Source of the DNA: Candidatus Muiribacteriota bacterium | GTDB taxonomy: Bacteria; Muiribacteriota; Muiribacteriia; Muiribacteriales; Muiribacteriaceae | Assembly: GCA_051747805.1 (NCBI GenBank) | Contig: JBNJGP010000003.1 | Location: forward strand, 1 to 62,778 | Reading direction: 5' to 3' | DNA length: 62,778 bases | Shown: one piece after another, positions 1 to 62,778 of the stretch | How positions within the stretch are numbered: position 1 is the first letter of the stretch | Layout: each line of letters starts with the position of its first letter | Made by a program: the position numbers and the translations under genes | Notes under the pieces: generated by a model | The model's database searches: none | Told to the model about the DNA's origin: nothing | The model's input: only the letters and a program-made list of their open reading frames with translations

Positions 1-405
1 TCCCAGCGCCGCTACCATTTCTTTTACAAATTCTCTGGTATAAACCTGATGATGTGGTATTTTTAAGTCTGGATTTTCTATATTATAATCTTCAAAAAAA
101 AGAATATCTATATCTATTTCTCTCTCTCCCCACTTATGGGTTGTGCTTCTGCCTATTTCTTTTTCAATTATTTTAATTTTCTTTAAAATTGTCTCTGGAG
201 AAAATGTAGATTTAACCCCAATAAGCTGATTCAAAAAGTTATTCTGATTAACTACACCAACTGGTTTAGTACATTTAATAAGTCCTTGAATATAAATATC
301 ACCTAATTCTTTTTCTATGTAATTACGCGCCTCTTTTAAAAAAAAAGCGCTGTCACCTTTATTTGAACCAAGTAAAAATAATACTCTAAAATTCTTTTTA
401 TTCAT
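1..405 (-). CDS. folK: 2-amino-4-hydroxy-6-hydroxymethyldihydropteridine diphosphokinase (HPPK), 3' end runs off the window
   Basis: Not in the ORF track; translated by hand from ATG at 405: MNKKNFRVLFLLGSNKGD...WGEREIDIDIL...IPH, the HPPK motifs LGSN and R-x-I-D-I-D; follows folB. Confidence 0.9.
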   Translation of the reverse strand, partial: MNKKNFRVLFLLGSNKGDSAFFLKEARNYIEKELGDIYIQGLIKCTKPVGVVNQNNFLNQLIGVKSTFSPETILKKIKIIEKEIGRSTTHKWGEREIDIDILFFEDYNIENPDLKIPHHQVYTREFVKEMVAALG

Positions 406-428
406 GCTTTTCTCTTAATAAAAAATTT

Positions 429-800
429 TTATTCCTGTTCTTTTATTATTTCAATTTCGCTGTAGCCAGTCATCTCTGGAATAGGAACTTGTGGTTTTTT
501 CACACAAACTTTTATTTTTTGAACTATTTTATGGTTTGCCAGCACATAATCCGCTATTTTTTTAGCTAGTGATTCTATTAAAAAAAACTTAGTATGCTGT
601 ACCAGTTTTTTAATATTAATAAAAATCTCCTCGTAATTAATTGTATCATTTAAAGAATCTGAAATTGCTGCATTGTTTAAGTCAGCCTCCATTTCCAGTG
701 ATACAACAAACCGCTGTCCTACTTTCCTTTCAGCATCTCCAACACCATGATAACCATAAAAAACCATTTCATTAAGTCTTAATTTATAAAGAGTCGACAT
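429..800 (-). CDS. folB: Dihydroneopterin aldolase
   Basis: FYGYHGV, GQRFVVSLE, TINYEE, LIESLA motifs; position in the fol operon. Confidence 0.93.
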   Translation of the reverse strand: MSTLYKLRLNEMVFYGYHGVGDAERKVGQRFVVSLEMEADLNNAAISDSLNDTINYEEIFINIKKLVQHTKFFLIESLAKKIADYVLANHKIVQKIKVCVKKPQVPIPEMTGYSEIEIIKEQE

Positions 801-1975
801 TAAAAATCTCCTTTAAAAAACCAATCTGAATGTAATTTCATATTATGAACTCTTAAAAAATTAACCCCTTCAAAATACATTTTCTGCGAGAGAAGAAGTG
901 TATACATATCTTTTTGATAGTTGTTTTCAAGATTGAAAGTTTTTTTTAAAAAACTTTTTCTTGAACCTCCCACTAGAAGCGGGGAGCCCAGTTTCCTGAA
1001 CGAGTTTATTCTTGAAATAATTTCCCAGTTCTGCTTAACAGTTTTACCAAAACCGATGCCGGGGTCAATAATTATTTTTTTTGAATCATTTAAAACTTCA
1101 TGTAACTGATTATAAGAGTTTTCAATTTCAGTTAAAATATCAGAAACTATATTATTATAGTCTGTTTTTTGCTGCATATTTTCAGGGTTTCCTCTCATAT
1201 GCATTAAAACAAATGGACATTTCCAGCGTTTAACTAAATCTATCATTTTATCCGGGAGATTAACTCCGGATATACAATTAATAATATCGGCTCCTGCCTC
1301 AAAAGCTCTGTCGGCAACCTCGGGTTTACATGTATCTATAGAAATTGGTATGGGGGATATTTTTCTTATTTGTTTTATAATAGGAATTACCCTTTTTAAT
1401 TCTTCCTCAACCGAGACAGAAGCTGCACCCGGTCTTGAAGATTCTCCTCCAATATCAATAATAGAAACATTATTTTCAATCATTTCTTCTGCATTTTTTA
1501 AGGCTCTGGAAACATTGTAATTTTCTCCTCCGTCTGAAAAAGAATCTGGAGTTGTATTAATAATTCCCATAAAATAAGTTTGATTATTAATAAAAGTATA
1601 GTCCCTTACTTTAAAAAGTGTTTTATGGGCAATACTTTTAAGATAATTTTCAATTAATTTTAACTCTTTAAATAGAAAGCGCTGTTTTTGAATTTTAGAA
1701 ATTAATTTTTCGAAATTTCTTTCTGTTCCTGTTAAATAAACATCTGCCTTTTTAATACTTCCTCTCACTGCATCTGCCGGCAAAGCAGCATCACCGCCGC
1801 ATACAAGCATATCCTGTTTTAAAACAAGGGCTTTTGCAAGTGAAATACTTTTTAGCTCAACAACATAGCTCTTAAGCTTTTGTGATAATATTAACCTGCC
1901 TTCTGGGCTTACCTGATTTTCTTTAAAAAGAGATTTTAATAAATTTGTGTTGTTTGAAGCATTAAAAAAATTCAT
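800..1975 (-). CDS. folP: Dihydropteroate synthase with ~125-aa N-terminal extension (Helicobacter-type long FolP)
   Basis: MGIINTTPDSFSDGG, IDIGGESSRPG, DPGIGFGK, GSRKSF, LRVH motifs; N-terminal LVLKQDMLVCGGDAA extension. Confidence 0.93.
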   Translation of the reverse strand: MNFFNASNNTNLLKSLFKENQVSPEGRLILSQKLKSYVVELKSISLAKALVLKQDMLVCGGDAALPADAVRGSIKKADVYLTGTERNFEKLISKIQKQRFLFKELKLIENYLKSIAHKTLFKVRDYTFINNQTYFMGIINTTPDSFSDGGENYNVSRALKNAEEMIENNVSIIDIGGESSRPGAASVSVEEELKRVIPIIKQIRKISPIPISIDTCKPEVADRAFEAGADIINCISGVNLPDKMIDLVKRWKCPFVLMHMRGNPENMQQKTDYNNIVSDILTEIENSYNQLHEVLNDSKKIIIDPGIGFGKTVKQNWEIISRINSFRKLGSPLLVGGSRKSFLKKTFNLENNYQKDMYTLLLSQKMYFEGVNFLRVHNMKLHSDWFFKGDF

Positions 1976-1982
1976 TTTTTAT

Positions 1983-2543
1983 CTATTTTCCATATATCAA
2001 GGACATGGCCTCGTTTCTGGCCGCAATATCATTTTGAAAAATTCCTCTTACAGCCGAGGTTACTGTATGGGCTCCTGGAGTTTTTACCCCCCTGATTGTC
2101 ATACACATGTGTTCTGCAGAAATAACCACCATTACCCCAAGGGGATTTAATATTTTCATAATAGAATCAGCTATATCAGTAGTAAGTCTTTCCTGAAGCT
2201 GTAATCGTTTTGAAAAAACATTAACAAGTCTGGCAAGTTTCGACAATCCAGTAATCTGATTATTTTTAGGAATATAAACTACATGCGCTTTCCCTGTAAA
2301 AGGCATCATATGATGTTCACACATAGAAGAAAAAGGAATATCTTTAACTATTATCATCTCATCATGTGGCTCATTAAAAAAAATCTTTAAAATATTTTCA
2401 GGTTTTTCCTGAATTCCTGAAAAAAGTTCTTCATACATACGCGCAACCCTGTCGGGAGTGTCTTTAAGACCCTCCCGCTGAGGATTTTCACCTACTGCCT
2501 CAAGAATATCGCCAACTGCTTTTTTTATTTTTTCTTTATTCAT
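1983..2543 (-). CDS. folE: GTP cyclohydrolase I
   Basis: [44 protein letters not shown]; true start most likely ATG at 2543 (MNKEKIKK), overlapping the ftsH stop by 8 nt. Confidence 0.95.
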
Positions 2544-4467
2544 CTTCTGATGGTTTTTCCTTATCTTCAGATTCTTCCTTTTCTTCAGACTCTTTCGGTT
2601 CAACTTCTTCATTTTCAATTTCAGTAACTTTATTTTCTTCAAGTTCTTCACCGTCCATTAACTTATTAATCTGTTCACGGGAAAGAGTTTCAAATTTCAG
2701 TAATGCCACGGCAAGAGTTTCTAGTTTATCTTTATTTTCTGATATTATTTCTTTTGCACTATTATAACAATCAACAACAATTTTTTTAATTTCTTCATCA
2801 ATTTTCTGGGCCGTTGCCTCACTATAATCCTTGATCTGAGCCATTTCTTTGCCTAGGAATACATGCTGTTCTCTTTTTCCGAAGCTCAACGGACCAAATT
2901 CTTTACTCATTCCATAAACACAAACCATATTATGAGCAATATTTGTAGCAACAGCTATATCGTTTGAGGCACCGGTTGAAACAACATCAAAAACTATTTC
3001 TTCAGCAACCCTTCCACCCATTGCTTTTTTTATAATGCCATAAAACTGTTTTTCAGAATATAAATACCTGTCATCTTCCGGAATTGAGTGAGTAACCCCC
3101 AGCGCCCTTCCCCTGGGTATAATAGTTACTTTATGGAGAGGGTCACATTCTTTTACCATAAGTGAAATCAAAGCATGTCCGGCCTCATGATAGGCTGTTA
3201 TTTTCTTTTCATGTTCACTTATCACCTTGCTTTTTCTCTCAACTCCCATTGTCACTTTATCTCTTGCCTCTTCAAAATGTTTCTGTCCAATTTTCTTTAC
3301 ATTTTCTCTTGCAGCAAGTAAAGCTGCTTCATTTGCAAGATTTGCCAGATCTGCTCCTGATAATCCGGGAGTAGTTTTAGCAATTACTTTCAACTTAACT
3401 GTATCATCAAGCGGTATTTTTTTAGTATGAACTTTTAATATTTCATGTCTTCCTTTTATATCAGGTAAATCTACTACAATCTGTCTATCAAAACGTCCTG
3501 GTCTTAGCAAAGCAGGGTCTAATATATCTGGTCTATTTGTGGCCGCCATCACTACTATTCCGGTATTTGCCTCAAAACCATCCATATCAACCAGAAGCTG
3601 ATTAAGTGTTTGCTCTCTTTCATCATGACCGCCACCAAGACCGGCGCCTCTCTGACGACCAACAGCGTCAATTTCATCTATAAATACAATACATGGTTTT
3701 CTTTTTTCAGCCTGTGTGAAAAGATCTCTAACTCTTGAGGCACCAACTCCAACAAACATTTCTACAAAATCAGAACCGGAAATATGTAAAAAAGGTACTT
3801 TTGCCTCGCCTGATACAGCACGAGCAAGAAGAGTTTTACCTGTTCCGGGAGGGCCTACAAGAAGCACTCCCTTTGGAATTTGTCCGCCAAGTTTCTGGAA
3901 TTTTTTCGGATCTTTTAAAAATTCAATTACCTCTTCAAGTTCTGCCTTGGATTCATCACATCCGGCAACATCCTTAAAGGTGGTTTTCTGGGCGGAAGGG
4001 TCGCTGAATTTTGCTTTACTCTTACCAAAGGACATTGCCTTTGAACCAGCTCCGTTCATTTTATTTAAGATATAAAACCATATCATTATAAAAAATATAA
4101 AAGGAAACCAGTTAACCAGAAGTTCAAACCACCATGTAGTTTCAGGCTCGGGTTTAGCAATTAAATTCTGCGACTGAAATTCATCCAGTTCATCTGCTAA
4201 AATTTCAGAAAACATAGGGTGAATGGCTGTTTCAAACTTTTTAAAATCCATTCCTGTTGCGGGGTCAGTTTGCGGAGTAGAAAACTCACCTTTAACGTTC
4301 ATTCCTATAATTTCAAGCTTAGTAATATTGCCTGACCTGATTGTATCCTTAAACTCGCTGTATGATAACTCTTTAATTGCTTCATGAGTTAAAAAGTTGT
4401 TAAGTATAATAACTATTATAATTATTATTAATGCGTAAAATAAGACGTTTTTCATTCTTTTATCCAA
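2536..4467 (-). CDS. ftsH: ATP-dependent zinc metalloprotease FtsH
   Basis: Two N-terminal TM segments, Walker A GPPGTGKT, Walker B IVFIDEID, second region of homology, HEAGH zinc motif; TTG start with AGGAGG about 5 nt upstream; acidic tail. Confidence 0.97.
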
Positions 4468-5786
4468 AAGAGCCTCCTCTTAAATTTTAATACTAAATCT
4501 GTTTTTTTAAATTTTTTTATAAAAACCCCCGGTATCCAGATAATATTATTTTCAGAATCTGTCAATACAGGAATTCTATTTCTGATTAGTTTATTAATTT
4601 TTTTATCAATAAGCAACTTTTTCAGGGATTTATTTTTCGATATTTTATCACCCTTTTTTCGATGTCGCAACATTAAAGGCCATTTTAATTTTTTTGAGTT
4701 TATAGAAACAGAATTTTTTTCTATAAAAGAGACAGCTGACCTTGAAATCTTTATTAGTTGTGAGGAAAAATCAGAATCAGGAATTATTTCGTCTTCAAAA
4801 TCTGGATACTCCAGCTCAAAATAATCTTTATCAATTATTTCAAAGTATTTATAACAGTTAAAAAAAATGAAATTACTTAATATTATAAATTTTCCAGTAT
4901 TTTTTCCTGCCATTTTTATTATTTCGTTAATATTATTTCTATAAATACCCTTTTGTATTTTTAACTCCTTTTTAAAAAAATTATAAAAAAAAACTCTTTT
5001 TTTCCCTTTACTTATGCTGAAAAAATGTTTTTTAATAATGTATTTTTTATTTTTTTTTATTGTAAAAACAAAATCGTCAATACATCTATGATAAAACTCA
5101 AGAACCGCCTCTTCATAATCTGAGGCTCCTGAAGCCAGGTTTAAAATAGATTTTTTAATATTAGGGTTGATTTTTTGAATTGCGGGAAAAATTGAATTTC
5201 TAATCAGATTACGATTATACTTATTTTCAAAATTGGATTTATCCACACAAAAATCAATTTGTTCTTTTTTTAAAAAGTTTCTTATTTCCTGGGCCGACAA
5301 ATTTAAAACAGGCCGTAAAATTTTTTCATTATCCTTTTTTAATCCTCTTATACCACCTATACCGGCACCTCTTATTATGTTAAAAAAAACTGTTTCAGAA
5401 TTATCATCTGAATTATGAGCCACAGCTACTTTATCTAAATTTTTTTTTTCTAATAAATAATAAAAAAAATCATATCTATCATTTCTGGCCTTTTCCTGTA
5501 AATTATTTGTTTTAGAGTAATTAAGCTCTTTGTTAAAAAGAAAAACATTAAACTTTTCACACAATTTCTGGCAGAATTCAAGGTTTTGCCTTGAATCATC
5601 GCCCCTTAGATTATAATTAACGTGGGCGCAGCTTAAAAAGAAGTTTATTTTATTTTTAAGATTTAAAAAAACATGAAAAAGAAAAACAGAATCGGCTCCT
5701 CCAGATAAACCAAGGAGTATTTTATCATTTTTTTTTACAAGTTTATTTATTAGAAGTTCCTCAACAGTTTTTTCAATAAGTTTCAT
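4452..5786 (-). CDS. tilS: tRNA(Ile)-lysidine synthase
   Basis: PP-loop SGGADS, HVNYNLRG, AHNSDDNSET, RPVL, NRNLIRN, C-terminal TilS_C (LRHRKKGD...LKKLLID...RIPVL); upstream of ftsH. Confidence 0.95.
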   Translation of the reverse strand: MKLIEKTVEELLINKLVKKNDKILLGLSGGADSVFLFHVFLNLKNKINFFLSCAHVNYNLRGDDSRQNLEFCQKLCEKFNVFLFNKELNYSKTNNLQEKARNDRYDFFYYLLEKKNLDKVAVAHNSDDNSETVFFNIIRGAGIGGIRGLKKDNEKILRPVLNLSAQEIRNFLKKEQIDFCVDKSNFENKYNRNLIRNSIFPAIQKINPNIKKSILNLASGASDYEEAVLEFYHRCIDDFVFTIKKNKKYIIKKHFFSISKGKKRVFFYNFFKKELKIQKGIYRNNINEIIKMAGKNTGKFIILSNFIFFNCYKYFEIIDKDYFELEYPDFEDEIIPDSDFSSQLIKISRSAVSFIEKNSVSINSKKLKWPLMLRHRKKGDKISKNKSLKKLLIDKKINKLIRNRIPVLTDSENNIIWIPGVFIKKFKKTDLVLKFKRRLFWIKE

Positions 5787-6848
5787 TTACTGTTCAACAT
5801 TATCCTGATTTTCAGTTATTATTTCTTTATTTTTCTCATCAGCGTCCATAAGCTGTAATTCTTCACCAGCTGGTTCGCTTCTGTAAATAGCCCTGAAAAT
5901 TCTTTCAATTATAAATAGTATAAGAATAGGAACAAAAAAAGTATATCCAAAATATTCAACCCAGGACATATTAAAAGCCCTCTCTGAAGCAGCCGCAAAT
6001 CTATTTAAATTAAATAATATTAAAAGACAGCTAATCCATACAGTTACAAAATTTGGCCAGGCATCTGCAGAACGCATAAAATGAAGGCCGTTAAACCTCT
6101 CCTTGCTTATAGGCCAGTACAGGTTTGATCCCATATATCCCAGCTGATCTTCAAGCACATGTACACAAAATGCACCTGCAACAACAGTGCCATAAACCCA
6201 GGCATCAGGATTTCCAAGAAAATACATTATAAAATAAGCAAGTGCTCCAAAGAAAATACCAAGAGTAAGACTATGGCTCCATTTTCTATGCCAAGGAATA
6301 AACAAGGCTTCTACTTTATTTCCCAGTTTGCGGAAAGAAAAATCAGAACCACTGAAAATATCTATATAAGTTTTATCGTCATAAGAATGAAGAACGTGCG
6401 CGTTCAATTTAGCTCTGCCAACTTTTTTCCCCTGAAACTCAGTTCCAGGATATGGAAGTTTTGACATATTAACAACTGGTCCGATTTCCACAACAACCTC
6501 AGAGTTTTTATTGTCAAAATGAACGCTGTACTGTCTGTATAAATCAGCAGAAAGTTTGACTGAATGAAGCATTAAATTAACTTCAGTATCATTTTCATAA
6601 CTCTCATTTATAGCTTTGGCTACTACCTCGGCCATTTGCTGGGGGTCCATTTTTTCTGGATGAGGATCAACCTCATAGTCAAAAGATTGCATAAATTTTG
6701 CAAATTTAAAATCCAGCGTATCTGGTAATATTCCAAATAAACCTCCGATTGCGAGTATTATCGAATGCTCATTTGAACTCATTTGAACGGCTCTCTCAAT
6801 AAAAGTTGCCGCCGCTACTCCTGATATAAAATGTGAAATTCCTTTCAT
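5787..6848 (-). CDS. Membrane-bound metal-dependent hydrolase, YdjM/DUF457 family, with ~130-aa soluble insertion
   Basis: N-terminal SH, GILPDTLD, WHRKWSHS, HVLED, LYWP motifs with TM helices; start taken as ATG at 6848 (TAATG overlap with the upstream gene). Confidence 0.75.
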   Translation of the reverse strand: MKGISHFISGVAAATFIERAVQMSSNEHSIILAIGGLFGILPDTLDFKFAKFMQSFDYEVDPHPEKMDPQQMAEVVAKAINESYENDTEVNLMLHSVKLSADLYRQYSVHFDNKNSEVVVEIGPVVNMSKLPYPGTEFQGKKVGRAKLNAHVLHSYDDKTYIDIFSGSDFSFRKLGNKVEALFIPWHRKWSHSLTLGIFFGALAYFIMYFLGNPDAWVYGTVVAGAFCVHVLEDQLGYMGSNLYWPISKERFNGLHFMRSADAWPNFVTVWISCLLILFNLNRFAAASERAFNMSWVEYFGYTFFVPILILFIIERIFRAIYRSEPAGEELQLMDADEKNKEIITENQDNVEQ

Positions 6849-8164
6849 TATATTAACCCCAAAAATCCTGCAATCGCTGGACCACAACCCAGCATATTAC
6901 ATGTGATAGGAACAAGAAGTATTCCCATACAGTTCATTCTTCTTGAATGAAACATAACCGGAATTAACCCTATTCCAGTGCATACTATCATAATTGCAAT
7001 ACCATACCAGCCTGTTATACCAAGAACAATTAAAGTGATTATGGTAAGCGTTAGATAAGAAACATTCCTGTAATCGTATAGCTGAATGAATTTAATTGTA
7101 ACTTTTGATAAAAACAGCATTAAAACAAATGCTATAGCAGCAGAAATTCCAATATAACCAAGAATTCTATAATAAGGTTCAATTCCAAATGGTCTGTAAA
7201 TAGAGGAAGTCATCCAGGCCATACCCCCTCTTACCAGGGGAGAATTAGGAATAAACATTAATAAAAAAGCCCCTACATAGTAGGCAAATTTTGATACTCC
7301 CTGACTCATCACAAAAAGTCTTTCATCTCTCTGTGCGGTAGCATGACCGGCAAAAAGCCCTCCTATACCACCAGTAACAATAGGGAAAATTGCGGCAAAC
7401 ATTCCCCCAAGCATACCAGCTCCGGTTCCTCTTGAAACAAGCTCCCAGTTCATATTGATTGATTTAGCTATATGCTGCCTGGGTATGCTTGTATTTGATA
7501 TAATATTAGTTATAACCCAGGGAACGGCGTATAATCCAACAAAGGCAGGCATCAAATTCTGAAAAGCATACTCTTCGGGAACCATAGGTTTATAAATCAT
7601 AACAAAACCCAGTAATCCTGCAAGACACAAAGTAAAAAAACCTGCACTCATGGATTTCCAGCCGTTAATAAACTTCTGAAAAACAGTGCCTCTATCGCCG
7701 CCCTTCGGAAACTCTGAAACAATAATATAGGTGAGCACAACTGCGAGAATACCTCCCATATGAGACTGTAGAACTGTTCTTACAGTGCTTACAATCAAAG
7801 GTAAAAAAGGAGAAATCAACAGCATGGCAAAAGCAGCTCCAAGACCACCAATTCCAGTCAATACAGCAGCTTCAAACCCCCTACCCTGCATTAAATATTT
7901 CTGCCCCGGCAAAACCATAAACATTGCGGCTTCGTCAGGAGCACCTAAAAATATAGAGGGAACATTGTTTATAATTGAGTATCCAACAACCAGTCCAGTA
8001 ACGAGAGCAATAAAGTTTTCAGCACCAATAACAGAAATTTTTGTCCACAAAATAATAAGTAATCCTGCAACATTATATATATGTAATGCTGGAAGGCATG
8101 AAATAAAAGCCGAAAATAAGGTCCCAATTATTAGAAAAAACAACCCTGTTAGTAGAGGCTCCAT
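6848..8164 (-). CDS. TctA/DUF112-like (tripartite tricarboxylate transporter family) multi-pass permease, archaeal-type short form
   Basis: 438 aa, about 11-12 hydrophobic Gly-rich segments; LPALHIYN, VPSIFLGAPDE, MVLPGQKYLMQGRG resemble the TctA N-terminal signature. Confidence 0.7.
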   Translation of the reverse strand: MEPLLTGLFFLIIGTLFSAFISCLPALHIYNVAGLLIILWTKISVIGAENFIALVTGLVVGYSIINNVPSIFLGAPDEAAMFMVLPGQKYLMQGRGFEAAVLTGIGGLGAAFAMLLISPFLPLIVSTVRTVLQSHMGGILAVVLTYIIVSEFPKGGDRGTVFQKFINGWKSMSAGFFTLCLAGLLGFVMIYKPMVPEEYAFQNLMPAFVGLYAVPWVITNIISNTSIPRQHIAKSINMNWELVSRGTGAGMLGGMFAAIFPIVTGGIGGLFAGHATAQRDERLFVMSQGVSKFAYYVGAFLLMFIPNSPLVRGGMAWMTSSIYRPFGIEPYYRILGYIGISAAIAFVLMLFLSKVTIKFIQLYDYRNVSYLTLTIITLIVLGITGWYGIAIMIVCTGIGLIPVMFHSRRMNCMGILLVPITCNMLGCGPAIAGFLGLI

Positions 8165-9990
8165 TATCTAACCTCCTCAATATTTATCTGATTTGAATGA
8201 TTTGGAACAATCTCAATATCTCCTCTGAATACATCAACCTTTCCCTCAACAGTAATAAGCTGATTGTTGGAAAGATTACGAAGCTGCGGTTTATATTTTA
8301 TTATGTTATTCCATACAAGCAGAGTAACTCTTTCGTTATTATATCTCAAAGTATATTTTACGCCGTTATTTAGTTCGTCTCTGTCATAAACACGCCCTCT
8401 CAAATTTATAATCTCACCTTCCATTTCAGTTGTTATTTTATCAGTAAAAAATTCATCTTCAACCTGTACAGCTTTTGGAACTTCTTTTTGAACAACCTCT
8501 TTTTTATTAACTGTTAAATTTGAGGCCTCTTTTAAAACAAGCTGTGGTTCATCCCTGTATATCTCAACATAAGCTTTAACACTAACATGATAACCAGGCT
8601 CAAGATCTTCACTTAGATTTTTGATAACATCATCCCACATTATTAAATCAATTTCTCCATGAGCATACTCAAAAACACATTTTAATAAAGGGACACCGTT
8701 GGCTTCCAGATTAAATAACTCTTTAATATTACCGCTTACTTCTATAAACATTCCTTCGTCTTTCAGACTAATTTCCCTTTCTACTGTCCTCGCTTTTTTT
8801 TCAGGAATTTCATCAGTTTCGCCGGTCAGTTTAAAGTCCTGTGCAGTATTTAAAAGAAGTTGAAGCTGATTCTGAAAAACATTTGCCTGAATTACACCTT
8901 TAAAAAGGGCTCCTTTTCGCAAATCTGAGCCGTATATACTTCTTAAAGCCTCAAAAACATCATGCCAGATAGTCAAGCTGCTTCTATTCCCATATTCATC
9001 TACAATATTTATTTTATTAGGTGCCGCAGTTTCTGAGGGTTCAAGACTTTCTATAATTCCCTCAATTTCAAAATGCTGCCCCTCGTCTTCTGGGCGTATA
9101 TCAACAAACTCAACCTGTTCAATATTCATATAATCTGATATATCTTTACCCGGTTGAGGGGGGCTTTGAATTTCAAAGTTGGCAGGAAAATTTAAAAGAA
9201 GCTGTACATTATCTCTGAAAACATTAACTAAAATTCTTGACTTAAATTCAGCTCCAGGAGCAAAATCATTTCCCTCACGATTCATAATAATCTCAAGAAC
9301 ATTATCCCAGACAGTTAAATATCCTGTTTTACCCTCTTCTGACATGATAACAATTCTGCCTGGCCCAGTTCCGGTAGATGGTTCTATTCTTTTTATAATT
9401 CCAGAAATATAAAAATATCTTGATTCATCATGACTTGAAATTTCCCAGAAATTTTTATGTTGAATTTCTTCCCTGTCCTTAATTTTAAGATGTTGCGGAG
9501 CCTGTATAAAAAGAGATAAAGTTGATCCCTCATCCTTTATTCTAAAACTTCCAGAAATTTCAACTTCTTCCCCCGGAACAGGATCATTTCCAGCTTTAAG
9601 AATATCCTCTGCTATATTTGAATAAGCCATAATTCTGATTTCCTGATAACCTGTATCAACAGTAAAACTCAAACTACCAATACTACCAGACTCTCTGTAA
9701 AAAACATTAGGCTGGCCGACAACTTCTCCCTTAACTCTAACAAAAGCAAAATTCATAGTTTCGCTTATATGTTCATAATCAAGTTCCGGTATTTCTTTAT
9801 TAACTGCGGCAAGGTATATGAAAAAAACACCCATAACTGCAAGTATTAAGGAACCATATCTAAAAAATTTTAAACTTAACCTTTTATTTACTTCGGCCCC
9901 ACAGTAGGGACAACGTTCATAAGTTCCAGTAAATTTACCGCAACTGGGACAATGTGTTTCAACTGTTTCTTTTCTTTTATTTTTTGACAT
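8164..9990 (-). CDS. Membrane-anchored protein: N-terminal Zn ribbon, one TM helix, five tandem OB-fold-like repeats
   Basis: CPSC-x9-CPYC; hydrophobic segment at aa ~45-63; five ~90-aa repeats with G.I/V, L.(V/I)W.(D/N), (F/Y)R..(Q/E)(L/I) pattern typical of nucleic-acid-binding OB folds. Confidence 0.7.
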   Translation of the reverse strand: MSKNKRKETVETHCPSCGKFTGTYERCPYCGAEVNKRLSLKFFRYGSLILAVMGVFFIYLAAVNKEIPELDYEHISETMNFAFVRVKGEVVGQPNVFYRESGSIGSLSFTVDTGYQEIRIMAYSNIAEDILKAGNDPVPGEEVEISGSFRIKDEGSTLSLFIQAPQHLKIKDREEIQHKNFWEISSHDESRYFYISGIIKRIEPSTGTGPGRIVIMSEEGKTGYLTVWDNVLEIIMNREGNDFAPGAEFKSRILVNVFRDNVQLLLNFPANFEIQSPPQPGKDISDYMNIEQVEFVDIRPEDEGQHFEIEGIIESLEPSETAAPNKINIVDEYGNRSSLTIWHDVFEALRSIYGSDLRKGALFKGVIQANVFQNQLQLLLNTAQDFKLTGETDEIPEKKARTVEREISLKDEGMFIEVSGNIKELFNLEANGVPLLKCVFEYAHGEIDLIMWDDVIKNLSEDLEPGYHVSVKAYVEIYRDEPQLVLKEASNLTVNKKEVVQKEVPKAVQVEDEFFTDKITTEMEGEIINLRGRVYDRDELNNGVKYTLRYNNERVTLLVWNNIIKYKPQLRNLSNNQLITVEGKVDVFRGDIEIVPNHSNQINIEEVR

Positions 9991-10025
9991 TTTATTACCT
10001 TCCTTAAAAGAATTTCAATATTTGA

Positions 10026-10054
10026 ATTATATTTTATTTATTCAACTTTTGCAA
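10026..10054 (-). promoter_or_regulatory. Sigma70-type promoter for the OB-fold/TctA/YdjM/tilS/ftsH/fol operon
   Basis: Minus strand TTGCAA (10054-10049), 17-nt spacer, TATAAT (10031-10026); AAGGAAGG RBS before the ATG at 9990. Confidence 0.7.
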
Positions 10055-10058
10055 CGTA

Positions 10059-10304
10059 TTAATCTCTTTCTGGGTATTTATTATAAAAAACCTTTTCTAA
10101 ATCTATTCCACGTACATTTGCTGCTGATATTAAAAACGCTAAAACATCGGCAAATTCTTCTTCTTCGTTTTTTCTATCGCCTTTTCTAACAGCTTTTAAA
10201 AGCTCACCAACTTCTTCAGAAAGCCAGCACAATGTTTCAGAAATAGGTCTTTCTAAATCGCTTTCTCCAAATAATTCTTTTATATGATTTTGATATTTTT
10301 TCAT
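10059..10304 (-). CDS. MazG-like nucleotide pyrophosphohydrolase domain protein
   Basis: WLSEEVGELLKA...EEEFADVLAFL, the EExxE...EExD all-alpha NTP-PPase motif. Confidence 0.85.
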   Translation of the reverse strand: MKKYQNHIKELFGESDLERPISETLCWLSEEVGELLKAVRKGDRKNEEEEFADVLAFLISAANVRGIDLEKVFYNKYPERD

Positions 10305-10345
10305 ATTTTTCTAAACTCTTTTAAATTAATGCCGATAATAAAGCT

Positions 10346-10417
10346 GGTACAACTAATTCTATATTAGTTGTTTTACCCTCTCTTTCGGTGTATCGTTTTA
10401 CGGTACACCTTTTTTTT
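10346..10417. other. Two adjacent hairpins between fabH and the mazG-like gene
   Basis: CAACTAAT/ATTAGTTG (10350-10370) and GGTGTATCG/CGGTACACC (10387-10409); the second is followed by a T-run on the plus strand. Confidence 0.5.
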
Positions 10418-11396
10418 ACCATTTAATTAAAAGGCTTGCCCAGGTAAGTCCGCCACCAAAACCGGCAAGAATAATATAATCATCCTTTTGTATTTTACCG
10501 TCTTTTAGAGCTTCATGAAGTGCTATTGGTATAGTGCCAGCAACTGTATTACCATATCTATCCAGGTTTATATATAGTTTATCAAAAGAAATACCGGCTT
10601 TTTTAGCTCCGGATTCCAATATTCTAACATTTGCCTGATGAGGTATAACAATTTTTAATTTCTCTGGGCTTATTTGATTTCTCTGCAACAGTTTTTTTAT
10701 CATACGGGGAAAAACTCTCTGGGAAAACTTAAAAACTTCTTTCCCGTTCATTTTAAAATAATGATCTCTATTTTCAACTGTTTCTTTAGACGCAGGTTTT
10801 TTAGATCCTCCTCCCGGCATTATAATTAATTCTGCTCCTTTTCCATCAGCACCAGCGGTCCAGTCAATAATTCCAGAACCTTCCTCGCAGCTTTCAATAA
10901 CGGCTGCCCCGGCACCGTCTCCAAAAAGCACGCATGTGCCTCTGTCTTCGAAATCCAGAATTCTAGAACAGGTATCAACTCCAACAACAAGTATTTTTTT
11001 ATATGTAGAGTTTTTTATAAACTGAGTTGCCGTAATCAATGAGTAAACAAAACCCGAACAGGCCGCCTGTACATCATAGGCCCACGCATTCTCAGCACCA
11101 AGCTTACCCTGTAATATGCAAGATGTAGAGGGGAACGGATAATCAGGAGTATAAGTCCCGACAATTATCATACCAAGTTCTTCTGGCTGTGTATTTGAGT
11201 TTCGCAGAGCCTCAAGAGCAGCCTTATATGCTAAATCAGAGGAGGCAACGTCTTCTGAGGCAAATCTTCTCTCTTTTATGCCACTTCTTGAAACAATCCA
11301 TTCATCTGTCGTATCAACAATTTTTTCCATATCTTTATTTGTTACTCTTTTTTCCGGTAAAAAACTTCCTAAACCAGATATTTTAACTCCTGTCAT
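10416..11396 (-). CDS. fabH: 3-oxoacyl-ACP synthase III
   Basis: TTDEWIVSRSGI, AACSGF (catalytic Cys), PHQAN, GNT, GFGGG. Confidence 0.96.
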   Translation of the reverse strand: MTGVKISGLGSFLPEKRVTNKDMEKIVDTTDEWIVSRSGIKERRFASEDVASSDLAYKAALEALRNSNTQPEELGMIIVGTYTPDYPFPSTSCILQGKLGAENAWAYDVQAACSGFVYSLITATQFIKNSTYKKILVVGVDTCSRILDFEDRGTCVLFGDGAGAAVIESCEEGSGIIDWTAGADGKGAELIIMPGGGSKKPASKETVENRDHYFKMNGKEVFKFSQRVFPRMIKKLLQRNQISPEKLKIVIPHQANVRILESGAKKAGISFDKLYINLDRYGNTVAGTIPIALHEALKDGKIQKDDYIILAGFGGGLTWASLLIKW

Positions 11397-11408
11397 AATT
11401 CCACTCCA

Positions 11409-12458
11409 TTATTTAAATAATTTTTCAAGTTCTTCAAACTGAACTTTTTCTGCAATTAATAATCCCATTTTTTTCATTCTATCATAATCTTTTATATTTA
11501 CCATCGAATAGGCTGAATGTATGTATCTACAGGGCGCCGCCAGCACCGCACAAGGAAGACCGTTTTTAGCCAGATGGAGTTTCCCCCCATCTGTTCCTCC
11601 GGCATTTCTAGGCTGTTTATACTGAGTTTTTATTTTATTTTTATCGCTAAGATTTTTAACAAATTTAGCCAGTTTTTTATCAGCAGCCATAGAACGGTCA
11701 AAAAGTGTTAAAGCTGGTCCTTCTCCGGTTAAAGTTGACCAGTTGTCAGATTTATTCCCAGGAGTATCCAGTGAATATGTTCCTTCGAAAATAAAAGCAT
11801 ATTCGCCTTCCGCTGTTTTGGATACAACTTCTGCCCCTCTTAAACCAAGTTCTTCCTGACATGTAAAACATAAAATAATATCAAAATCAGGTTTTTTTGA
11901 AATTTTTGAGGCAAGATTACATAAAACTGCAACCCCGAGTCTATCATCAAAAGCTTTTGCTTTATAAAAATTGCCAACTTTTTCAAATTCGGTGTCAAAA
12001 GTACCATAAGTTCCCAGCTCTATTCCTTTTTTCTCAAGTTCTTTCTTGCTCAATCCAGTATCTATAAAAAGCGAGGATATTTCCACCCCTTTTTCTTTAC
12101 CTCCCGCATGAGGCGGGTTAATTCCAATTATACCTTTAACAATCTCATTATTTTCACCCAGCATAACTACCCGGGAATTAGGCAGTACTTTAGGGTCAAT
12201 TCCGCCAACCGTAATAAACCTGATAAAACCTTTATCATCAATGTTTGAAGCCATGAAGCCAACCTCATCCATATGAGCTGCAAATATTACTTTTTTATTC
12301 TTTTTTCCATTGATTTTTGCGTAGAGATTTCCAATTTTATCTTTTTTAATTTCGGATACAGACGAACATTTTTTTAAAAATTTTTCAACCCATTTTTTCA
12401 CAGGCGCCTCGTTTCCAGCCGGTCCGTATAAATTGGTAAGTTCCTCTAAAATTTTCAT
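11409..12458 (-). CDS. M42 family metallo-aminopeptidase
   Basis: AAHMDEVG, KAFDDRLG, QEELGLRGA, GGTDGG, RYIHS. Confidence 0.92.
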   Translation of the reverse strand: MKILEELTNLYGPAGNEAPVKKWVEKFLKKCSSVSEIKKDKIGNLYAKINGKKNKKVIFAAHMDEVGFMASNIDDKGFIRFITVGGIDPKVLPNSRVVMLGENNEIVKGIIGINPPHAGGKEKGVEISSLFIDTGLSKKELEKKGIELGTYGTFDTEFEKVGNFYKAKAFDDRLGVAVLCNLASKISKKPDFDIILCFTCQEELGLRGAEVVSKTAEGEYAFIFEGTYSLDTPGNKSDNWSTLTGEGPALTLFDRSMAADKKLAKFVKNLSDKNKIKTQYKQPRNAGGTDGGKLHLAKNGLPCAVLAAPCRYIHSAYSMVNIKDYDRMKKMGLLIAEKVQFEELEKLFK

Positions 12459-12542
12459 TTATCTCCCCCTTGTTCTTGTATAATATTACACTTAATCAAA
12501 TTATATTATTAATTTACCGATTATAATTTTAAAGGTGAATTT

Positions 12543-13367
12543 ATGAATAATATAATACTTTTATCTAAAAAAAACAAAAAAAATATTTACCGGTTTCTTA
12601 ATAATTTTCCGGTTTCATCACTTTATATTTATAAAAATCTAATCAAAAACGAGATTAAAAACCAAGGTAATCCAGAGGATGCAGATTATTACGGGTATTT
12701 TGAAAAAAATCAATTAAAAGCTATAGCAGCTTTTTTTAATGCCGGAATTTGCCTAATATCATCTAAAGTTAAGAGAAATTCTTTATTTCAGAATATTATT
12801 TTTCAAAAAAAACCGCTGTTTATTCTTTCATTTAAAAATTCACTCCCGGACGATATGAAAAAAAATATAATTAAAAATGAAGTTTTCATGATTAGAAGAA
12901 CTAATAAACAAACACATATTTCAAAACCTTACACTTCAATTGCTACAATGAAACATTTGGATTGTCTTATTGAGCTTAAAAAAAAATTTGAAATAGATTA
13001 TTGGAATTATATTCCTACACAAACTCATTTGGAAGAATACAGGAAAAATTTAAAAGAAAAAATTTCAAAAAATCATGTTATTATATCAAAAAAATTTAAT
13101 ATTATAAATGGATTTGGTGTAATTGAAACAGATTCACCAAAAATAAATCTGCTTGGAAGTATTTTCGTTGATAAAAAATATAGAAAAAATGGCATAGGAA
13201 AAGAAATAACCCGCCATTTAATTAATCTTACTGTAAAAGAAAACAAAATATGTGCTTTATCTGTAATTTCTGAAAATAAAACAGCCTTAAAAATTTATAA
13301 AAAGGAAAACTTCTGTCCAGTTTCTAATTTGTCTTTAGTAGAACTTCCAGAAGAAGCGACCACGTGA
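12543..13367 (+). CDS. GNAT family N-acetyltransferase (tandem GNAT-like fold)
   Basis: C-terminal IFVDKKYRKNGIG acetyl-CoA motif and NKTALKIYKKENF. Confidence 0.8.
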   Translation: MNNIILLSKKNKKNIYRFLNNFPVSSLYIYKNLIKNEIKNQGNPEDADYYGYFEKNQLKAIAAFFNAGICLISSKVKRNSLFQNIIFQKKPLFILSFKNSLPDDMKKNIIKNEVFMIRRTNKQTHISKPYTSIATMKHLDCLIELKKKFEIDYWNYIPTQTHLEEYRKNLKEKISKNHVIISKKFNIINGFGVIETDSPKINLLGSIFVDKKYRKNGIGKEITRHLINLTVKENKICALSVISENKTALKIYKKENFCPVSNLSLVELPEEATT

Positions 13368-14365
13368 CATGCCACAAAATGATTATCTTTATATTCAAGC
13401 ACCTCTGGCATTTTTTTGAGACATATTTCCTGCTTATAAGGACATCTAGTATTAAAAGGACATCCCGGTGGTTTTTTTAATGGGCTTGGGACATCTCCTT
13501 TCAGCTTTATTATTTTCTTTTTTTCTTTTCTTGGGTTTGAATTTAAAACAGCAGACAACAAGGCTTTTGTATAGGGATGCAGTGGATTTGCAAAAAGCTC
13601 TTCAGTTTTAGCACTCTCAACAATACAACCCAAATACATAACCGCAACCCTGTCAGAGATATGTTTAACAACGCTTAAATCATGTGCAATAAATAAATAT
13701 GTAAGTTTATACTCATTCTGTAAATCCCGGAGCAAATTTAGAACCTGGGCCTGAACAGAAACATCAAGGGCGGAAACAGGTTCATCAGCTATGATAATTG
13801 AAGGTTTAAGCGCAAGCGCACGGGCTATTCCAATCCTCTGTCTCTGACCTCCAGAAAACTCATGAGGATATCTGTCCACAGCAGACCTTTCAAGTCCTAC
13901 TTTTTCTAAAAGCTCCTGAACTAAATTACTTCGAACAATTTTGTTTTTTCCAATATTATTTATAGAAAGGGGTTCCTCAACAATTTTACCAATTTTCATT
14001 TTTGGATTTAAAGAAGCATATGGATCCTGAAAAATCATCTGAGCTTTTTTTCTTATGAACTTCTTTGTTTGAGAGGTATTTGCGCTTATATCAATTACCT
14101 TTTCGTTATCATAATCAATAAAATTAATAGTACCGGAGGTAGGTTTTAATAAATTTATCAAGGTGCGCCCTGTTGTAGATTTTCCGCATCCTGACTCACC
14201 AACAATAGCAAATGTTTCGCCTTTTCGAAGTGAAAAAGAAATATTATCAACAGCTTTTATCTCACTTGTTTTTTTAAAAAAAAGACCATGATAAACTGGA
14301 AAAAACTTTTTTAATTTTTTTACATGAAGTAATATATTTTTTTTTTTATAATCATTAAAGCACAT
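13295..14365 (-). CDS. Oligopeptide/dipeptide ABC transporter ATP-binding protein (OppF/AppF type)
   Basis: GESGCGKST, YPHEFSGGQRQR, ADEPVSALD, HPYT, C-terminal oligo_HPY domain (GCPFNTRC). Confidence 0.93.
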   Translation of the reverse strand: MCFNDYKKKNILLHVKKLKKFFPVYHGLFFKKTSEIKAVDNISFSLRKGETFAIVGESGCGKSTTGRTLINLLKPTSGTINFIDYDNEKVIDISANTSQTKKFIRKKAQMIFQDPYASLNPKMKIGKIVEEPLSINNIGKNKIVRSNLVQELLEKVGLERSAVDRYPHEFSGGQRQRIGIARALALKPSIIIADEPVSALDVSVQAQVLNLLRDLQNEYKLTYLFIAHDLSVVKHISDRVAVMYLGCIVESAKTEELFANPLHPYTKALLSAVLNSNPRKEKKKIIKLKGDVPSPLKKPPGCPFNTRCPYKQEICLKKMPEVLEYKDNHFVACHVVASSGSSTKDKLETGQKFSFL

Positions 14366-14437
14366 CTTTTTTCCTCTGTAATTTGAAAGTTACATTAAAT
14401 GTTTGCGATAATCAAGATTTTTTCTATATTAAACCCA

Positions 14438-16093
14438 CTAATTTATAAGGGTGCGATAATTTATAAACCATTCAGAAATATCATTTAATCCTGATTCATG
14501 AGCTTCTACACCATTTATTTTTCGATTAATTGCCTCCAGTACAACATCAATATACAAAAAAGTATAGGGATTTTCTTCGACAATTATACTATGCACCTCA
14601 TGATAACATTCTCTTCTTATATCTCTGTCAAAAGTTTTTCTGGCTTTATCCAACAAATAATCTACTCTTTCATTTGAATAATTTATAAAATTAAGTTCAC
14701 CCTCTGTATGCCAAATATTATAAATATCAGGATCAACTTCTAATTTCCAGCCTACCAGCACAGCATCAAAATCACGCTCATATAAATATTCTTCAATCAA
14801 AACGTTCCACGCAACCTGTTTTATATTTACTTTTATTCCGATATCCTTTAGATTACGCTGTATAAATTTTAATGCCATGTTTCTTACCGGTTGACCCCGG
14901 CTTATAACTACATCAAATTCAAAATTTTTTCCATTTTTTTGAAGCAATCCATCCCCGTTTTTATCTTCCCAACCATTATTCTTTAAAGTTTCTCTGGCTT
15001 TTTCAGGATTATATTCAAAAAACTCAACATCCTGATTATAGGCCCATGAATGTGGCAGAAAAGGCCCATTTGAGATTATTCCATATCCTTCCAGAACTCC
15101 ATTAACCAGTTCTTTTCTGTTAATTGCCCTGGTAAGAGCTTGACGAACTTCTTTATTTTTAAAAAGTGGATTATTGTAATTATAACCGAGATACATATAA
15201 TGATTACCGTTATACTTTACAGGTTTGATTTTTTCAAGCTCATCTGCGCTCTGTAAAAAACTTGTAAACTGAGTCGGGGTTAGTTTCGCCCGGTCAATTC
15301 TTTCAAGCCGGGTATCAAGATAAACTATACTCTGATCAGGAACAATTGTATAAATAATCTGTTGAATAAAAGCCTCTTTTGAATGATATTCCTTATTGAC
15401 CTCAAGAATTATTCTTTCATCAGGAATATAAGTATTTAATTTATATTTACCTGTTCCAACAGGTTTCATATTTTCAGACGCTTTTAAAAAAAACTCAGAA
15501 TTAAGCTCATCTTTCCATATATGTTCTGGAATGATTTTTGCCCTCCATATATCAATGGTCCGTGCAAAGGGTTCTTTATAAGATACTTTGAAAGTAAAAT
15601 CATCAAGAACGTTTAAACTTCTTATATAATCAAAATCTGAATAAAGCTGACTGACCTGACTTTCATGACCGTTCTCTTTAAAAGACATTATAGCCTCATA
15701 AGTGAACTTAACATCTGCACAAGTAAACTTTGCTCCGTCATGCCATTTTACATTTCTTTTTAAATGAAAAATAATATCAAGTCCATTATTTACTATTTCC
15801 CATGATTTAATAAGCACGCCCTCAAGTTCTTGCTCTTTGTTATATTCAACAAGCCCTTCATAAATTCTATCAGAGACTTCTCCAGAGCTCACATCATTAA
15901 TAAGAAGCGGATTTAAAGTAACAATATCTCTTGTTAAAGCCTGAACAAGAAACCCCCCTTTCTGAGGAACTATTTCCGCCTCCCGCCTGCTCTGACCAAC
16001 ATCAGTATCCTCTTCAGATGAATCTTCAAAACATGCGCTTGTTAAAAATAAAAAAAGCACTAAAAAAAGGATTTTTATATTTTTTTTATTCAT
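14438..16093 (-). CDS. Peptide ABC transporter substrate-binding lipoprotein (family 5, AppA-like)
   Basis: Lipobox LTSAC; TLNPLL, IYEGLV, VKWHDG, PVGTGKYKL, VRQAL motifs. Confidence 0.9.
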   Translation of the reverse strand: MNKKNIKILFLVLFLFLTSACFEDSSEEDTDVGQSRREAEIVPQKGGFLVQALTRDIVTLNPLLINDVSSGEVSDRIYEGLVEYNKEQELEGVLIKSWEIVNNGLDIIFHLKRNVKWHDGAKFTCADVKFTYEAIMSFKENGHESQVSQLYSDFDYIRSLNVLDDFTFKVSYKEPFARTIDIWRAKIIPEHIWKDELNSEFFLKASENMKPVGTGKYKLNTYIPDERIILEVNKEYHSKEAFIQQIIYTIVPDQSIVYLDTRLERIDRAKLTPTQFTSFLQSADELEKIKPVKYNGNHYMYLGYNYNNPLFKNKEVRQALTRAINRKELVNGVLEGYGIISNGPFLPHSWAYNQDVEFFEYNPEKARETLKNNGWEDKNGDGLLQKNGKNFEFDVVISRGQPVRNMALKFIQRNLKDIGIKVNIKQVAWNVLIEEYLYERDFDAVLVGWKLEVDPDIYNIWHTEGELNFINYSNERVDYLLDKARKTFDRDIRRECYHEVHSIIVEENPYTFLYIDVVLEAINRKINGVEAHESGLNDISEWFINYRTLIN

Positions 16094-16211
16094 AAATTTT
16101 TATCCTGTAACTTGCGCTGAGAAAAAATCAGCAAAATCAACCTCCAAACCTGTAAGTATAAAAATTGATAAATTATATTATCAGCATTTGATTATAACAT
16201 AAAAAAAAAAA

Positions 16212-16910
16212 TTATGAAAAATGATACCTTAAATAATCTCTGACAAGCTGATATATAGAGTATATTTCATCTTTTAAGTTATCGGCCCTTTCAAAAGAAT
16301 AATCCCATCTTAAAACTTCGTTTAAAATTTTTATTCTTTTTTTATCAATTTCAATCCCATGAATATAACTATCGTTTTCTGTACATTCACTACAATAATA
16401 AACAGAGTTTTTATAATCAAAAAAAAATTTTTTCCCCGTTTGAAGACCGCATTCACAACTTTTCAAATTCGGAAGATGACCAATAAGATAAAGAAATTTT
16501 AAAATAAATGAGCTGATTACAAATTTTTTTAAATCTGAGGGCATTTTTTCAATAAAAGTAAGAAAATTTTTAGTTAAAATAAAAATATTCGAATTAACAT
16601 AATCTTCTGGCAGGGATTTATTCAGAATAAGAAGCAGCTCGCAGGCTGTTTCATAATTTTCATAACTTTCACATTTAAACCCCTTTAAAAGGGAAGCAGA
16701 CCTTATCTGATGGAAATTTTTTCCTCTTATAAGTTTATAACTGGAAACACTCATCAGCATGGATGTTTCACGATTAGAACTTTTCAATCCTTTGGAGTTT
16801 TTTGAAATAATTTTTATTTTACCAAAGTCATCGCTTAATACTACAAGTATACGATGTCTGTCTTTTAAATCATATGAATTAATTGTTATTCCTGTGCAAT
16901 TTAGTTCCAA
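16212..16910 (-). CDS. recO: DNA repair protein RecO
   Basis: N-terminal OB (DRHRILVVLSDDFGKI), C-terminal CECG...CSEC zinc finger; downstream of era. Confidence 0.88.
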   Translation of the reverse strand: MELNCTGITINSYDLKDRHRILVVLSDDFGKIKIISKNSKGLKSSNRETSMLMSVSSYKLIRGKNFHQIRSASLLKGFKCESYENYETACELLLILNKSLPEDYVNSNIFILTKNFLTFIEKMPSDLKKFVISSFILKFLYLIGHLPNLKSCECGLQTGKKFFFDYKNSVYYCSECTENDSYIHGIEIDKKRIKILNEVLRWDYSFERADNLKDEIYSIYQLVRDYLRYHFS

Positions 16911-17779
16911 GTACCAATATCCTGCTTTAATTTTTTTAATAAAACAGAATCATTGTACCATTTTTTCTTTACTTTAACACGAATTTTTAAAAAAATTTTT
17001 TTTGAAAAAAAAGATTCAAGCTTTTCTCTTGATGTTTGTCCTATTTTTTTAAGCATACTGCCCTTTTTACCAATTACAATCCCTTTCTGACTTTCTCTTG
17101 CTGTATATATTACTGAATCAATTTCTATAATTTTTTCTTTCTCTTTCATTTCGGTCACTTCAACAAAAATTTCATGTGGTATTTCTTCACGGAAATTTTC
17201 TAAAACAGCTTCCCGGATATATTCTTTTACAATAAATCTTTCTGACCGGTTTGTAAGATAATCCTTATCATAATAAAAATAGTCAGTCTGCGGAATTTTT
17301 TTTATTATAGTTTGAAGTAATTCTTCGCAGTTTGTTCCATTTAAAGCTGAAATTTCAAAAAATTCCCACCCTTTTTCAAGGGCAAAATTTTTATAAAAGT
17401 TATCAAAATTTTTATTAAGGTCTGTTTTATTAACACAAAAAATAACATTTTCAAATTTTATTTTTTTTAAAGTGTTTAAATATTTATTTAATCTTTCTCT
17501 TGAGTCAACCAGAATTAAAAGAATATCAGAGTCACTTATGCCTTCAGAAATATCCTCCTGCATTTTTTCCTGTAGTTTGTTATCCGGGGATAAGAATCCC
17601 GGTAAATCCTGAAATACTATTTGAACATTATCTTTAAAGTATATTCCAAATATTTTATCTCGTGTGGTCTGAGGTTTTGGTGAAGTAATTGAAAGATGAA
17701 TATCAAGAAACTGATTCATAAGGGTGGATTTTCCAACATTTGGATCTCCGGCTATTGCAACAAAACCTGATTTTTTCAT
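16901..17779 (-). CDS. era: GTPase Era
   Basis: GDPNVGKST, SPKPQTTR, DLPG, NKTD, EIPH, KH domain (SQKGIVIGKKGSMLK). Confidence 0.96.
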   Translation of the reverse strand: MKKSGFVAIAGDPNVGKSTLMNQFLDIHLSITSPKPQTTRDKIFGIYFKDNVQIVFQDLPGFLSPDNKLQEKMQEDISEGISDSDILLILVDSRERLNKYLNTLKKIKFENVIFCVNKTDLNKNFDNFYKNFALEKGWEFFEISALNGTNCEELLQTIIKKIPQTDYFYYDKDYLTNRSERFIVKEYIREAVLENFREEIPHEIFVEVTEMKEKEKIIEIDSVIYTARESQKGIVIGKKGSMLKKIGQTSREKLESFFSKKIFLKIRVKVKKKWYNDSVLLKKLKQDIGTWN

Positions 17780-18816
17780 ATTTTAAAATCTTCTTCAGGA
17801 CATATATTAATCCAGAAATTACTCCCATAAAATTTTATCTCATTTCCCAGATTGTCATAATAGTTAATCTCCTCGTCTTCCTGAAGCCATACACCTTTTG
17901 TAAATTCTTTTCCATTAAAGAAATAGGCAGAACCATAGCCTGAAATCTTCCCCTCTATCTGAACAATTATATTCTCGGCTCTAAACGACTCAAAGTTTTC
18001 ATCATTAATTAAAAAGGCGTTGTCTCTCCACTCAAAATTTCTGTCATTAATTTTAAAACTTTTATATGAGTTGGAATTTATAATCTCTTCTTCCATTTTT
18101 TTAATTTTTAATTTCTCCTCTTCAACAGAGTTAAAATCATCAAATCCGATTTTATTTAAAAAATCACTATAAGAATTATTAAAATTAAGCAAATTTTTTT
18201 CATCTTTATTAAAATATTTCAAAACAAGATAATCATTTTCGCTCTCGTTTTTAACAACAGTATGAATATCATCCACTTCAACTTGACCAGGACTATTTTT
18301 GACAACTGCTTTTATAAGCGATACCGGTAATTCACCTTCAACTTCTTCTTTTGTTTCCAACTCATTATCTATCTGTTTTGCTTCTTCGACTATATCTTCA
18401 TTATTATTATCAGGTTTCATTTCTTTTTTAAAGTTTATACTGACAAGCTCATTTTCAGTTTTATCTCCGCCTAACCTTTTCAGCCTGCTTTCAATATCAC
18501 CTTTTATATTATTATAACGATTGTTGAATTTTTTATAGGAAAAATTTAACATTAGTTTATCAGTTAAGTCTGACGAATAATTTTTTTTAATTTTATGCAT
18601 AAAATCTTCTTTATTATCATCCAGCTTATTTTGAATTTCTTTTAATTCTTCTTCGTTTAATGTATTTTCAACAGCTCTTTTATAGGATTCAAAATCTTTT
18701 GTATACTCTTCTGCAATAATCATAAACTCTGCATTTCTAACAGTATAACCGCTTCCAATTAATCCAAAAACTATAATCATACTTAAAAGTAATATTTTAC
18801 TTTCGCGGGATTTCAT
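17776..18816 (-). CDS. Hypothetical exported or membrane-anchored protein
   Basis: 346-aa ORF coupled to both neighbours by 4-nt overlaps; N-terminal signal/TM, helical charged region, beta-rich C-terminus; no family recognised. Confidence 0.75.
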   Translation of the reverse strand: MKSRESKILLLSMIIVFGLIGSGYTVRNAEFMIIAEEYTKDFESYKRAVENTLNEEELKEIQNKLDDNKEDFMHKIKKNYSSDLTDKLMLNFSYKKFNNRYNNIKGDIESRLKRLGGDKTENELVSINFKKEMKPDNNNEDIVEEAKQIDNELETKEEVEGELPVSLIKAVVKNSPGQVEVDDIHTVVKNESENDYLVLKYFNKDEKNLLNFNNSYSDFLNKIGFDDFNSVEEEKLKIKKMEEEIINSNSYKSFKINDRNFEWRDNAFLINDENFESFRAENIIVQIEGKISGYGSAYFFNGKEFTKGVWLQEDEEINYYDNLGNEIKFYGSNFWINICPEEDFKI

Positions 18817-19520
18817 TCCTCGTCCTCCGTTAAACCATTTACAAGAAAGCCTTTTTCCTCAACTTCAGGAGTTAAAACTCCTCCAGAAATAATTATTTTC
18901 ATAGCTTCTTCTATTGTAATTTCCAGTTCTACTACTTCTGTTTTCGGCACAAACACTAAAAATCCTGAGGTTGGATTAGGGGTGGTCGGTATAAAAACAG
19001 AATACATTTTATGTTCTCCCAACGAAGTAGTTACAATCCTTGGAGCATCAATAGATACAAAACCTATTACCCAGCACTTCCTTCTAGGATATTCAACTAA
19101 AACCACTTTATTGAAAACAGATTTTTTGTTCTGCTGCATAAACTCAAGAAGCTGCCTGACCGCGTTCATAATATTTTTAGCAAGCGGTATTTTAGAAAGC
19201 ACTTTTTCAATAAAATCAAAGAGTTTTTTTCCAATAACATTTTTGGCTATAACACCTGAACCAATAATAACCGTAAGGGTAAAAATAAACCCTAACCCTG
19301 GAATTCTATGTCCTAGAAAATCATGAAATATTACAGCCACAAACCCGGAATCCGCCCAGGTAAACAGAAGATATATAATATAAAGAGTTAAGGCAGAAGG
19401 CAACAACACAAAAAGTCCGGTTAAAAAATAAGTTCTTGAAATTGAAAGAATAAATGATAATATAGCAGAAAACGTTGTTTTCAAAGCAGTTAAAATAACA
19501 ATAATTTTATTTTTCAGCAA
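18813..19520 (-). CDS. DUF502 domain membrane protein
   Basis: FLTGLFVLLP, IPGLG, IPLAKNI, VVLVEYPR, VFIPTTPNPTSGFL, EEAMKIIISGG. Confidence 0.9.
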   Translation of the reverse strand: MLKNKIIVILTALKTTFSAILSFILSISRTYFLTGLFVLLPSALTLYIIYLLFTWADSGFVAVIFHDFLGHRIPGLGFIFTLTVIIGSGVIAKNVIGKKLFDFIEKVLSKIPLAKNIMNAVRQLLEFMQQNKKSVFNKVVLVEYPRRKCWVIGFVSIDAPRIVTTSLGEHKMYSVFIPTTPNPTSGFLVFVPKTEVVELEITIEEAMKIIISGGVLTPEVEEKGFLVNGLTEDEE

Positions 19521-20799
19521 TTTCTTTCTCCTTTTCTTTTGTAATTTCAGGCTTTTTCTTAGTTATTATATGCACTTCGCCAATACTGTTATTATTCATT
19601 GATATTATTTTAAAAATGTAGTTTTTCCACTCAAATTCTTCTCCGGTTTTAGGAATAACTCCCAGAACATGCTCAATGAATCCACCAAGAGTGCCGTAGT
19701 TTCCATTTTCTGGAATTCCCATCTTGAATTTTTCATTTATTTCATCAATTTCTATCATTGCACTTACATGAATTGAGCCATCTTTATTTAATTTTCCAAA
19801 AACTTCTTCCTCATCATACTCATCATGTATTTCGCCAACAATTTCTTCAATAATATCCTCAAGGGTAACAAGCCCTGAAAGCTGTCCATGTTCATCAACT
19901 ACTAGCCGTATCTGTTCTTTGTTCTGCTTCATTTCAGTAAAAAGATAATCAATTTTTTTAGTTTCAGGCACAAAGGTAATTTTTCTTATAAACTTGAATA
20001 CCCGGTCATTTTCAATATCAACATCATCAGAATGAATAATATCAAGAACAAATATAAATCCCTCAATATCATCAATTGAATTTTCATAAACAGGAATACG
20101 GGAATATCCATACTTTTCTACCAAATCAAAAACCTCAGATACTTTTGTGTTTAAATCAACTCCTATAATATTTACTCTCGGGGTCATTATATCATCAACT
20201 TTTGTGTCTGATAAATCAAATATTCCTTCCATCATTTTTTTCTGTTCAGGATGAAGTGCGCCAGATTTATCACTTATAGTTATGAGTTGTTCTATTTCTT
20301 CTTTATTAAAAAAAAGTTGATTATTTTCAAATTTAGGCAGAAAAATTTTAACAAAATATAAAAGAATACGGGAGGGTATCTTCATAATAATAAATGACCA
20401 CTTTATCAGAAAACTACATTTTAAAATAAGGTAATCTGCCTTCTGCCTGAATATTTCTTTAGGAAGTGTTTCAGAAAAAAGAAGGGTTATTGGAGTTATT
20501 ATTAAACCGGATAAAATTATTTTTCCAAAAACTGGCCCAAAATGAATTTCAAAAAAAGGCAGAAAAAAATTAGCTGCGATAATCGAATTTAAAACCATTG
20601 ATATATTTTGGCCCAGAAGAGTAACAATAAGAAATTCATCTGTTTTAGAGGTTATTTTTTGAATAAATTGAGCTCTTTTATTATTTTCATCAGCCATTTT
20701 TTTCAGTTTTATTTTATTTAAAGATATTATACCTGTTTCAACCCCTGCAAAAAAACCATATATTAATACAAGAAAAACAAAAGGTATTAACCAGAGCAC
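19507..20799 (-). CDS. CNNM/HlyC/CorC family protein (DUF21 + CBS pair + CorC_HlyC)
   Basis: FFAGVETG, IMTPRV, YSRIPVYE, VVDEHGQLSGLVTLEDIIEEIVGEIHDEYD. Confidence 0.92.
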   Translation of the reverse strand: MLWLIPFVFLVLIYGFFAGVETGIISLNKIKLKKMADENNKRAQFIQKITSKTDEFLIVTLLGQNISMVLNSIIAANFFLPFFEIHFGPVFGKIILSGLIITPITLLFSETLPKEIFRQKADYLILKCSFLIKWSFIIMKIPSRILLYFVKIFLPKFENNQLFFNKEEIEQLITISDKSGALHPEQKKMMEGIFDLSDTKVDDIMTPRVNIIGVDLNTKVSEVFDLVEKYGYSRIPVYENSIDDIEGFIFVLDIIHSDDVDIENDRVFKFIRKITFVPETKKIDYLFTEMKQNKEQIRLVVDEHGQLSGLVTLEDIIEEIVGEIHDEYDEEEVFGKLNKDGSIHVSAMIEIDEINEKFKMGIPENGNYGTLGGFIEHVLGVIPKTGEEFEWKNYIFKIISMNNNSIGEVHIITKKKPEITKEKEKEIAEK

Positions 20800-22067
20800 T
20801 AATTTTCCTCCAATTTTCTGTCTTTAATTATTAACAATGCACGATCTATTCTATTACCTTCCATCCTAAGCACTTTTACTGTGAGTTTTCCATCTTCAAA
20901 AGTATCATTTTCTTCTGGAATATTACCTAATTTATGGAGAATATATCCTCCTAGAGTATTAAAGTCCTCATGTTCTCTGATAATTTTATAATTCAGAAAA
21001 TCATTCAGTTCATTTATATTTATTTTGGCACTCACCTCAAGTTTATTTTTATCCAGAAATTTATAGTAAATATCTTCTTCGTCATACTCATCATGTATTT
21101 CGCCAACCAGCTCTTCTATGATATCTTCCATTGTAACAAGCCCCTCATTACCTCCATATTCATCAGAAACAATCACAATATGTGTCTTATGTTTTTGCAT
21201 GTACTTTAAAAGTGAGTATGCTCCCTTACTTTCGGGGACAAAAAATGCTTTTCTTAAATAATATTTAACATTATCTATCCTTTTTTTCTCCGTTAAATAA
21301 GGAAGTATATCTTTTACATATAAAATACCAATTATATTATCAAGGTCTCCATCAAAAACCGGAATTCTTGAAAATTGTTGCTGTTTAATTAAATTTTTTA
21401 TACTTTCAAAATCATCATTAACATCTATACATACCATATCAATTCTAGGAGTCATAATTTCAGCTACAGATGTATCTGAAAATTCAAAAACACTTCGGAG
21501 CATCTGAGTTTCATGGATTTTTATTACCCCCTCTTCATTACCCATATCAATAATTGTTTTAAGCTCATCCTGACTAATATGTTGATTTACTGAGTGTTCG
21601 CTTAACCCAAATATTTTAAGAATTTTATTAACAATGTGTAGAATAAGACTGCTTAAAGGTGTAAATATAAACATCAGCACTTTAATTAAAGGAGCTGATA
21701 ACCTTACATATAAAGGGGTATTGTTAACAGCTATAACTTTTGGAATAATTTCACCAAAAAGAAGCAGAAGAAAAGTCATAATAATAGAAGAGTATAAACT
21801 TCCCCGCTTTTCCCCAAATTCTGCGATAAATAATGAAGTTGCTGTAATTGTAACTAGTACATTTACAAATAAATTACCTAGAAGAATAGAAACCAGTAAT
21901 TTTCTTGGTTTTTCAAGCAAGTAATAAACTGACTTACTTTTTTTTATCAGCTGATTGAATCGAAATTTATCTATGGAAAAAAAAGCTGTTTCACTCCCCG
22001 AAAAATAGGCTGAAAATAAAAGCAGGCCAACTATAATTATAGCATTAATAAATTGCGTCTCTTCCAA
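20799..22067 (-). CDS. CNNM/HlyC/CorC family protein, second copy
   Basis: FSGSETA, FGEIIPK, IMTPRI, FSRIPV, DEYGGNEGLVTMEDIIEELVGEIHDEYD. Confidence 0.92.
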   Translation of the reverse strand: MEETQFINAIIIVGLLLFSAYFSGSETAFFSIDKFRFNQLIKKSKSVYYLLEKPRKLLVSILLGNLFVNVLVTITATSLFIAEFGEKRGSLYSSIIMTFLLLLFGEIIPKVIAVNNTPLYVRLSAPLIKVLMFIFTPLSSLILHIVNKILKIFGLSEHSVNQHISQDELKTIIDMGNEEGVIKIHETQMLRSVFEFSDTSVAEIMTPRIDMVCIDVNDDFESIKNLIKQQQFSRIPVFDGDLDNIIGILYVKDILPYLTEKKRIDNVKYYLRKAFFVPESKGAYSLLKYMQKHKTHIVIVSDEYGGNEGLVTMEDIIEELVGEIHDEYDEEDIYYKFLDKNKLEVSAKININELNDFLNYKIIREHEDFNTLGGYILHKLGNIPEENDTFEDGKLTVKVLRMEGNRIDRALLIIKDRKLEEN

Positions 22068-22068
22068 A

Positions 22069-22482
22069 TTAACTACAAACTCCTGTTCGACATTGAAATT
22101 TTTTTAAATATTTTTCCTGCAAATTAAACATTTCTTTTTCGCCATCCTTATCATCATGATTATAACCAATAATATGAAGAAGACCATGTATGATTACCCT
22201 CAGTCTCTCTTCCTGAAAAGAAACTTTATTATTAACGGCATTTTCCCTGACAATATCCTCACAGATAATTACATCGCCAAGTAAATCTTTTGAACACTCT
22301 GGGAAATCCCCCTCTTTCATACTGAAAGAAAGCACATCTGTAGGTTTATTAATATTTCGGTAATTAAAATTTAATTCTTTAATTTCTTCTTTTGAAACAA
22401 AAGAAATATCTACAACCATTTTTTTATTATATTTCAGAGAAATAATTTCTTCTTTTAAATTATTTAACAACGATTCATTCAT
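22069..22482 (-). CDS. ybeY: rRNA maturation endoribonuclease YbeY
   Basis: YRNINKPTDVLSF, LGDVII, HGLLHIIGYNH (H3xH5xH). Confidence 0.95.
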   Translation of the reverse strand: MNESLLNNLKEEIISLKYNKKMVVDISFVSKEEIKELNFNYRNINKPTDVLSFSMKEGDFPECSKDLLGDVIICEDIVRENAVNNKVSFQEERLRVIIHGLLHIIGYNHDDKDGEKEMFNLQEKYLKKFQCRTGVCS

Positions 22483-24587
22483 TATCTGAACACTCCCTGG
22501 CCTTTTTCCTCAGTATCAGGATATTCAATTCTTTTATGAAACATCTGTAAAAGCACTTTTGAAAATACATTTCTAATTTTTTCAATTTCCTTTAAAGTTA
22601 GATTACATTCATCAAACTGTTCATCGATAAACTTATCATTTGTAATTTTTTTTATCAAATTTTCAATAGAAGATGGAGAGGGAGCGGAAAGACTTCTTGT
22701 GGCACTTTCAATTGAGTCTGCAAGCATGACAAGAGCTGACTCTTTGGTCTGCGGTTTTGGCCCGGGATACCTGAACTTGCTGTCTTTTATATTATCTCCT
22801 AAATCTTTCCTTGCCTTTTCGTAAAAGTATTTAACAAGAGTTGTTCCATGATGCTGGCTAATAATATGGATAATTTCTTCAGGAAGATTATATTGTTTTG
22901 CAATTTCTAAACCATCTTTCACATGTGAAATTATTATTATTGCTGACAAATTAGGGTTAAGATCCTCGTGTTGATTATCTCTGCCCATAAGATTTTCAGA
23001 AAAGAAAAAAGGACGTCTTAATTTACCAATATCATGATAATATCCTCCTATCCGCGTAAGAAGAGTATCGGCACCTATTTCAGTAGCAGCAGCTTCAGCA
23101 AGATTGGCCACCATAACACTATGATGGTATGTACCTGGAGCCTGTTCCAGTAAATTTTTTAGAATTTTATTATTTAAATCTGTTAATTCAAGTAATCTTA
23201 TAGCCGAGGTTACTTTAAAAATTTTTTCAAAAATAGGCATTGTTCCCATTGCAAAAATCACAGAAAAAGTTCCATTAATGAATCCAAGCGATACATCCCG
23301 AAGTAAAAATTTTATATGCTGCTGCATATCAAAATAGTTAAGGTCTATAAAGTGCAGGGCAATAATTAAACAAATATTTGTTATTATTAAATAAAGTCCC
23401 GAAAGCATCTGTTCAGCACGTGTTTTGGCAAACATTATAGAATAAATTGCCACAACACTACCTATAACAGCTACAACAACAAAATTCACATCCTGAAATA
23501 TTAATCCTCCAACAACTGAAAGCATTGAAGTAAGAAGTATTGAAAACTTAGAGTCAATAACAATAGTAACCAGCATTGCAATAGCCGCCACCGGAAAGAG
23601 ATATTCTGAAAATAACGGAAGAGCGGTATCACCCATAATTACAGCTATCTCAGATTTTAAAATAATATCAAAAAACTTAAAAGAGGCTACACATAAAAAA
23701 ATAATAACCTGAATAAAATAAACCAGGGGCTCTTCATTTAAAATGTCGGGATTAAAATAACTCAAATACAAAAATAACACAATTATAAAAAATAAAAATA
23801 AAAGGAAAAAACCAAAAGCTCTCTGTAAAAAAATACCTGATTTATCAAAATATCCTATATTGTTTAATATACTTAAAGCTTCCTTATCAATAATTTCTCC
23901 CTGTCTCAGTATAAGCTCACCTTTTTTTACAAAACGCTCTACAGGTTGAATATTCCTTGAAGCAATTTCTTTTAACTGTTTTGTTTTAGCCTCATCTGGA
24001 AATTTATTGGGTTTAACAAAAAAAGAAAGAATCTCTTTAATTATAGAAACTTCTTCTGAGGAAAAACGAGATGACAAATCAAGTTCTTGAGAAAAAATAT
24101 TTAAAACAGAGGAAACTTCTCCACTTCTAACTCCTTCTTTTATAATTTGCTCTGTTATATTATTTATTAAACTTTTGATTTCCTCTTTTTTATCTTCTTT
24201 CAGTAATTTAAATTTTGCAGCCTTTTCCTTTAAATTCTGCGGAATTTCTTCCGAAATATTGTTTTCTTTTATAGATTGAAAAAAGTTTTCAATATTATTT
24301 CTGATTTCTGTAGATACGGATTTATTGATTTCATAAACTGTCTGAACGTGATTTCGTGCAGACTGTTCTATTCGTCTAGTTGCCTCATAATCAAAGTATT
24401 TAACGTCTCTTGAGGCTGTTATATCAACCGGAGAAACCTCGCCTTCCTTTAAATGGTCTACTTTTAAAAAATCATATGAAATTATAAATACAGATAAGAA
24501 AAGACAGATAATAAGACCTATAATCTTACGTATTAATGACATATTGATATTTACAAAAAACCTGGAAAAAAACTGTTTTATTTTCAT
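22482..24587 (-). CDS. 7TM-HD family phosphohydrolase (PgpH-like cyclic-di-AMP phosphodiesterase)
   Basis: 7TM-HDED extracellular domain, 7 TM, APGTYHHS, YYHDIGK, HHGT, YPGPKPQTKE, LADS; next to ybeY. Confidence 0.9.
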   Translation of the reverse strand: MKIKQFFSRFFVNINMSLIRKIIGLIICLFLSVFIISYDFLKVDHLKEGEVSPVDITASRDVKYFDYEATRRIEQSARNHVQTVYEINKSVSTEIRNNIENFFQSIKENNISEEIPQNLKEKAAKFKLLKEDKKEEIKSLINNITEQIIKEGVRSGEVSSVLNIFSQELDLSSRFSSEEVSIIKEILSFFVKPNKFPDEAKTKQLKEIASRNIQPVERFVKKGELILRQGEIIDKEALSILNNIGYFDKSGIFLQRAFGFFLLFLFFIIVLFLYLSYFNPDILNEEPLVYFIQVIIFLCVASFKFFDIILKSEIAVIMGDTALPLFSEYLFPVAAIAMLVTIVIDSKFSILLTSMLSVVGGLIFQDVNFVVVAVIGSVVAIYSIMFAKTRAEQMLSGLYLIITNICLIIALHFIDLNYFDMQQHIKFLLRDVSLGFINGTFSVIFAMGTMPIFEKIFKVTSAIRLLELTDLNNKILKNLLEQAPGTYHHSVMVANLAEAAATEIGADTLLTRIGGYYHDIGKLRRPFFFSENLMGRDNQHEDLNPNLSAIIIISHVKDGLEIAKQYNLPEEIIHIISQHHGTTLVKYFYEKARKDLGDNIKDSKFRYPGPKPQTKESALVMLADSIESATRSLSAPSPSSIENLIKKITNDKFIDEQFDECNLTLKEIEKIRNVFSKVLLQMFHKRIEYPDTEEKGQGVFR

Positions 24588-24590
24588 AAT

Positions 24591-25409
24591 TTAAAATCTA
24601 TCCAGAATAACATTTTTAAATTTCCCTTTATTATAATCAGAAAAAACCCTTCTTGCAATATTAGAAACACCTTTTATTCCGTTTTTATTCCCAAAGTTTA
24701 TACAGAACTTATGGACTTCAGGGCAGAATTCTAGCTTATAATAATCACAAACAAGCCTCTTTTCCGAAAAAGTTAAAAAATTAAAAAAAAATTCAAATAA
24801 TTTTTCTACTCCAATACTTTCGGGCTTTACAATATTTAATAATGCAAGCTTATAAATATCTTCAGCATTTTCAAATTCCGGATAAAAAACCCCTGGTGTA
24901 TCTAATAAATTTATCCCCTTTGCTTTTATCCACTGTTCTTTTCTTGTTACTCCGGGACGATTTTCTACTTTGAGCTTTTTACCTGGAATCAACTTTTTAA
25001 TAATGCATGATTTACCAACATTTGGCATGCCTGCAACCATTATATTTTTATTTTTTTCTTTAAATCCAAAATTCTTAAGATCTGAGCTTTTTTTCAACTC
25101 AAATTTATTTATATAATTTAGAACCTTTTTAAAACTGGCCTCTTTAAGCGCAGAAACAAACCAAACATCTTCCCCATATTTTTTTTTAAATTTAGCTTTA
25201 TTATACAAAACTAGATCAAATTTGTTTATTAAAGTGATAATATGTAAATTCTTTTTATCTGTTTTTAAAAAATCACAATTAGTAGTAAATGGAGCTCGTG
25301 CATCAAGTACAATTATAAGAATATCAATATCTTTTAATCTTTTTTTTAACTTCTGACGTGCCTGTTTTATATGTCCGGGATACCAGCCAATTTTTTCATA
25401 TGTATTCAA
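24591..25409 (-). CDS. ylqF: Ribosome biogenesis GTPase RbgA/YlqF
   Basis: WYPGH, VLDARAP, NKFD, GMPNVGKS, PGVTR, LLDTPG (circularly permuted GTPase). Confidence 0.92.
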   Translation of the reverse strand: MNTYEKIGWYPGHIKQARQKLKKRLKDIDILIIVLDARAPFTTNCDFLKTDKKNLHIITLINKFDLVLYNKAKFKKKYGEDVWFVSALKEASFKKVLNYINKFELKKSSDLKNFGFKEKNKNIMVAGMPNVGKSCIIKKLIPGKKLKVENRPGVTRKEQWIKAKGINLLDTPGVFYPEFENAEDIYKLALLNIVKPESIGVEKLFEFFFNFLTFSEKRLVCDYYKLEFCPEVHKFCINFGNKNGIKGVSNIARRVFSDYNKGKFKNVILDRF

Positions 25410-25933
25410 TTAAGCCCTCCGAATTCTTTTGGCGGCCAGTATGTTAAGAGTGCTCGACCAATAATTTCACTTTCCTCAAGAAGACCCCAGTTTCTGGAAT
25501 CTCTGCTAAAATTAATATTATCGCCCACCAAAAAAAAATGATTATCCGGAATTTTAAGTTCAAAAATATAATCGAGTGTTTCAGGGTCAATCATAATATA
25601 ATCAATCCTTTCAAATCTTTTGTAAAGTTTATTATTTATATAAAGCTGTCTATTTTTTATTTGAAGAAAATCCCCCGGAAGACCTATCACCCTTTTAATC
25701 ATTTTCACTTTTGGAGTCAGAGGATTTTTAAAGGCAATTATATCTTCTCTTTTAAAGGATGAAGATATTTTTGAGACAATAATTCTGCTGTTAACATCAA
25801 TTGCTGGTTCCATAGAGGAACTTGGAACTTGATACGTGGTGATAATAAATTGTTTTAATAAAAAAACAATTATCAGAGACGAGACTATTATTTCAAGCCA
25901 GTCTCTGATAATTGGATTTAATTTTAACATCAA
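25406..25933 (-). CDS. lepB: Signal peptidase I
   Basis: VPSSSMEP (Ser), IKRVIGLPGD (Lys), GDNINFSRDSR. Confidence 0.93.
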   Translation of the reverse strand: MMLKLNPIIRDWLEIIVSSLIIVFLLKQFIITTYQVPSSSMEPAIDVNSRIIVSKISSSFKREDIIAFKNPLTPKVKMIKRVIGLPGDFLQIKNRQLYINNKLYKRFERIDYIMIDPETLDYIFELKIPDNHFFLVGDNINFSRDSRNWGLLEESEIIGRALLTYWPPKEFGGLN

Positions 25934-25945
25934 TTAAAAGTAAAG

Positions 25946-26287
25946 CTATCTTTTTTCTTTAAGTCTTGCCGCTTTTCCGGAAAGATTTCTAAGATAATAA
26001 AGTTTTGCTCTTCTAACTTTATTCCTTCTTTTTACAACAATTTTATCAATATTTGGTGAATGCAGAGGGAATATTTTCTCAGCACCAACACCATAAGAGT
26101 TTTTTCTTACAGTAATAGTTTCTCTTGTTCCACCATTTTTTTTTGCCAGCACAATTCCTTCAAAAACCTGAATTCTTGTTTTTTCGCCCTCAACAACCTT
26201 TGTATGAACCTGTACAAGATCACCAGATCGAACTTCAGGAATATCTTTTTTTAAATAACTGGATTCTACTGTATTCATTATATCCAT
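25946..26287 (-). CDS. rplS: 50S ribosomal protein L19
   Basis: [40 protein letters not shown]. Confidence 0.98.
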
Positions 26288-26330
26288 AATTCCTCCTTGG
26301 ATTTAAATCAATAATTAAGGTGTCAATCAT

Positions 26331-26339
26331 ATTATACCA
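26331..26339 (-). promoter_or_regulatory. Extended -10 promoter element upstream of rplS
   Basis: TGGTATAAT on the minus strand; TTGACT lies upstream with only a 15-nt spacer; AAGGAGG RBS. Confidence 0.5.
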
Positions 26340-26361
26340 GGTTCACTTAAAAGTCAATAAC

Positions 26362-27483
26362 TTACCGGTAACCACACACTTCGCTCATGTTTCTTTTATG
26401 GAACTCGTCCATGAAATCAGCCAGAGTTTCTACACCTTCTAAAGGATGTGCATTATAAATAGAAGCTCTAATTCCGCCAACTGTTCTGTACCCTTTAATC
26501 CCATAAATTTTTAATTTTTTGGCCTCTTCAATAAATTTTTTATCAAGCTCTGGATTTGGCAGTGTAAATGTAACATTCATAAGCGAGCGGTCATCTTTGT
26601 TTTTAACAGTTCCTTTATAAAACCCGTCAGATTTTTCAATTGCCTTATATAAAAGACCCGCTTTCTTTTTGTTATACTCATGCATTTTTTCAAGACCGCC
26701 GATTTCTTCTTCAATCCACTTGAAAACAAGACCACAGATATACATAGAATATGAAGGAGGAGTATTATATAATGAATCTTTATCTACATGTGTTTTATAT
26801 CTAAGCATTGTTGGAAGATTTTCTGTTTTTATATTTTCAACAAGGTCTTTTCTAACAATAACAATAGTAACTCCAGCTGGACCGGCATTTTTTTGCGCAC
26901 CCGCATAAACAACACCAAATTTTGAAACATCAAATGGTCTTGAAAGAAAATCTGAGCTCATATCACAAACTGTAATTTTATCATCAAAATCAGGAAGCTC
27001 CAGAAAACGGGTTCCAAAAATAGTATTATTTGAACAATAATGAACATATCTGGAACTCAAACTAAGCTTCCACTCGTCTCTAGCTGGAATATACGAAAAA
27101 TTATCATCTTCACTTGATGCTACAACATTTGCCTTCTTACCTATTTTTTCAACTTCTTTATAGGCTTTACGAGCCCAGTTTCCAGTAATAATATAATCAG
27201 CCTCTTCATCATCGCCAAGTATATTTAAGGGAACCATTGCAAATTGAGTATTTGCTCCGCCCTGTAGAAAAAGCACCTTATGAGTATCAGGTACATTTAA
27301 AAGTTTTACAAGTCTGGCCTCAGCATCTTTAGCAATAGAATCAAATTCAGGAGACCTGTGACTCATTTCCATCACAGAAAGACCTTTACCTTTCCAGTTT
27401 AACATATTCTCCTGCGCCTCTTTTAAAACCGATTCTGGTAATGTTGCGGGGCCTGCAGAAAAATTATAAATTCTTTCAGTCAT
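26362..27483 (-). CDS. serC: Phosphoserine aminotransferase
   Basis: NFSAGPA, EMSHRS, FLQGGA, DMSSDF, YAGAQKNAGPAG, NTPP, GIRASIYNA. Confidence 0.97.
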   Translation of the reverse strand: MTERIYNFSAGPATLPESVLKEAQENMLNWKGKGLSVMEMSHRSPEFDSIAKDAEARLVKLLNVPDTHKVLFLQGGANTQFAMVPLNILGDDEEADYIITGNWARKAYKEVEKIGKKANVVASSEDDNFSYIPARDEWKLSLSSRYVHYCSNNTIFGTRFLELPDFDDKITVCDMSSDFLSRPFDVSKFGVVYAGAQKNAGPAGVTIVIVRKDLVENIKTENLPTMLRYKTHVDKDSLYNTPPSYSMYICGLVFKWIEEEIGGLEKMHEYNKKKAGLLYKAIEKSDGFYKGTVKNKDDRSLMNVTFTLPNPELDKKFIEEAKKLKIYGIKGYRTVGGIRASIYNAHPLEGVETLADFMDEFHKRNMSEVCGYR

Positions 27484-27564
27484 ATTTCCTCCCAGAAAAT
27501 ATTTTTAAATTAACTTGAGTTTTTATTGGTTTTTTAAATTTATTTTATGCTCAAGTATTATCAT

Positions 27565-27593
27565 ATTATAATAAGGAAAGCAATTTTTTTCAA
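27565..27593 (-). promoter_or_regulatory. Sigma70-type promoter for serC
   Basis: TTGAAA-N17-TATAAT on the minus strand (27593-27565). Confidence 0.55.
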
Positions 27594-27642
27594 ATAAGAA
27601 ATTAAAAATTGTGTGAAAATTTTCTATCCGGATTATATTTTA

Positions 27643-28608
27643 TTATTTATTTCGATTTGTTAACAGAGTTTTTTTTTTCTTAACTATTTCTGATACATAT
27701 ACCAGCTCAAAATTTGGGTCATCCTCAATTTGAGGAAGCATATTTTCAAGAAAAGACAGAGTTTTTTCTCTTACATGACAAATTCCAATAGCAAAACCTC
27801 TTCTTCTGGCAATATCTTTTAACTTATTAAACTGTTTTAAAATATAAATTTCATCGGCAATATTATCAAGAAAAATATTTCTGGCATAATAGTTCAGATT
27901 AAGGCGTTCAGACGCCTCTTTTACAGCAGTATTACTTGTAGTTAAAGAATCAATAAAAAACATATTATTCTTTTTTAAATATGAAAGTACATTTAACATA
28001 GTTTTTTTATCTTCAGTTGCAAGTGAACCCATATGATTGTTTGCACCCTCAATATGGGAAAACGGTTCAAACATTTCCTCAAGGCGTTTATGAAACTCAT
28101 CAGGAGTCATATCAGTTTTAATTTCATTCTCATAAGCATTATCAACCCCCTTAGCCTGCATTGGAATATGAAGCATCAACTCATAACCATAATCATGCCC
28201 TTTTTTTTCAGAATAAAGGGCGTTGAAAGTACCGGGTATAACAGCAAGGGTCATTTTGTAGTCTTTTAATCTTTCAAAAAGATTAAATTTATTTTCATGA
28301 CCATACCCTAAATCATCAACAATAAGGGCTATTTTATAAGAGTCGTTTTTCACATCAGACTTCTTCGGTTTTTCTGCTTCTTTCTTTTCAGATTTTTGCT
28401 GTTTTAAAGATTCTTCTAACTCAGAAAAAGATATTATTTCATCTTTATATTCTTTTCTTGGCTTTTCAGCATCTTCTTTTTCTTCATATATTTTTGCCTC
28501 TTCTTTAAAAGTATCTTCTTCAGAAGAGATAAATTGAAATACAGAAAATACAATTAGTATAAGAGCAAGATACACACCTGTAATTTTAAAAAGTTTCCAG
28601 TCTAACAT
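27643..28608 (-). CDS. Divergent polysaccharide deacetylase family protein (YibQ-like)
   Basis: LIVDDLG, MLHIPM, NNHMGS, FFIDSLT, RNIFLDN, AIGICH; follows ctpA. Confidence 0.9.
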   Translation of the reverse strand: MLDWKLFKITGVYLALILIVFSVFQFISSEEDTFKEEAKIYEEKEDAEKPRKEYKDEIISFSELEESLKQQKSEKKEAEKPKKSDVKNDSYKIALIVDDLGYGHENKFNLFERLKDYKMTLAVIPGTFNALYSEKKGHDYGYELMLHIPMQAKGVDNAYENEIKTDMTPDEFHKRLEEMFEPFSHIEGANNHMGSLATEDKKTMLNVLSYLKKNNMFFIDSLTTSNTAVKEASERLNLNYYARNIFLDNIADEIYILKQFNKLKDIARRRGFAIGICHVREKTLSFLENMLPQIEDDPNFELVYVSEIVKKKKTLLTNRNK

Positions 28609-28619
28609 TTAACTCTCAC

Positions 28620-29903
28620 CTAATTTAATTTTGAGCTGAATAATTCGGCCCCTATTATTATATTAACTGCTTCTTTCAGCTGATTATCAAATTTACCGAT
28701 TTCTATATCAATAATTTTGCCTTTTTCTCTCTCGTAAATCCTTTCCTGCTCTTTTTCATAGTTTCTTTCTCTTTCTTCACCGAGCTCTTCTATCATATCT
28801 TCATCTGCCTCTGGTGTTTCTACAATTATATCTGGCTCAATTCCTTTACCGTGAATACTCTCACCAGACGGGGTATAATATTTTGCGGTAGTTAAGGCTA
28901 TTGCAGAACCGTCATCCAAAGGAATAACCGTTTGTACAAGTCCTTTTCCGAAAGAATTAGTTCCAAGAATAATTCCTCTTTCATAATCTTTAATGGCTCC
29001 TGCGACAATTTCTGAACCACTTGCACTTCCCTTATTTATTAAGACTATGAGCGGAATATCAACGTGTTCTTCATTATATACAGGATATTTCACCTCGTCA
29101 TTATGTCTTCCTTTTATTGAAACAACATTTTTTCCAGCCGGAAGCAACTGCGATACTGTTTCAACTGCAGTTGTAAGTAGTCCACCAGGATTACTTCTTA
29201 AATCAAGAATAAGGGAATCTATTTGAGCTTCCTCTATTAATTTATCTATCTCTTCTTTAAACTCATCCCCAGTATTTTCACCAAAATTATTAATTCTGAT
29301 ATAACCAATTGAATCTCTAATAACACCAGCTTCTCCAATGGTTGAAACCTTTATATTATCTCTTTCGATAGTTTTATCAATAAAAATTTCTTCTCCGTCT
29401 TTTGTTTTTCTAAGTATTGTAAGTGTAACTTCTGTCCCAACCGGTCCCTTAATTAAATTAGTTGCGTCCATTGTATGCATGTTTTTTGAAGGTTCTCCAT
29501 CAATCTCAAATATAATATCTCCAGGCTCAATCCCCGCTTTCCAGGCAGGTGTTCCTGTTATAGGAGAAACTACCATTAACTTTTCATCTTTGTTAGTTAT
29601 AATTATTCCAACCCCGGCGAACACACCACTTGTTTCTTCCTGCATATCTTCAAATGTATCAGGATCCATAAATCGGGAGTAAGGATCATCAAGTTTTTTT
29701 AACATTCCTTCTATTGCACCATAAATGAGCTCATTTTCTTCCATCTTCTCTTCTGAAAGAGCAAAATTCTCCTGAATTATTTTCATAACTTCATCAATCA
29801 TTGATGCCCTTTTTAAATATGTAAAAGGAACCGAAGCCCCCTGTAAAAAAACAAAAAATAATGTGATACTTATACAAAATATTAAAATTTTTTTTCTGCG
29901 CAT
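28620..29903 (-). CDS. Carboxyl-terminal processing protease, S41 family (CtpA)
   Basis: LDDPYS, PDZ domain (GVGI...PAWKAGI), DLRSNPGGLL, SASGSEI, FGKG, GIEPD. Confidence 0.94.
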   Translation of the reverse strand: MRRKKILIFCISITLFFVFLQGASVPFTYLKRASMIDEVMKIIQENFALSEEKMEENELIYGAIEGMLKKLDDPYSRFMDPDTFEDMQEETSGVFAGVGIIITNKDEKLMVVSPITGTPAWKAGIEPGDIIFEIDGEPSKNMHTMDATNLIKGPVGTEVTLTILRKTKDGEEIFIDKTIERDNIKVSTIGEAGVIRDSIGYIRINNFGENTGDEFKEEIDKLIEEAQIDSLILDLRSNPGGLLTTAVETVSQLLPAGKNVVSIKGRHNDEVKYPVYNEEHVDIPLIVLINKGSASGSEIVAGAIKDYERGIILGTNSFGKGLVQTVIPLDDGSAIALTTAKYYTPSGESIHGKGIEPDIIVETPEADEDMIEELGEERERNYEKEQERIYEREKGKIIDIEIGKFDNQLKEAVNIIIGAELFSSKLN

Positions 29904-29904
29904 G

Positions 29905-31071
29905 TTACTCTCCTATAATCAAATATTTTTCAGGGTCAACAGGCTCACCGTTTTTTCTTATTTCAAAATGCAGTTTAGCCTCTTGATCATCATCTGTTAA
30001 AACAGTTGCCATCCTGTCACCTGTTTCAACAGGCTGGCCAATTCTTGCAAAAATATCATCTAGATAAGTATATACTGTTGTAAATTCATCAGAATGTCTT
30101 ATTATTAAAACTTTTCCAAGACCACTCATACCACCTATATAAACAACTGAGCCCGAAGCTGAAGCCAATACCCAGTCGTTTGAATTAACTTCAATATCTA
30201 TTCCCTGATTATTAAACAATGTATTAAACTCATTTTCCTGCCTTCCATATGAGAGAATAATTTGTCTTAAAGCTGTAAGAGGCCAGTGAAACTCAAGTTC
30301 CTTTTCATCTTCTTCCTCTTTTTGCCCCTTATCTTCCTTACTATCTTCTTTATCGGGTGTTTTTGTTTTTTCTTGAATAATTCTTACAATTTCTCCATAA
30401 TCCTGATTAATTGTTTCATATCTTTTTTCTAATTCTTCTTTTTCATTACTGGCCTTGATAAGTAATTTTTCCTGTTCTTCAATAATTTTCTTATAACTTT
30501 TTTCTTTATTCTCAAGTTCATCAAAAAAAATCTGCAGTTCTTCCTGCTGTTTTTTTATTTTTTCTTCAACCTTAATAAATTCTTTTAAATCAGATTTCAT
30601 TGCATCTACTAAAATTAACTCTTCTCTCAGCACTTTTTTCATAACTTTGTATTTTCTTATAAACTGATTAAAAGACTCTGTATTAAATAAAACCCTTGAA
30701 TAATCAAGACCCTGTCTTTTATATAATTGAACAAGATGAGCTTCAATAACAGGGATTTTTTCCCCCAGTGTTTCTTCCAGATTTTCTTTTTTGGTCTGAA
30801 GTTCTTGGAGCTCTGCGCTTAATTCATTAATTCTTTTTTTGACAAACTCAATTTCTTCACTTATTTCCTTTTCCTGTTCTGAAATTTCTGACAGTTTGAA
30901 AATAATTTGATTTTCCTGTTTTTTTGCAGAGTTAAGAAGCACTTCAACCTGTCTTCTTCTAAGCTCTATTTCCTCTTTATCCTGCTTATATTCATCAACT
31001 GTTGAAGCATATAAAGAAATATTCCATATAGATATAGTTATTATTATTAATTTAAAGCAAATTTTAAACAT
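29905..31071 (-). CDS. envC: Murein hydrolase activator EnvC (coiled coil plus degenerate M23 domain)
   Basis: Signal peptide, long coiled coil, C-terminal M23 in which HxGxD reads NQGID and YxH reads YTY; next to ftsX. Confidence 0.85.
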   Translation of the reverse strand: MFKICFKLIIITISIWNISLYASTVDEYKQDKEEIELRRRQVEVLLNSAKKQENQIIFKLSEISEQEKEISEEIEFVKKRINELSAELQELQTKKENLEETLGEKIPVIEAHLVQLYKRQGLDYSRVLFNTESFNQFIRKYKVMKKVLREELILVDAMKSDLKEFIKVEEKIKKQQEELQIFFDELENKEKSYKKIIEEQEKLLIKASNEKEELEKRYETINQDYGEIVRIIQEKTKTPDKEDSKEDKGQKEEEDEKELEFHWPLTALRQIILSYGRQENEFNTLFNNQGIDIEVNSNDWVLASASGSVVYIGGMSGLGKVLIIRHSDEFTTVYTYLDDIFARIGQPVETGDRMATVLTDDDQEAKLHFEIRKNGEPVDPEKYLIIGE

Positions 31072-31954
31072 CTAAAAATTTCCTTACAGAAATCAGGGAG
31101 CCAATGACCCCTAGAAAAACACCAGAAAAGATTAATTTAGCATAAAGTTTAAAAAGTTCTGCTGAATCAGTTACAAACGGAATAAAAGGTAAAATCTCTT
31201 TTAAATTTGAAACAAGCTGAGGATATGATATTCCAATAATAATAACAGCCAGCAGGGCGCCAGTAAATCCCTGAATTATTCCCTCAAGAATAAATGGAAA
31301 CCTTATAAACCCGTTTGTTGCACCAACAAGCTTCATTATTTCTATTTCATCCTTACGAGCATAAACTGTTAACTTAATTGTATTTGATACTATAAACATC
31401 GAAGCAATCCCCAGTAAAACAACAAGTACAGTTCCCAGAATTCTCAAAACCCGAGTTATTTTATTAAAATTCTCAACAATTTCCTGACCATAAAAAATAT
31501 CATCTATAATAACAAATTCTTTTTTCAAGTCTGTAATCAGGGAATGTACAGAAAGGGCTGTTTTCATTCTAAGCTCTATTGAATCCGGTAGAGGATTAGA
31601 ATCAAGAACATTAAGCAGAAAATCTTCTTCGCGCAAATCTTCTTTTAATATATTTAAAGCCTCATCACGTGAAACAAATTTAAAGCTTTCAACTTCTCCC
31701 GACTTTCTAAGGAAGTCTTCTAATGCAGAATAATCTTCTTTTTCATATTCAGACTCAAGATAAATAGTAACATCAACCTGACCTTCCAATACTTGAGCAA
31801 ATTCATTCAAATTCATCGAAAAAATAAGTATAAGACCAAAAATACCCATTGAAATAGTAATTATTGTAATCGAAGTTACGCTCATTAATCCACCACGAAC
31901 GAAACTAATCAAAGCCTCTTTTAAAAAATATGCCCCATCATTAATCAGCTTCAT
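31064..31954 (-). CDS. ftsX: Cell division permease FtsX
   Basis: NPLPDS, IVSNTIKLTVYARKDEIEIMKLVGAT, FILEG. Confidence 0.95.
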   Translation of the reverse strand: MKLINDGAYFLKEALISFVRGGLMSVTSITIITISMGIFGLILIFSMNLNEFAQVLEGQVDVTIYLESEYEKEDYSALEDFLRKSGEVESFKFVSRDEALNILKEDLREEDFLLNVLDSNPLPDSIELRMKTALSVHSLITDLKKEFVIIDDIFYGQEIVENFNKITRVLRILGTVLVVLLGIASMFIVSNTIKLTVYARKDEIEIMKLVGATNGFIRFPFILEGIIQGFTGALLAVIIIGISYPQLVSNLKEILPFIPFVTDSAELFKLYAKLIFSGVFLGVIGSLISVRKFLDV

Positions 31955-32630
31955 AGCTGTAAAAACCTCTTTCTTTATCGTTTATTAATCTACCTTCTTT
32001 CAAAACTATAACCCTCTCGCGCATCTTATCTACAATATTTTTTGAATGTGTTGCCATTATCACAGTTGTTCCGCGCAAATTAATTTCTTTTAACATCTTC
32101 ATTATTTCATCTGAAATACCAGGGTCCAGATTTCCCGTTGGTTCATCTGTAAGCAAAATAGCGGGGTCATTAACCAATGCCCTGGCAATACAAATTCTCT
32201 GCTGTTCCCCACCGGAAACCTGTTCTGGATACATTCGGGCTTTATGAATTAATCCAACCATATCCAGAGCTCTTTTTGTATTAACATCTATAACGGATTC
32301 AGGCATTCCAATAACTCTTAAAGCAAAAGCAACATTTTCGTACACTGTTCTTTTTCTTAAAAGTTTAAAATCCTGGAATACAACCCCGACATTTCTTCTT
32401 AAAAATGGAACTTTTTTACTTTTAAGTCTCTCAATATTTCTACCATCAATAATTACATGTCCGTCTGTAGGAAGTTCTTCTCTGAAAATAAGCCTTAAAA
32501 AAGTTGATTTCCCGGCTCCTGAAGGACCAATCAAAAAAATAAATTCTCCGCGGTCAATTTCAACATTTATATTATCCAGAGCCCTGACACCATTATTATA
32601 TACTTTGGATACATTGTACATCTGAATCAT
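31941..32630 (-). CDS. ftsE: Cell division ATP-binding protein FtsE
   Basis: GPSGAGKST, LRRNVGVVFQDFKLL, SGGEQQR, DEPTGNLD. Confidence 0.96.
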   Translation of the reverse strand: MIQMYNVSKVYNNGVRALDNINVEIDRGEFIFLIGPSGAGKSTFLRLIFREELPTDGHVIIDGRNIERLKSKKVPFLRRNVGVVFQDFKLLRKRTVYENVAFALRVIGMPESVIDVNTKRALDMVGLIHKARMYPEQVSGGEQQRICIARALVNDPAILLTDEPTGNLDPGISDEIMKMLKEINLRGTTVIMATHSKNIVDKMRERVIVLKEGRLINDKERGFYSYEAD

Positions 32631-34534
32631 TTTTTACTCCAGTTAAATTTTAAAAATTTTATTCCGTTAAATGCCGTTATTAAAATAATACCTGTTATTA
32701 ATCCTAAAATCAATCCATTTACACTTCTATGCACACTGACTGTTAATGGAATGTGAAAATGCATAAAAGTATTAAAGAGGCTCGACTGGCCAATAATAAT
32801 TAAAAACATAAAAAATACATAGAAAAAACCTTTTCTTGAATAAAATTTTTTTAAGCTGAAAAACATTAAAACAGGATATAAAAACAGAAATTCTTTGGTT
32901 CTTGGCCTTGAAACAAAAAAATCTTCAAGAAAATTTCTGATATAACTCTCGCCAGGTATCATAAAAGAGGCCCCAAGATTTGATGAGCGTATAATATAGT
33001 ATGCTAAAAGGAAAAATGAAAAAGTAAAAACAATTAAATGTTTTAATTTTATATTTTTTTCAAACAAATCAAAAATTTTAACCCTGTTTGAAATTATTAG
33101 ATAAAAACATAAACCGGCGATAGGAATTATCAAAGAAAATTTAACTCCTCTAAAAAGAAAATCCCCCTGCAGAAAACGTTCATCATAAAAGCTTGAAAGC
33201 ACGAGAGCAACACCACAAATATTATATGATATAAGTTCAAAAATATTATTTATAACCAGTGAAAGTTTTTTAAAGCTTTTTTTTAAAAACCTGATTTTTA
33301 AAAGATTTAAAGAGTTAACAGGAATAATAATAGAGGTCAAAAAAGCAAGAAACTGCCTAATTCGTATGCTCTGATAATAACTTGAGTTTAAATAATAGAA
33401 AACAACTATTCCAATAATCAGGGAAAGAATCAAAAACTCTTTCCACCCAATTTTAAATAACATCTTTAATGAATAAAAAATAAAAATCAACAGAGATAAA
33501 ACAACAATGTTTAAATATAATGTACGGTTTTTTAAGGGGATAAGTTTCATATAATGAGAATTTCTGTTTATGTATCCTTCATTAAAAAGCTCTTCTCTGA
33601 AATTTTTTAAAAAGGCCAAAGTCTCATTAAGATTAAGATTATCAATTCTATATTCTATAAAAGAGTTTCTTCTTTCAATTACAGCTTTATATAACCTTCT
33701 TTTAATATCCTTGAAATTATCATAATCTATATCTTCAATTAAATGCCCTCTCAGGTAAGGGTATGGAATATTATAGTTTTTAAACTCATAATCTACTTTT
33801 AAAATATCATTTATAAGCAAATATGAATTAAGCTTCTGTGTAATATTCCGGGCTATTATATATTCTGGTTTATACTCTGACTGTTTAAGAAAAGCAAAAA
33901 TTGCCCCCTCTTTTACTTCTCTTAAATCATAGGCTATATCAAAACCCGCCCTGTTTAATTTATGTATTTTATCAATATCAAAACCATAATATAAATCAAG
34001 AAGTTTATCTTTTGAAAAAGGGGTAGAAAGAATATAAAAATTTTTTTTATTATTTCTGGCCCCATATGATTTAACTATTACTTCAATTCTTTCATCTGGA
34101 TTAACAGATTTAATTTTATTTTCTACTTTTTCAATCAGAGAATAATTATCAGTATAAACATATGTATTTTGTCCGGAAATTTCCTTTAAACTCAAGACTT
34201 CAAGTATATAAGGAGTTAAAATTGCCTGAACCTGCAGATTATTTATTATTTCACTACCTTTTAAAACCATTATTTCACCTTCATCTTCTAAATGGGAAAA
34301 CTTTTTTGGCGAAACAAGAAGAACATCAATTAAATTTTGAATATTTTTTTCTTTTAATAAATCAAAAAAATATAAATTAGTTTTTTTTTCAATATTTGAA
34401 AAAGAAGCTGCAATCGAAAAAGATTTATTGTTATTTTCAGATAAAATTCTATGTGATAATATGTAGGAGGAAATAATCAGGCCCGGTACAATAAAAAATA
34501 ATACAATAATTTTTAATAAAAGGGATTTATTCAT
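32627..34534 (-). CDS. DUF5693 family membrane protein
   Basis: Periplasmic domain plus C-terminal TM bundle with FRGVK, SRPRTKEFL, NTFMHFHIP signatures. Confidence 0.75.
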   Translation of the reverse strand: MNKSLLLKIIVLFFIVPGLIISSYILSHRILSENNNKSFSIAASFSNIEKKTNLYFFDLLKEKNIQNLIDVLLVSPKKFSHLEDEGEIMVLKGSEIINNLQVQAILTPYILEVLSLKEISGQNTYVYTDNYSLIEKVENKIKSVNPDERIEVIVKSYGARNNKKNFYILSTPFSKDKLLDLYYGFDIDKIHKLNRAGFDIAYDLREVKEGAIFAFLKQSEYKPEYIIARNITQKLNSYLLINDILKVDYEFKNYNIPYPYLRGHLIEDIDYDNFKDIKRRLYKAVIERRNSFIEYRIDNLNLNETLAFLKNFREELFNEGYINRNSHYMKLIPLKNRTLYLNIVVLSLLIFIFYSLKMLFKIGWKEFLILSLIIGIVVFYYLNSSYYQSIRIRQFLAFLTSIIIPVNSLNLLKIRFLKKSFKKLSLVINNIFELISYNICGVALVLSSFYDERFLQGDFLFRGVKFSLIIPIAGLCFYLIISNRVKIFDLFEKNIKLKHLIVFTFSFFLLAYYIIRSSNLGASFMIPGESYIRNFLEDFFVSRPRTKEFLFLYPVLMFFSLKKFYSRKGFFYVFFMFLIIIGQSSLFNTFMHFHIPLTVSVHRSVNGLILGLITGIILITAFNGIKFLKFNWSKK

Positions 34535-35279
34535 TTAAAAGTGCTTTCCTGTCTTTATTTTTGTCGAAACTGCTTATCACACCCTTTTGTGGGTACATAG
34601 TTATGTTATCAACCTCAATATCAAAACCAAATTCTCCGATATCCAGAACCGGATTTATAGTTTTGATAATATTATTAAGCATAAACCTAGGAAGCCTTAT
34701 TCTACTAACTTTTATATAATCTGTTTTAAAATAAACATATCTTTTATCTTTAATCTCAAACCTTCCCCTTGACTCAACACTGGAGCTCATGAACATAGCC
34801 CGGACATTCCCACTTAAAATTATTTTATCTTTTCTTATTTTAACGTCAGGATTTCCAACTTTTATTTTATCCTGTTTTTTTTTCAATAAATTATTTAATT
34901 CTTTTTCAGAGATTTCAACATATATACGAGCCTGCATTTCAGAATTGGGTTTAAGTTTATTTTTATTATAAAGAGCATCTAAATCTAATTTTATATTTGA
35001 GAGCTCCAAATAAAGAAAGTCTGTAAGCAAATCATCTAAAAGAATCTTTTCAGAAACAATTTTTATATAGGGCAAATATCCTGTTACAAGGTTATAATAT
35101 CCAATTTCAGGAAATATAAAATCAATCTTTTCAAACTCGCCTTCAAAATATTTTTCTGCTATTACATTAGAAATAAGAGATTTAAATTCTTCAGGATCAC
35201 TTGAATAAGCAAAAATACTGGAAAAAGCAAGGTTAATAAAAATAAAATTAATAAAAATAACTACTATAAACTTCTTCAT
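34527..35279 (-). CDS. DUF2993/LmeA-like lipid-binding protein (probable)
   Basis: Signal peptide, then a tubular-lipid-binding-like pattern (ISEKELNNLL...INPVLDIGEF.F.IEV..I). Confidence 0.55.
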   Translation of the reverse strand: MKKFIVVIFINFIFINLAFSSIFAYSSDPEEFKSLISNVIAEKYFEGEFEKIDFIFPEIGYYNLVTGYLPYIKIVSEKILLDDLLTDFLYLELSNIKLDLDALYNKNKLKPNSEMQARIYVEISEKELNNLLKKKQDKIKVGNPDVKIRKDKIILSGNVRAMFMSSSVESRGRFEIKDKRYVYFKTDYIKVSRIRLPRFMLNNIIKTINPVLDIGEFGFDIEVDNITMYPQKGVISSFDKNKDRKALLNE

Positions 35280-35289
35280 ATAATTTTAA

Positions 35290-36066
35290 TTATTCCCCCC
35301 ATACGTTCATTAATCTATTAATAAACTCAGAATGTGCTTCGTTTTTTAGATTTATATCTGAAACTCCCATAGACAGGTAACCCTGCGGTCCAAATAAAAA
35401 ATCTAATCTAGTAACTTTATGTAAGTCCTCTGTTAAGTTAAAAACTCTTTTATTTTCAACAAAACCGGTATCAAAATCACGTTTGTTAATTATAAAGTCA
35501 AGAAAATCTATTTTATTACAAATTTGTCTGAAATTAAAGTAATTGGTATCAAGTATTAATACTACTTTATTTTTATCTTTTTCTACTTCAGAATTTTTTA
35601 GAAAAAATCTTCTTAAAGCTTCAATATGATCAAGTTTTTTATAATTTCTTCTTTCATAGTTTATATTATCAGAAAGATGAAGAAAAAAAACAGCCCCTTT
35701 ATCATGGAATGCATATTTATAATAGTCAAGAAAAGAAGATTGACGGGAATACTTTGGCTTTAATGAACTTATTAAAACTTTATCATAATTATTATTAACT
35801 TCCAGAAAAAATTCGCCCTCAAAAAGCTGGAGTATAAACTTTGTTCCAAACTTTGATATAATATCTTCATTAAACTGATTTATAACAAATAAACTATTAT
35901 CCAGATTTGAATGGGTTCTTTCTTTCAAACTGAAACTTTGTGAAAAATTATTCAGGTTAAGCTCTCTAAGAAAATAAAACGAGGCTGTTTCAAACCTGGT
36001 AACCCCCAGGCTTACTATAGTAAAAAAAAATAAAAAAAATATATATAATTTAATTTTAATGCTCAT
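35290..36066 (-). CDS. Hypothetical exported protein
   Basis: 258-aa ORF with N-terminal signal/TM, coupled in the operon; no confident family. Confidence 0.7.
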   Translation of the reverse strand: MSIKIKLYIFFLFFFTIVSLGVTRFETASFYFLRELNLNNFSQSFSLKERTHSNLDNSLFVINQFNEDIISKFGTKFILQLFEGEFFLEVNNNYDKVLISSLKPKYSRQSSFLDYYKYAFHDKGAVFFLHLSDNINYERRNYKKLDHIEALRRFFLKNSEVEKDKNKVVLILDTNYFNFRQICNKIDFLDFIINKRDFDTGFVENKRVFNLTEDLHKVTRLDFLFGPQGYLSMGVSDINLKNEAHSEFINRLMNVWGE

Positions 36067-37615
36067 CTTTCATTTTATCCGCCGAAAAAATACAAACTTT
36101 ATTTCTACCACTTTCTTTTGCATAATACAAGGCTGTATCAGCCTTTTTTATAAGTTCCATTTTTTCTGTTGAGTCTTTTGGGAATCCAGATATTCCAAGA
36201 CTGACAGTAACTTTGAATTTTTCACCTTTTTCGCTTTTTACTACTAGATTTTCGATATTTTCACGTACTCTTTCTGCAACAATATAGGCAGATTTTTCAT
36301 CAGTTTCTGGAAGAACCGCAATAAATTCCTCGCCACCATATCTCGCAACAAGATCTACTTTGTTTCTAACACTTTGTTTAAAAACTTTTGCAACATTTTC
36401 AAGAACAAGGTCTCCAATCTGATGCCCATATGTATCATTAAAGCCCTTGAAATGGTCAATATCACTCATTATAACCGCCAGTGGACGTTTGTATCTGGTT
36501 GCCCTTCCTAATTCTTCTGTTAAATATTCCTGAAAGAATCTATGCGTATATAGCTTTGTTAAACCATCAACGTTGGCCATAAACTCAACTTTTTTGAACA
36601 GCTTGGAATTTTCAAGAGATAATGTAGAAATATTGAGTAAAATAGAAAACATTCTTATATGTTCTTTAGTGATTCTACTTTTCATTTTATTAATAACTAA
36701 TACAGCATAGACCTGTCCTTCTTCTGACTCGACCGGAGCAGCGATTTCAATATCAACTTTATCCATTTTATGAAGCTCAGTAAGCTGGAAATTCTTTTTA
36801 ATATCATCTTTTGTAATAATTGAACGATTCTTTAAAATCATTCCAATAATACCATCTTTTCCATTAATTTTTAGGTTTTTTATTTTTTCTTTATCAACAT
36901 TATGGCTTGTAGATATTTTCAAATCTTTGTTTTTATCAAAAATCAAAACCATAGTCTGCTCTGAATCAATAAGCTTGATAGTGGCTTCAATTATTGAGTT
37001 AAAAATTCTTTTCGGTTCAAATGAAGAGCCAATTTCGCTTGCGAATTCTTTTAAAACAAGAGTCCTTGATGAAAGCTCCACGATTTTACCCTGAAGCTCA
37101 TCTATTGTTTTTTCATATCTTTCAATATCTGTTTTAAACTTATTTGTTTCTTTAATACTATTTAAAGCCTCTTTAAGCTTTTTTTTCAGGTAAAATGTAT
37201 TAGCCTTAATTAGGTCAAAAATATATACAATAGAATAATTAAAAAGAATATACCATAAAGCCCCGGGATTATTAAATAGTGAATTAACCGAAAAATTTCT
37301 AATTCCATGAGTAAAAAAAATTAAAATGTAATTTCCAAGCGAAGGTTGTAAATTGAAATCTTTTAGTTTCTGTGCATAATCTAAAGGAGAAAAAAACACA
37401 AATAATAACAGTGTAATGTTTGCACAGGAAATAAATAAAATTCTTTCTTTTTTTTGCTCAGAATACCAGCAAAAAAGAATACATAAAAAACTGACCATTA
37501 AAAAAGTTAATGGATTATTACCGAAATTTGGTAAAATTAAATTTATAAAAAAATTTATGAAAAATAATGTAATTAGTATTAATGAAAAACCAATCCAAAT
37601 GCTTCGTTTATCCAT
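36056..37615 (-). CDS. Membrane-bound GAF-GGDEF diguanylate cyclase
   Basis: About 5 TM, coiled coil, GAF, DGLTKLY, DIDHFKGFNDTYGHQIGD, RYGGEEF, ADTALYYAKESGRN. Confidence 0.92.
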   Translation of the reverse strand: MDKRSIWIGFSLILITLFFINFFINLILPNFGNNPLTFLMVSFLCILFCWYSEQKKERILFISCANITLLLFVFFSPLDYAQKLKDFNLQPSLGNYILIFFTHGIRNFSVNSLFNNPGALWYILFNYSIVYIFDLIKANTFYLKKKLKEALNSIKETNKFKTDIERYEKTIDELQGKIVELSSRTLVLKEFASEIGSSFEPKRIFNSIIEATIKLIDSEQTMVLIFDKNKDLKISTSHNVDKEKIKNLKINGKDGIIGMILKNRSIITKDDIKKNFQLTELHKMDKVDIEIAAPVESEEGQVYAVLVINKMKSRITKEHIRMFSILLNISTLSLENSKLFKKVEFMANVDGLTKLYTHRFFQEYLTEELGRATRYKRPLAVIMSDIDHFKGFNDTYGHQIGDLVLENVAKVFKQSVRNKVDLVARYGGEEFIAVLPETDEKSAYIVAERVRENIENLVVKSEKGEKFKVTVSLGISGFPKDSTEKMELIKKADTALYYAKESGRNKVCIFSADKMKDEH

Positions 37616-37682
37616 ATAAAAATCCTCTGGGTTAATTATTTCATAAAACTGAAGCGAAAGTCAAGTTTAAAAAAGACTGTTA

Positions 37683-39674
37683 TTAAAATTTGAAAATATC
37701 ATCTTCTTCTGAAGATTCTTTCTTTTCCGGTAAAGAAGGGTTTTCTTTAGATTTCTGCGGTGAATTTTCCTGATTTGCAGAATCAGGCGAAGAGGTTACT
37801 CCCTGTTCTTCGGCAGCACATCTAACCTGGTTTCTGCCTCCTTCTTTAGCAATATACAATCCCTCATCTGCCAGTTTAACAAGATTTTCAACATCTTTTG
37901 CATGATCAGGATAAGTTGAAACTCCTACACTTATAGTAACAGAAAGTTCTTCACCTTTTTGTTTATATTTTCTTCCTGCCACTGCCTTACGCATTTCTTC
38001 TCCTAGTTCTTTAGCCGTTTCTGTGTCAGTATCAGGCATTACATAGACAAATTCTTCTCCACCATACCTTGCAGTTAAATCTTCATCTCTTTCAAGGCTT
38101 TTCATAACTTTAGCTGTCTGTTCAAGCACAAAATCACCAATTTGATGACCATATGTATCGTTGAAATCCTTGAAATGATCAATATCAGTCATGAAAAGAG
38201 ATATTTTCTCCCCTGATGTTGAAGCACGGGATATAGCTTCCTTAAGAAAGTCATTGAAATATCTGTTATTATTTAATCCTGTTAACCCGTCTGTATTTGC
38301 CATTTCAACAGTTTTCTGATAAAGATGAGCATTTTTAATAGTTAAGCCCGTTAAAGTTGCCAGCAGAAGTAAAAGCCTGCCATCTTCCTGAATATTTTTA
38401 TCATTTTCAGTATCTCCAATTACAATAAGACCCAGAACTTCTTCTGCATGAACAAGAGGCGCTACCATGACAACATCAATATTCATTTTCTTTATAAGCT
38501 CATTAACATTAAAATCTTTTTTTGCAATATCAGTAGTAACCAGATTTTTAGAAGTCAATACATATTTAAACAAGTTTTCTGAGTTATCTTTTAAATTAAC
38601 TTTAATTCCATTTAAATCAGAAATTGGATAACCTTTATATTTTTTAGGATAAATTTTTTCTTTCTTTTTATCCAGCATAAAAATCGCACATTTTTTTGCT
38701 CCAAAAAGTTTTGAGGCAGAATTCATAACTTCATCAAGCGCACCCTCAAGATTAAGACTAGCTCCTAAAACCTGAGAAAGCATTTGAAGACTGATAATTC
38801 GTGAAGAAAGCTTTGCTATCTTATCACCAGCTTTTTTAAATTCTTTTTCAGCTTTTCTTAATTTATTAAGGGAGGCTTCTTTCTTTTTGTTTTCTGTTTC
38901 CAGTTTTAAAATCTTGTTTTCATTAGAATGATATTCTTTAGAAAAAGCAATTCCAAGGTATGATCCAAATAAAACAAAAATTCCTGATTTAATTAAAATA
39001 TCTGTAAACACAAAGGATTGATTAAAATTATAAAAAGCATCAAGACCCGGAACAAAACCAGTTTCTGAAAAGATTTTAAATATTTCTGATAAATATTTAA
39101 CACCTGATTCAACAACAAACCCCCTGAAGTATGCGGCCATTAAAGCCCATAATAAAGCATAAAAAAGTGAGGAACCAACACCACCTAAAGCCCCGAATTT
39201 CAGAGAATAAATAATGATTAAAAGCAATGCAATAAAAGAAAATACGTTAATTAAAATAAATCTTGTTTCAATTATTGAAGAAAAGTTTTCTAATTTTTTT
39301 TCATATTCCTGATAAGTACTTTCATGAACTTTATTGCGACCGGAACCTATTATTTTAAGTTTAAGAGCCGAAATATAATTATCTACAGAACCTATATTAG
39401 AAGCAAGTAAAGACATTCCCGGATCTATTAAATCTTCGTTATTATTTAACAGGGCGTCCATACTATATAATTCCGGATCGGCAGAATCATATATTTCATC
39501 ACGCAGCACTTCAGTATTCTGAGGTACAACATCGTTGTATGCCTGTGAAATATTGGACTTAACAGTTCTTGAAAGCAAATCAGGAGATACTGCATAAAAC
39601 ATCCCGGCAATAGCAATTATATTTAATAGAATAAAAATTATTTTTTTCATTTTACCAGAATCCAATTTCTCCAA
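37683..39674 (-). CDS. Membrane-bound GAF-GGDEF diguanylate cyclase
   Basis: TM, periplasmic region, TM bundle, coiled coil, GAF, DGLTGL, DIDHFKDFNDTYGH, RDED-LTA-RYGGEEF. Confidence 0.92.
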   Translation of the reverse strand: MEKLDSGKMKKIIFILLNIIAIAGMFYAVSPDLLSRTVKSNISQAYNDVVPQNTEVLRDEIYDSADPELYSMDALLNNNEDLIDPGMSLLASNIGSVDNYISALKLKIIGSGRNKVHESTYQEYEKKLENFSSIIETRFILINVFSFIALLLIIIYSLKFGALGGVGSSLFYALLWALMAAYFRGFVVESGVKYLSEIFKIFSETGFVPGLDAFYNFNQSFVFTDILIKSGIFVLFGSYLGIAFSKEYHSNENKILKLETENKKKEASLNKLRKAEKEFKKAGDKIAKLSSRIISLQMLSQVLGASLNLEGALDEVMNSASKLFGAKKCAIFMLDKKKEKIYPKKYKGYPISDLNGIKVNLKDNSENLFKYVLTSKNLVTTDIAKKDFNVNELIKKMNIDVVMVAPLVHAEEVLGLIVIGDTENDKNIQEDGRLLLLLATLTGLTIKNAHLYQKTVEMANTDGLTGLNNNRYFNDFLKEAISRASTSGEKISLFMTDIDHFKDFNDTYGHQIGDFVLEQTAKVMKSLERDEDLTARYGGEEFVYVMPDTDTETAKELGEEMRKAVAGRKYKQKGEELSVTISVGVSTYPDHAKDVENLVKLADEGLYIAKEGGRNQVRCAAEEQGVTSSPDSANQENSPQKSKENPSLPEKKESSEEDDIFKF

Positions 39675-40602
39675 TATCTAAATTATTTTTAATAATATTA
39701 TCAGAAAATATTTTATCTGACAAATAATATTCTTTTATACCAATGTTAAGACAGTTCTTATCAAAAACAATAACCTCTACGGGCAAATTCAATTTTGTAT
39801 TTCTCAAATAATCAATTATTTTTCTCTGCAGTTTTTCTTCAAAAACCGCACTTACATAAAAATATTGATTATCTTTTCTTGAGTAACCTGCTACAATGTC
39901 ACCATATATAAATATGAAGTCATTTTCTATATTGTTTTTCAGTACTTTTATTAAAAAATCAAAAAGATTATTATAATTATTCTGCATGGAAAAGGTAAAA
40001 ACAGGACATTCTTTTAAAAAGTCAAACCCCAGCTCATCAAGGCGCATAACCGGAAGATGTTCAACTATAAAATCATCTGATTCAGGCGGAAAAAGATAAT
40101 AAATAAGATAAATAAACATGACGTTTCCCGACGGTATAAACTCAATAATATGTTCTTTTTTTATATTACTTCCTTTTAATAAATCCTCTATTCTTTTTTC
40201 AAGAAAAGTATTAAGCTCTTTTCTAAAAAATAGGGGTTCATTTTTAAACTCACTTTTATCCTTAAGACCAATAGAATAAGAAGATTTTTTTGTTGAAACT
40301 ATTAATTTAGCATTTTTATCGAATAAAAACATTTCTATATTATCATTATTAAAAACAGTCCATAGGGCAAATTGCTTATGTAATTGATTTTTTGGATAAA
40401 CCGAAACAATCTGACTCTCATTAATATAAAAACTGAACTCTTTATAACCCTGATAATATAGCTTAATAAGCTCTCTTAAGGCGTACAATTTTATATTATT
40501 AACTTTTTTGTTCTCATTTTTTAATATTTCAAAAACATTATCTATTAAACTTTTATTTTTATATGGCAGAAATGATAAATCACCATAAATAAATTTTTTC
40601 AT
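39652..40602 (-). CDS. Hypothetical cytoplasmic protein
   Basis: Long ORF overlapping the downstream cyclase start; start taken as ATG at 40602 (MKKFIYG) after GAGGGG; no confident family. Confidence 0.7.
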   Translation of the reverse strand: MKKFIYGDLSFLPYKNKSLIDNVFEILKNENKKVNNIKLYALRELIKLYYQGYKEFSFYINESQIVSVYPKNQLHKQFALWTVFNNDNIEMFLFDKNAKLIVSTKKSSYSIGLKDKSEFKNEPLFFRKELNTFLEKRIEDLLKGSNIKKEHIIEFIPSGNVMFIYLIYYLFPPESDDFIVEHLPVMRLDELGFDFLKECPVFTFSMQNNYNNLFDFLIKVLKNNIENDFIFIYGDIVAGYSRKDNQYFYVSAVFEEKLQRKIIDYLRNTKLNLPVEVIVFDKNCLNIGIKEYYLSDKIFSDNIIKNNLDIGEIGFW

Positions 40603-40612
40603 TAAACCCCTC

Positions 40613-40643
40613 AAAAAAAGACTGAGAGGAAAAACCTCCCAGC
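40613..40643 (-). terminator. Rho-independent terminator after metK
   Basis: GCTGGGAGG-TTTTT-CCTCTCAGT stem (two G-U pairs) followed by CTTTTTT on the minus strand. Confidence 0.65.
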
Positions 40644-40661
40644 CTCTTAAATAATAAAAAA

Positions 40662-41831
40662 CTATTTATTTTTTTCTATAAAATCTTTTAACTCATTAAT
40701 TTTATCAATCTTTTCCCAGGTAAACTCAGGTTCTGTTCGGCCAAAATGACCATAAGCAGCGGTTTTTTTAAATATTGGACGTTTCAGTTCAAGCTGATTT
40801 ATCAACTCTTTAGGTCTAAGTTTAAAATTTTTTCTTACAGCTTTTTCAAGTAGTTTTTCATCAACTTTACCTGTACCAAAAGTATCCACCATAACAGAAA
40901 CAGGGTCAGATACACCTATTGCGTAGGCCAGTTGAACTTCACATCTATCTGCAAGTTTAGTTGCAACAATATTTTTTGCAATATATCTCGCCATATAAGT
41001 CGCACTTCTATCAACTTTGGAAGGATCTTTTCCTGAAAACGCTCCCCCACCATGTCTTCCAAATCCACCATAAGTATCAACAATAATTTTCCTGCCGGTT
41101 AACCCAGCATCACCCTGAGGTCCGCCCACAACAAATCTGCCTGTTGGATTTATATAGTATTTAGTCTTATCATCAACCATATCTTTACAAACAGCCATAA
41201 TCACATGTTTCATAATATCCATCTTTAAAGTTTCATGATTAACTTCTTCTGAATGCTGAGTTGAAACCACCACACTGTCAATTCTAACGGGTTTATCACC
41301 TTCATACTCAACTGAAACCTGAACTTTCCCGTCAGGTCGCAGATAATCAATTATTGAATTTCTTCTTACTTCTGAAAGTCTTTTACATAATTTATGTGAT
41401 AAATCAATAGCCATAGGCATATAACTATCTGTTTCATTTGTAGCGTATCCAAACATAAGACCCTGATCACCAGCTCCCTGATTTTGATCAACACCGGAGT
41501 TCTCATTTACTCCCTGAGCTATATCCGATGACTGCTCATCTATTGAAACTAAAACTGCACAGGTTTTATAATCAAACCCCATGTCAGAATGAACATAACC
41601 AATTTCTTTAACAGTCCTTCTGACAACTGACGGAATATCAATATATGCACATGTTGAAATTTCACCCACAACATTAATAAGTCCTGTTGTGGTTAAAGTT
41701 TCACAGGCCACTCTGGCTTCAGTATCTTTTTCAAAAATTGCATCTAAAATTGCATCTGAAATTTGATCACACATTTTATCTGGGTGACCTTCTGTAACAG
41801 ATTCTGAGGTAAAAATATATTTTTTTGGCAT
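40662..41831 (-). CDS. metK: S-adenosylmethionine synthetase
   Basis: [55 protein letters not shown]. Confidence 0.98.
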
Positions 41832-41859
41832 AGTTTATACATCCTCCATTTTTGTATGA

Positions 41860-41888
41860 ATTTTACCACATAAAAAAACTATAATCAA
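41860..41888 (-). promoter_or_regulatory. metK: Sigma70-type promoter for metK
   Basis: TTGATT-N17-TAAAAT with a TG extended -10 (TGGTAAAAT); GGAGG RBS downstream. Confidence 0.6.
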
Positions 41889-41936
41889 ATTTATTTAAAA
41901 CCAACAGTAAAACGAGTGGTCAGGTCGAGAAGAGCC

Positions 41937-41978
41937 GTGAGAGGTGAGAAGTAAGAAGTGAGACGATAAGATCAAGAG
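41937..41978. repeat. Degenerate 7-nt tandem repeat
   Basis: GTGAGAG GTGAGAA GTAAGAA GTGAGAC GATAAGA TCAAGAG. Confidence 0.6.
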
Positions 41979-42019
41979 GTTAAAATTTATTACGAAACAA
42001 AATCCCATTGAGAATTGCT

Positions 42020-42051
42020 GGGCAGATTACCGGATTAACCGGAATCTGCCC
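42020..42051 (-). other. Strong hairpin just downstream of the hydrogenase operon
   Basis: GGGCAGATT(A)CCGG-ATTAA-CCGGAATCTGCCC, 13-bp stem with one bulge, no U-tract. Confidence 0.65.
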
Positions 42052-42060
42052 ATATTAAAT

Positions 42061-43806
42061 TTATATATTCCACTCTCTCTTTGTATAATGAGTGTGTAAA
42101 AGTTTATGGGATTTTTCACCCAGTGGTTTTTCTAAAAATTCTTTGTATATCGTCTTAATCGCAGGACTTTCATGGGATTTCCTAAGTTCCATATTAGAAT
42201 CTTCACAATATATAGCATCCATTCTAGCCTGTCTTTTTTCAGGTGAAGTTGGTCTAGGTTGACCGCCGCCGCCAATACATCCACTTGGGCAGCACATAAT
42301 CTCAATAAAATGATAATCTGCCTCACCAGCTCTAATTTTATCAAGAACTTTTCTTGCATTTGAAAGACCGTTGGTAACAGCAACTTTAACAGGCAAATCT
42401 CCAACCTGTACTGTTGCCTCTTTTACTCCTTCCATACCGCGACACATTTTAAGGTCAATTGAAGGAAGCTCTTCTTTTGTTACAACTTCATAAACAGTTC
42501 TTAAAGCAGCTTCCATAACACCGCCAGTAGAACCAAAAATCGCGGCAGCACCGGTAGTTATTCCAAACGGATCATCAAATTTTTCACCCTCTGTCTGCTC
42601 AAAATCCACTCCTGCAACTTTCATCATTTTACCAAGTTCTCTGGTAGTTAAAACAACATCAACATCCTGATAACCGCTTGAGTTCATTTCAGGTCTATTA
42701 CATTCGTATTTTTTAGCAGTACATGGCATAATTGAAACTACCTTTATTTTAGATGCATCAAGTTTTTCTTTTTCAGGATAATATGTTTTTGCAAGAGCAC
42801 CAAACATTTGTTGTGGAGATTTACAGGTTGAAACATTTGGAATTAAATCAGGATAAAAAGTTTCCATAAATTTAATCCAGCCTGGTGAACAGGAAGTTAT
42901 CATCGGAAGAGCAACATCTTTATCGCCGCCTAATAATTTATTAACTCTTTCTAGAAGCTCATGACCCTCTTCCATAATGGTAAGATCTGCTGTAAAGTCA
43001 GTATCAAAAACTTTATCAAAACCCAATTTTCTAATAGCAGCAACCATTTTTTCAGTTGAAAGATATCCATGTTCAAGACCTAGTTCTTCCCCAATTGAAA
43101 CCCTAATTGCAGGTGCTGTTTGAATTACAACATGAGTATCTGGATCTTCTATCCATTCCCATACTTTGCCTGTTTCATCTTTTTCATGAAGAGCTCCCGT
43201 AGGACACACGTTAACACATTGCCCGCAGTATGTGCATGTAGTTTCATGAAGTTTTTTATCTCCAGTTGGAACAGCCATTTTTTCATAGCCTCTGCCGTTA
43301 AACTCAAGAGCATTAACAGTCTGCACCTCTTGACAAGCTCTCAGGCATCTACCGCAGTTTATACATTTTTCATGTTCTCTTACTATTATTCCCGATTCTT
43401 CTTCTTTTTTCTTTGCTGGAAGTTGATTTGAAAAGTAAACATCAGTCATCCCAAAATCAGCAGCTAATTCTTGAAGTTCACAGGAAGTATTTCTTTCACA
43501 TTTTAGACAATCCTGAGGGTGTCTTGAAAGCATAAGCTCAACAGCCATTCTTCTTGCTTCCCTGACCTCTTTAGAATTAGTATTTACAACCATTCCATCC
43601 CATACACGAAATGCACAGGAAGGTTGAAAAAGTCTCTGCCCTTCAATATCAACAACACATACCCTACAGGAACCAACTTCCCTTAAATCCGGATGATAGC
43701 ATAAAACGGGAATATTTATTCCTGCCTGTTTACACGCTTCCAGCACAGTAATTCCTTCAGGTACTTCATATTTTTTTCCATCTATAGTTACATTAATATT
43801 ACTCAT
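42061..43806 (-). CDS. hydA: [FeFe]-hydrogenase catalytic subunit (group A3, HydA/HndD-like), copy 2
   Basis: N-terminal [2Fe-2S], His-ligated [4Fe-4S] (HPQDCLKC), 2x[4Fe-4S]; H-cluster motifs ITSCSPGW, MPCTAKKYE, EIMCCPSGCIGGGGQP. Confidence 0.95.
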   Translation of the reverse strand: MSNINVTIDGKKYEVPEGITVLEACKQAGINIPVLCYHPDLREVGSCRVCVVDIEGQRLFQPSCAFRVWDGMVVNTNSKEVREARRMAVELMLSRHPQDCLKCERNTSCELQELAADFGMTDVYFSNQLPAKKKEEESGIIVREHEKCINCGRCLRACQEVQTVNALEFNGRGYEKMAVPTGDKKLHETTCTYCGQCVNVCPTGALHEKDETGKVWEWIEDPDTHVVIQTAPAIRVSIGEELGLEHGYLSTEKMVAAIRKLGFDKVFDTDFTADLTIMEEGHELLERVNKLLGGDKDVALPMITSCSPGWIKFMETFYPDLIPNVSTCKSPQQMFGALAKTYYPEKEKLDASKIKVVSIMPCTAKKYECNRPEMNSSGYQDVDVVLTTRELGKMMKVAGVDFEQTEGEKFDDPFGITTGAAAIFGSTGGVMEAALRTVYEVVTKEELPSIDLKMCRGMEGVKEATVQVGDLPVKVAVTNGLSNARKVLDKIRAGEADYHFIEIMCCPSGCIGGGGQPRPTSPEKRQARMDAIYCEDSNMELRKSHESPAIKTIYKEFLEKPLGEKSHKLLHTHYTKREWNI

Positions 43807-45393
43807 TTATTCCCCCTCCTTTATGCCTTGAAGAATTTCATTTTCAAAATGTTTTAATCCATCTAAAAATGGATTTACCGCAGCTTGTCCTAATCCACAG
43901 AACGAAGCTTTTTTCATTACATTACAGAGTGATTTCAGCTTTTTAATATCTTCTTTTTTCCCCTGTTTATTATTGAAATTATTAAACATCTCATGAATTC
44001 GGAATGTTCCTTCCCGGCAAGGAGTACATTTACCACAGGACTCATGTTTAAAAAACTGAGCAACTGATAGAAGATAATCGTTTATATCAATATCTTCAGA
44101 ACAGAATAAAATAACACCTGAACCATGAGTTAAATTTTCTGAGGCAAGAGTATCAAGGTCAAGTTTAATATCGAAGTCCTCTTCAGGAACAATATTACCA
44201 GAAGAGCCGCCAATATGAGCAAATTTTACTTTTTTACCAGATTTTGTTCCTCTAGCTATTTTTTCATAAACTTCTCTTAAAGTTATTCCCATTGGAACTT
44301 CAATAATACCTTTTTCGTTTATATCACCAATAATTGTAAAAACTTTAGTGCCTGCCGAACCTTCTACTCCAGTTTTTTTAAACCAGTCGGCGCCGTTTAA
44401 AATTATCTGAGGAAGATTTGCAAAAGTTTCTACATTGTTAACCACTGTAGGTTTTCCAAAAAGTCCCGCAACTCCAGGATAAGGAGGTTTTAATCTTGGT
44501 TCCCCTCTTTTGCCTTCAATTGATTCTATCAGGGCAGTTTCTTCGCCGCAGATATAAGCACCCGCGCCAAGACAGACTTCGATATCAAAATCAAAGCCGG
44601 AACCCATAATATTTTTTCCAAGAAGATTCAGCTCTTTTGCGTCTTTTATCGCTTTATTAATTTTTTCAATTGAAAGTTTATATTCACCACGAATATATAT
44701 ATAACCTTTTGTAGCACCTATTGTATATCCACAAATTGTCATAGCCTCAATAACACTGTGAGGGTCACCTTCCATTATAAGTCTATCCTTAAATGTTCCA
44801 GGTTCACCTTCATCAGCATTACATATAACATATTTTTGATCAGCATCTTTGATATTGTGGGTAAATCCCCATTTAACACCAGTTGGAAAAGCTGCTCCAC
44901 CACGGCCTTTCAAATTGGAATCTTTTACAAGCTCAAGAACCTCTTCAGGACTCATTTCTTCCAAAGCCTTCCCAAGAGCCATATATCCATCATTTGCAAT
45001 ATATTCATTAATATTTTCCGGATCAATTACCCCAGCATTTTTCAAAACAATACGAACCTGCCCGTCAAGAAGCTTTTCAACTTTACCAGATTCTATATGC
45101 TGTCTCGCCTCATCGGAAGGAATAAGTCTTTTAACCTGTCTTCCTTTTATAAGATGTTCCTGAACTAACTCTTCAACATCCTCTGATTTCAAACCTACAT
45201 AAGTAGTTCCTTCAGGATAAACAATAATTGAAACATCATCAAAACCCATACTTCCGGTTTCAACAACTCTAACCTCATTTTGTATTCCCTGCTTTTGAAT
45301 TTCTGAAAGCAGAGCCTCTTTTACCCCTTTTGCCCCTTTTAAAAGAGACGGAGTATCCATACTTATTAAAATATGCGACCTATAAAATTTCAT
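43807..45393 (-). CDS. hydB: NADH/FMN-binding beta subunit (NuoF-like HydB), short form with non-bifurcating signatures
   Basis: GRGGAAFPTG, NADEGEPGTFKDR, GAYICGEETAL, ESCGKCTPCREG; Cys-less N-terminal Trx-like domain; no C-terminal ferredoxin. Confidence 0.9.
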   Translation of the reverse strand: MKFYRSHILISMDTPSLLKGAKGVKEALLSEIQKQGIQNEVRVVETGSMGFDDVSIIVYPEGTTYVGLKSEDVEELVQEHLIKGRQVKRLIPSDEARQHIESGKVEKLLDGQVRIVLKNAGVIDPENINEYIANDGYMALGKALEEMSPEEVLELVKDSNLKGRGGAAFPTGVKWGFTHNIKDADQKYVICNADEGEPGTFKDRLIMEGDPHSVIEAMTICGYTIGATKGYIYIRGEYKLSIEKINKAIKDAKELNLLGKNIMGSGFDFDIEVCLGAGAYICGEETALIESIEGKRGEPRLKPPYPGVAGLFGKPTVVNNVETFANLPQIILNGADWFKKTGVEGSAGTKVFTIIGDINEKGIIEVPMGITLREVYEKIARGTKSGKKVKFAHIGGSSGNIVPEEDFDIKLDLDTLASENLTHGSGVILFCSEDIDINDYLLSVAQFFKHESCGKCTPCREGTFRIHEMFNNFNNKQGKKEDIKKLKSLCNVMKKASFCGLGQAAVNPFLDGLKHFENEILQGIKEGE

Positions 45394-45409
45394 TTATTTC
45401 CCCTCCATA

Positions 45410-45886
45410 TTAATTGTAGTTTTCAAGTACTTTTTTAACGCTTTCAGGATTAAGATTTCCGTGTACATCTTCATTAATCATTACTGCAGGAGCTACCGCA
45501 CAAACACCAAGACATGGTGTAAGCTCCAGGGTGAATTTACCATCAGCTGTTGTCTGATTAACATCAACCCCGAGTTCTTTTTTAAAAGATTCTAAAACAT
45601 CTTTTGCTCCCAGTACATGGCAGGGACTTGATTCACACATTCTTATAACATATTTGCCGCGTTTTTTGTTAGAAAACATTGCATAGAAACTTGTAACCCC
45701 ATAAAGTTTATTCAGGGGGATTTTTGTATGCTCTGCTAATTTCTGCATACATTCATCACAAATATAATTTTCTCCACTTGCATCCTGCATTTTGTGAAGA
45801 ACATCCATAAGATTTCCCTTTTCTTTTGAATATTCTTTCAGGATTGCACTTACATCAACATTACAGCAAGCCATAATTTCCTCCAT
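45410..45886 (-). CDS. hydC: [2Fe-2S] gamma subunit (NuoE-like HydC), copy 2
   Basis: CESSPCHV...CLGVCAVAP; FYAMF. Confidence 0.92.
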   Translation of the reverse strand: MEEIMACCNVDVSAILKEYSKEKGNLMDVLHKMQDASGENYICDECMQKLAEHTKIPLNKLYGVTSFYAMFSNKKRGKYVIRMCESSPCHVLGAKDVLESFKKELGVDVNQTTADGKFTLELTPCLGVCAVAPAVMINEDVHGNLNPESVKKVLENYN

Positions 45887-45923
45887 CTTTTTTTTATCAG
45901 ACTAAAAAGCCCTTTCTTTATTT

Positions 45924-47669
45924 TTATACCTCTTTATAATATTCCTGAGGTTGATACTTAGTATGTAAATATTTATGGGCTGTTTTACTTAATGGGTCTC
46001 CTAAAAAGTTTTTATAAAGCTCTTTAATTGCAGGATTTTCATGGGATTTTCTAAGTTTCATTTTTTTATCTGCTCCATAAATCCCATCTATTCGCTGTAG
46101 CCTTATTTCATTTGTAGTAGGTTTAGGTTGTCCCCCGCCGCCTATACAGCCACCGGGGCAGGCCATTATCTCAATAAAATGATAATCCGCCTCACCTTTT
46201 TTAACTTTATCCATAAGAACCCTTGCATTTGCAAGGCCGCTTGCAACAGCCACTTTCAGCTCTGTTTCTTTACCATCTACTTTTGTTTTAACAGAAGCCT
46301 CTTTAACTCCGTTTAACTTTAAGCCTCTTACCATCTCAAAATCTATTTTCTCAAGCTCATGTCCTTCGACAGTTTCAATAGCAGTTCTCAGGGCAGCTTC
46401 CATAACACCACCTGAAGCGCCAAATATAAGGGCAGCGCCAGTTGAAATACCAAGTGGATTATCAGGCTCTTCATCTTTTAAATTCAGAAAATCAACTTTT
46501 GCCGACTTAATCATTTTTGCAAATTCTCTTGTAGTTAAGACAATATCCACATCTGGATTTCCTTCTACAGAAAGTTCTTTCCTTGCTGCCTCACCTTTTT
46601 TTGCAGTACAGGGCATAATAGAAATATTAACAATTTTTTCAGGATTTATATTATTTTGCTTTGCAAAATAACTTTTAACCATGGCACCCAGCATTTGAGC
46701 AGGTGATTTTGCACTTGAGAGATGTGGAATAAGTTCAGGATAAAAAGTTTCCATAAAGTTTACCCAGCCTGGTGAACAGGAAGTTATCATAGGAAGAGTT
46801 TTATTATTTTTTAACCTGTGAATAAACTCATTACCTTCTTCCATAATAGTTAAATCAGCCCCAAAATCAGTATCAAAAATATGATCAAAACCAAGCTTTC
46901 GCATAGCCGAAAATATTTTACCAGTCACTACTGTCCCTGGATTCAGACCGAACTCTTCACCCAGAGTAACACGTACAGAAGGCGCAACCTGAACCACTGT
47001 AATTTTTTCAGGGTCTAGTATAGCATCCCAGGCTTCATCAATATTTTCTTTATCTTTAAGTGCCGCAACAGGGCAGGAAAGTACACATTGTCCACAACTT
47101 GTGCAAACAGAATCTTTAAGAAGATTATCAAAAGGAGTTCCAACTTCGGCATTAAACCCTCTTTTCTTAGAATAAATTGCACCAACTGTTTGAACAGTAT
47201 TACACATTGTTTCACATCTTTTACAGTATATACATTTTTCACCATCATATCTGAGTGTTTCTGTAACTTTATCCTCGCCTCTTAAAGATTTTTCACCTTC
47301 ATAGGGAATAATATCAATTCCGAGCTCAGCAGCTAAAGTCTGAAGCTCACAGTTCATATTTCTTTCACAGGTTAAACATGTAGTTGGATGATCGGACAGA
47401 ATCAGTTCCAGAACAAACTTCCTTGCCTGGCGAATTTTTTGAGAATTAGTTTTTACTTTCATTCCATCCCTTAAAGGAGCAGTACACGCCGCCTGCAATT
47501 TTGGATTATCGTCTATTTGAACCAGACACATTCTACATGCACCAATTTTTTGTATCTCTGGAACATGGCAGAGAGTAGGTATTTTTACTTTAGCCTTCTG
47601 CGCTGCCTCAAGAACAGTCTTTTCTGATTCTATGTTTATTTTTTTATCATTAATATAAATACTAATCAT
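45924..47669 (-). CDS. hydA: [FeFe]-hydrogenase catalytic subunit (group A3, HndD/HydA), copy 1
   Basis: Same cluster inventory as copy 2; ITSCSPGW, MPCTAKKGE, EIMACPGGCIGGGGQP. Confidence 0.95.
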   Translation of the reverse strand: MISIYINDKKINIESEKTVLEAAQKAKVKIPTLCHVPEIQKIGACRMCLVQIDDNPKLQAACTAPLRDGMKVKTNSQKIRQARKFVLELILSDHPTTCLTCERNMNCELQTLAAELGIDIIPYEGEKSLRGEDKVTETLRYDGEKCIYCKRCETMCNTVQTVGAIYSKKRGFNAEVGTPFDNLLKDSVCTSCGQCVLSCPVAALKDKENIDEAWDAILDPEKITVVQVAPSVRVTLGEEFGLNPGTVVTGKIFSAMRKLGFDHIFDTDFGADLTIMEEGNEFIHRLKNNKTLPMITSCSPGWVNFMETFYPELIPHLSSAKSPAQMLGAMVKSYFAKQNNINPEKIVNISIMPCTAKKGEAARKELSVEGNPDVDIVLTTREFAKMIKSAKVDFLNLKDEEPDNPLGISTGAALIFGASGGVMEAALRTAIETVEGHELEKIDFEMVRGLKLNGVKEASVKTKVDGKETELKVAVASGLANARVLMDKVKKGEADYHFIEIMACPGGCIGGGGQPKPTTNEIRLQRIDGIYGADKKMKLRKSHENPAIKELYKNFLGDPLSKTAHKYLHTKYQPQEYYKEV

Positions 47670-47677
47670 TACTCCCC

Positions 47678-49462
47678 CTACTCCACTTCAATTGCATCAA
47701 ACGGGCATTTTTCATAACACATTCCACATTTAATACAATTATCCTGATCTATTATATGAAGCTCTTTTCTTTCTCCTGAAATAACATCTACAGGACATGC
47801 TTTTTTACATACTCCACAGCCTACACATTTTTCGGTTATTTCATATTTAACTAAATCAGTACATATTTTTGCACGACATTTTCCTTTTTGAATATGTTCG
47901 ATATACTCATCTTTAAAATACCTGATTGTTGAAAGGACAGGATTAGCAGCGGTTTGCCCCAGACCGCATAATGAAGTTTCACAAACCTGCTGACCAAGAT
48001 AAATCAATCTATCGAGGTCTTCTATTGAGGCTTTATTACTTGTAATTTTATCAAGAATTTCATACATTCTTTTTGTGCCAATTCTACATGGAGTACATTT
48101 GCCACATGATTCATCTACGCAAAACTGCATGAAAAACTTCGCCAAATCAACCATACAGGTTTTTTCATCCATAACAATAAGACCGCCCGAACCCATCATG
48201 GTTCCTAGACTCTTCAAGGAATCAAAATCGATTTTTACATCAAGGTTCTCGGCAGAAATACAGCCACCCGAAGGACCACCCGTCTGCGCAGCTTTAAATT
48301 TATTACCATCTGTAATCCCGCCACCTATATCATAAATAATTTCTCTGAGAGATGTTCCCATTGGCACTTCAACAAGTCCCGCATTTGCAATATCACCTGC
48401 AAGAGCAAACACTTTTGTTCCTGGACTATCTTCAGTTCCAATACTTCTAAACTCCTGCCAGCCTTTTTGAATAATATAGCTTATGTTAGCATAAGTTTCG
48501 ACATTATTTATAACTGTAGGTTTCTCAAATAAACCTTTCGCCGCAGGATATGGTGGTCTGGGACGTGGCTCTCCTCTTTTTCCTTCTATTGAATGAATAA
48601 GAGCAGTTTCTTCGCCGCAGACAAAAGCTCCAGCACCAATTCTAACTTCCATATCAAAATTAAATCCGCTGTCAAGAATATTATTCCCAAGCAGGCCATA
48701 TTTTCTGGCCTGAGAAATAGCATTATTTAACCTTTCAATAGCAAGCGGATATTCGGCACGGCAGTAAATAAAACCTTTTGAAGCCCCAGTTGCATATCCA
48801 GCAATCATCATTCCCTCAATAACAAGGTGAGGGTCACCTTCTAATACAGAACGATCCATAAATGCACCGGGATCACCTTCATCTGCATTACATACAACAT
48901 ATTTTAAATCACTTTCGGCCGCCAGGGTAAACTGCCATTTAAGACCGGTGGGAAATCCTCCTCCACCTCTACCTCTAAGTCCTGACTGTTTAACTTCTTC
49001 AATTACATCCGCACTTCTCATGGTAACGGCTTTTGCAATACCTTCATATCCGTCTCTTGCAAGATACTCTTCAATTTTTGTAGGATCGATAAAACCACAG
49101 TTTCTAAGTACTATTTTTTTCTGTCTTTTAAAAAACCCAATATCATTAATTTTTTCAATAAGCTTGTTATCCGGAGATTTAAATAGATACTTATTAACAA
49201 CTCTTCCCTTTAAAACATGCTCTGTAACGATTTCTTCCATATTTTCAGGTTTAAGCCGCTGATAAAAAATACCCTCTGGATAAACAACTACTATAGGTCC
49301 AAGCTCACAAGAACCCATACATCCTGTTTCAAGTATATTAACTTCATTTTCAAGCCCGTGCTTTTTAATTGCCTCTTCAAGAGCTTCTTTGACTTTAATG
49401 CACCCCGAGGATATACATCCGGCGCCGGCACATACAAGCAAATGCATTCTTATTTTTGCCAT
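47678..49462 (-). CDS. hydB: NADH/FMN-binding beta subunit (HndC/HydB), full-length bifurcating type
   Basis: N-terminal CAGAGC...GCMGSC, NADEGDPGAFMDR, GAFVCGEE, GGPSGGC, HIQKGKCRAKIC, C-terminal 2x[4Fe-4S]. Confidence 0.93.
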   Translation of the reverse strand: MAKIRMHLLVCAGAGCISSGCIKVKEALEEAIKKHGLENEVNILETGCMGSCELGPIVVVYPEGIFYQRLKPENMEEIVTEHVLKGRVVNKYLFKSPDNKLIEKINDIGFFKRQKKIVLRNCGFIDPTKIEEYLARDGYEGIAKAVTMRSADVIEEVKQSGLRGRGGGGFPTGLKWQFTLAAESDLKYVVCNADEGDPGAFMDRSVLEGDPHLVIEGMMIAGYATGASKGFIYCRAEYPLAIERLNNAISQARKYGLLGNNILDSGFNFDMEVRIGAGAFVCGEETALIHSIEGKRGEPRPRPPYPAAKGLFEKPTVINNVETYANISYIIQKGWQEFRSIGTEDSPGTKVFALAGDIANAGLVEVPMGTSLREIIYDIGGGITDGNKFKAAQTGGPSGGCISAENLDVKIDFDSLKSLGTMMGSGGLIVMDEKTCMVDLAKFFMQFCVDESCGKCTPCRIGTKRMYEILDKITSNKASIEDLDRLIYLGQQVCETSLCGLGQTAANPVLSTIRYFKDEYIEHIQKGKCRAKICTDLVKYEITEKCVGCGVCKKACPVDVISGERKELHIIDQDNCIKCGMCYEKCPFDAIEVE

Positions 49463-49950
49463 TACGCCTCCTTCTTTCTGTATCCTTCAATAATACCGTC
49501 AATTTCTTTTTGCGTAACTCTTTTATAAATATCAACATCATTTACAACAACTACAGGTGCAAGTGAACAGGCTCCAACACAACGGACAGTCTCCAGAGAA
49601 AACATTCCATCTCTGGTAGTGCTACCGGGTTCAATATTAAGCTTTTCGGCAAACTGTTCAACTAATTTGTTAGCACCACGAACATAACAGGCAGTACCAG
49701 TACAAATTTTTATTACATATTTCCCTTTAGGAACCATATTAAAAAAATGATAAAAAGTTACTGTTCCGTATATTACAGAAAGCGGAATTGAAAGTCCATC
49801 AGAAATACGTTTCTGAATTGCCGGAGTTAATGCACCGTACTCAGTTTGAGCAGCATGAAGGACATTAATTAAAATTCCTTCTTTTGTTTTATTTTTCTCA
49901 ATCAAATCATCCAGATAACTAAAATCTATCTGTTTTTCACACCCACACAT
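49462..49950 (-). CDS. hydC: [2Fe-2S] subunit (HndA/HydC, NuoE-like), copy 1
   Basis: CTGTACYVRG...CVGACSLAP; TFYHFF. Confidence 0.93.
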   Translation of the reverse strand: MCGCEKQIDFSYLDDLIEKNKTKEGILINVLHAAQTEYGALTPAIQKRISDGLSIPLSVIYGTVTFYHFFNMVPKGKYVIKICTGTACYVRGANKLVEQFAEKLNIEPGSTTRDGMFSLETVRCVGACSLAPVVVVNDVDIYKRVTQKEIDGIIEGYRKKEA

Positions 49951-49965
49951 AATATATAACCGTCC

Positions 49966-50331
49966 TTAATTATTTTCTTGTGCAAATACCATATCTCCAA
50001 TTATATTTCCATTAACAATATGTTCGGCAACTATTTTTTTAGCCCCTTCAACATCAACTTTTTTATAAATTATTTTTTTACCATCTTTTTCCACCTCTAC
50101 AAGAGGTTCCTGTTCACAATAACCCATGCATCCGCTTTGAGTAACAATAACATCTTCAATATTTCTTTTTTCAATTTCATCCATAATTGCTTTTGTTACA
50201 TCTCTAGCACCCGCTGCTATACCGCATGTACCAGTTCCAACAACCACTCTGGCATTTGCTTTTCCCTCACGTGACTTAAGATTTGAAACAGCCTGTTCCT
50301 TTAATTTTTTTAACTCATCAAGTGTTGTCAT
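49966..50331 (-). CDS. Thioredoxin-like [2Fe-2S] ferredoxin subunit (HndB/HydD)
   Basis: VVGTGTCGIAAGAR...SGCMGYCEQEPLVEV. Confidence 0.88.
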   Translation of the reverse strand: MTTLDELKKLKEQAVSNLKSREGKANARVVVGTGTCGIAAGARDVTKAIMDEIEKRNIEDVIVTQSGCMGYCEQEPLVEVEKDGKKIIYKKVDVEGAKKIVAEHIVNGNIIGDMVFAQENN

Positions 50332-50336
50332 TTAAC

Positions 50337-50882
50337 CTACCTCCCGATTTTATTTAACCCTTTTTTTATTTCATTTTTAAGCGCCTTGCTTATTTCTGAT
50401 GTATTTACAGGTATATCTTCAAGTATTTTTTTCCATTCTCTAATATCAAGTGAAAACGAACCTTTCTCTGTACTGTAATTAAAAAGAAAATTTATTTCCG
50501 GATTCAGTACAATTAAGGAATGAAACAAAGAACCTATATCACCTAAAGGCGGTCTGTCAATATGTGAGTGTTTTAATTTTAAAATTATTTCTGTCCCCTT
50601 TCCTATTTGGGAATTAACAGCCAAATCACCCTCGCACATATCAGCAATTTGTTTAGCAAAAGGAATTCCCAGCCCTACTTTCCTAGTTGTTCTAGTTGTA
50701 GTAAAAGGGTTTGTGATTTGTTTCACAAACATGGACGTCATTCCCTTACCATTATCTTCAATAATCAAAGTCAGTATATCACTTTTAATATTTTCGTCAA
50801 GCTGAATTTTTACAAAATCGGCCTCTGCCCGTATGCAGTTTTCGGCAAGATCAAGAATTGTTAACGATAAGTCAGGCATCAT
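50337..50882 (-). CDS. HATPase_c (histidine-kinase-like ATPase) domain protein of hydrogenase loci
   Basis: LTILDLAENCIRA (N box), EDNGKGM (G1), TTRTTRKVGLGIP (G2), HIDRPPLG. Confidence 0.85.
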   Translation of the reverse strand: MMPDLSLTILDLAENCIRAEADFVKIQLDENIKSDILTLIIEDNGKGMTSMFVKQITNPFTTTRTTRKVGLGIPFAKQIADMCEGDLAVNSQIGKGTEIILKLKHSHIDRPPLGDIGSLFHSLIVLNPEINFLFNYSTEKGSFSLDIREWKKILEDIPVNTSEISKALKNEIKKGLNKIGR

Positions 50883-51603
50883 AATAATTGTCTCCTCCAG
50901 AAAAACACCCCTTTTTTAAGGCTTTAAATATTTTTTCTATATTATTCCGGGCTTTAATAAAAAAATACCGGCGACCTATATCTTCAATGGTATGGGCATC
51001 TGAATTAGTTATTGTATTCAAATCATAATGCTCATTTTTCGTAATTTCAAATATTTTGTCTTTATACGAATCGGGAATAAACCCCAGATTAGCAATTAGG
51101 GAATTATACGCCTTATCAATATGCGAAAAAATTATTATTCCATTTCTTTTTTCTGTAAAATTTATAAGTTCCTCTATAGAAAGGGAGGCCTGATTTAAAA
51201 ATTTTTTTTCCATTCTCAAAATATTTTCTTTGTCATCTAAAACTATTTGATAACCTTGTTTTTGTTCATTTATTTCTATATCAAGTAATCTTTTATATAT
51301 CTTAGAGGATAATTCCTCTGCATCCTCAATATTTTTAAATAGAGATAAAACATGAATTTCCTCAGCTGTTGTAACTTCAATACCGGGTATAACTGTAATT
51401 TCTTCTTTTTCAGCAACTTTAACAAAAGCGCGACAGTTCAAACAAGAATTATGGTCAGTTATAGAAACAACCTTTATATTATGCTGTTTTAATTTTTGAA
51501 CAATTTTTTTTGGTCCCATATCAAGGCTACTACAGTTTGATAAAACACTATGAATATGTAAATCAGCTTTTAAAAGTTCTTTTTTATCTGAGGCCTGCAT
51601 CAT
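50872..51603 (-). CDS. PHP domain phosphoesterase
   Basis: DLHIHS, TDHN, GIEVTT.EEIH, SHID, NSDAH; start likely ATG at 51603 or 51600. Confidence 0.87.
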   Translation of the reverse strand: MMQASDKKELLKADLHIHSVLSNCSSLDMGPKKIVQKLKQHNIKVVSITDHNSCLNCRAFVKVAEKEEITVIPGIEVTTAEEIHVLSLFKNIEDAEELSSKIYKRLLDIEINEQKQGYQIVLDDKENILRMEKKFLNQASLSIEELINFTEKRNGIIIFSHIDKAYNSLIANLGFIPDSYKDKIFEITKNEHYDLNTITNSDAHTIEDIGRRYFFIKARNNIEKIFKALKKGCFSGGDNYYDA

Positions 51604-51919
51604 ATAATAAGCCAGCTGTTTCAAATGCATTTTTTTTGGTAGAACAAATTATAACATCTTCTTCCCGGGCTTTTTGAACTGTTTTTTTATCAGGTTTTCT
51701 ACCATTAACAAGAATTATAAGGGCAATTTCCTTTAACGAGGCAACGGCTATTGTATTTTCATGGGCTAATATTGTAATAAGAACACTATTTTCTCCAATA
51801 TTTGCCATAACATCAGAAAGCATGTCTGAAACATATCCTGAACTTATTTCTTTATTTTCTGGCGGCTCTCCAGTTAAAACATCAAGGTTTATAATATTTT
51901 TAATCTCTTCAAATGTCAT
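51584..51919 (-). CDS. DRTGG domain protein
   Basis: GYVSDMLSDVMA, ITILAHENTIAVA, IILVNG. Confidence 0.85.
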   Translation of the reverse strand: MTFEEIKNIINLDVLTGEPPENKEISSGYVSDMLSDVMANIGENSVLITILAHENTIAVASLKEIALIILVNGRKPDKKTVQKAREEDVIICSTKKNAFETAGLLYDAGLR

Positions 51920-53232
51920 TTTTTATCTCCTTTTTTGTTTGACATATCTGATAAATCATTTTTAATATTTTTAATTTTTTCCCTTAATATAAATATACAG
52001 TCATATTTACTTGCCTTGCCTTCTACAATAATATCCTCAGCAAGGGCCCTGCATGTAGGACAGCCACATATACCACAATCAATTCCGGGAAATTCCTCCA
52101 TAAGTTTTTCAATATTTTCGGCTTTTTCCAGTGCTTTTCCAAAATCTTTATCCAGTTTATTTAAATTCCTGGGCTCAGGCTTTTTTTCAAGCAGAAAAAA
52201 ATCCATATCAAGCTCTTTCATATGTTTTTTAGCTTTAAAAGAACCGTTTTTAAAGTGTTTACCAAGCTGCTGAAGGCGAATTTTTGCAAGAAACTTGTCT
52301 ATAGGAGCAAGCACGCCTCCGACACAGCCAGGTACGCAGGCCTGCGCCTCAATAAACTCAAGTGAATTAAATTCTTTAGACCCAATATTTTCAAAAAAAG
52401 AGATAATGTTATGAATACCGGCTACAGCAACTTTCTTTTTGGTTTTTACCGATTTTATTTCACCCTCGTGCACACCCCAGATTATACCAGTGTTTCCCGC
52501 ATGTTCATATTCTTTAATTTCCTTTAAGTTTGTTAATTTGGCCATTACCCTGTCATATACTTCAGTCATAGATAAAGCCCCGTCAACAGGAGACTTTTCT
52601 TTACACTCAGGCTGTTTTACCGCGGTTACTTTAGCAGGACAGGGCGAAATAAAAAAAACACCAACTTCATCTGGCGAAAGTCCCTCTTTCTCATATAAAA
52701 GTTTTTTTGCCAGTTTTGCCGCAATATCCATTGGTGGTTCAAGAAGCATAATATTATCAACATATTCTGGAAACCTGGTTAATATTAGCCTGACAACTGC
52801 GGGGCAGGCCGATGATATTAGAGGTTTTTTTACAGATTTTTTTAAATATTTTTCTGTTGCAAGAACTACGAGTTCGGCAGCTGCCGCAACCTCAAATATA
52901 TACTGAAAACCAATTACATTAAGGGCGGTATAGATTTTATCCAGAGTAATTTTTTCATAATCAAACTGTGCCATAAAAGAGGGGGCAGGAAGAGCAACTC
53001 TGTATTTATATTCAAAAATCGAATCCACAGGTTCAGTAAGAGCATATTTTGCGTTATTCGGGCAAGTTCTAATACACTCGCCACAATCAATACATTTTTC
53101 TTCAAAAATTTTTGCCTTATCATCATAAACCCTTATTGCCTCGGTTGGACACGTTCTTATACAATGAGTACATCCTTTACACTCATCTTCCTTTAGTCTA
53201 ACTGAATGAAAGTATTTTTTTGCCTCCGCCAT
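51916..53232 (-). CDS. Putative sensory [FeFe]-hydrogenase-like protein (group D/HydS-like)
   Basis: N-terminal 2x[4Fe-4S]; altered H-domain motifs ISSACPAV, ISPCPAK, EAQACVPGCVGG; C-terminal DCGICGCPTC...C FeS domain. Confidence 0.82.
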   Translation of the reverse strand: MAEAKKYFHSVRLKEDECKGCTHCIRTCPTEAIRVYDDKAKIFEEKCIDCGECIRTCPNNAKYALTEPVDSIFEYKYRVALPAPSFMAQFDYEKITLDKIYTALNVIGFQYIFEVAAAAELVVLATEKYLKKSVKKPLISSACPAVVRLILTRFPEYVDNIMLLEPPMDIAAKLAKKLLYEKEGLSPDEVGVFFISPCPAKVTAVKQPECKEKSPVDGALSMTEVYDRVMAKLTNLKEIKEYEHAGNTGIIWGVHEGEIKSVKTKKKVAVAGIHNIISFFENIGSKEFNSLEFIEAQACVPGCVGGVLAPIDKFLAKIRLQQLGKHFKNGSFKAKKHMKELDMDFFLLEKKPEPRNLNKLDKDFGKALEKAENIEKLMEEFPGIDCGICGCPTCRALAEDIIVEGKASKYDCIFILREKIKNIKNDLSDMSNKKGDKK

Positions 53233-53242
53233 TTAACTCCCC

Positions 53243-53662
53243 TTAATTAAACTTAATTTTAATTTCAAGTCTGGTTCCTTTATCGACTTCTGTTTTTATA
53301 TCAAAAAAATCTGTGTTTCTTTTTATATTTGGCAGACCCATACCGGCTCCAAACCCCATTTCTCTAACTTTCTGAGATGCAGTAGAAAAACCTTCCTGCA
53401 TCGCCTTATCAATATCAGGTATTCCGGGACCTTCATCCTCAGCTTTTATTGTTATTTCGGCGGGACTTATAATCACCTCCATAACTCCTTTAAAAGCATG
53501 CGCAACAATATTTATTTCTGATTCATACATCGCAATTGCTACTTTCTTAATAACGTTTGCGGGTATTCCTATTTTTTTTAATAATTTTTTTACCTCTGAT
53601 GAGGCAAGACCGGCTTCAGAAAAGTTGCCGCCCTCAATATTAAAAGTTTTTGTTATGCTCAT
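53243..53662 (-). CDS. Anti-sigma-factor-type Ser/Thr kinase (RsbT/RsbW-like)
   Basis: YESEINIVAHA, DEGPGIPDI..AMQEGFST, GAGMGLPNIKR. Confidence 0.88.
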   Translation of the reverse strand: MSITKTFNIEGGNFSEAGLASSEVKKLLKKIGIPANVIKKVAIAMYESEINIVAHAFKGVMEVIISPAEITIKAEDEGPGIPDIDKAMQEGFSTASQKVREMGFGAGMGLPNIKRNTDFFDIKTEVDKGTRLEIKIKFN

Positions 53663-53686
53663 TTTCTATTTCCCTGAATTAATTTT

Positions 53687-54034
53687 TTAAAATTTTTTTT
53701 TAAAAGAACTGTATATTTTACCGGCAGCTGAAAAGAGAGAATCCTTCGTTCTAAGCAAAGTTATTCCTGAATCATGAGCGAGTTCAACAAGCTTTTCATC
53801 AACAAACTTTCCTCTGACAATAATCACAACTTTTATATCAACCATCTCAGCTGTTCTAATTGTCTGAGCATTTGATAATGCGGTAATTAAGGCTGTTTTA
53901 TCACCTTCATGAGTAAAAGCAAGTACATCACTCATTAACTCAGTGCAGCAAAAATCCTCAACCATGAAATCTGAATCATTTATTTCAGTTAAACATTCGG
54001 TATTTAAAATCTCTTCAATTTCTTTAATTTTCAT
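53687..54034 (-). CDS. DRTGG domain protein
   Basis: ELMSDVLAF, LITALSNAQTIRTAEM, IVRGK. Confidence 0.85.
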   Translation of the reverse strand: MKIKEIEEILNTECLTEINDSDFMVEDFCCTELMSDVLAFTHEGDKTALITALSNAQTIRTAEMVDIKVVIIVRGKFVDEKLVELAHDSGITLLRTKDSLFSAAGKIYSSFKKKF

Positions 54035-54075
54035 CTACAACTCCAGAATTATCTTTTCCTCTACTAAAAAAATAT

Positions 54076-55467
54076 TTAACAGTATATATCTCTTGTTCCT
54101 TCCTCAGTTCTTTTCAGCATATCAATAATTTTATTTTTTAATTTATCATCCTTAACTTTTTCCAGCTCACTTTTAATTAAAAATTCTCCAATTTTTTTAG
54201 TTTCTTCAGATGCATAATCAAGGAGATATTCTTTAAAAGTTACGAGGGCATTTGGATTACAGAAATGATGGATCAATCCAGGTTTAGTAATCTCCATAAA
54301 GTCAATACCTGTTCTTCCAAGCCTGTAACAGGAGGTGCAAAAAGAAGGAATAAAACCATTTTGTGCAAGTTCTTTTATAACTTCATCAAGTTCTCTATTA
54401 TCACCAACCGCAAACTGTTGCACGCTTTCGGGATTATTTTTAGCTTTTTCATAACCACCAGGCGAAGTTTTTGAACCCGCACTAATCTGAGATACTCCAA
54501 TATGAAGTAATTTTGCCCTCAGCTCGGGATTTTCCCTTGTAGATAAAATTAAGCCAGTATATGGGACTGCTAGTCGTAATATTGCAACTAATTTTATAAA
54601 CTCTTCATCTTCTACCGGATATGGAACCTCGGATGCTGCTGGTGCATTTAAGGCAGGCTCAATACGCGGTATTGAAATTGTGTGGGGACCTATGCCTATT
54701 TTTTCCTCAAGATGCTGGCAATGTTTTAACAATGCCAGAGTTTCGAACTTATGCTCATAAAGCCCGAATAAAACCCCTGCTCCCAAATCATCTATTCCTG
54801 CCTCATATGCTTTTTCAAAGGCTGTTATTCTTTTATTATAATCAGATTTAGGTCCGACAGGATGCATTTTTTTATACGTTTCTTTATGATAAGTTTCCTG
54901 AAACATCTGATATGTACCTATATTAGCTCCTTTAATTTTTTTAAAGTCTTCAACTTCAAGAGGCGCCACATTAACATTTATCCGCCTTATATTCTCTTTT
55001 TCAGTTCCTGCAGAATAAACTGCCTCAACTGCTTTTGATACAAAGTCAGGGTTAGCGTATTCTGGATGTTCTCCGCAAACTAAAAGAATACGTTTCTGGC
55101 CCTGTTTTAAAAGAAGTTTTGTTTCTTCCTTAAGCTGATTAAGAGTAAGACTTTTTCTCTGAAGTGATTTATTTGATCTTCTGAAACCACAGTAAAGACA
55201 ATCATTTATACATTCATTAGTTACATAAAGAGGAGCAAAAATTACAATTCTATTGCCGTATATACTTTCTTTAAGCTTTTTTGCCGCTGTTTTGATTTCA
55301 ACAACCAGCCCGGGTTCTTTCACATTTAATAAAACTGCTGTTTCTTCAAGAGATAAACCTTTTTTATCAAGAGCTTTATTAATAATATTTCTAACCTGAT
55401 TGACAGTATAGTTTCGGGCTTTTTCGATAATCTCAAATATCTGTTTTTCATCAATTATTTCTGGCAT
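54076..55467 (-). CDS. hydG: [FeFe]-hydrogenase H-cluster radical SAM maturase HydG
   Basis: FAPLYVTNECINDCLYCGF (CX3CX2C), YQMFQETYH, SVP-like ISIPRIEPA, C-terminal FCTSCYR...C. Confidence 0.95.
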   Translation of the reverse strand: MPEIIDEKQIFEIIEKARNYTVNQVRNIINKALDKKGLSLEETAVLLNVKEPGLVVEIKTAAKKLKESIYGNRIVIFAPLYVTNECINDCLYCGFRRSNKSLQRKSLTLNQLKEETKLLLKQGQKRILLVCGEHPEYANPDFVSKAVEAVYSAGTEKENIRRINVNVAPLEVEDFKKIKGANIGTYQMFQETYHKETYKKMHPVGPKSDYNKRITAFEKAYEAGIDDLGAGVLFGLYEHKFETLALLKHCQHLEEKIGIGPHTISIPRIEPALNAPAASEVPYPVEDEEFIKLVAILRLAVPYTGLILSTRENPELRAKLLHIGVSQISAGSKTSPGGYEKAKNNPESVQQFAVGDNRELDEVIKELAQNGFIPSFCTSCYRLGRTGIDFMEITKPGLIHHFCNPNALVTFKEYLLDYASEETKKIGEFLIKSELEKVKDDKLKNKIIDMLKRTEEGTRDIYC

Positions 55468-55570
55468 ATATACTCCTCAGCAGCAATTCTAAATTCAAGA
55501 AAAATACTTTATTTTCAGAATTACTGGCTCTTATATAAAAATCTTTACTCTTTATATTAATTACTATATC

Positions 55571-56074
55571 ATGTTTTACATGAAATTCCAGCATTTTTTG
55601 AAAAAAATAAACATAAACAGGCTTTTCAGATATATGAAGCATAGATTATGTCGTCATAAAGCCACAACGGAAGATCTTGCCGCAAGCTTTTCACTGGGAG
55701 TTTTTATTGGAATGATGCCGACATTCGGATTTGCCCTTATTCTGTCAATTCTTGCCGCCGTTTTTTTGAAACTTCCTAAAGCAATGTGTTTTCTTGGAAC
55801 CTTTATAGCAAATCCATGGACTACTCCGTTATTTTACACAATAAGCTGGAAACTGGGGAATTATTTTTTCCAACTGGATATTAATGAAGTATTTGTCGGT
55901 TTTACAATAAGAGATGTTCTTCCACTGCATATTTTTTTAATACAGCTTCTCCAGCTGTACAAACCTTTAATACTGGGAGGGCTTATAATAAGTATTCCAA
56001 CATCAGTTGTAATTTATTATATTGTGCTTTTGACAATCAGAAAATATAAAAAAATACGAAAATCCAAATTTTAA
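55571..56074 (+). CDS. DUF2062 domain membrane protein
   Basis: LAASFSLGVFIGMMP.FG, GTFIANPWT.PLFY...WKLG. Confidence 0.85.
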   Translation: MFYMKFQHFLKKININRLFRYMKHRLCRHKATTEDLAASFSLGVFIGMMPTFGFALILSILAAVFLKLPKAMCFLGTFIANPWTTPLFYTISWKLGNYFFQLDINEVFVGFTIRDVLPLHIFLIQLLQLYKPLILGGLIISIPTSVVIYYIVLLTIRKYKKIRKSKF

Positions 56075-56077
56075 ACA

Positions 56078-56635
56078 CTATTCAACTGAAAGAGGCTTTT
56101 TTTCTCTGCATAAATCACATTTTTCAGGTGCAAAAACTGGCAGTCTTAAAGCCAGTAGATGTTTAATCTCAGGCTTAATTTTAAGCTTTTTTACTGCCCT
56201 GTCAACAATACAGGCAACACCAGTTACCTTGCCCCCGACCTCTTTTACTTTTTTCATGACAGCTTTGATATTTTTCCCGGTATTTATAACATCATCTACA
56301 ATTAAAACATTTTCACCTGAAAATATTTTAAACCCACTTTTCAAAAACATGGCATCTCCTGCCGGCTCCATATATATGTGTCTAATCTCAAGTTTTTTAG
56401 CAATTTCCTGCCCTAATACAACTCCAGAAACCGCTGGTGATATAACTACGTCAATTTTTTCTTCAAAATATTTTGAAGAAAGTTGTTCGGCAAAATCCGA
56501 TACTATATCTGGATGTTGTAAGGCAACAGGCATTCTAATATAAAGCGGGGTATGTTTTCCATCTTTTAACTCAAAATGACCTTCCGTTATTGCGTCCATA
56601 TTTGTAAGAAGCGCGAGTACAGCTTCATCCTGCAT
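56078..56635 (-). CDS. pyrE: Orotate phosphoribosyltransferase
   Basis: GHFELKDGKH, SPAVSG, LIVDDVINTG PRPP motif, VDR; follows pyrF. Confidence 0.9.
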   Translation of the reverse strand: MQDEAVLALLTNMDAITEGHFELKDGKHTPLYIRMPVALQHPDIVSDFAEQLSSKYFEEKIDVVISPAVSGVVLGQEIAKKLEIRHIYMEPAGDAMFLKSGFKIFSGENVLIVDDVINTGKNIKAVMKKVKEVGGKVTGVACIVDRAVKKLKIKPEIKHLLALRLPVFAPEKCDLCREKKPLSVE

Positions 56636-57326
56636 GATTTTCCTCCATCTGATTTCTTATATCAATTAAGGCTTTTACTGGATCAGGTGCTAATCTGACA
56701 GGGCGTCCTAAAATCAGAAAATCTGCCCCGTTTTTAACAGCCTCTTCAGGAGTTGCTACTCTTTTCTGATCATTATTAGCTGAACCAGCCGGTCTGATAC
56801 CAGGAACTACCGTAATAAAATTCCTTCCCAATTTATTTTTAATTACTTTTACCTCTCCTGGCGAGCATACAACACCATCCATACCTGATTCCCGGGCTAA
56901 ACAGGCAAGCTTTAAAACCTGATTATTAATATCATTACTTTTAAAGCCTGTTTCATCAAGTGTATTTTTATTCATACTAGTCAGCATTGTAACAGCAATT
57001 ATTTTAATTTTTTCATTTTTTCCCCTGACACTTTTAACCACATTTTTCATGGCTTCAGACCCTGCAAGCGCATGCATGTTAAACATAAAAACATTTAAAC
57101 CTGATATTTTTTGTGAGGCTTTTAAAATAGTATTTGGTATATCGTGGAACTTAAGGTCAAGAAAAACTTTCCCGAAATCAGAAACTTTATCTACTATTTC
57201 AGGTCCTTCTGCACAAAAAAGCTCTAAACCAATTTTAAATCCATCAGCATAATTTCTTATTCTGTATGCAAAATCAAGAGCCTTTTTACCATTATTCATA
57301 TCAAGGGCAACAAAAATTTCAGCCAT
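56625..57326 (-). CDS. pyrF: Orotidine-5'-phosphate decarboxylase
   Basis: VALD, FKIGLELF, FLDLKFHDIPNT, AVTMLTS, VPGIRP, LGRPV. Confidence 0.97.
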   Translation of the reverse strand: MAEIFVALDMNNGKKALDFAYRIRNYADGFKIGLELFCAEGPEIVDKVSDFGKVFLDLKFHDIPNTILKASQKISGLNVFMFNMHALAGSEAMKNVVKSVRGKNEKIKIIAVTMLTSMNKNTLDETGFKSNDINNQVLKLACLARESGMDGVVCSPGEVKVIKNKLGRNFITVVPGIRPAGSANNDQKRVATPEEAVKNGADFLILGRPVRLAPDPVKALIDIRNQMEENHAG

Positions 57327-57391
57327 TTATGCCTCGCTTAATTAATTTTTCACAAAAACAACTTTATACTTTTTATCTTTTTTTTTCAAAT

Positions 57392-57420
57392 AAAAAAAAA
57401 CTGCCCAGAGGACAGTTTTT
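57392..57420 (-). terminator. Rho-independent terminator after pilQ
   Basis: Minus strand AAAACTGTCC-TCT-GGGCAGTTTT followed by a long T-run; T-runs on both sides suggest it is bidirectional. Confidence 0.65.
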
Positions 57421-57459
57421 TTATTTATCTTATCTTAAACTAAATATTATCTCTATATA

Positions 57460-58701
57460 TTAACCTTCAACCCTTTTGATTATTCTTGGTGTCATCAGAA
57501 TAATTAACTCACTTGCATTAGTTGTTGTTCTTTTGTTTGAAAAGAACTGTCTAAAAAATGGTATATCTCCAAGAACAGGAACTTTTGATTCAACAATATC
57601 ATCAGTTTCCTGAATAAGGCCACCAATTAAAATTTCCTCACCATCTTTCACAGTAACTGTTGTTTTAGCATATCTTCTCTTAATTACAGGATAATCAGAA
57701 ACCTGACTTCCTCCACCCGGTCTTACAAACTGAGCATCAGAAACTTCTGGTTCAACATCAAGAGTTATAAAATCACTTTGGTTAATTCGTGGAACAACTG
57801 TCAAAACAACACCTGTATCCTTTTCCTGAGGCGGCTGATTTACACCACCGGTATATATTACCTTATCACCTACCTGAACCTTAGCCTCTATTCCATTGCT
57901 TGCAATAATTTTTGGATTAGAAAGAATTTTTGAATCTGTTAACGAAGCACTTGCATTTAACACAGCCTCAAAGTATGAACTTTCTCTGAAAAAATCCCCC
58001 ATTGCAAATCCAGGTGCTTTATCACCAATCTGACTGGAATAAGAACCACCCAGCGGCTGTTGTTTGAACATTTCGCTGAAAGTTGCAATTGTGCCATCAG
58101 CTTCTCCACCACTTCCCCAGCCCCAGTTCATTCCAAGGTTTCTTGTATTATCTGTTGTTACTTCTACAACTTTCGCCTCTATCATAACCTGAGGAACCGG
58201 AACATCAAGTGTTGCAACCAGATCATCAATCTGCGCCATAACCTGTGAACTTCCTGTAACAATAATAGTGTTTATTCTATCATCGGCAGTTACTTCAATC
58301 TGCTCATCCTGACCCTGAAAAATATTCTGTAATATACCCGCTATTTCTGCTGCTTTAGCATTCTGCAGACCAAAAGTTTTATTAAATCCAACATCAAAAC
58401 CCTCGGATATCCTTTTTGCCTCACCAACAATATATGTATTATCAACTTTTCTCATTGTATAACCATTAGTTTTAGCTATAAGCTCCAAGGCTTTTTCATA
58501 ATAAACATCTTTTAAATCCAGTGTTACATTACCAGTAACTCCCCTTTCGGTAATAAGATTAACTCCCGCCGCAGTAGCAATACCTTTAAGAACTTCTTTA
58601 ATGTCCCTGTCTATAACATTAAAAGAAACATACTCACTCTGAGCCATAACCCCGGTAACAAGAAACACTACTACAAATAGTGCTGTAATTATTTTTTTCA
58701 T
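57460..58701 (-). CDS. pilQ: Type IV pilus secretin PilQ (short form)
   Basis: Signal peptide, N0 (DIKEVLKGIA...AGVNLI...GNVTLDL), one N3 domain, PQVMIEAKVVEV, SNPKI, GEEILIGGLI, VPVLGDIP, ELIILMTPRI. Confidence 0.9.
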   Translation of the reverse strand: MKKIITALFVVVFLVTGVMAQSEYVSFNVIDRDIKEVLKGIATAAGVNLITERGVTGNVTLDLKDVYYEKALELIAKTNGYTMRKVDNTYIVGEAKRISEGFDVGFNKTFGLQNAKAAEIAGILQNIFQGQDEQIEVTADDRINTIIVTGSSQVMAQIDDLVATLDVPVPQVMIEAKVVEVTTDNTRNLGMNWGWGSGGEADGTIATFSEMFKQQPLGGSYSSQIGDKAPGFAMGDFFRESSYFEAVLNASASLTDSKILSNPKIIASNGIEAKVQVGDKVIYTGGVNQPPQEKDTGVVLTVVPRINQSDFITLDVEPEVSDAQFVRPGGGSQVSDYPVIKRRYAKTTVTVKDGEEILIGGLIQETDDIVESKVPVLGDIPFFRQFFSNKRTTTNASELIILMTPRIIKRVEG

Positions 58702-58708
58702 TTTTTAT

Positions 58709-59383
58709 TTACCTCCCTAACTCATATGTTTTTATTTCGCCCTGATGTAAAAAAGACAGAACTTGAATACTATTTGAATCTATACTTCTAACTCTAAAAT
58801 CAGAAATTTCATCGCCCTCAAACATTTCCATATATTTTCCTTCATATTCAAGCATTGCCATAGTTCTGGAACCTGCCTGAATTACGCCTACAAGAGTTAT
58901 ATCAAGCGGAGGTATTCTTTCAACTTCAGGTTCTTGATCCCTGGGTCTGGTTGGTTCAGGTCTCTCAGGTGCCTTTCTAACAATAAGTGGCTTAAAAGGG
59001 TCTTTATGACTATCATCATCTGACGGGTCATCATTAAAATATTTTACCCTCACCTTGGATGCTACCTCAAACTGAGACAGCTCAGCTTCACTTAAGTCAA
59101 AATCATCCGGATCCCTGTCACCAATATCCGTAGTTTGATTTCCTGCCTCAGAAGAATCTCCAGATTGCTCAGTTGGCTCCTCACCATTCTCATCAAAGAA
59201 ATCATCTCCAAAATCCCAGTCATCCTGAGCCATAATAAACTGTGAATAACCAAAAAACATTGTAAGAGATATGATGACAAAAAATGTAAACATTATAAAA
59301 GGTAATTTTCTCTTTTTCTTTACATATTTTATACCGTTGTTGGTAACAATTTTTGTTTTACCTTTATTTTTATCAGTCATCAT
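58709..59383 (-). CDS. PilP-like protein with TM anchor and long acidic linker
   Basis: Between pilO and pilQ; C-terminal KDPFKPL...LVGVI...AMLE...EGDEI pattern. Confidence 0.65.
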   Translation of the reverse strand: MMTDKNKGKTKIVTNNGIKYVKKKRKLPFIMFTFFVIISLTMFFGYSQFIMAQDDWDFGDDFFDENGEEPTEQSGDSSEAGNQTTDIGDRDPDDFDLSEAELSQFEVASKVRVKYFNDDPSDDDSHKDPFKPLIVRKAPERPEPTRPRDQEPEVERIPPLDITLVGVIQAGSRTMAMLEYEGKYMEMFEGDEISDFRVRSIDSNSIQVLSFLHQGEIKTYELGR

Positions 59384-59385
59384 AA

Positions 59386-60012
59386 TCACCACCTTCCGCC
59401 GGCACTTTTAAACATAAAAGAGCTGGCACTTAAGTCCATTGAAATTTTAACCCCATCATCGGATTCATCTATTGCGTCTCTTGCAGAAACTCCAGATCTT
59501 CCGGGTGTTCTTCCAGAAGAACCTGTGTCTTTGTAAGGACTTAATGAAAATCGGCCTTTTCTTGCATTTATTAATTTAAGATTTTCAAGTCTAGCCATCA
59601 TTCTTCCCATATTATGATAGGTACCCGTAAAATTAAAATCTACAGGTAGTTCATCATAGTATTCATATGAAAAAATCTTGCCCACCTGTATTTCATTAAA
59701 CTCAATTTCCGCCTGTTTTGAATAATTTCTTACAACCCTTATAAGGTCTGGAATACTCATGTCATCGGTTGTAATAACAGCTGTTTTTGTCATTTCATAT
59801 TCTTCCTGGGTTTTTTGCAGAATTTCCTGTTGTTCTGCAATCTCCTGTTCAATACGACCGCCTTCTTCCAGGTCTTTTCTTAATTTTACTTCTTCAGCAT
59901 TCAGCTCTTCCTGCTCCTGCTGCAGCGGGGTATATTCCATAAAATACCACCAGCCAAACATTCCGGTAAAAATCATTACAAAAACAATGAAAATTAAAAC
60001 CTTATCATTCAT
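59386..60012 (-). CDS. pilO: Type IV pilus alignment protein PilO
   Basis: TM, coiled coil, IPDLIR, YYDELPVDFNFTGTYHNMG. Confidence 0.85.
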   Translation of the reverse strand: MNDKVLIFIVFVMIFTGMFGWWYFMEYTPLQQEQEELNAEEVKLRKDLEEGGRIEQEIAEQQEILQKTQEEYEMTKTAVITTDDMSIPDLIRVVRNYSKQAEIEFNEIQVGKIFSYEYYDELPVDFNFTGTYHNMGRMMARLENLKLINARKGRFSLSPYKDTGSSGRTPGRSGVSARDAIDESDDGVKISMDLSASSFMFKSAGGRW

Positions 60013-60030
60013 ATTATTAACTCACCCCCG

Positions 60031-60630
60031 TTACATACGGTTTTTATTAACTCTGCAGGTAATTTCAAAGTTAAATACAGGCACATTTTCTGTACCGTCA
60101 TCCATTTCAGTTTTTAAAGCGTTCTCTAAAGTAACTTCGGAAAAATGCTGATTAGCCTTTAATTTTTCAATAAAATTACTTACCACTACCCAGTCATTCT
60201 CGGCAACCCCGGTCATGCTGACGCGATCATCCGGCTGTACATTAAACTGTGTTAGCCATACCCCGGAGCCTTCTCTAAAATCTGTTACCTCGGTTAAAGT
60301 TTCCCAAATTCTCGTCCAGGCAACAACATCATCACCTGTAATAATTTGCCTTACCATATTTATTCTTCTTTTAATATCATTAATCTGACTTATCAAATCA
60401 TCTCTCTGCCTTTCTTTATCTGCAATCTGCTGCTGCTGCTGTTGACGTAGTCGAGATAAGTTATTTTCCAACTCAGAAATAACCTCTCTTTCAGCTTCCA
60501 GTCTTGGTACAAATAAATAATAGCCAACAAGAAAAAGCATCACCAGGCCAATAATTGTCCCGATAGGAAGCTTTGGTAACTTTATTCCGGCTTTCTCCGG
60601 AAGCAGATTAATTTTTATAAATCTGTTCAT
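60031..60630 (-). CDS. pilN: Type IV pilus alignment protein PilN
   Basis: INLLP motif, TM, coiled coil, VWLTQF, VSNFIEKL...FSEV. Confidence 0.88.
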   Translation of the reverse strand: MNRFIKINLLPEKAGIKLPKLPIGTIIGLVMLFLVGYYLFVPRLEAEREVISELENNLSRLRQQQQQQIADKERQRDDLISQINDIKRRINMVRQIITGDDVVAWTRIWETLTEVTDFREGSGVWLTQFNVQPDDRVSMTGVAENDWVVVSNFIEKLKANQHFSEVTLENALKTEMDDGTENVPVFNFEITCRVNKNRM

Positions 60631-61685
60631 AACTTAACTACCTCCCTCAAAGCTAGGCCAAGTGCAGCAGTCAACTCCTGTTGATAATCTTCCAGTTGTT
60701 CTGCATTAGGTACATTTACACTTAATGCCTCATATGGTTCTGCCTGAACCACCTCAATTCCTAATTCATTAGCTAAAAACACATCAATGTTTGCAAGTTT
60801 AGCTGTTCCACCAGTTAATATAATTCTATCTATCTGTTTTTCTCTTGACTGCGCTTTAAAAAAGTCAAATGATCTTCTGATTTCTGAGGCCAACTCTTCA
60901 ACAATAGTATTTATAACATCTGAAATTTCATTTCTATCACTTTCTTCTATTGCAACTCTTCCCTCTTCCTTCTTAATGTTTTCAGCCTGTGAAAGTTCGA
61001 GTTTTAAAACATCTTTTATTACATTACTTATATTATTTCCTGCAATAGTTATATTTCTGTGAAAATCCAGTATTCCGCGCCTTACAATATCAATATTTGT
61101 AGTTGAAGCTCCAATATCTACAACAGCAGTAATACTGTCAGGATCAACCATATGCATAACTGAGTTAATTACCCCGAAACAGTCCACGTCAAGAACTTTT
61201 AAATTTACGCCAGAATTTTTCAAAGTCGTCTGATAAGTATTCATTATTTCTTTAGGAGTACATACAAGTAGAATATAATTTTGTTCAACTTCATCTTCGG
61301 TAATTTCACCTAGTTTAAAAAAGGAAATCTGTACTTCATCTATACTGTACGGAATATACTGCTCTGCCTCAAATTTAATAGCTTCTTTAAGCTCATCATC
61401 TTTCATAATAGGCATTTTAATAAATCGGATTATTGTATTCTGTGCAAGAAGACACCCTACATTATATCCACTTTTTATTTTACTTGCCTTCATAAGCTCT
61501 TTAAGGGTTTCAGTAACTGTTGCTGCATCAACAATATTTCCTTCAACAACAACCCCCTCAAGAGGCAAATGGGCAACACCAAATGCAGTGAGAACAGGTT
61601 CTTTCCCCTGTTTAATCATAACTACTTTTACCGCGCTTGAACCTATATCAATTCCTACAACATTATTTCCACCACCGAAAACCAT
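60627..61685 (-). CDS. pilM: Type IV pilus assembly protein PilM
   Basis: VGIDIGSSAVKVV, AIKFEAEQYIPY, VDIGASTT, ILTGGTAKL, ALGLALR. Confidence 0.94.
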   Translation of the reverse strand: MVFGGGNNVVGIDIGSSAVKVVMIKQGKEPVLTAFGVAHLPLEGVVVEGNIVDAATVTETLKELMKASKIKSGYNVGCLLAQNTIIRFIKMPIMKDDELKEAIKFEAEQYIPYSIDEVQISFFKLGEITEDEVEQNYILLVCTPKEIMNTYQTTLKNSGVNLKVLDVDCFGVINSVMHMVDPDSITAVVDIGASTTNIDIVRRGILDFHRNITIAGNNISNVIKDVLKLELSQAENIKKEEGRVAIEESDRNEISDVINTIVEELASEIRRSFDFFKAQSREKQIDRIILTGGTAKLANIDVFLANELGIEVVQAEPYEALSVNVPNAEQLEDYQQELTAALGLALREVVKL

Positions 61686-61768
61686 GCTAAACTCCTAAAT
61701 AAATTAATTATAGTTTTCCTATATTTTTTTTATCGACAAAACTGTATAAAAGCATTTAATTTTTTTCT

Positions 61769-61797
61769 TTGCCTACTTTAATTATAACGTGTATATT
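61769..61797 (+). promoter_or_regulatory. Sigma70-type promoter for rnhC (probably leaderless)
   Basis: TTGCCT-N17-TATATT; the ATG begins 7 nt after the -10 box and there is no Shine-Dalgarno. Confidence 0.5.
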
Positions 61798-61803
61798 TAA
61801 TCT

Positions 61804-62640
61804 ATGTCATTGACCATTACTCATAATATTAATAATATCGGAATAATCCTTGATTTTTTTAAAAAAAAGGGGTTTATAGAAAAAAATACAGGTCCTTATC
61901 AGTCTGCCTTCTTAAAAAAAGATGGGATAAGCGTAATTATTTATAATTCCCGGAAAATTGTTTTCCAGGGTAAAAATGCCCAGCACTACTTTTCTCTGTT
62001 TAATAAAGAGTTCGGCCAGGAGGAAAGCTCTCATATAGGCTCTGATGAAACTGGAAAAGGAGATTTTTTCGGTCCATTAATTGTTACCGCCTGTTTTGTA
62101 GAAGAAAAAACTATTAATTATATAAAAGAGCTTGGGGTAAGAGACTCTAAAAAAATTACCAGTAACCAGATAAAAAAAATAAACACTCAGATAAAAAAAA
62201 TTATTCCTTATCACATTGTAAGAATTTATCCTGAAAAATTTAATATCCTTTATAAAAGCTTTAATAATATGAATTCGCTTCTTGAATGGGCCCATCAAAA
62301 AGCCCTGAATTCACTTATAAAAAAAACTAAAACAAAAAATATGCCCGTTATAATTGATAAATTTGCAAACAATATTAATATCAAGCTGGATATAAAAACT
62401 CAAATAATTCTGGAACATAAAGCTGAAAGACATACTGGAGTCGCTGCCGCCTCAATTATTTCAAGGGGTGAATTAATAAAATGGTTTGATATAACCTCAA
62501 CTGAATTAGGTTTTTCACTTCCAAAAGGTTGCTCACATGTTAAAGGGGCTGCACAGGCTATAATTGACAAGAAGGGAGTTGACTTTTTAAAAACAGTTTC
62601 AAAAACAAATTTTAAAACTTTTAAAGAACTTCATTTTTAG
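61804..62640 (+). CDS. rnhC: Ribonuclease HIII
   Basis: N-terminal TBP-like domain (ISVIIYNSRKIVFQG), IGSDETGKGDFFGPL, GVRDSK, IIDKF, KAE, VAAASIISR. Confidence 0.92.
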   Translation: MSLTITHNINNIGIILDFFKKKGFIEKNTGPYQSAFLKKDGISVIIYNSRKIVFQGKNAQHYFSLFNKEFGQEESSHIGSDETGKGDFFGPLIVTACFVEEKTINYIKELGVRDSKKITSNQIKKINTQIKKIIPYHIVRIYPEKFNILYKSFNNMNSLLEWAHQKALNSLIKKTKTKNMPVIIDKFANNINIKLDIKTQIILEHKAERHTGVAAASIISRGELIKWFDITSTELGFSLPKGCSHVKGAAQAIIDKKGVDFLKTVSKTNFKTFKELHF

Positions 62641-62778
62641 TTTTAACTTGAGTTTAGCAAATTTTCTTAAAAATCTTTTGTGGTCAGGCCTACATAAAAG
62701 TAAAAAGCTTTCAGCTTAGTAAAATCACCTAAAAGTGATAGTAAAGTTATCTAACGATAACAGTAAATGGTCTGCGAC

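Follow-up and report, generated by a model that had tools for sequence, protein, structure and literature searches.

A conserved trio of OB-fold, TctA-like and YdjM-like membrane proteins as a candidate module for nucleic-acid uptake in bacteria

Organization of the locus

The window, by which we mean the whole 62,778-nt stretch analysed and not the trio alone, carries three adjoining genes on its minus strand. They encode an OB-array protein (gene 1), a TctA-like permease (gene 2) and a YdjM-like protein (gene 3). All Pfam matches given below exceed the curated cut-offs. The features of the locus are as follows.

10059..10304, minus strand: upstream MazG-like ORF of 81 aa (PF03819); context, outside the module
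10026..10054, minus strand: promoter-like site TTGCAA-N17-TATAAT upstream of the OB gene (consensus match 10/12)
8164..9990, minus strand: gene 1, membrane-anchored OB-array protein, 608 aa (ORF, PF01336 and PF13742, AlphaFold2, Foldseek, synteny)
9901..9951, minus strand: N-terminal zinc ribbon CxxC-N9-CxxC, residues 14-30, predicted cytoplasmic (conserved spacing)
9802..9858, minus strand: single transmembrane helix, residues about 45-63 (hydropathy; AlphaFold2 helix 38-64)
8167..9783, minus strand: five tandem OB folds, predicted extracytoplasmic (AlphaFold2 secondary-structure pattern)
8172-8178: GAGGAGG ahead of the permease start
6848..8164, minus strand: gene 2, divergent TctA-like permease of the archaeal COG1784-like branch, 438 aa (PF01970)
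5787..6848, minus strand: gene 3, YdjM/DUF457-like membrane metal-dependent hydrolase, 353 aa (PF04307, AlphaFold2)
6270..6698, minus strand: inserted soluble alpha/beta domain of gene 3, residues about 51-193, predicted cytoplasmic (AlphaFold2 model)
4452..5786, minus strand: tilS (PF01171, TilS_C, TIGR02432); context, outside the module

The OB gene and the permease gene overlap in a TAATG with base 8164 in common, and the permease gene and the YdjM-like gene overlap likewise at base 6848. Gene 3 abuts tilS (TAA-ATG at 5787/5786), whose product matched both the N- and the C-terminal TilS domains in Pfam. These coordinates and junctions agree with a preliminary description of the locus. The window trio is apparently co-transcribed with housekeeping genes and lies in the same operon as ftsH. 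The promoter that had been proposed, TTGCAA-N17-TATAAT, is indeed the top promoter-like match across 2400-10500. However, 37 such matches were found against 29 expected, and since they are common in AT-rich DNA such as this, the site is plausible but does not amount to evidence.

The three proteins

The OB protein matched PF01336 (tRNA_anti-codon; 54 bits against a cut-off of 27, 1.4e-14) as well as PF13742. The layout in its AlphaFold2 model (pLDDT 81.5) is a zinc ribbon, then one membrane helix, and then five beta1-2-3-alpha-beta4-5 OB units at about residues 70-172, 176-278, 290-392, 400-496 and 520-608. The ribbon cysteines C14, C17, C27 and C30 are nearly invariant among the homologues, and their spacing is kept in nearly all full-length homologues across phyla. 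Since the N-terminus is basic (pI 9.1 for the first 37 residues) and the sequence after the helix is acidic, an N-in, C-out orientation is predicted. Each OB unit in the window is acidic (pI 4.4-5.8), and the Chloroflexota ectodomains have a pI of about 4.2. The best Foldseek matches of the array were HIN-200, RPA70, CTC1, LEF-3 and Teb1. The earlier view of a surface-facing array of the nucleic-acid type was thus supported, as its model resembles RPA/HIN-type DNA binders and the predicted topology places it on the outside. Homologues have anything from 1 unit to 5 or more, a variation that fits a polymeric ligand. OB1, the membrane-proximal and best conserved unit, probably docks on the permease. 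Extracytoplasmic tRNA_anti-type OB folds of the same Pfam family occur in YhcR, a surface nuclease of Bacillus subtilis; unlike YhcR, the window protein consists of the anchor and the OB array only, with no nuclease or nucleotidase domain. One OB homologue (P0006) bears a YhcR-type JGI product name.

The permease covered the full PF01970 TctA profile (107 bits, cut-off 28.9) and was 50-55% identical to its homologues in other phyla. Judged by sequence, the family is separate from canonical TctA. A profile search with the permease retrieved only 1798 relatives at E<=1e-3 among 1.84 billion (1.84e9) representatives, and tblastn against 72,556 plasmids returned only two homologues, both cyanobacterial. 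In the TctABC tripartite tricarboxylate transporters, the large membrane subunit likewise matches PF01970 over its whole length. However, the window permease falls outside the canonical TctA cluster, and it is accompanied by an OB array and a YdjM-like enzyme. The reported lack of a TctB or TctC partner held up; none was evident, and nothing of that type recurred in the clustered flanks.

The YdjM-like protein, counted from the ATG common to its homologues, matched PF04307 (63 bits, cut-off 29, 3e-17). In the AlphaFold2 model (pLDDT 90.1), six membrane helices were seen, and helices 2 and 3 are separated by an inserted alpha/beta domain of about 140 aa, which confirms the earlier description of a YdjM-type protein with an insertion. 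The inserted domain gave no match below E=0.1 among PDB structures. H6, D46, K48, W186, R188, H192, H230 and D234 are invariant in an alignment that takes in an archaeal member. According to the positive-inside rule (9.8 versus 1.1 K+R), the conserved His/Asp residues and the inserted domain are predicted to lie on the cytoplasmic side. This placement of the catalytic residues argues against cleavage before import, and the order of capture, cleavage and import suggested in the preliminary description was not supported. The YdjM/YbcI (DUF457) inner-membrane proteins of E. coli and S. aureus have PF04307 and the conserved His/Asp residues in common with the window protein, but the latter has the soluble insert and a fixed operon with the OB and TctA-like genes. 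The YdjM genes of these two species are SOS/LexA-regulated, and a possible phospholipase function has been annotated for YdjM proteins (PMC11442139).

Conservation and neighbours of the trio

The co-occurrence of the three families was borne out across many phyla. The full trio, in the same order and on the same strand, was present at 45 of the 55 loci with sufficient flank on both sides. An OB homologue lay upstream of the TctA-like gene at 62/66 evaluable loci, and the YdjM-like gene lay within the flank at 59/67, directly after the TctA-like gene at 53. These loci belong to Muiribacteriota, Ozemobacteraceae, Verrucomicrobiota, Kiritimatiellia, Lentisphaerae, Chloroflexota, Spirochaetes, Chlamydiota and others. 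Since the arrangement recurs in dozens of unrelated genomes, it is far from chance. No fourth partner gene was recurrent in the flank clustering.

MazG and pilMNOPQ, which had been put forward as functional neighbours, were not supported in that role. MazG lies upstream of the trio in Muiribacteriota loci only, to which the linkage to tilS is also confined. The pilMNOPQ locus is 47 kb from the trio in the window, and neither it nor any other pilus or competence gene adjoined the trio in 80 bacterial loci. In Ozemobacteraceae, the trio is flanked by amidase and BamD-like genes. PLD-like and lamin-tail-domain proteins are encoded beside trio genes at four Chloroflexota loci, a NERD protein gene neighbours the permease homologue on one cyanobacterial plasmid (L084), and a YdjM-like gene is present in at least one archaeal MAG (L091). 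By their predicted families, the neighbouring third or fourth genes (YdjM-like, NERD, PLD-like with lamin-tail-domain) are of phosphodiesterase or nuclease type. The trio carriers were mostly anaerobic heterotrophs of sediments, digesters and rumen. [FeFe] hydrogenases are encoded by the window organism.

Relationship to an archaeal OB/TctA-like pair

In the profile search, the next relatives beyond the permease clade were TctA-like proteins of about 400 aa from Thermococci, Woesearchaeota, Hydrothermarchaeales and Aenigmatarchaeota, which aligned with the permease over the full length at 23-29% identity and with motifs common to both. Residues invariant throughout the family are present in this alignment. 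At three archaeal loci (L086, L088, L089), the TctA-like gene adjoins a membrane-anchored PF01336 OB gene, as does the permease homologue on the two cyanobacterial plasmids (L084, L085). The pair lies among prepilin peptidase and class-III-signal pilin genes at L086 and L088, and at L086 a MinD/ParA gene belongs to the same cluster. Two possible fusions were also found, one of a zinc ribbon, a helix and a TctA-like part (P0336), the other of OB-like repeats and a TctA-like part (P0282). Gene order, domain architecture, synteny across phyla and the homology of the permease to OB-paired archaeal TctA-like proteins were all observed directly.

In Methanococcus maripaludis, neither MMJJ_13020 (a single-helix OB protein) nor the adjacent MMJJ_13030 (TctA-like) is dispensable for natural transformation, and the deletions could be complemented; Methanoculleus thermophilus likewise requires its TctA-like homologue, and the same screen also hit type IV-like pilus genes, the EppA prepilin peptidase gene and a MinD-like ATPase (PMC10133366). 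The tie of the trio to MMJJ_13020 and MMJJ_13030 would run through PF01970, COG1784/arCOG04469 (PMC5898192) and the common architecture, in which a PF01336-type membrane-anchored OB gene lies directly upstream of a TctA-like gene. The window differs from the archaeal pair in being bacterial, in having five OB units against one or two, a cytoplasmic zinc ribbon and a permease insertion of about 17 aa, in the absence of pilus genes close by, and in the YdjM-like third gene, which is unmentioned in the archaeal study (PMC10133366). The system had been called undescribed. This does not apply to the archaeal OB/TctA-like pair, whose genetics were described in 2023 (PMC10133366), but it stands for the bacterial trio with a YdjM-like member, of which no description was found in the literature open to search.

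Proposed function and alternatives

Since the archaeal relatives of the permease are OB-paired and the M. maripaludis pair is essential for transformation (PMC10133366), nucleic-acid uptake is the best-supported function, and the earlier guess of a nucleic-acid substrate gains from it. Further points in favour are the nucleic-acid-binding families of the OB units and their variable number, the phosphodiesterase- or nuclease-type neighbours, the SOS/LexA regulation of YdjM genes in E. coli and S. aureus (PMC11442139), and the two possible fusions, which would link the parts. We speculate, with about even confidence, that the trio is one cytoplasmic-membrane module for the uptake of extracellular nucleic acid, most likely DNA, and the counterpart of the archaeal pair. 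Gene 1 would be held by its one-helix anchor with the zinc ribbon in the cytoplasm and the five OB folds binding polymer outside; gene 2, a divergent secondary transporter of the TctA fold, would supply or energise the passage across the membrane; and gene 3, a metal-dependent hydrolase of the YdjM type that carries an additional soluble domain and has its His/Asp cluster at the cytoplasmic face, would process the incoming material there. We infer all four of the OB ligand, the carriage of polymer by the permease, and the substrate and orientation of the hydrolase.

Several points speak against the uptake reading. Such acidity as that of the OB units, in the window and in Chloroflexota, is not usual among DNA-binding proteins; an indirect cause, e.g. 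in pilus function, could underlie the defect of the archaeal mutants; no pilus or competence gene adjoins the bacterial loci; and the trio appears to be co-transcribed with housekeeping genes in the window, unlike typical regulated competence genes. The cross-phylum identity of the trio proteins is 45-55%, and competence proteins usually show far lower values. TctA and its relatives are secondary carriers of small anions, and to our knowledge the passage of a DNA strand through a TctA-type fold is without precedent.

ComEC, with its OB domain, Competence domain and metallo-beta-lactamase nuclease domain, offers an analogy; like the trio, it follows a three-part logic that combines an OB fold on the outside with a polytopic membrane part and a metal-dependent phosphodiesterase. 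However, Pfam detected no ComEC domains in the trio proteins, which are non-homologous to ComEC and place the parts on three separate proteins. The strand that is not translocated is regarded as the target of the ComEC nuclease domain, outside the cytoplasm (PMC12455585). With its predicted cytoplasmic placement, the YdjM-like active site lends no support to strand degradation on the outside in the manner of ComEC.

It is rather unlikely, yet worth weighing, that the trio scavenges small phosphorylated or anionic compounds, e.g. nucleotides or short oligonucleotides freed by surface nucleases, with the OB array binding or concentrating them, the TctA-like protein acting as an ion-coupled carrier and the YdjM-like protein cleaving the imported phosphoester at the inner face. 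The small-anion carrier fold with its full PF01970 match, the predicted cytoplasm-facing hydrolase, the apparently constitutive housekeeping setting, the anaerobic heterotrophic carriers (the window organism with [FeFe] hydrogenases among them) and the PLD-like/lamin-tail-domain and NERD neighbours as candidate external nucleases are all consistent with scavenging; however, arrays of 1-5 OB units fit a polymer better than a small ligand, and the archaeal homologues are needed for transformation, a long-DNA process (PMC10133366). The PF01970 match and the carboxylate transport guessed for arCOG04469 by Makarova et al. (PMC5898192) would also suit a TTT-like organic-acid transporter, in which the YdjM-like protein serves as a TctB-type scaffold and the OB protein as a non-nucleic-acid receptor in the place of TctC. 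We consider this improbable, as the permease family is distant from canonical TctA, the YdjM-like protein retains invariant His/Asp residues as metal enzymes typically do, the OB units belong to the nucleic-acid type of PF01336, and the archaeal genetics point elsewhere (PMC10133366).

An outward role in the envelope, to which we give a low probability, would have the YdjM-like protein act like a phospholipase on lipids of the inner leaflet or on lipid-linked precursors, with the permease exporting or flipping the product and the OB array handling a surface polymer. The possible-phospholipase annotation of YdjM proteins (PMC11442139) favours it. So do the very strong conservation of permease and hydrolase, ftsH in the window operon, the amidase and BamD-like genes in Ozemobacteraceae, and the PLD-like neighbours in Chloroflexota; but a recurrent envelope-biogenesis neighbour was absent from the trio loci examined. 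The module is present in Chloroflexota and archaea besides typically diderm phyla, so that the carriers have no obvious envelope polymer in common. Moreover, the archaeal phenotype is transformation-specific (PMC10133366). A defence role against phages or plasmids, in which the trio would sense or degrade DNA as it enters at the membrane, is highly improbable; the cyanobacterial homologues do occur on plasmids in the vicinity of AbiEii, toxin-antitoxin and NERD genes, but no trio component matched the PADLOC models, the chromosomal bacterial loci are without defence-island context, and the window trio sits in a housekeeping operon.

Nucleic-acid uptake thus remains our preferred reading. Because the OB and TctA-like parts are related to the archaeal DNA-uptake pair, the trio may, if this reading is true, be a second and hitherto unstudied route for nucleic-acid uptake in bacteria.

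Organization of the locus

The genes and sites at the locus are listed below.

8164-9990, minus strand: gene 1, OB protein (ORF, 608 aa)
6848-8164, minus strand: gene 2, TctA-like permease (ORF, 438 aa)
5787-6848, minus strand: gene 3, YdjM-like protein (ORF, 353 aa, from the ATG common to all homologues)
4452-5786, minus strand: tilS, downstream of the trio
2536-4467, minus strand: ftsH, downstream of tilS
10054-10026, minus strand: TTGCAA-N17-TATAAT, the top promoter-like match of the region
upstream of the trio: MazG-like ORF (81 aa, Pfam match)

The preliminary description had claimed three tightly joined genes, and the junctions were found as claimed. Genes 1 and 2 overlapped in a TAATG with the common base 8164, which was preceded by GAGGAGG; genes 2 and 3 overlapped in a second TAATG with the common base 6848, and gene 3 abutted tilS (TAA-ATG at 5787/5786). 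The mechanical ORF call of gene 3 started further out, from a TTG at 6887. No convincing minus-strand terminator was found between the genes. The claimed promoter-like sequence was present and scored highest; however, 37 such sites were found compared to 29 expected, and the promoter is therefore only plausible. As for the claimed tilS-ftsH-fol operon, tilS and ftsH were found downstream, and folE and folP were placed by analogy with the Muiribacterium locus L001. The trio in the window appears to be co-transcribed with essential genes. Taken as a whole, the preliminary observation was confirmed, and its interpretation as a unit for the capture, cleavage, and import of nucleic acids was supported in part.

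The GC content was 0.34-0.39 across the YdjM-like and TctA-like genes (5501-8500) compared to 0.25-0.28 across tilS, and the AT skew flipped its sign. The rise in GC probably reflects membrane-protein codon content together with strong conservation, and it is not clear evidence of transfer.

Upstream of the trio lay genes for FabH (10416-11396), an M42 peptidase (11409-12458), and a GNAT acetyltransferase (12543-13367, plus strand), in the order seen in Muiribacterium halophilum, whose MgtE gene has no window counterpart there. Further minus-strand genes encoded an oligopeptide ABC transporter ATPase with a family-5 solute-binding protein (13295-16093). At 22482-24587 and 36056-39674, the minus strand encoded a 7TM receptor carrying an HD hydrolase domain on its intracellular side, as well as two GGDEF diguanylate cyclases, of which one had a GAF domain. 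An [FeFe]-hydrogenase large subunit together with a Nuo51-like flavoprotein was encoded in two tandem sets, and a third HydA-like gene was also found (42061-49462 and 51916-53232, minus strand). The organism has the appearance of an anaerobic fermenter that produces hydrogen. A pil cluster, consisting of pilM (PilM_2), pilN, pilO, and a secretin gene (pilQ), was located 47 kb from the trio (57460-61685, minus strand), with a 227-aa ORF without a Pfam match in the pilP position.

Conservation of the trio across bacterial phyla

One genome per species (185,579 species) was scanned with the permease alignment, and 474 stretches were confirmed. The best 80 of the 474 all came from metagenome-assembled genomes and were distributed over Muiribacteriota, Verrucomicrobiota, Kiritimatiellia, Lentisphaerae, Chloroflexota, Planctomycetota, Chlamydiota, Spirochaetes, Wallbacteria, Neomarinimicrobiota, and UBP18. 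HMMs were built from the homologues and run on the ORFs of these best 80 loci. Among loci with a long enough flank, 62 of 66 had an OB gene upstream in the same orientation, and 59 of 67 had a YdjM-like gene downstream, directly adjacent in 53. The three families thus proved syntenic across phyla, with the complete trio in 45 of the 55 loci that were evaluable on both sides. The exceptions belonged mainly to Chloroflexota, with extra genes intercalated or the YdjM-like gene elsewhere and often a second, shorter OB gene, and to Brocadiia, with a lipoprotein-like gene upstream instead. All-against-all clustering of the flanking genes of the best 80 loci gave no fourth recurrent partner, and a Pfam census of 122 flanking proteins gave scattered themes only.

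The gene order of Muiribacterium halophilum, MazG-OB-TctA-YdjM-tilS-ftsH-folE-folP, was the same as that of the window; on an Ozemobacteraceae contig, the trio was flanked by unrelated genes. The preliminary description had taken the neighboring MazG-like gene and the pilMNOPQ locus as fitting nucleic-acid scavenging. However, linkage of tilS, ftsH, and MazG to the trio was limited to Muiribacteriota, and pilus genes were adjacent in none of the best 80 bacterial loci. MazG, tilS/ftsH, and pilMNOPQ were therefore rejected as parts of the system, since they are linked to the trio in one lineage only or not at all.

Counterparts of the permease and the hydrolase in other phyla were 45-55% identical, and the paired matches frequently lay on contigs of equal length. 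Both proteins were far better conserved than the OB protein. This exceeds the usual level for competence proteins, and it could result from tight constraint or from horizontal transfer.

Several variants of the module were observed. In four Chloroflexota loci (L007:8411-11788, L009:10055-13297, L027:9140-12241, and L074:7496-9901), the gene directly after the YdjM-like gene encoded a protein of about 1000 aa. It combined PLD-like domains with two or three lamin-tail domains, in some cases also with DUF11, and may be a surface phosphodiesterase or nuclease partnering the module. In a Verrucomicrobiota locus (L023:4419-10978), the trio occurred twice in tandem, with the first YdjM-like copy truncated and the second OB gene short; this reflects either duplication or an artefact of assembly. 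Two proteins of the representative library were apparent fusions, one of a zinc ribbon and helix with a TctA-like protein (P0336) and the other of OB-like repeats with a TctA-like protein (P0282). They fit a physical complex in which the permease N-terminus is outside; they could be real Rosetta-stone fusions, or gene-calling artefacts or frameshifts at the usual 1-4-nt overlap.

Properties of the three proteins

Gene 1 encodes a zinc ribbon (CxxC-N9-CxxC, residues 14-30), one hydrophobic helix (residues about 45-63), and a long ectodomain. PF01336 was matched with 54 bits against a cut-off of 27, and PF13742 was also matched. The AlphaFold2 model, built from an 11-sequence alignment (pLDDT 81.5), displayed five beta1-2-3-alpha-beta4-5 OB units. 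The best Foldseek match in the PDB was the p204 HIN domain (8e-16), followed by RPA70, CTC1, LEF-3, Teb1, TEBP-alpha, and Pyrococcus RPA; these matches to DNA binders, with E values from 8e-16 to 1e-8 for HIN-200, RPA70, CTC1, LEF-3, and Teb1, are partly expected, since most tandem OB arrays in the PDB bind DNA. Given the basic N-terminus (pI 9.1) and the acidic stretch past the helix, an external OB array and an internal zinc ribbon are predicted from the sequence. The acidic pI of all five OB units (4.4-5.8) calls for caution about DNA or RNA binding, and DNA is the presumed ligand of the array. The ectodomain pI ranged from 4.1 to 9.8 among OB homologues, nearly all of which, when full-length, kept the zinc ribbon and the single helix. 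The OB protein is fast-evolving, and only 11 matches were obtained in a word-indexed search, all in Muiribacteriota or Ozemobacteraceae.

Gene 2 matched PF01970 (9.1e-31, 107 bits) over profile positions 1-422 of 423 and matched none of the NCBIfam models. A search of 1.84e9 representatives with the clade profile retrieved only 1798 proteins at E<=1e-3. By its sequence, gene 2 is not a classical TctA and does not group with canonical TctA. The preliminary description had also remarked on the lack of TctB and TctC beside the trio, and it was right; the neighbors in the window are the OB protein and the YdjM-like protein, and neither family occurred among the 25 listed of the 96 Pfam families on the 122 flanking proteins. 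A match to the TctA model is common to the trio and TctABC, and a TctC gene may lie elsewhere in the genome. For nucleic-acid uptake, the TctA fold would have to let a polymer through.

Gene 3 matched YdjM/DUF457 (PF04307) with 63 bits against a cut-off of 29; we take this family to belong to the phospholipase C/P1 nuclease clan of Pfam. In its AlphaFold2 model (pLDDT 90.1), an alpha/beta domain of about 140 aa separates helices 2 and 3 of the six membrane helices. The invariant residues were H6, D43, D46, K48, H187, R188, H192, H230, E233, and D234, all located at the same helix ends as the insert, and H6, D46, H192, H230, and D234 stayed invariant when the archaeal member was included. Among 44 homologues, the short segments averaged 9.8 Lys+Arg on the insert side compared to 1.1 on the opposite side. 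The catalytic cluster and the insert would thus face the cytoplasm by the positive-inside rule. With an inward-facing hydrolase predicted, the proposed order "capture-cleave-import" was not supported; "capture-import-process" fits better. Gene 3 is a predicted hydrolase. No solved relative was found in the PDB by sequence or fold; Foldseek of the model gave nothing below E=0.1, and the C2-domain rows were weak (rmsd 16-18 Å) and were disregarded. PDB sequence searches with each trio protein and with family profiles gave nothing usable either. Literature searches found no biochemical work on the YdjM family and nothing linking TctA with YdjM; a "DUF457" match was a false lead, being DUF4579 in a CRISPR Cap1 paper.

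Relatives in archaea and on cyanobacterial plasmids

Below the bacterial clade, the next best permease matches were proteins of 390-411 aa, archaeal wherever named (Thermococci, Woesearchaeota, Hydrothermarchaeales, Aenigmatarchaeota, and "archaeon"). They aligned with the bacterial permeases over the full length, with 17 invariant positions and the common motifs PGxH, IPSxFLGAPD/E, LPGQ/H, G.G.EA, FPAxxGLFG, and RSG; gene 2 falls in this archaeal-type TctA-like branch. No Methanococcus member occurred among the 30 clusters with names looked up in three rounds.

Besides the window and the 62 bacterial loci, an OB gene with a single membrane helix was found beside the permease gene in three archaeal loci (L086, L088, and L089) and two plasmid loci (L084 and L085). 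In the Thermococci contig L086, the order was MinD/ParA, prepilin peptidase, class-III-signal pilin, OB protein, TctA-like, and Prok-JAB, with an anchored double-OB protein of 197 aa whose gene overlaps the permease start. In L088, the order was prepilin peptidase, three small genes, pilin, DUF2101, OB protein, and TctA-like, and the anchored OB protein (125 aa) matched PF01336 at 2.7e-10. In L089, a 121-aa OB gene lay beside the TctA-like gene in convergent orientation. L091, labelled Euryarchaeota, had the order TctA-like, YdjM-like, and Prok-JAB, and its YdjM-like protein retained H6, D46, K48, H192, H230, and D234. The divergent locus L090 carried a minimal trio, consisting of a 169-aa protein (zinc ribbon, helix, and one OB unit), the permease, and the YdjM-like protein. 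Type IV pilus-like genes were thus beside the pair in the archaeal L086 and L088, but absent at the best 80 bacterial loci. In both archaeal loci, the pair lay in one same-strand cluster with the prepilin peptidase and pilin genes (L086:310-5631, with the MinD/ParA ATPase, and L088:1-5194). The JAMM-type Prok-JAB gene was at L086:5242-5631, directly after the TctA-like gene, and at L091:3854-4234.

A permease tblastn against 72,556 plasmids returned two homologues, both cyanobacterial and OB-linked (22-25% identity, full length), and no other TctA genes. In both plasmids, the gene directly upstream of the permease encoded a membrane-anchored protein with two PF01336 OB folds. These distant pairs (L084:4201-8379, Cylindrospermopsis; L085:3853-6347, Pseudanabaena) were both near AbiEii or toxin-antitoxin genes, and one was followed by a gene for a 586-aa coiled-coil NERD nuclease-related protein.

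The archaeal pair has been studied genetically. Fonseca et al. (2023; PMC10133366) searched transposon mutants of Methanococcus maripaludis for those that no longer underwent natural transformation. The pair MMJJ_13020/MMJJ_13030 was identified together with type IV-like pilus genes, the gene for the EppA prepilin peptidase, a MinD-like ATPase, and a thermonuclease. In-frame deletion of either pair gene abolished transformation, which was restored by complementation, and deletion of the TctA-like homologue in Methanoculleus thermophilus also led to its loss (PMC10133366). According to the authors' proposal, the missing DNA transporter of archaea is the TctA-like protein (PMC10133366). Pilin, prepilin peptidase, and MinD/ParA, which are gene classes of this screen, are also those next to the pair in L086 and L088. 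No literature was found on bacterial homologues of the archaeal pair, on a YdjM-like partner, or on any follow-up.

Interpretation

In archaea, the system is known from genetics alone, and the module appears to be a new bacterial form of it with three genes. The best-supported reading, to which we give about an even chance, is that the trio is a cytoplasmic-membrane module for the uptake of extracellular nucleic acids, homologous to the archaeal transformation pair. It is favored because the unusual pairing of OB and TctA-like genes is common to two domains of life, because OB folds of this family, in varying copy number, suit a polymer, because nuclease- or phosphodiesterase-type neighbors recur (YdjM-like, NERD, and the PLD-like protein with lamin-tail domains), and because of the archaeal genetics. 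True DNA import of the transformation type is possible, and we lean against it.

A trio that scavenges small molecules (nucleotides or oligonucleotides) seems unlikely; the recurring nuclease-type partners would suit it as well. A carboxylate carrier with odd subunits has a precedent in the guess of carboxylate transport for arCOG04469 (= COG1784 = PF01970; Makarova et al. 2015, PMC5898192). With gene 2 outside canonical TctA, we consider it improbable. An envelope or lipid function, equally improbable in our view, would suit the phospholipase role suggested for the YdjM family, an uncharacterised family under LexA/SOS control in E. coli and S. aureus (PMC11442139); the loss of transformation in the archaeal mutants argues against it. 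Defence is rated very low, toxin-antitoxin neighbors on the plasmids notwithstanding, because no PADLOC model matched the trio.

Returning to nucleic-acid uptake, we tentatively speculate, with more doubt than confidence, that the trio is a ComEC-independent DNA import machine of at least ten bacterial phyla, common to them and archaea, composed of an OB array, a polymer-translocase TctA fold, and a phosphodiesterase. The zinc-ribbon-anchored OB array would pass a DNA strand to the TctA-fold protein, a small-anion carrier turned polymer translocase, and a dedicated membrane phosphodiesterase would act at the cytoplasmic exit. The OB-channel-nuclease layout of ComEC resembles the trio architecturally, but homology is absent; the ComEC domains PF03772 (Competence), DUF4131 OB, and metallo-beta-lactamase had no match in the three proteins at E<=0.01, and no ComEC-like gene was present among ten large window ORFs scanned. 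Three separate proteins would then represent a convergent re-invention of the ComEC layout.

For the passage of DNA across the archaeal membrane, the sole candidate is the TctA-like/OB pair, based on genetics in two methanogens. A pair of this type is now seen in many, mostly uncultured, bacterial lineages as a tightly conserved three-gene module, with the predicted hydrolase as its fixed partner. Beyond the archaeal work, the module provides comparative data on residues that are invariant, on differing OB numbers, and on possible fusions, as well as a third component and bacterial hosts for testing. The module is of interest because it offers these comparative and experimental handles on ComEC-independent DNA uptake. 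If it takes up nutrients instead, it would represent a new type of binding-protein-dependent secondary transporter. If DNA uptake is true, the module would be a second bacterial route besides ComEC and would bear on gene flow in the communities of its carriers, which live in anaerobic sediments, digesters, and rumen.

Follow-up and report, generated by a model that had tools for sequence, protein, structure and literature searches.

Every characterised bifurcating [FeFe]-hydrogenase has the C-terminal HydB domain that carries clusters B3 and B4, and the non-bifurcating ones lack it (PMC9499530; PMC9304861). When the HydB C-terminus of the T. kivui HydABC enzyme was deleted, or its N-terminal cluster knocked out, bifurcation was strongly reduced and the methyl-viologen activity of the same variants was retained (PMC10021017). 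[quoted passage not shown] The same authors had already noted genomes encoding both types, stated that a non-bifurcating enzyme is no indicator of syntrophy, and listed (in their Table S2) the 520-aa "HymB-like" HydB of Ca. Cloacimonas acidaminovorans (YP_001741249) as predicted non-bifurcating; they also reported H2 pressures of 2.2–40 Pa for a purified non-bifurcating enzyme (PMC7311640). Each hydrogenase type is known singly, and the novelty of the locus described here lies only in their placement side by side.

The window, i.e. the whole analysed stretch of 62,778 nt, comes from a salt-lake member of the Muiribacteriota, a phylum without cultured representatives. Seven genes occupy its minus strand (50331–42061) in the order hydD-hydC1-hydB1-hydA1-hydC2-hydB2-hydA2, with consecutive gaps of 15, −1, 8, 37, 16 and 0 nt; all seven ORFs that the first-pass annotation had placed there, no more than 37 nt apart, were found. 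Their domains are backed by Pfam and NCBIfam (E-values 1e-30 to 1e-265), and the genes are conserved at 71–87% identity in two further Muiribacteriota genomes. Since both gene sets are complete and conserved, chance is not an issue. We consider it reasonably probable (about 0.6) that the genes make up two trimeric [FeFe]-hydrogenases that are separate, diverged long ago and operate jointly, with set 1 bifurcating and set 2 interconverting NADH and H2 independently of ferredoxin.

Set 1 begins with a hydD-like gene (49966..50331) for a thioredoxin-like [2Fe-2S] protein of 121 aa (NCBIfam fdxn_Clost, 2e-10; PF01257, 3.7e-5, narrowly below the cut-off), which is 75–87% identical to its copies in loci L087 and L001. 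It is followed by hydC1 (49462..49950; 162 aa, NuoE-like, PF01257 2.7e-48), whose C1 [2Fe-2S] cluster has its four Cys in place (CTGTAC...CVGAC), and by hydB1 (47678..49462; 594 aa), the bifurcating-type flavin subunit. HydB1 contains the Complex1_51K and NADH_4Fe-4S domains, with 2Fe-2S_thioredx at the N-terminus and Fer4 domains at the C-terminus. Its FMN/NADH site shows the motifs ADEGDPGAFMDR, GAGAFVCG and GGPSGG; the N-terminal [2Fe-2S] Cys ligands, the B1 cluster and the C-terminal 2x[4Fe-4S] domain are present, and the residues aligned with ligands C438/C476/H525/C531/C536 of A. mobile HydB are C/T/H/C/C, Thr in place of C476 being a known alternative. The closest solved relative of HydB1 is A. 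woodii HydB (821 bits, full length), and in the tree it falls within the bifurcating-motif clade (bootstrap 98). Set 1 matches the Bfu HydABC enzymes (T. maritima, A. woodii, T. kivui, and the NiFe-HydABCSL of A. mobile) in its subunits and all cofactor motifs, and has in common with them the AFM / F / GGPSG signature, a His/Cys site and the B3/B4 domain at the HydB C-terminus; judged by its sequences, it agrees with all criteria of the bifurcating type. There is nothing notable inside the set compared with this family, but it is directly followed by a second, different hydrogenase.

The catalytic subunits HydA1 (45924..47669) and HydA2 (42061..43806), both of 581 aa, score 858 and 882 bits, respectively, against NF040763 ("NADH-dependent [FeFe] hydrogenase, group A6"), above its curated cut-off of 765 bits. 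HydA1 carries a [2Fe-2S], a His-ligated [4Fe-4S] and 2x[4Fe-4S] clusters as well as the H-cluster, with the motifs TSCSPGW, MPCTAKK and CPGGCIGGGGQP. HydA2 is a second complete catalytic subunit, with all cluster and H-cluster motifs intact; its nearest solved relatives are T. kivui and A. woodii HydA1, and in the tree it groups with its own orthologues from L001 and L087 (bootstrap 100). The two sets share only 49% (A), 48% (B) and 33% (C) identity and each has its own orthologues, which indicates that they are not recent duplicates.

In set 2, hydC2 (45410..45874; 154 aa, NuoE-like, PF01257 6e-49, with the four [2Fe-2S] Cys) precedes hydB2 (43807..45393), which encodes a flavin subunit of 528 aa with the Complex1_51K and NADH_4Fe-4S domains only. 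HydB2 retains the FMN loop GRGGAAFPTG, the motifs ADEGEPGTFKDR and GAGAYICG, and the B1 cluster (ESCGKCTPCREG...CGLG), and its residues at the diagnostic sites are NuoF-like (T/K/Y). The GGPSG motif is absent, its place being taken by GGSSGN. No N-terminal [2Fe-2S] ligands are present (residues 1–60 are devoid of Cys), none of the five A. mobile ligand positions of the His/Cys (B2/Zn) site is kept (D/N/G, followed by the end of the protein), and the C-terminal 2x[4Fe-4S] ferredoxin domain, the B3/B4 carrier, is missing. These absent parts are those assigned to the ferredoxin branch by experiment or structure (PMC9499530; PMC8880783; PMC10021017). The motifs quoted in the first-pass annotation (GAFVC, GGPSGG and the longer HydB1 motif; GAYIC, GGSSGN and that of HydB2) are each present as written, and the presence of accessory clusters in HydB1 and their loss from HydB2 were confirmed by motifs, domains and ligand positions. 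The sequence contrasts it had drawn between a bifurcating and a non-bifurcating enzyme likewise hold for sets 1 and 2 by the criteria of Losey et al., and set 2 agrees with the non-bifurcating NADH-dependent type in all published sequence criteria (PMC7311640).

The predicted cofactors of set 2 equal those tabulated for Hyd1ABC, i.e. 3x[4Fe-4S], [2Fe-2S] and the H-cluster in HydA, FMN and one [4Fe-4S] in HydB, and [2Fe-2S] in HydC, and the diagnostic residues are also alike (T, K, Y, without GGPSG). However, the proposed kinship of HydB2 with the S. wolfei enzyme did not hold. Proteins of Syntrophomonas curvata, Syntrophothermus lipocalidus and one Syntrophomonadaceae MAG served as stand-ins for this type; a 407-aa Syntrophomonas HydB is 53% identical to HydB1 and HydB2 alike, and no supported joining of the type with HydB2 was obtained in the tree. 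The shared T/K/Y residues represent the ancestral NuoF state. Unlike the shorter Syntrophomonas type, the 528-aa HydB2 retains a thioredoxin-like N-domain, Cys-less, in front of its NuoF core. In family, length class, T/K/Y residues and absence of the C-terminal ferredoxin domain it resembles the 520-aa Ca. Cloacimonas HydB, and it is 50% identical to a protein of the Cloacimonetes locus L009. The same architecture, a cluster-less thioredoxin-like N-domain plus NuoF core of similar length (about 500–520 aa), is found in FdsB, the beta subunit of FdsABG of C. necator and R. capsulatus: the sequence match spans residues 8–518 (37–38% identity), and the AlphaFold model of HydB2 (pLDDT 81, pTM 0.71) fits C. 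necator FdsB over the full length with a TM of 0.82–0.84. The model also matches bifurcating HydB folds over their whole length (TM 0.84). FdsABG is a non-bifurcating NAD+-dependent formate dehydrogenase, in which FdsB feeds a molybdopterin subunit rather than an H-cluster subunit.

If the two-enzyme reading is correct, set 1 (HydD, C1, B1 and A1) would couple NADH plus reduced ferredoxin with H2, working as a confurcating or as a bifurcating enzyme, and its ferredoxin branch would lead from FMN and C1 via the His/Cys site to the pair of [4Fe-4S] clusters at the C-terminus of HydB1. Set 2 (C2, B2 and A2) would have only the straight wire from NADH through FMN, cluster B1 and the HydA clusters to the H-cluster, so that NADH/H2 interconversion without ferredoxin would be expected. 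For set 2, thermodynamics would allow H2 to be made from NADH only where the H2 pressure is a few to tens of Pa; above this range the enzyme would take up H2. The first-pass annotation had inferred from the gene pair a pH2-dependent switch and syntrophy. We would rather expect both sets to be active jointly than as an either/or switch, and the host, unlike S. wolfei, is no known syntroph. With the pair, the cell would no longer be tied to the 1 NADH : 2 ferredoxin ratio that the bifurcating enzyme imposes, and NADH and reduced ferredoxin could be disposed of or regained at any ratio.

Both HydB types adjoin in at least eight further lineages, in several of which one HydA serves two B/C pairs. 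Loci with a HydB2-like and a bifurcating-type B/C pair come from five other phyla. In Cloacimonetes, Elusimicrobia, Caldisericota and Verrucomicrobiota the order is C-(HK-D)-B(bifurcating-type)-C'-B'(short)-A, and only one HydA lies within 21 kb; in the Bipolaricaulota locus L011 both B/C pairs were found and no HydA was detected on the contig. This suggests that B/C modules may not always be independent enzymes, and speaks for a single modular enzyme in which B1/C1 and B2/C2 are interchangeable arms on either HydA, or in which HydA1 and HydA2 form hetero-oligomers through the interface of the His-ligated [4Fe-4S] cluster; such complexes would combine a bifurcating and a non-bifurcating arm and share electrons. 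The solved HydABC enzymes are oligomeric with electrically connected HydA subunits (PMC9499530), the T. kivui enzyme becomes monomeric once the interface cluster is lost (PMC10021017), and the HPxxCxxCxxxxxC motif is retained in HydA1 and HydA2. However, in contrast to Cloacimonetes, where the short B/C pair lies between the bifurcating-type HydB and the sole HydA, there is one HydA for each of the two B/C pairs here, and each trio has co-evolved as a unit across three genomes. The identities of HydC1 to HydC2 (33%) and of HydA1 to HydA2 (49%) also point to separate partner specificities, and we regard a modular enzyme as unlikely. To our knowledge, a mixed bifurcating/non-bifurcating modular hydrogenase has no biochemical precedent.

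It is similarly improbable that set 2 is not restricted to NADH, and that the criteria of Losey et al. fail to transfer to the HydB2 family. Set 2 might then use ferredoxin or flavodoxin in an uncoupled manner through the N-terminal clusters of HydA2, use NADPH, or bifurcate with help, e.g. from the 121-aa HydD-like ferredoxin. Uncoupled ferredoxin use may be considered because the N-terminal cluster domains of HydA2 are like those of the ferredoxin-dependent CpI. HydB2 belongs to a large family of 520–551 aa proteins with FdsB-like architecture that spans many phyla, the best 120 hits listed forming one length class with the same motifs; we know of no characterised or purified member. In the tree HydB2 is placed outside the bifurcating-motif clade, in an unresolved grade adjoining it, and its best solved sequence matches are to bifurcating HydB (562 bits) rather than NuoF (379 bits). 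In the Firmicutes, proteins of this family retain the N-terminal [2Fe-2S] cluster, and the short sets of Firmicutes and KSB1 carry a HydD-like gene of their own. On the other hand, set 2 of this locus lacks a separate HydD gene, all three structural elements assigned to the ferredoxin branch, including all His/Cys ligands, are missing, and the NADH/FMN-site residues of HydB2 are those of non-bifurcating enzymes.

Transcription was assessed in six salt-lake metatranscriptomes, as assembled contigs (depths of 1–15) and not as reads. Transcripts of the two sets occur together in the samples, and the contig depth of set 2 is approximately 3x that of set 1, being higher in four metatranscriptomes. 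A further reading would take set 2 for a paralogue that is redundant or in decay and plays no distinct part, as the loss of three cofactor sites that set 1 has might suggest. It is very improbable and effectively refuted by this transcription and by conservation: its catalytic, FMN, NADH, B1 and C1 motifs are all intact, its identity among three species (74–83%) equals the level of set 1, and the HydB2 family is widespread.

The claim that both sets form one operon is uncertain. The hydA1–hydC2 spacer (45875..45923) measures 37 nt to the annotated ATG at 45886 and 49 nt to the ATG at 45874, and, in agreement with the claim, its 37-nt portion contains no terminator or stable hairpin (fold of −3.5 kcal/mol, z −0.29). 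However, in none of the six metatranscriptomes did a contig cross from hydA1 into hydC2, although the spacer is crossed by a DNA contig. In five of the six runs RNA contigs end at 45883, 45884, 45893, 45894 and 45894, one of these ends having adapter sequence joined straight on. Set 2 probably has an RNA 5' end of its own, at about 45883–45894. The difference in depth also counts against a single operon, as does the canonical terminator 3' of hydA1 in the sister species Ca. Muiribacterium halophilum; AAAGGGC/TTTTT in the spacer looks like a remnant of the terminator present in L001. As for hydC2, annotated as an ORF of 158 aa (45410–45886), the ATG at 45874 is the more likely start: a Shine-Dalgarno sequence (GGAGG, 45884–45880) lies 5' of it, and the L001 and L087 orthologues are 154 aa long. 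Ten nt past the hydA2 stop codon there is a strong stem-loop (42020..42051, minus strand; −24.5 kcal/mol, z −5.9), whose stability was reached by 0 of 200 shuffles. It has no U-run immediately 3', and RNA contig X1 runs through it into metK; it is probably the 3' end of the unit, or else an RNA stabiliser.

Both sets lie behind a single hydG and a putative H2-sensor module, all on the minus strand. The locus is headed by hydG (54076..55467), the radical-SAM maturase of the H-cluster (TIGR03955 rSAM_HydG, 523 bits, cut-off 312; Pfam Radical_SAM and BATS), whose position is identical in L001 and L087. It is followed by a 115-aa protein (53687..54034), for which a Pfam search of the window copy gave no match; its positional counterparts in L087 and L001 match DRTGG. 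Further genes encode a regulatory histidine-kinase-like ATPase of 139 aa (53243..53662; HATPase_c, HATPase_c_2), a DRTGG-domain protein of 111 aa (51584..51919; PF07085, 2.3e-9), a PHP-domain protein of 252 aa (50872..51630; PHP, PHP_C), putatively a phosphoesterase of the regulatory module, and a second histidine-kinase-like ATPase of 181 aa (50337..50882; HATPase_c, 3e-15). Such HydS/HATPase/PHP/HydD genes upstream of set 1 are as in "tetrameric" Thermoanaerobacter-type loci. The HydS-like homologue of sensory [FeFe]-hydrogenases (51916..53232; 438 aa; Fe_hyd_lg_C 2.3e-38, Fer4 families, PF04060 FeS) consists of 2x[4Fe-4S], the H-domain and a C-terminal FeS motif, and scores well under the cut-offs of the catalytic families; its gene also lies 5' of the hyd sets in L001, L087, L009, L089 and L090.

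The hyd locus is an uninterrupted run of minus-strand genes extending from hydG to a hairpin behind hydA2 (55467-42020). Its first gene, hydG (TIGR03955, 523 bits), is followed by a regulatory block encoding a small DRTGG-like protein, a HATPase protein, a HydS-like sensory [FeFe]-hydrogenase homologue (438 aa), DRTGG and PHP proteins, and a second HATPase protein. The remainder (50331-42061) consists of two hydrogenase gene sets: (i) hydD-hydC1-hydB1-hydA1 (set 1), coding for a HydD-like protein of 121 aa and subunits of 162, 594 and 581 aa, respectively, and (ii) hydC2-hydB2-hydA2 (set 2), with a HydB2 of 528 aa and a HydA2 of 581 aa. From hydD to hydA2 the gaps are 15, -1, 8, 37, 16 and 0 nt. 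The first-pass annotation had described a tandem of two complete hydrogenase sets, which was confirmed throughout by the ORFs, gaps, profile scores and motifs. For hydC2, translation probably begins four codons downstream of the annotated start (ATG at 45886), at the ATG at 45874 with GGAGG ahead of it at 45884-45880; this gives a product of 154 aa, like that of the orthologues.

Both catalytic subunits exceed the cut-off (765) of the curated NCBIfam model NF040763 ("NADH-dependent [FeFe] hydrogenase, group A6"), with 858 bits for HydA1 and 882 bits for HydA2, and both contain complete [2Fe-2S], His-ligated [4Fe-4S], 2x[4Fe-4S] and H-cluster motifs. HydC1 (four Cys) and HydC2 match PF01257 at 2.7e-48 and 6e-49, respectively; set 2 is encoded with its own complete HydA and [2Fe-2S] HydC. 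The form TSCSPGW of the first H-cluster motif, found in HydA1 and HydA2, was considered as a defect and rejected, since the active HydA1 of A. woodii is identical there.

The two HydB proteins (48% identity) differ at a defined series of sites. HydB1 contains the N-terminal [2Fe-2S] Cys ligands, the NADH-site motif ADEGDPGAFMDR, the FMN-site motif GAGAFVCG, the loop GGPSGG, the His/Cys site and the C-terminal 2x[4Fe-4S] domain (Pfam: 2Fe-2S_thioredx at residues 5-81, Fer4 families at 540-593). Its His/Cys site, aligned to the five ligands of A. mobile HydB (C438/C476/H525/C531/C536), consists of C436, T (in KITSN), and then H, C and C within HIQKGKCRAKIC; the second ligand of this site (B2 [2Fe-2S] or Zn) may be Cys or Thr (PMC8880783). 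The corresponding motifs of HydB2 are ADEGEPGTFKDR, GAGAYICG and GGSSGN. Its N-terminal domain is without any Cys, although residues 19-91 still match the NCBIfam 2Fe-2S ferredoxin model (1e-10), its His/Cys-site positions read D/N/G, and the chain stops at residue 528 without the C-terminal domain; Pfam finds neither Fer4 nor 2Fe-2S_thioredx in it. The B1 cluster motif is present in both proteins (ESCGKCTPCREG...CGLG in HydB2), and the FMN loop GRGGAAFPTG of HydB2 is intact. All the motifs and extra clusters that the first-pass annotation had listed for HydB1, and all the contrasts it had drawn with HydB2, including the missing accessory-cluster ligands, were found.

These contrasts coincide precisely with the criteria proposed by Losey 2020 (PMC7311640), as had been claimed. 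Bifurcating enzymes are recognized by Ala and Met at the NADH site of HydB (the AFM motif, T. maritima positions 232 and 234; PMC7311640, PMC8880783), and non-bifurcating ones by Thr/Ser and Lys/Ser/Ala at this site, Tyr at the FMN site and no GGPSG (PMC7311640). Set 1 has the AFM residues, Phe at the FMN site, GGPSG, the His/Cys site and all the accessory clusters of Bfu-type HydABC, while set 2 has the residues of a non-bifurcating NADH-dependent [FeFe]-hydrogenase, retaining FMN, NADH and B1 sites and lacking clusters B2-B5. Cryo-EM studies have assigned the ferredoxin branch to the very elements that are missing from HydB2 (PMC9499530, PMC9304861). In T. kivui, HydABC without the HydB C-terminus has low bifurcation activity, and knocking out the N-terminal cluster lowers bifurcation approximately tenfold, leaving methyl-viologen activity unchanged (PMC10021017). 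On present knowledge, the known bifurcation mechanism appears to be out of reach for HydA2B2C2. As judged from the sequences, set 1 would be of the Bfu type, oxidizing NADH and reduced ferredoxin together to form H2, or operating in reverse, and set 2 would provide a straight wire NADH-FMN-B1-HydA.

A search of 5.8 billion proteins with HydB2 yielded, as its best 120 matches, proteins of 516-552 aa and one fragment, all with GEPGTFKDR and GAGAY[IV]CG and none with a C-terminal ferredoxin domain; the NuoF-like residues (T/K/Y) and the absence of GGPSG characterize the HydB2 orthologues and these 120 listed family members alike. The N-terminal Cys ligands are kept in approximately half of these 120 matches, mostly from Firmicutes, and lost in the other half, which includes Dictyoglomus, KSB1 and the window protein. 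In a neighbour-joining tree of HydB (394 core columns), the proteins with bifurcating motifs form a clade (bootstrap 98) that contains HydB1. HydB2 and its orthologues fall outside it, in a poorly resolved grade with other T/K/Y hydrogenase-linked HydB, including the 407-aa Syntrophomonadaceae type (joining nodes below 50).

The first-pass annotation had related set 2 to the non-bifurcating Hyd1ABC of Syntrophomonas wolfei. S. wolfei Hyd1B was not named among 120 matches listed by a further protein search, and close Syntrophomonadaceae proteins stood in for it: the 407-aa HydB of Syntrophomonas curvata, which forms one tight cluster with that of Syntrophothermus lipocalidus (an entry of the Losey table; PMC7311640), has the same identity, 53%, to each of HydB2 and HydB1. 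The resemblance therefore extends to the diagnostic residues and predicted cofactors but not to overall sequence, in which HydB2 is no nearer than HydB1. In common with the proven S. wolfei enzyme, HydB2 has its predicted cofactor content (tabulated in the supplement of PMC7311640) and ancestral NuoF-like residues, whereas a specific common ancestry is not supported. HydB2 has the same architecture as FdsB of non-bifurcating NAD-dependent formate dehydrogenase, in which a thioredoxin-like N-domain without a cluster is likewise joined to a NuoF core. The FdsB sequence match spans HydB2 residues 8-518, and the AlphaFold model of HydB2 (pLDDT 81, pTM 0.71) aligns with full-length FdsB at TM 0.82-0.84 and with bifurcating HydB at TM 0.84.

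Less probably, ferredoxin, NADPH or a different carrier may serve the HydB2 family in a manner that the residue criteria, which rest on 17 sequences, do not predict; to our knowledge, no HydB of this 520-551 aa family has been purified. One member, the 520-aa HydB of Ca. Cloacimonas acidaminovorans, was itself predicted to be non-bifurcating (PMC7311640). If set 2 is an ordinary NADH-dependent enzyme, it represents a useful yet modest addition to hydrogenase diversity. Data on set 2 would be the first for this widespread HydB family.

Analysis of fetched loci revealed that T/K/Y-type HydB genes adjoin bifurcating-type HydB genes in at least eight other lineages. These cases are examples rather than frequencies, since the scan pattern CNADEGEP is common to NuoF of complex I, which floods the matches; the scan gave at least 80 loci, unranked and without Muiribacteriota. 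The cases comprise (i) KSB1 (L089:1-12427 and L090:1-13382), in which a bifurcating HydB-HydA set is followed in one run by genes for an H2-sensor histidine kinase and response regulators and then by hydD-C-B(short)-A, (ii) a Lentimicrobiaceae MAG (L013:1911-9929) with a direct tandem of hydC-B(388 aa, T/K/Y)-A and hydB(489 aa, bifurcating-type)-A-C, (iii) Ca. Moduliflexus (L012), with a bifurcating set divergent to a short HydB gene, and (iv) nested loci of Cloacimonetes (L009:6238-13362), Elusimicrobia (L007), Caldisericota (L008) and Verrucomicrobiota (L010), in which short C'/B' genes lie between the bifurcating-type HydB gene and the sole HydA gene, giving two B/C pairs per catalytic subunit. 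By Pfam, the Cloacimonetes locus reads HydS-DRTGG-PHP-HydC-HATPase-HydD-HydB(619)-HydC'(150)-HydB'(520)-HydA(593); for Ca. Cloacimonas, the Losey table holds only the HydA-adjacent 520-aa HydB (PMC7311640). Two B/C pairs are also present in Bipolaricaulota (L011), where HydA was not detected on the contig; in this and the other three nested loci they lie at approximately 6500-14300. Family members from Firmicutes and Dictyoglomus stand alone, unpaired.

In the HydB proteins of the Elusimicrobia and Caldisericota loci (L007:7937-9604, L008:7934-9592), a bifurcating signature (DPGAYMD, F, GGPSG) and the N-terminal cluster are found together with a His/Cys site (H..C....C), approximately 20-25 residues after which the chain stops, without the 2x[4Fe-4S] domain; by these features they are an intermediate form outside the published criteria. 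On a Dictyoglomus thermophilum-like contig (L003:9543-11632), hydC and a short hydB form a solitary pair. Its HydB (543 aa, T/K/Y) has an N-domain free of Cys, no hydA lies within 10 kb, and the partner of this module may be something else than a hydrogenase.

In view of the nested loci with one HydA, bifurcating-type and non-bifurcating-type HydB/HydC, as a recurrent linked pair across phyla, might be interchangeable arms that attach to a shared HydA core, with these loci as the minimal form and the window as the fully duplicated one. Known HydABC enzymes are oligomers in which the HydA subunits are electrically connected (PMC9499530), which is in line with such an arrangement, but in the window each trio includes a HydA that has co-evolved with it, and the two HydC proteins share just 33% identity. 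We consider this unlikely; if true, one complex could be fed by NADH alone or by NADH and ferredoxin, with the H2 sensor tuning it, and bifurcation would be regulated in a novel way, through subunit exchange.

Two separate enzymes, one of each type, remain our preferred reading. The nearest relatives of the window are Candidatus Muiribacteriota MAGs, and in two of these (L087 and L001, the latter being Ca. Muiribacterium halophilum) the layout from hydG to hydA2 is identical. The seven structural proteins are 71-87% identical to their counterparts there, set 2 no less than set 1. HydA1 and HydA2 each join their own orthologues (bootstrap 100); elsewhere the bootstrap values of the HydA tree are mostly below 50, and co-evolution of HydA with HydB type is not readable from it. 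By these comparisons the pair is old, with both halves constrained. A recent tandem duplication with decay of the second copy was rejected on the identities (49% for A, 48% for B, 33% for C), the non-sister position of HydA1 and HydA2 with their separate orthologues, and the placement of HydB2 outside the bifurcating clade, and a pseudogene or redundant copy was rejected because set 2 has intact motifs, is kept in three genomes and is transcribed.

The first-pass annotation had also placed both sets in one operon. This agrees with their common strand and gaps of at most 37 nt, and with the spacer between hydA1 and hydC2, which contains neither a stable fold (-3.5 kcal/mol, z -0.29) nor a terminator-like site, so that read-through is possible. 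At the same spot Ca. M. halophilum has a canonical terminator (GGGCAGA-GAAA-TCTGCCC, then UUUUU; -19 kcal/mol, z -4.85) and, behind it, AT-rich sequence, in a spacer of 145 nt in total; the L087 spacer has 15 nt, and the window retains the remnant AAAGGGC/TTTTT alone. The stem GGGCAGA...TCTGCCC is common to the hairpin behind hydA2 in the window, at 42020-42051 (-), and to the Ca. M. halophilum terminator behind hydA1, at L001:9382-9408 (+); it seems to be a recurrent terminator element that the hydA1-hydC2 spacer of the window has lost.

Window sequence is present in six salt-lake metatranscriptome assemblies, in which the RNA contigs over hydC2 end at 45926 (run X1), 45884, 45894, 45894, 45893 and 45883, one of them with adapter sequence attached directly at 45894. 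No RNA contig in these assemblies (contigs, not reads) extends into hydA1 beyond its stop codon; one DNA contig from another run spans the junction. Mean contig depth of set 2 is approximately three times that of set 1 in all four runs compared over the whole locus, though contig depths (only 1-15) and contig ends are weak measures. These data are suggestive of an RNA 5' end, i.e. a promoter or processing site, just upstream of hydC2; a sigma-70 promoter scan was uninformative (51 sites versus 48 expected), with no convincing -35/-10 pair upstream of 45894. Thus, the strand, the gaps and the spacer speak for a single operon, and the absence of a junction-crossing RNA contig, the depth step and the terminator of the sister species speak against it.

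Downstream, a strong hairpin begins 10 nt past the hydA2 stop codon (42051-42020, -24.5 kcal/mol, z -5.9). A contig of X1 (depth 14, window 41362-44343) runs from hydB2 through hydA2, the hairpin and a 229-nt gap into metK, reflecting either read-through or DNA carry-over. Rfam yielded nothing in the window at gathering scores and nothing in the hydA2-metK gap at E <= 1, and therefore no recognized riboswitch precedes metK. Some RNA contigs join hydA2 to hydA1 positions (42882/46834 and 43732/46596) through matches of 21-22 nt; these matches lie at the ends of contigs otherwise derived from hydrogenases of other organisms, and the joints most probably arose when conserved motifs were misaligned or misassembled.

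Transcripts of set 1 and set 2 occur in the same samples, and we therefore lean towards parallel operation rather than an on/off switch. The gene for a HydS-like sensor upstream points to a response of the entire locus to H2. Formation of H2 from NADH alone is thermodynamically feasible only at very low H2 pressure, and a bifurcating enzyme is bound to a fixed ratio of one NADH per two ferredoxins. Set 2 would allow NADH to be vented or recovered independently, and any mix of NADH and ferredoxin to be balanced against H2. For a purified non-bifurcating enzyme, PMC7311640 reports 2.2-40 Pa H2 at NADH/NAD+ ratios of 1-5; above such a pressure the set 2 enzyme would run towards NADH. The idea of a syntrophic life has nothing specific in its support, and Losey et al. 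cautioned that many non-syntrophs have enzymes of the non-bifurcating type (PMC7311640).

Both kinds of enzyme are known, and genomes encoding both were already remarked on in 2020 (PMC7311640). Our literature search found no description of bifurcating and non-bifurcating sets in one gene run, nor of the nested form, and no paper connecting Muiribacteriota with hydrogenases. Whether a HydABC bifurcates determines the energy saving of a fermenter and the H2 pressure that still permits NADH oxidation, and its prediction now relies on a handful of residues and domains, which have been tested in very few enzymes. Here a single organism supplies a naturally matched pair, under the same regulator and with HydA and HydB 48-49% identical, which differs in exactly those elements proposed to enable bifurcation and is thus fit for a direct test. 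Its value lies in testing what makes HydABC bifurcate and in pointing to a recurrent pairing of both modes. The adjacency of the two HydB types in eight or more further lineages, in some cases beside a single HydA, suggests that this pairing is a general strategy overlooked by current genome annotation, whose pipelines label such HydB proteins "NuoF".

As regards the surroundings of the locus, the hyd genes (42-50 kb) have a GC content of 36-38%, versus approximately 30% in the flanks. The minus strand encodes 58 of about 60 ORFs of the window, and every 2-kb bin has a negative GC skew; the window therefore belongs entirely to a single replichore, and its genes show a very strong strand bias. 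Two neighbouring paralogues of CNNM/CBS/CorC-type transporters (396 and 326 aa) are encoded at 19507-21779. The hyd locus of the window is followed by metK; in Ca. M. halophilum a DarT/Macro-domain pair (L001:13650-15335), a DarTG-type toxin-antitoxin or defence module, is found instead.
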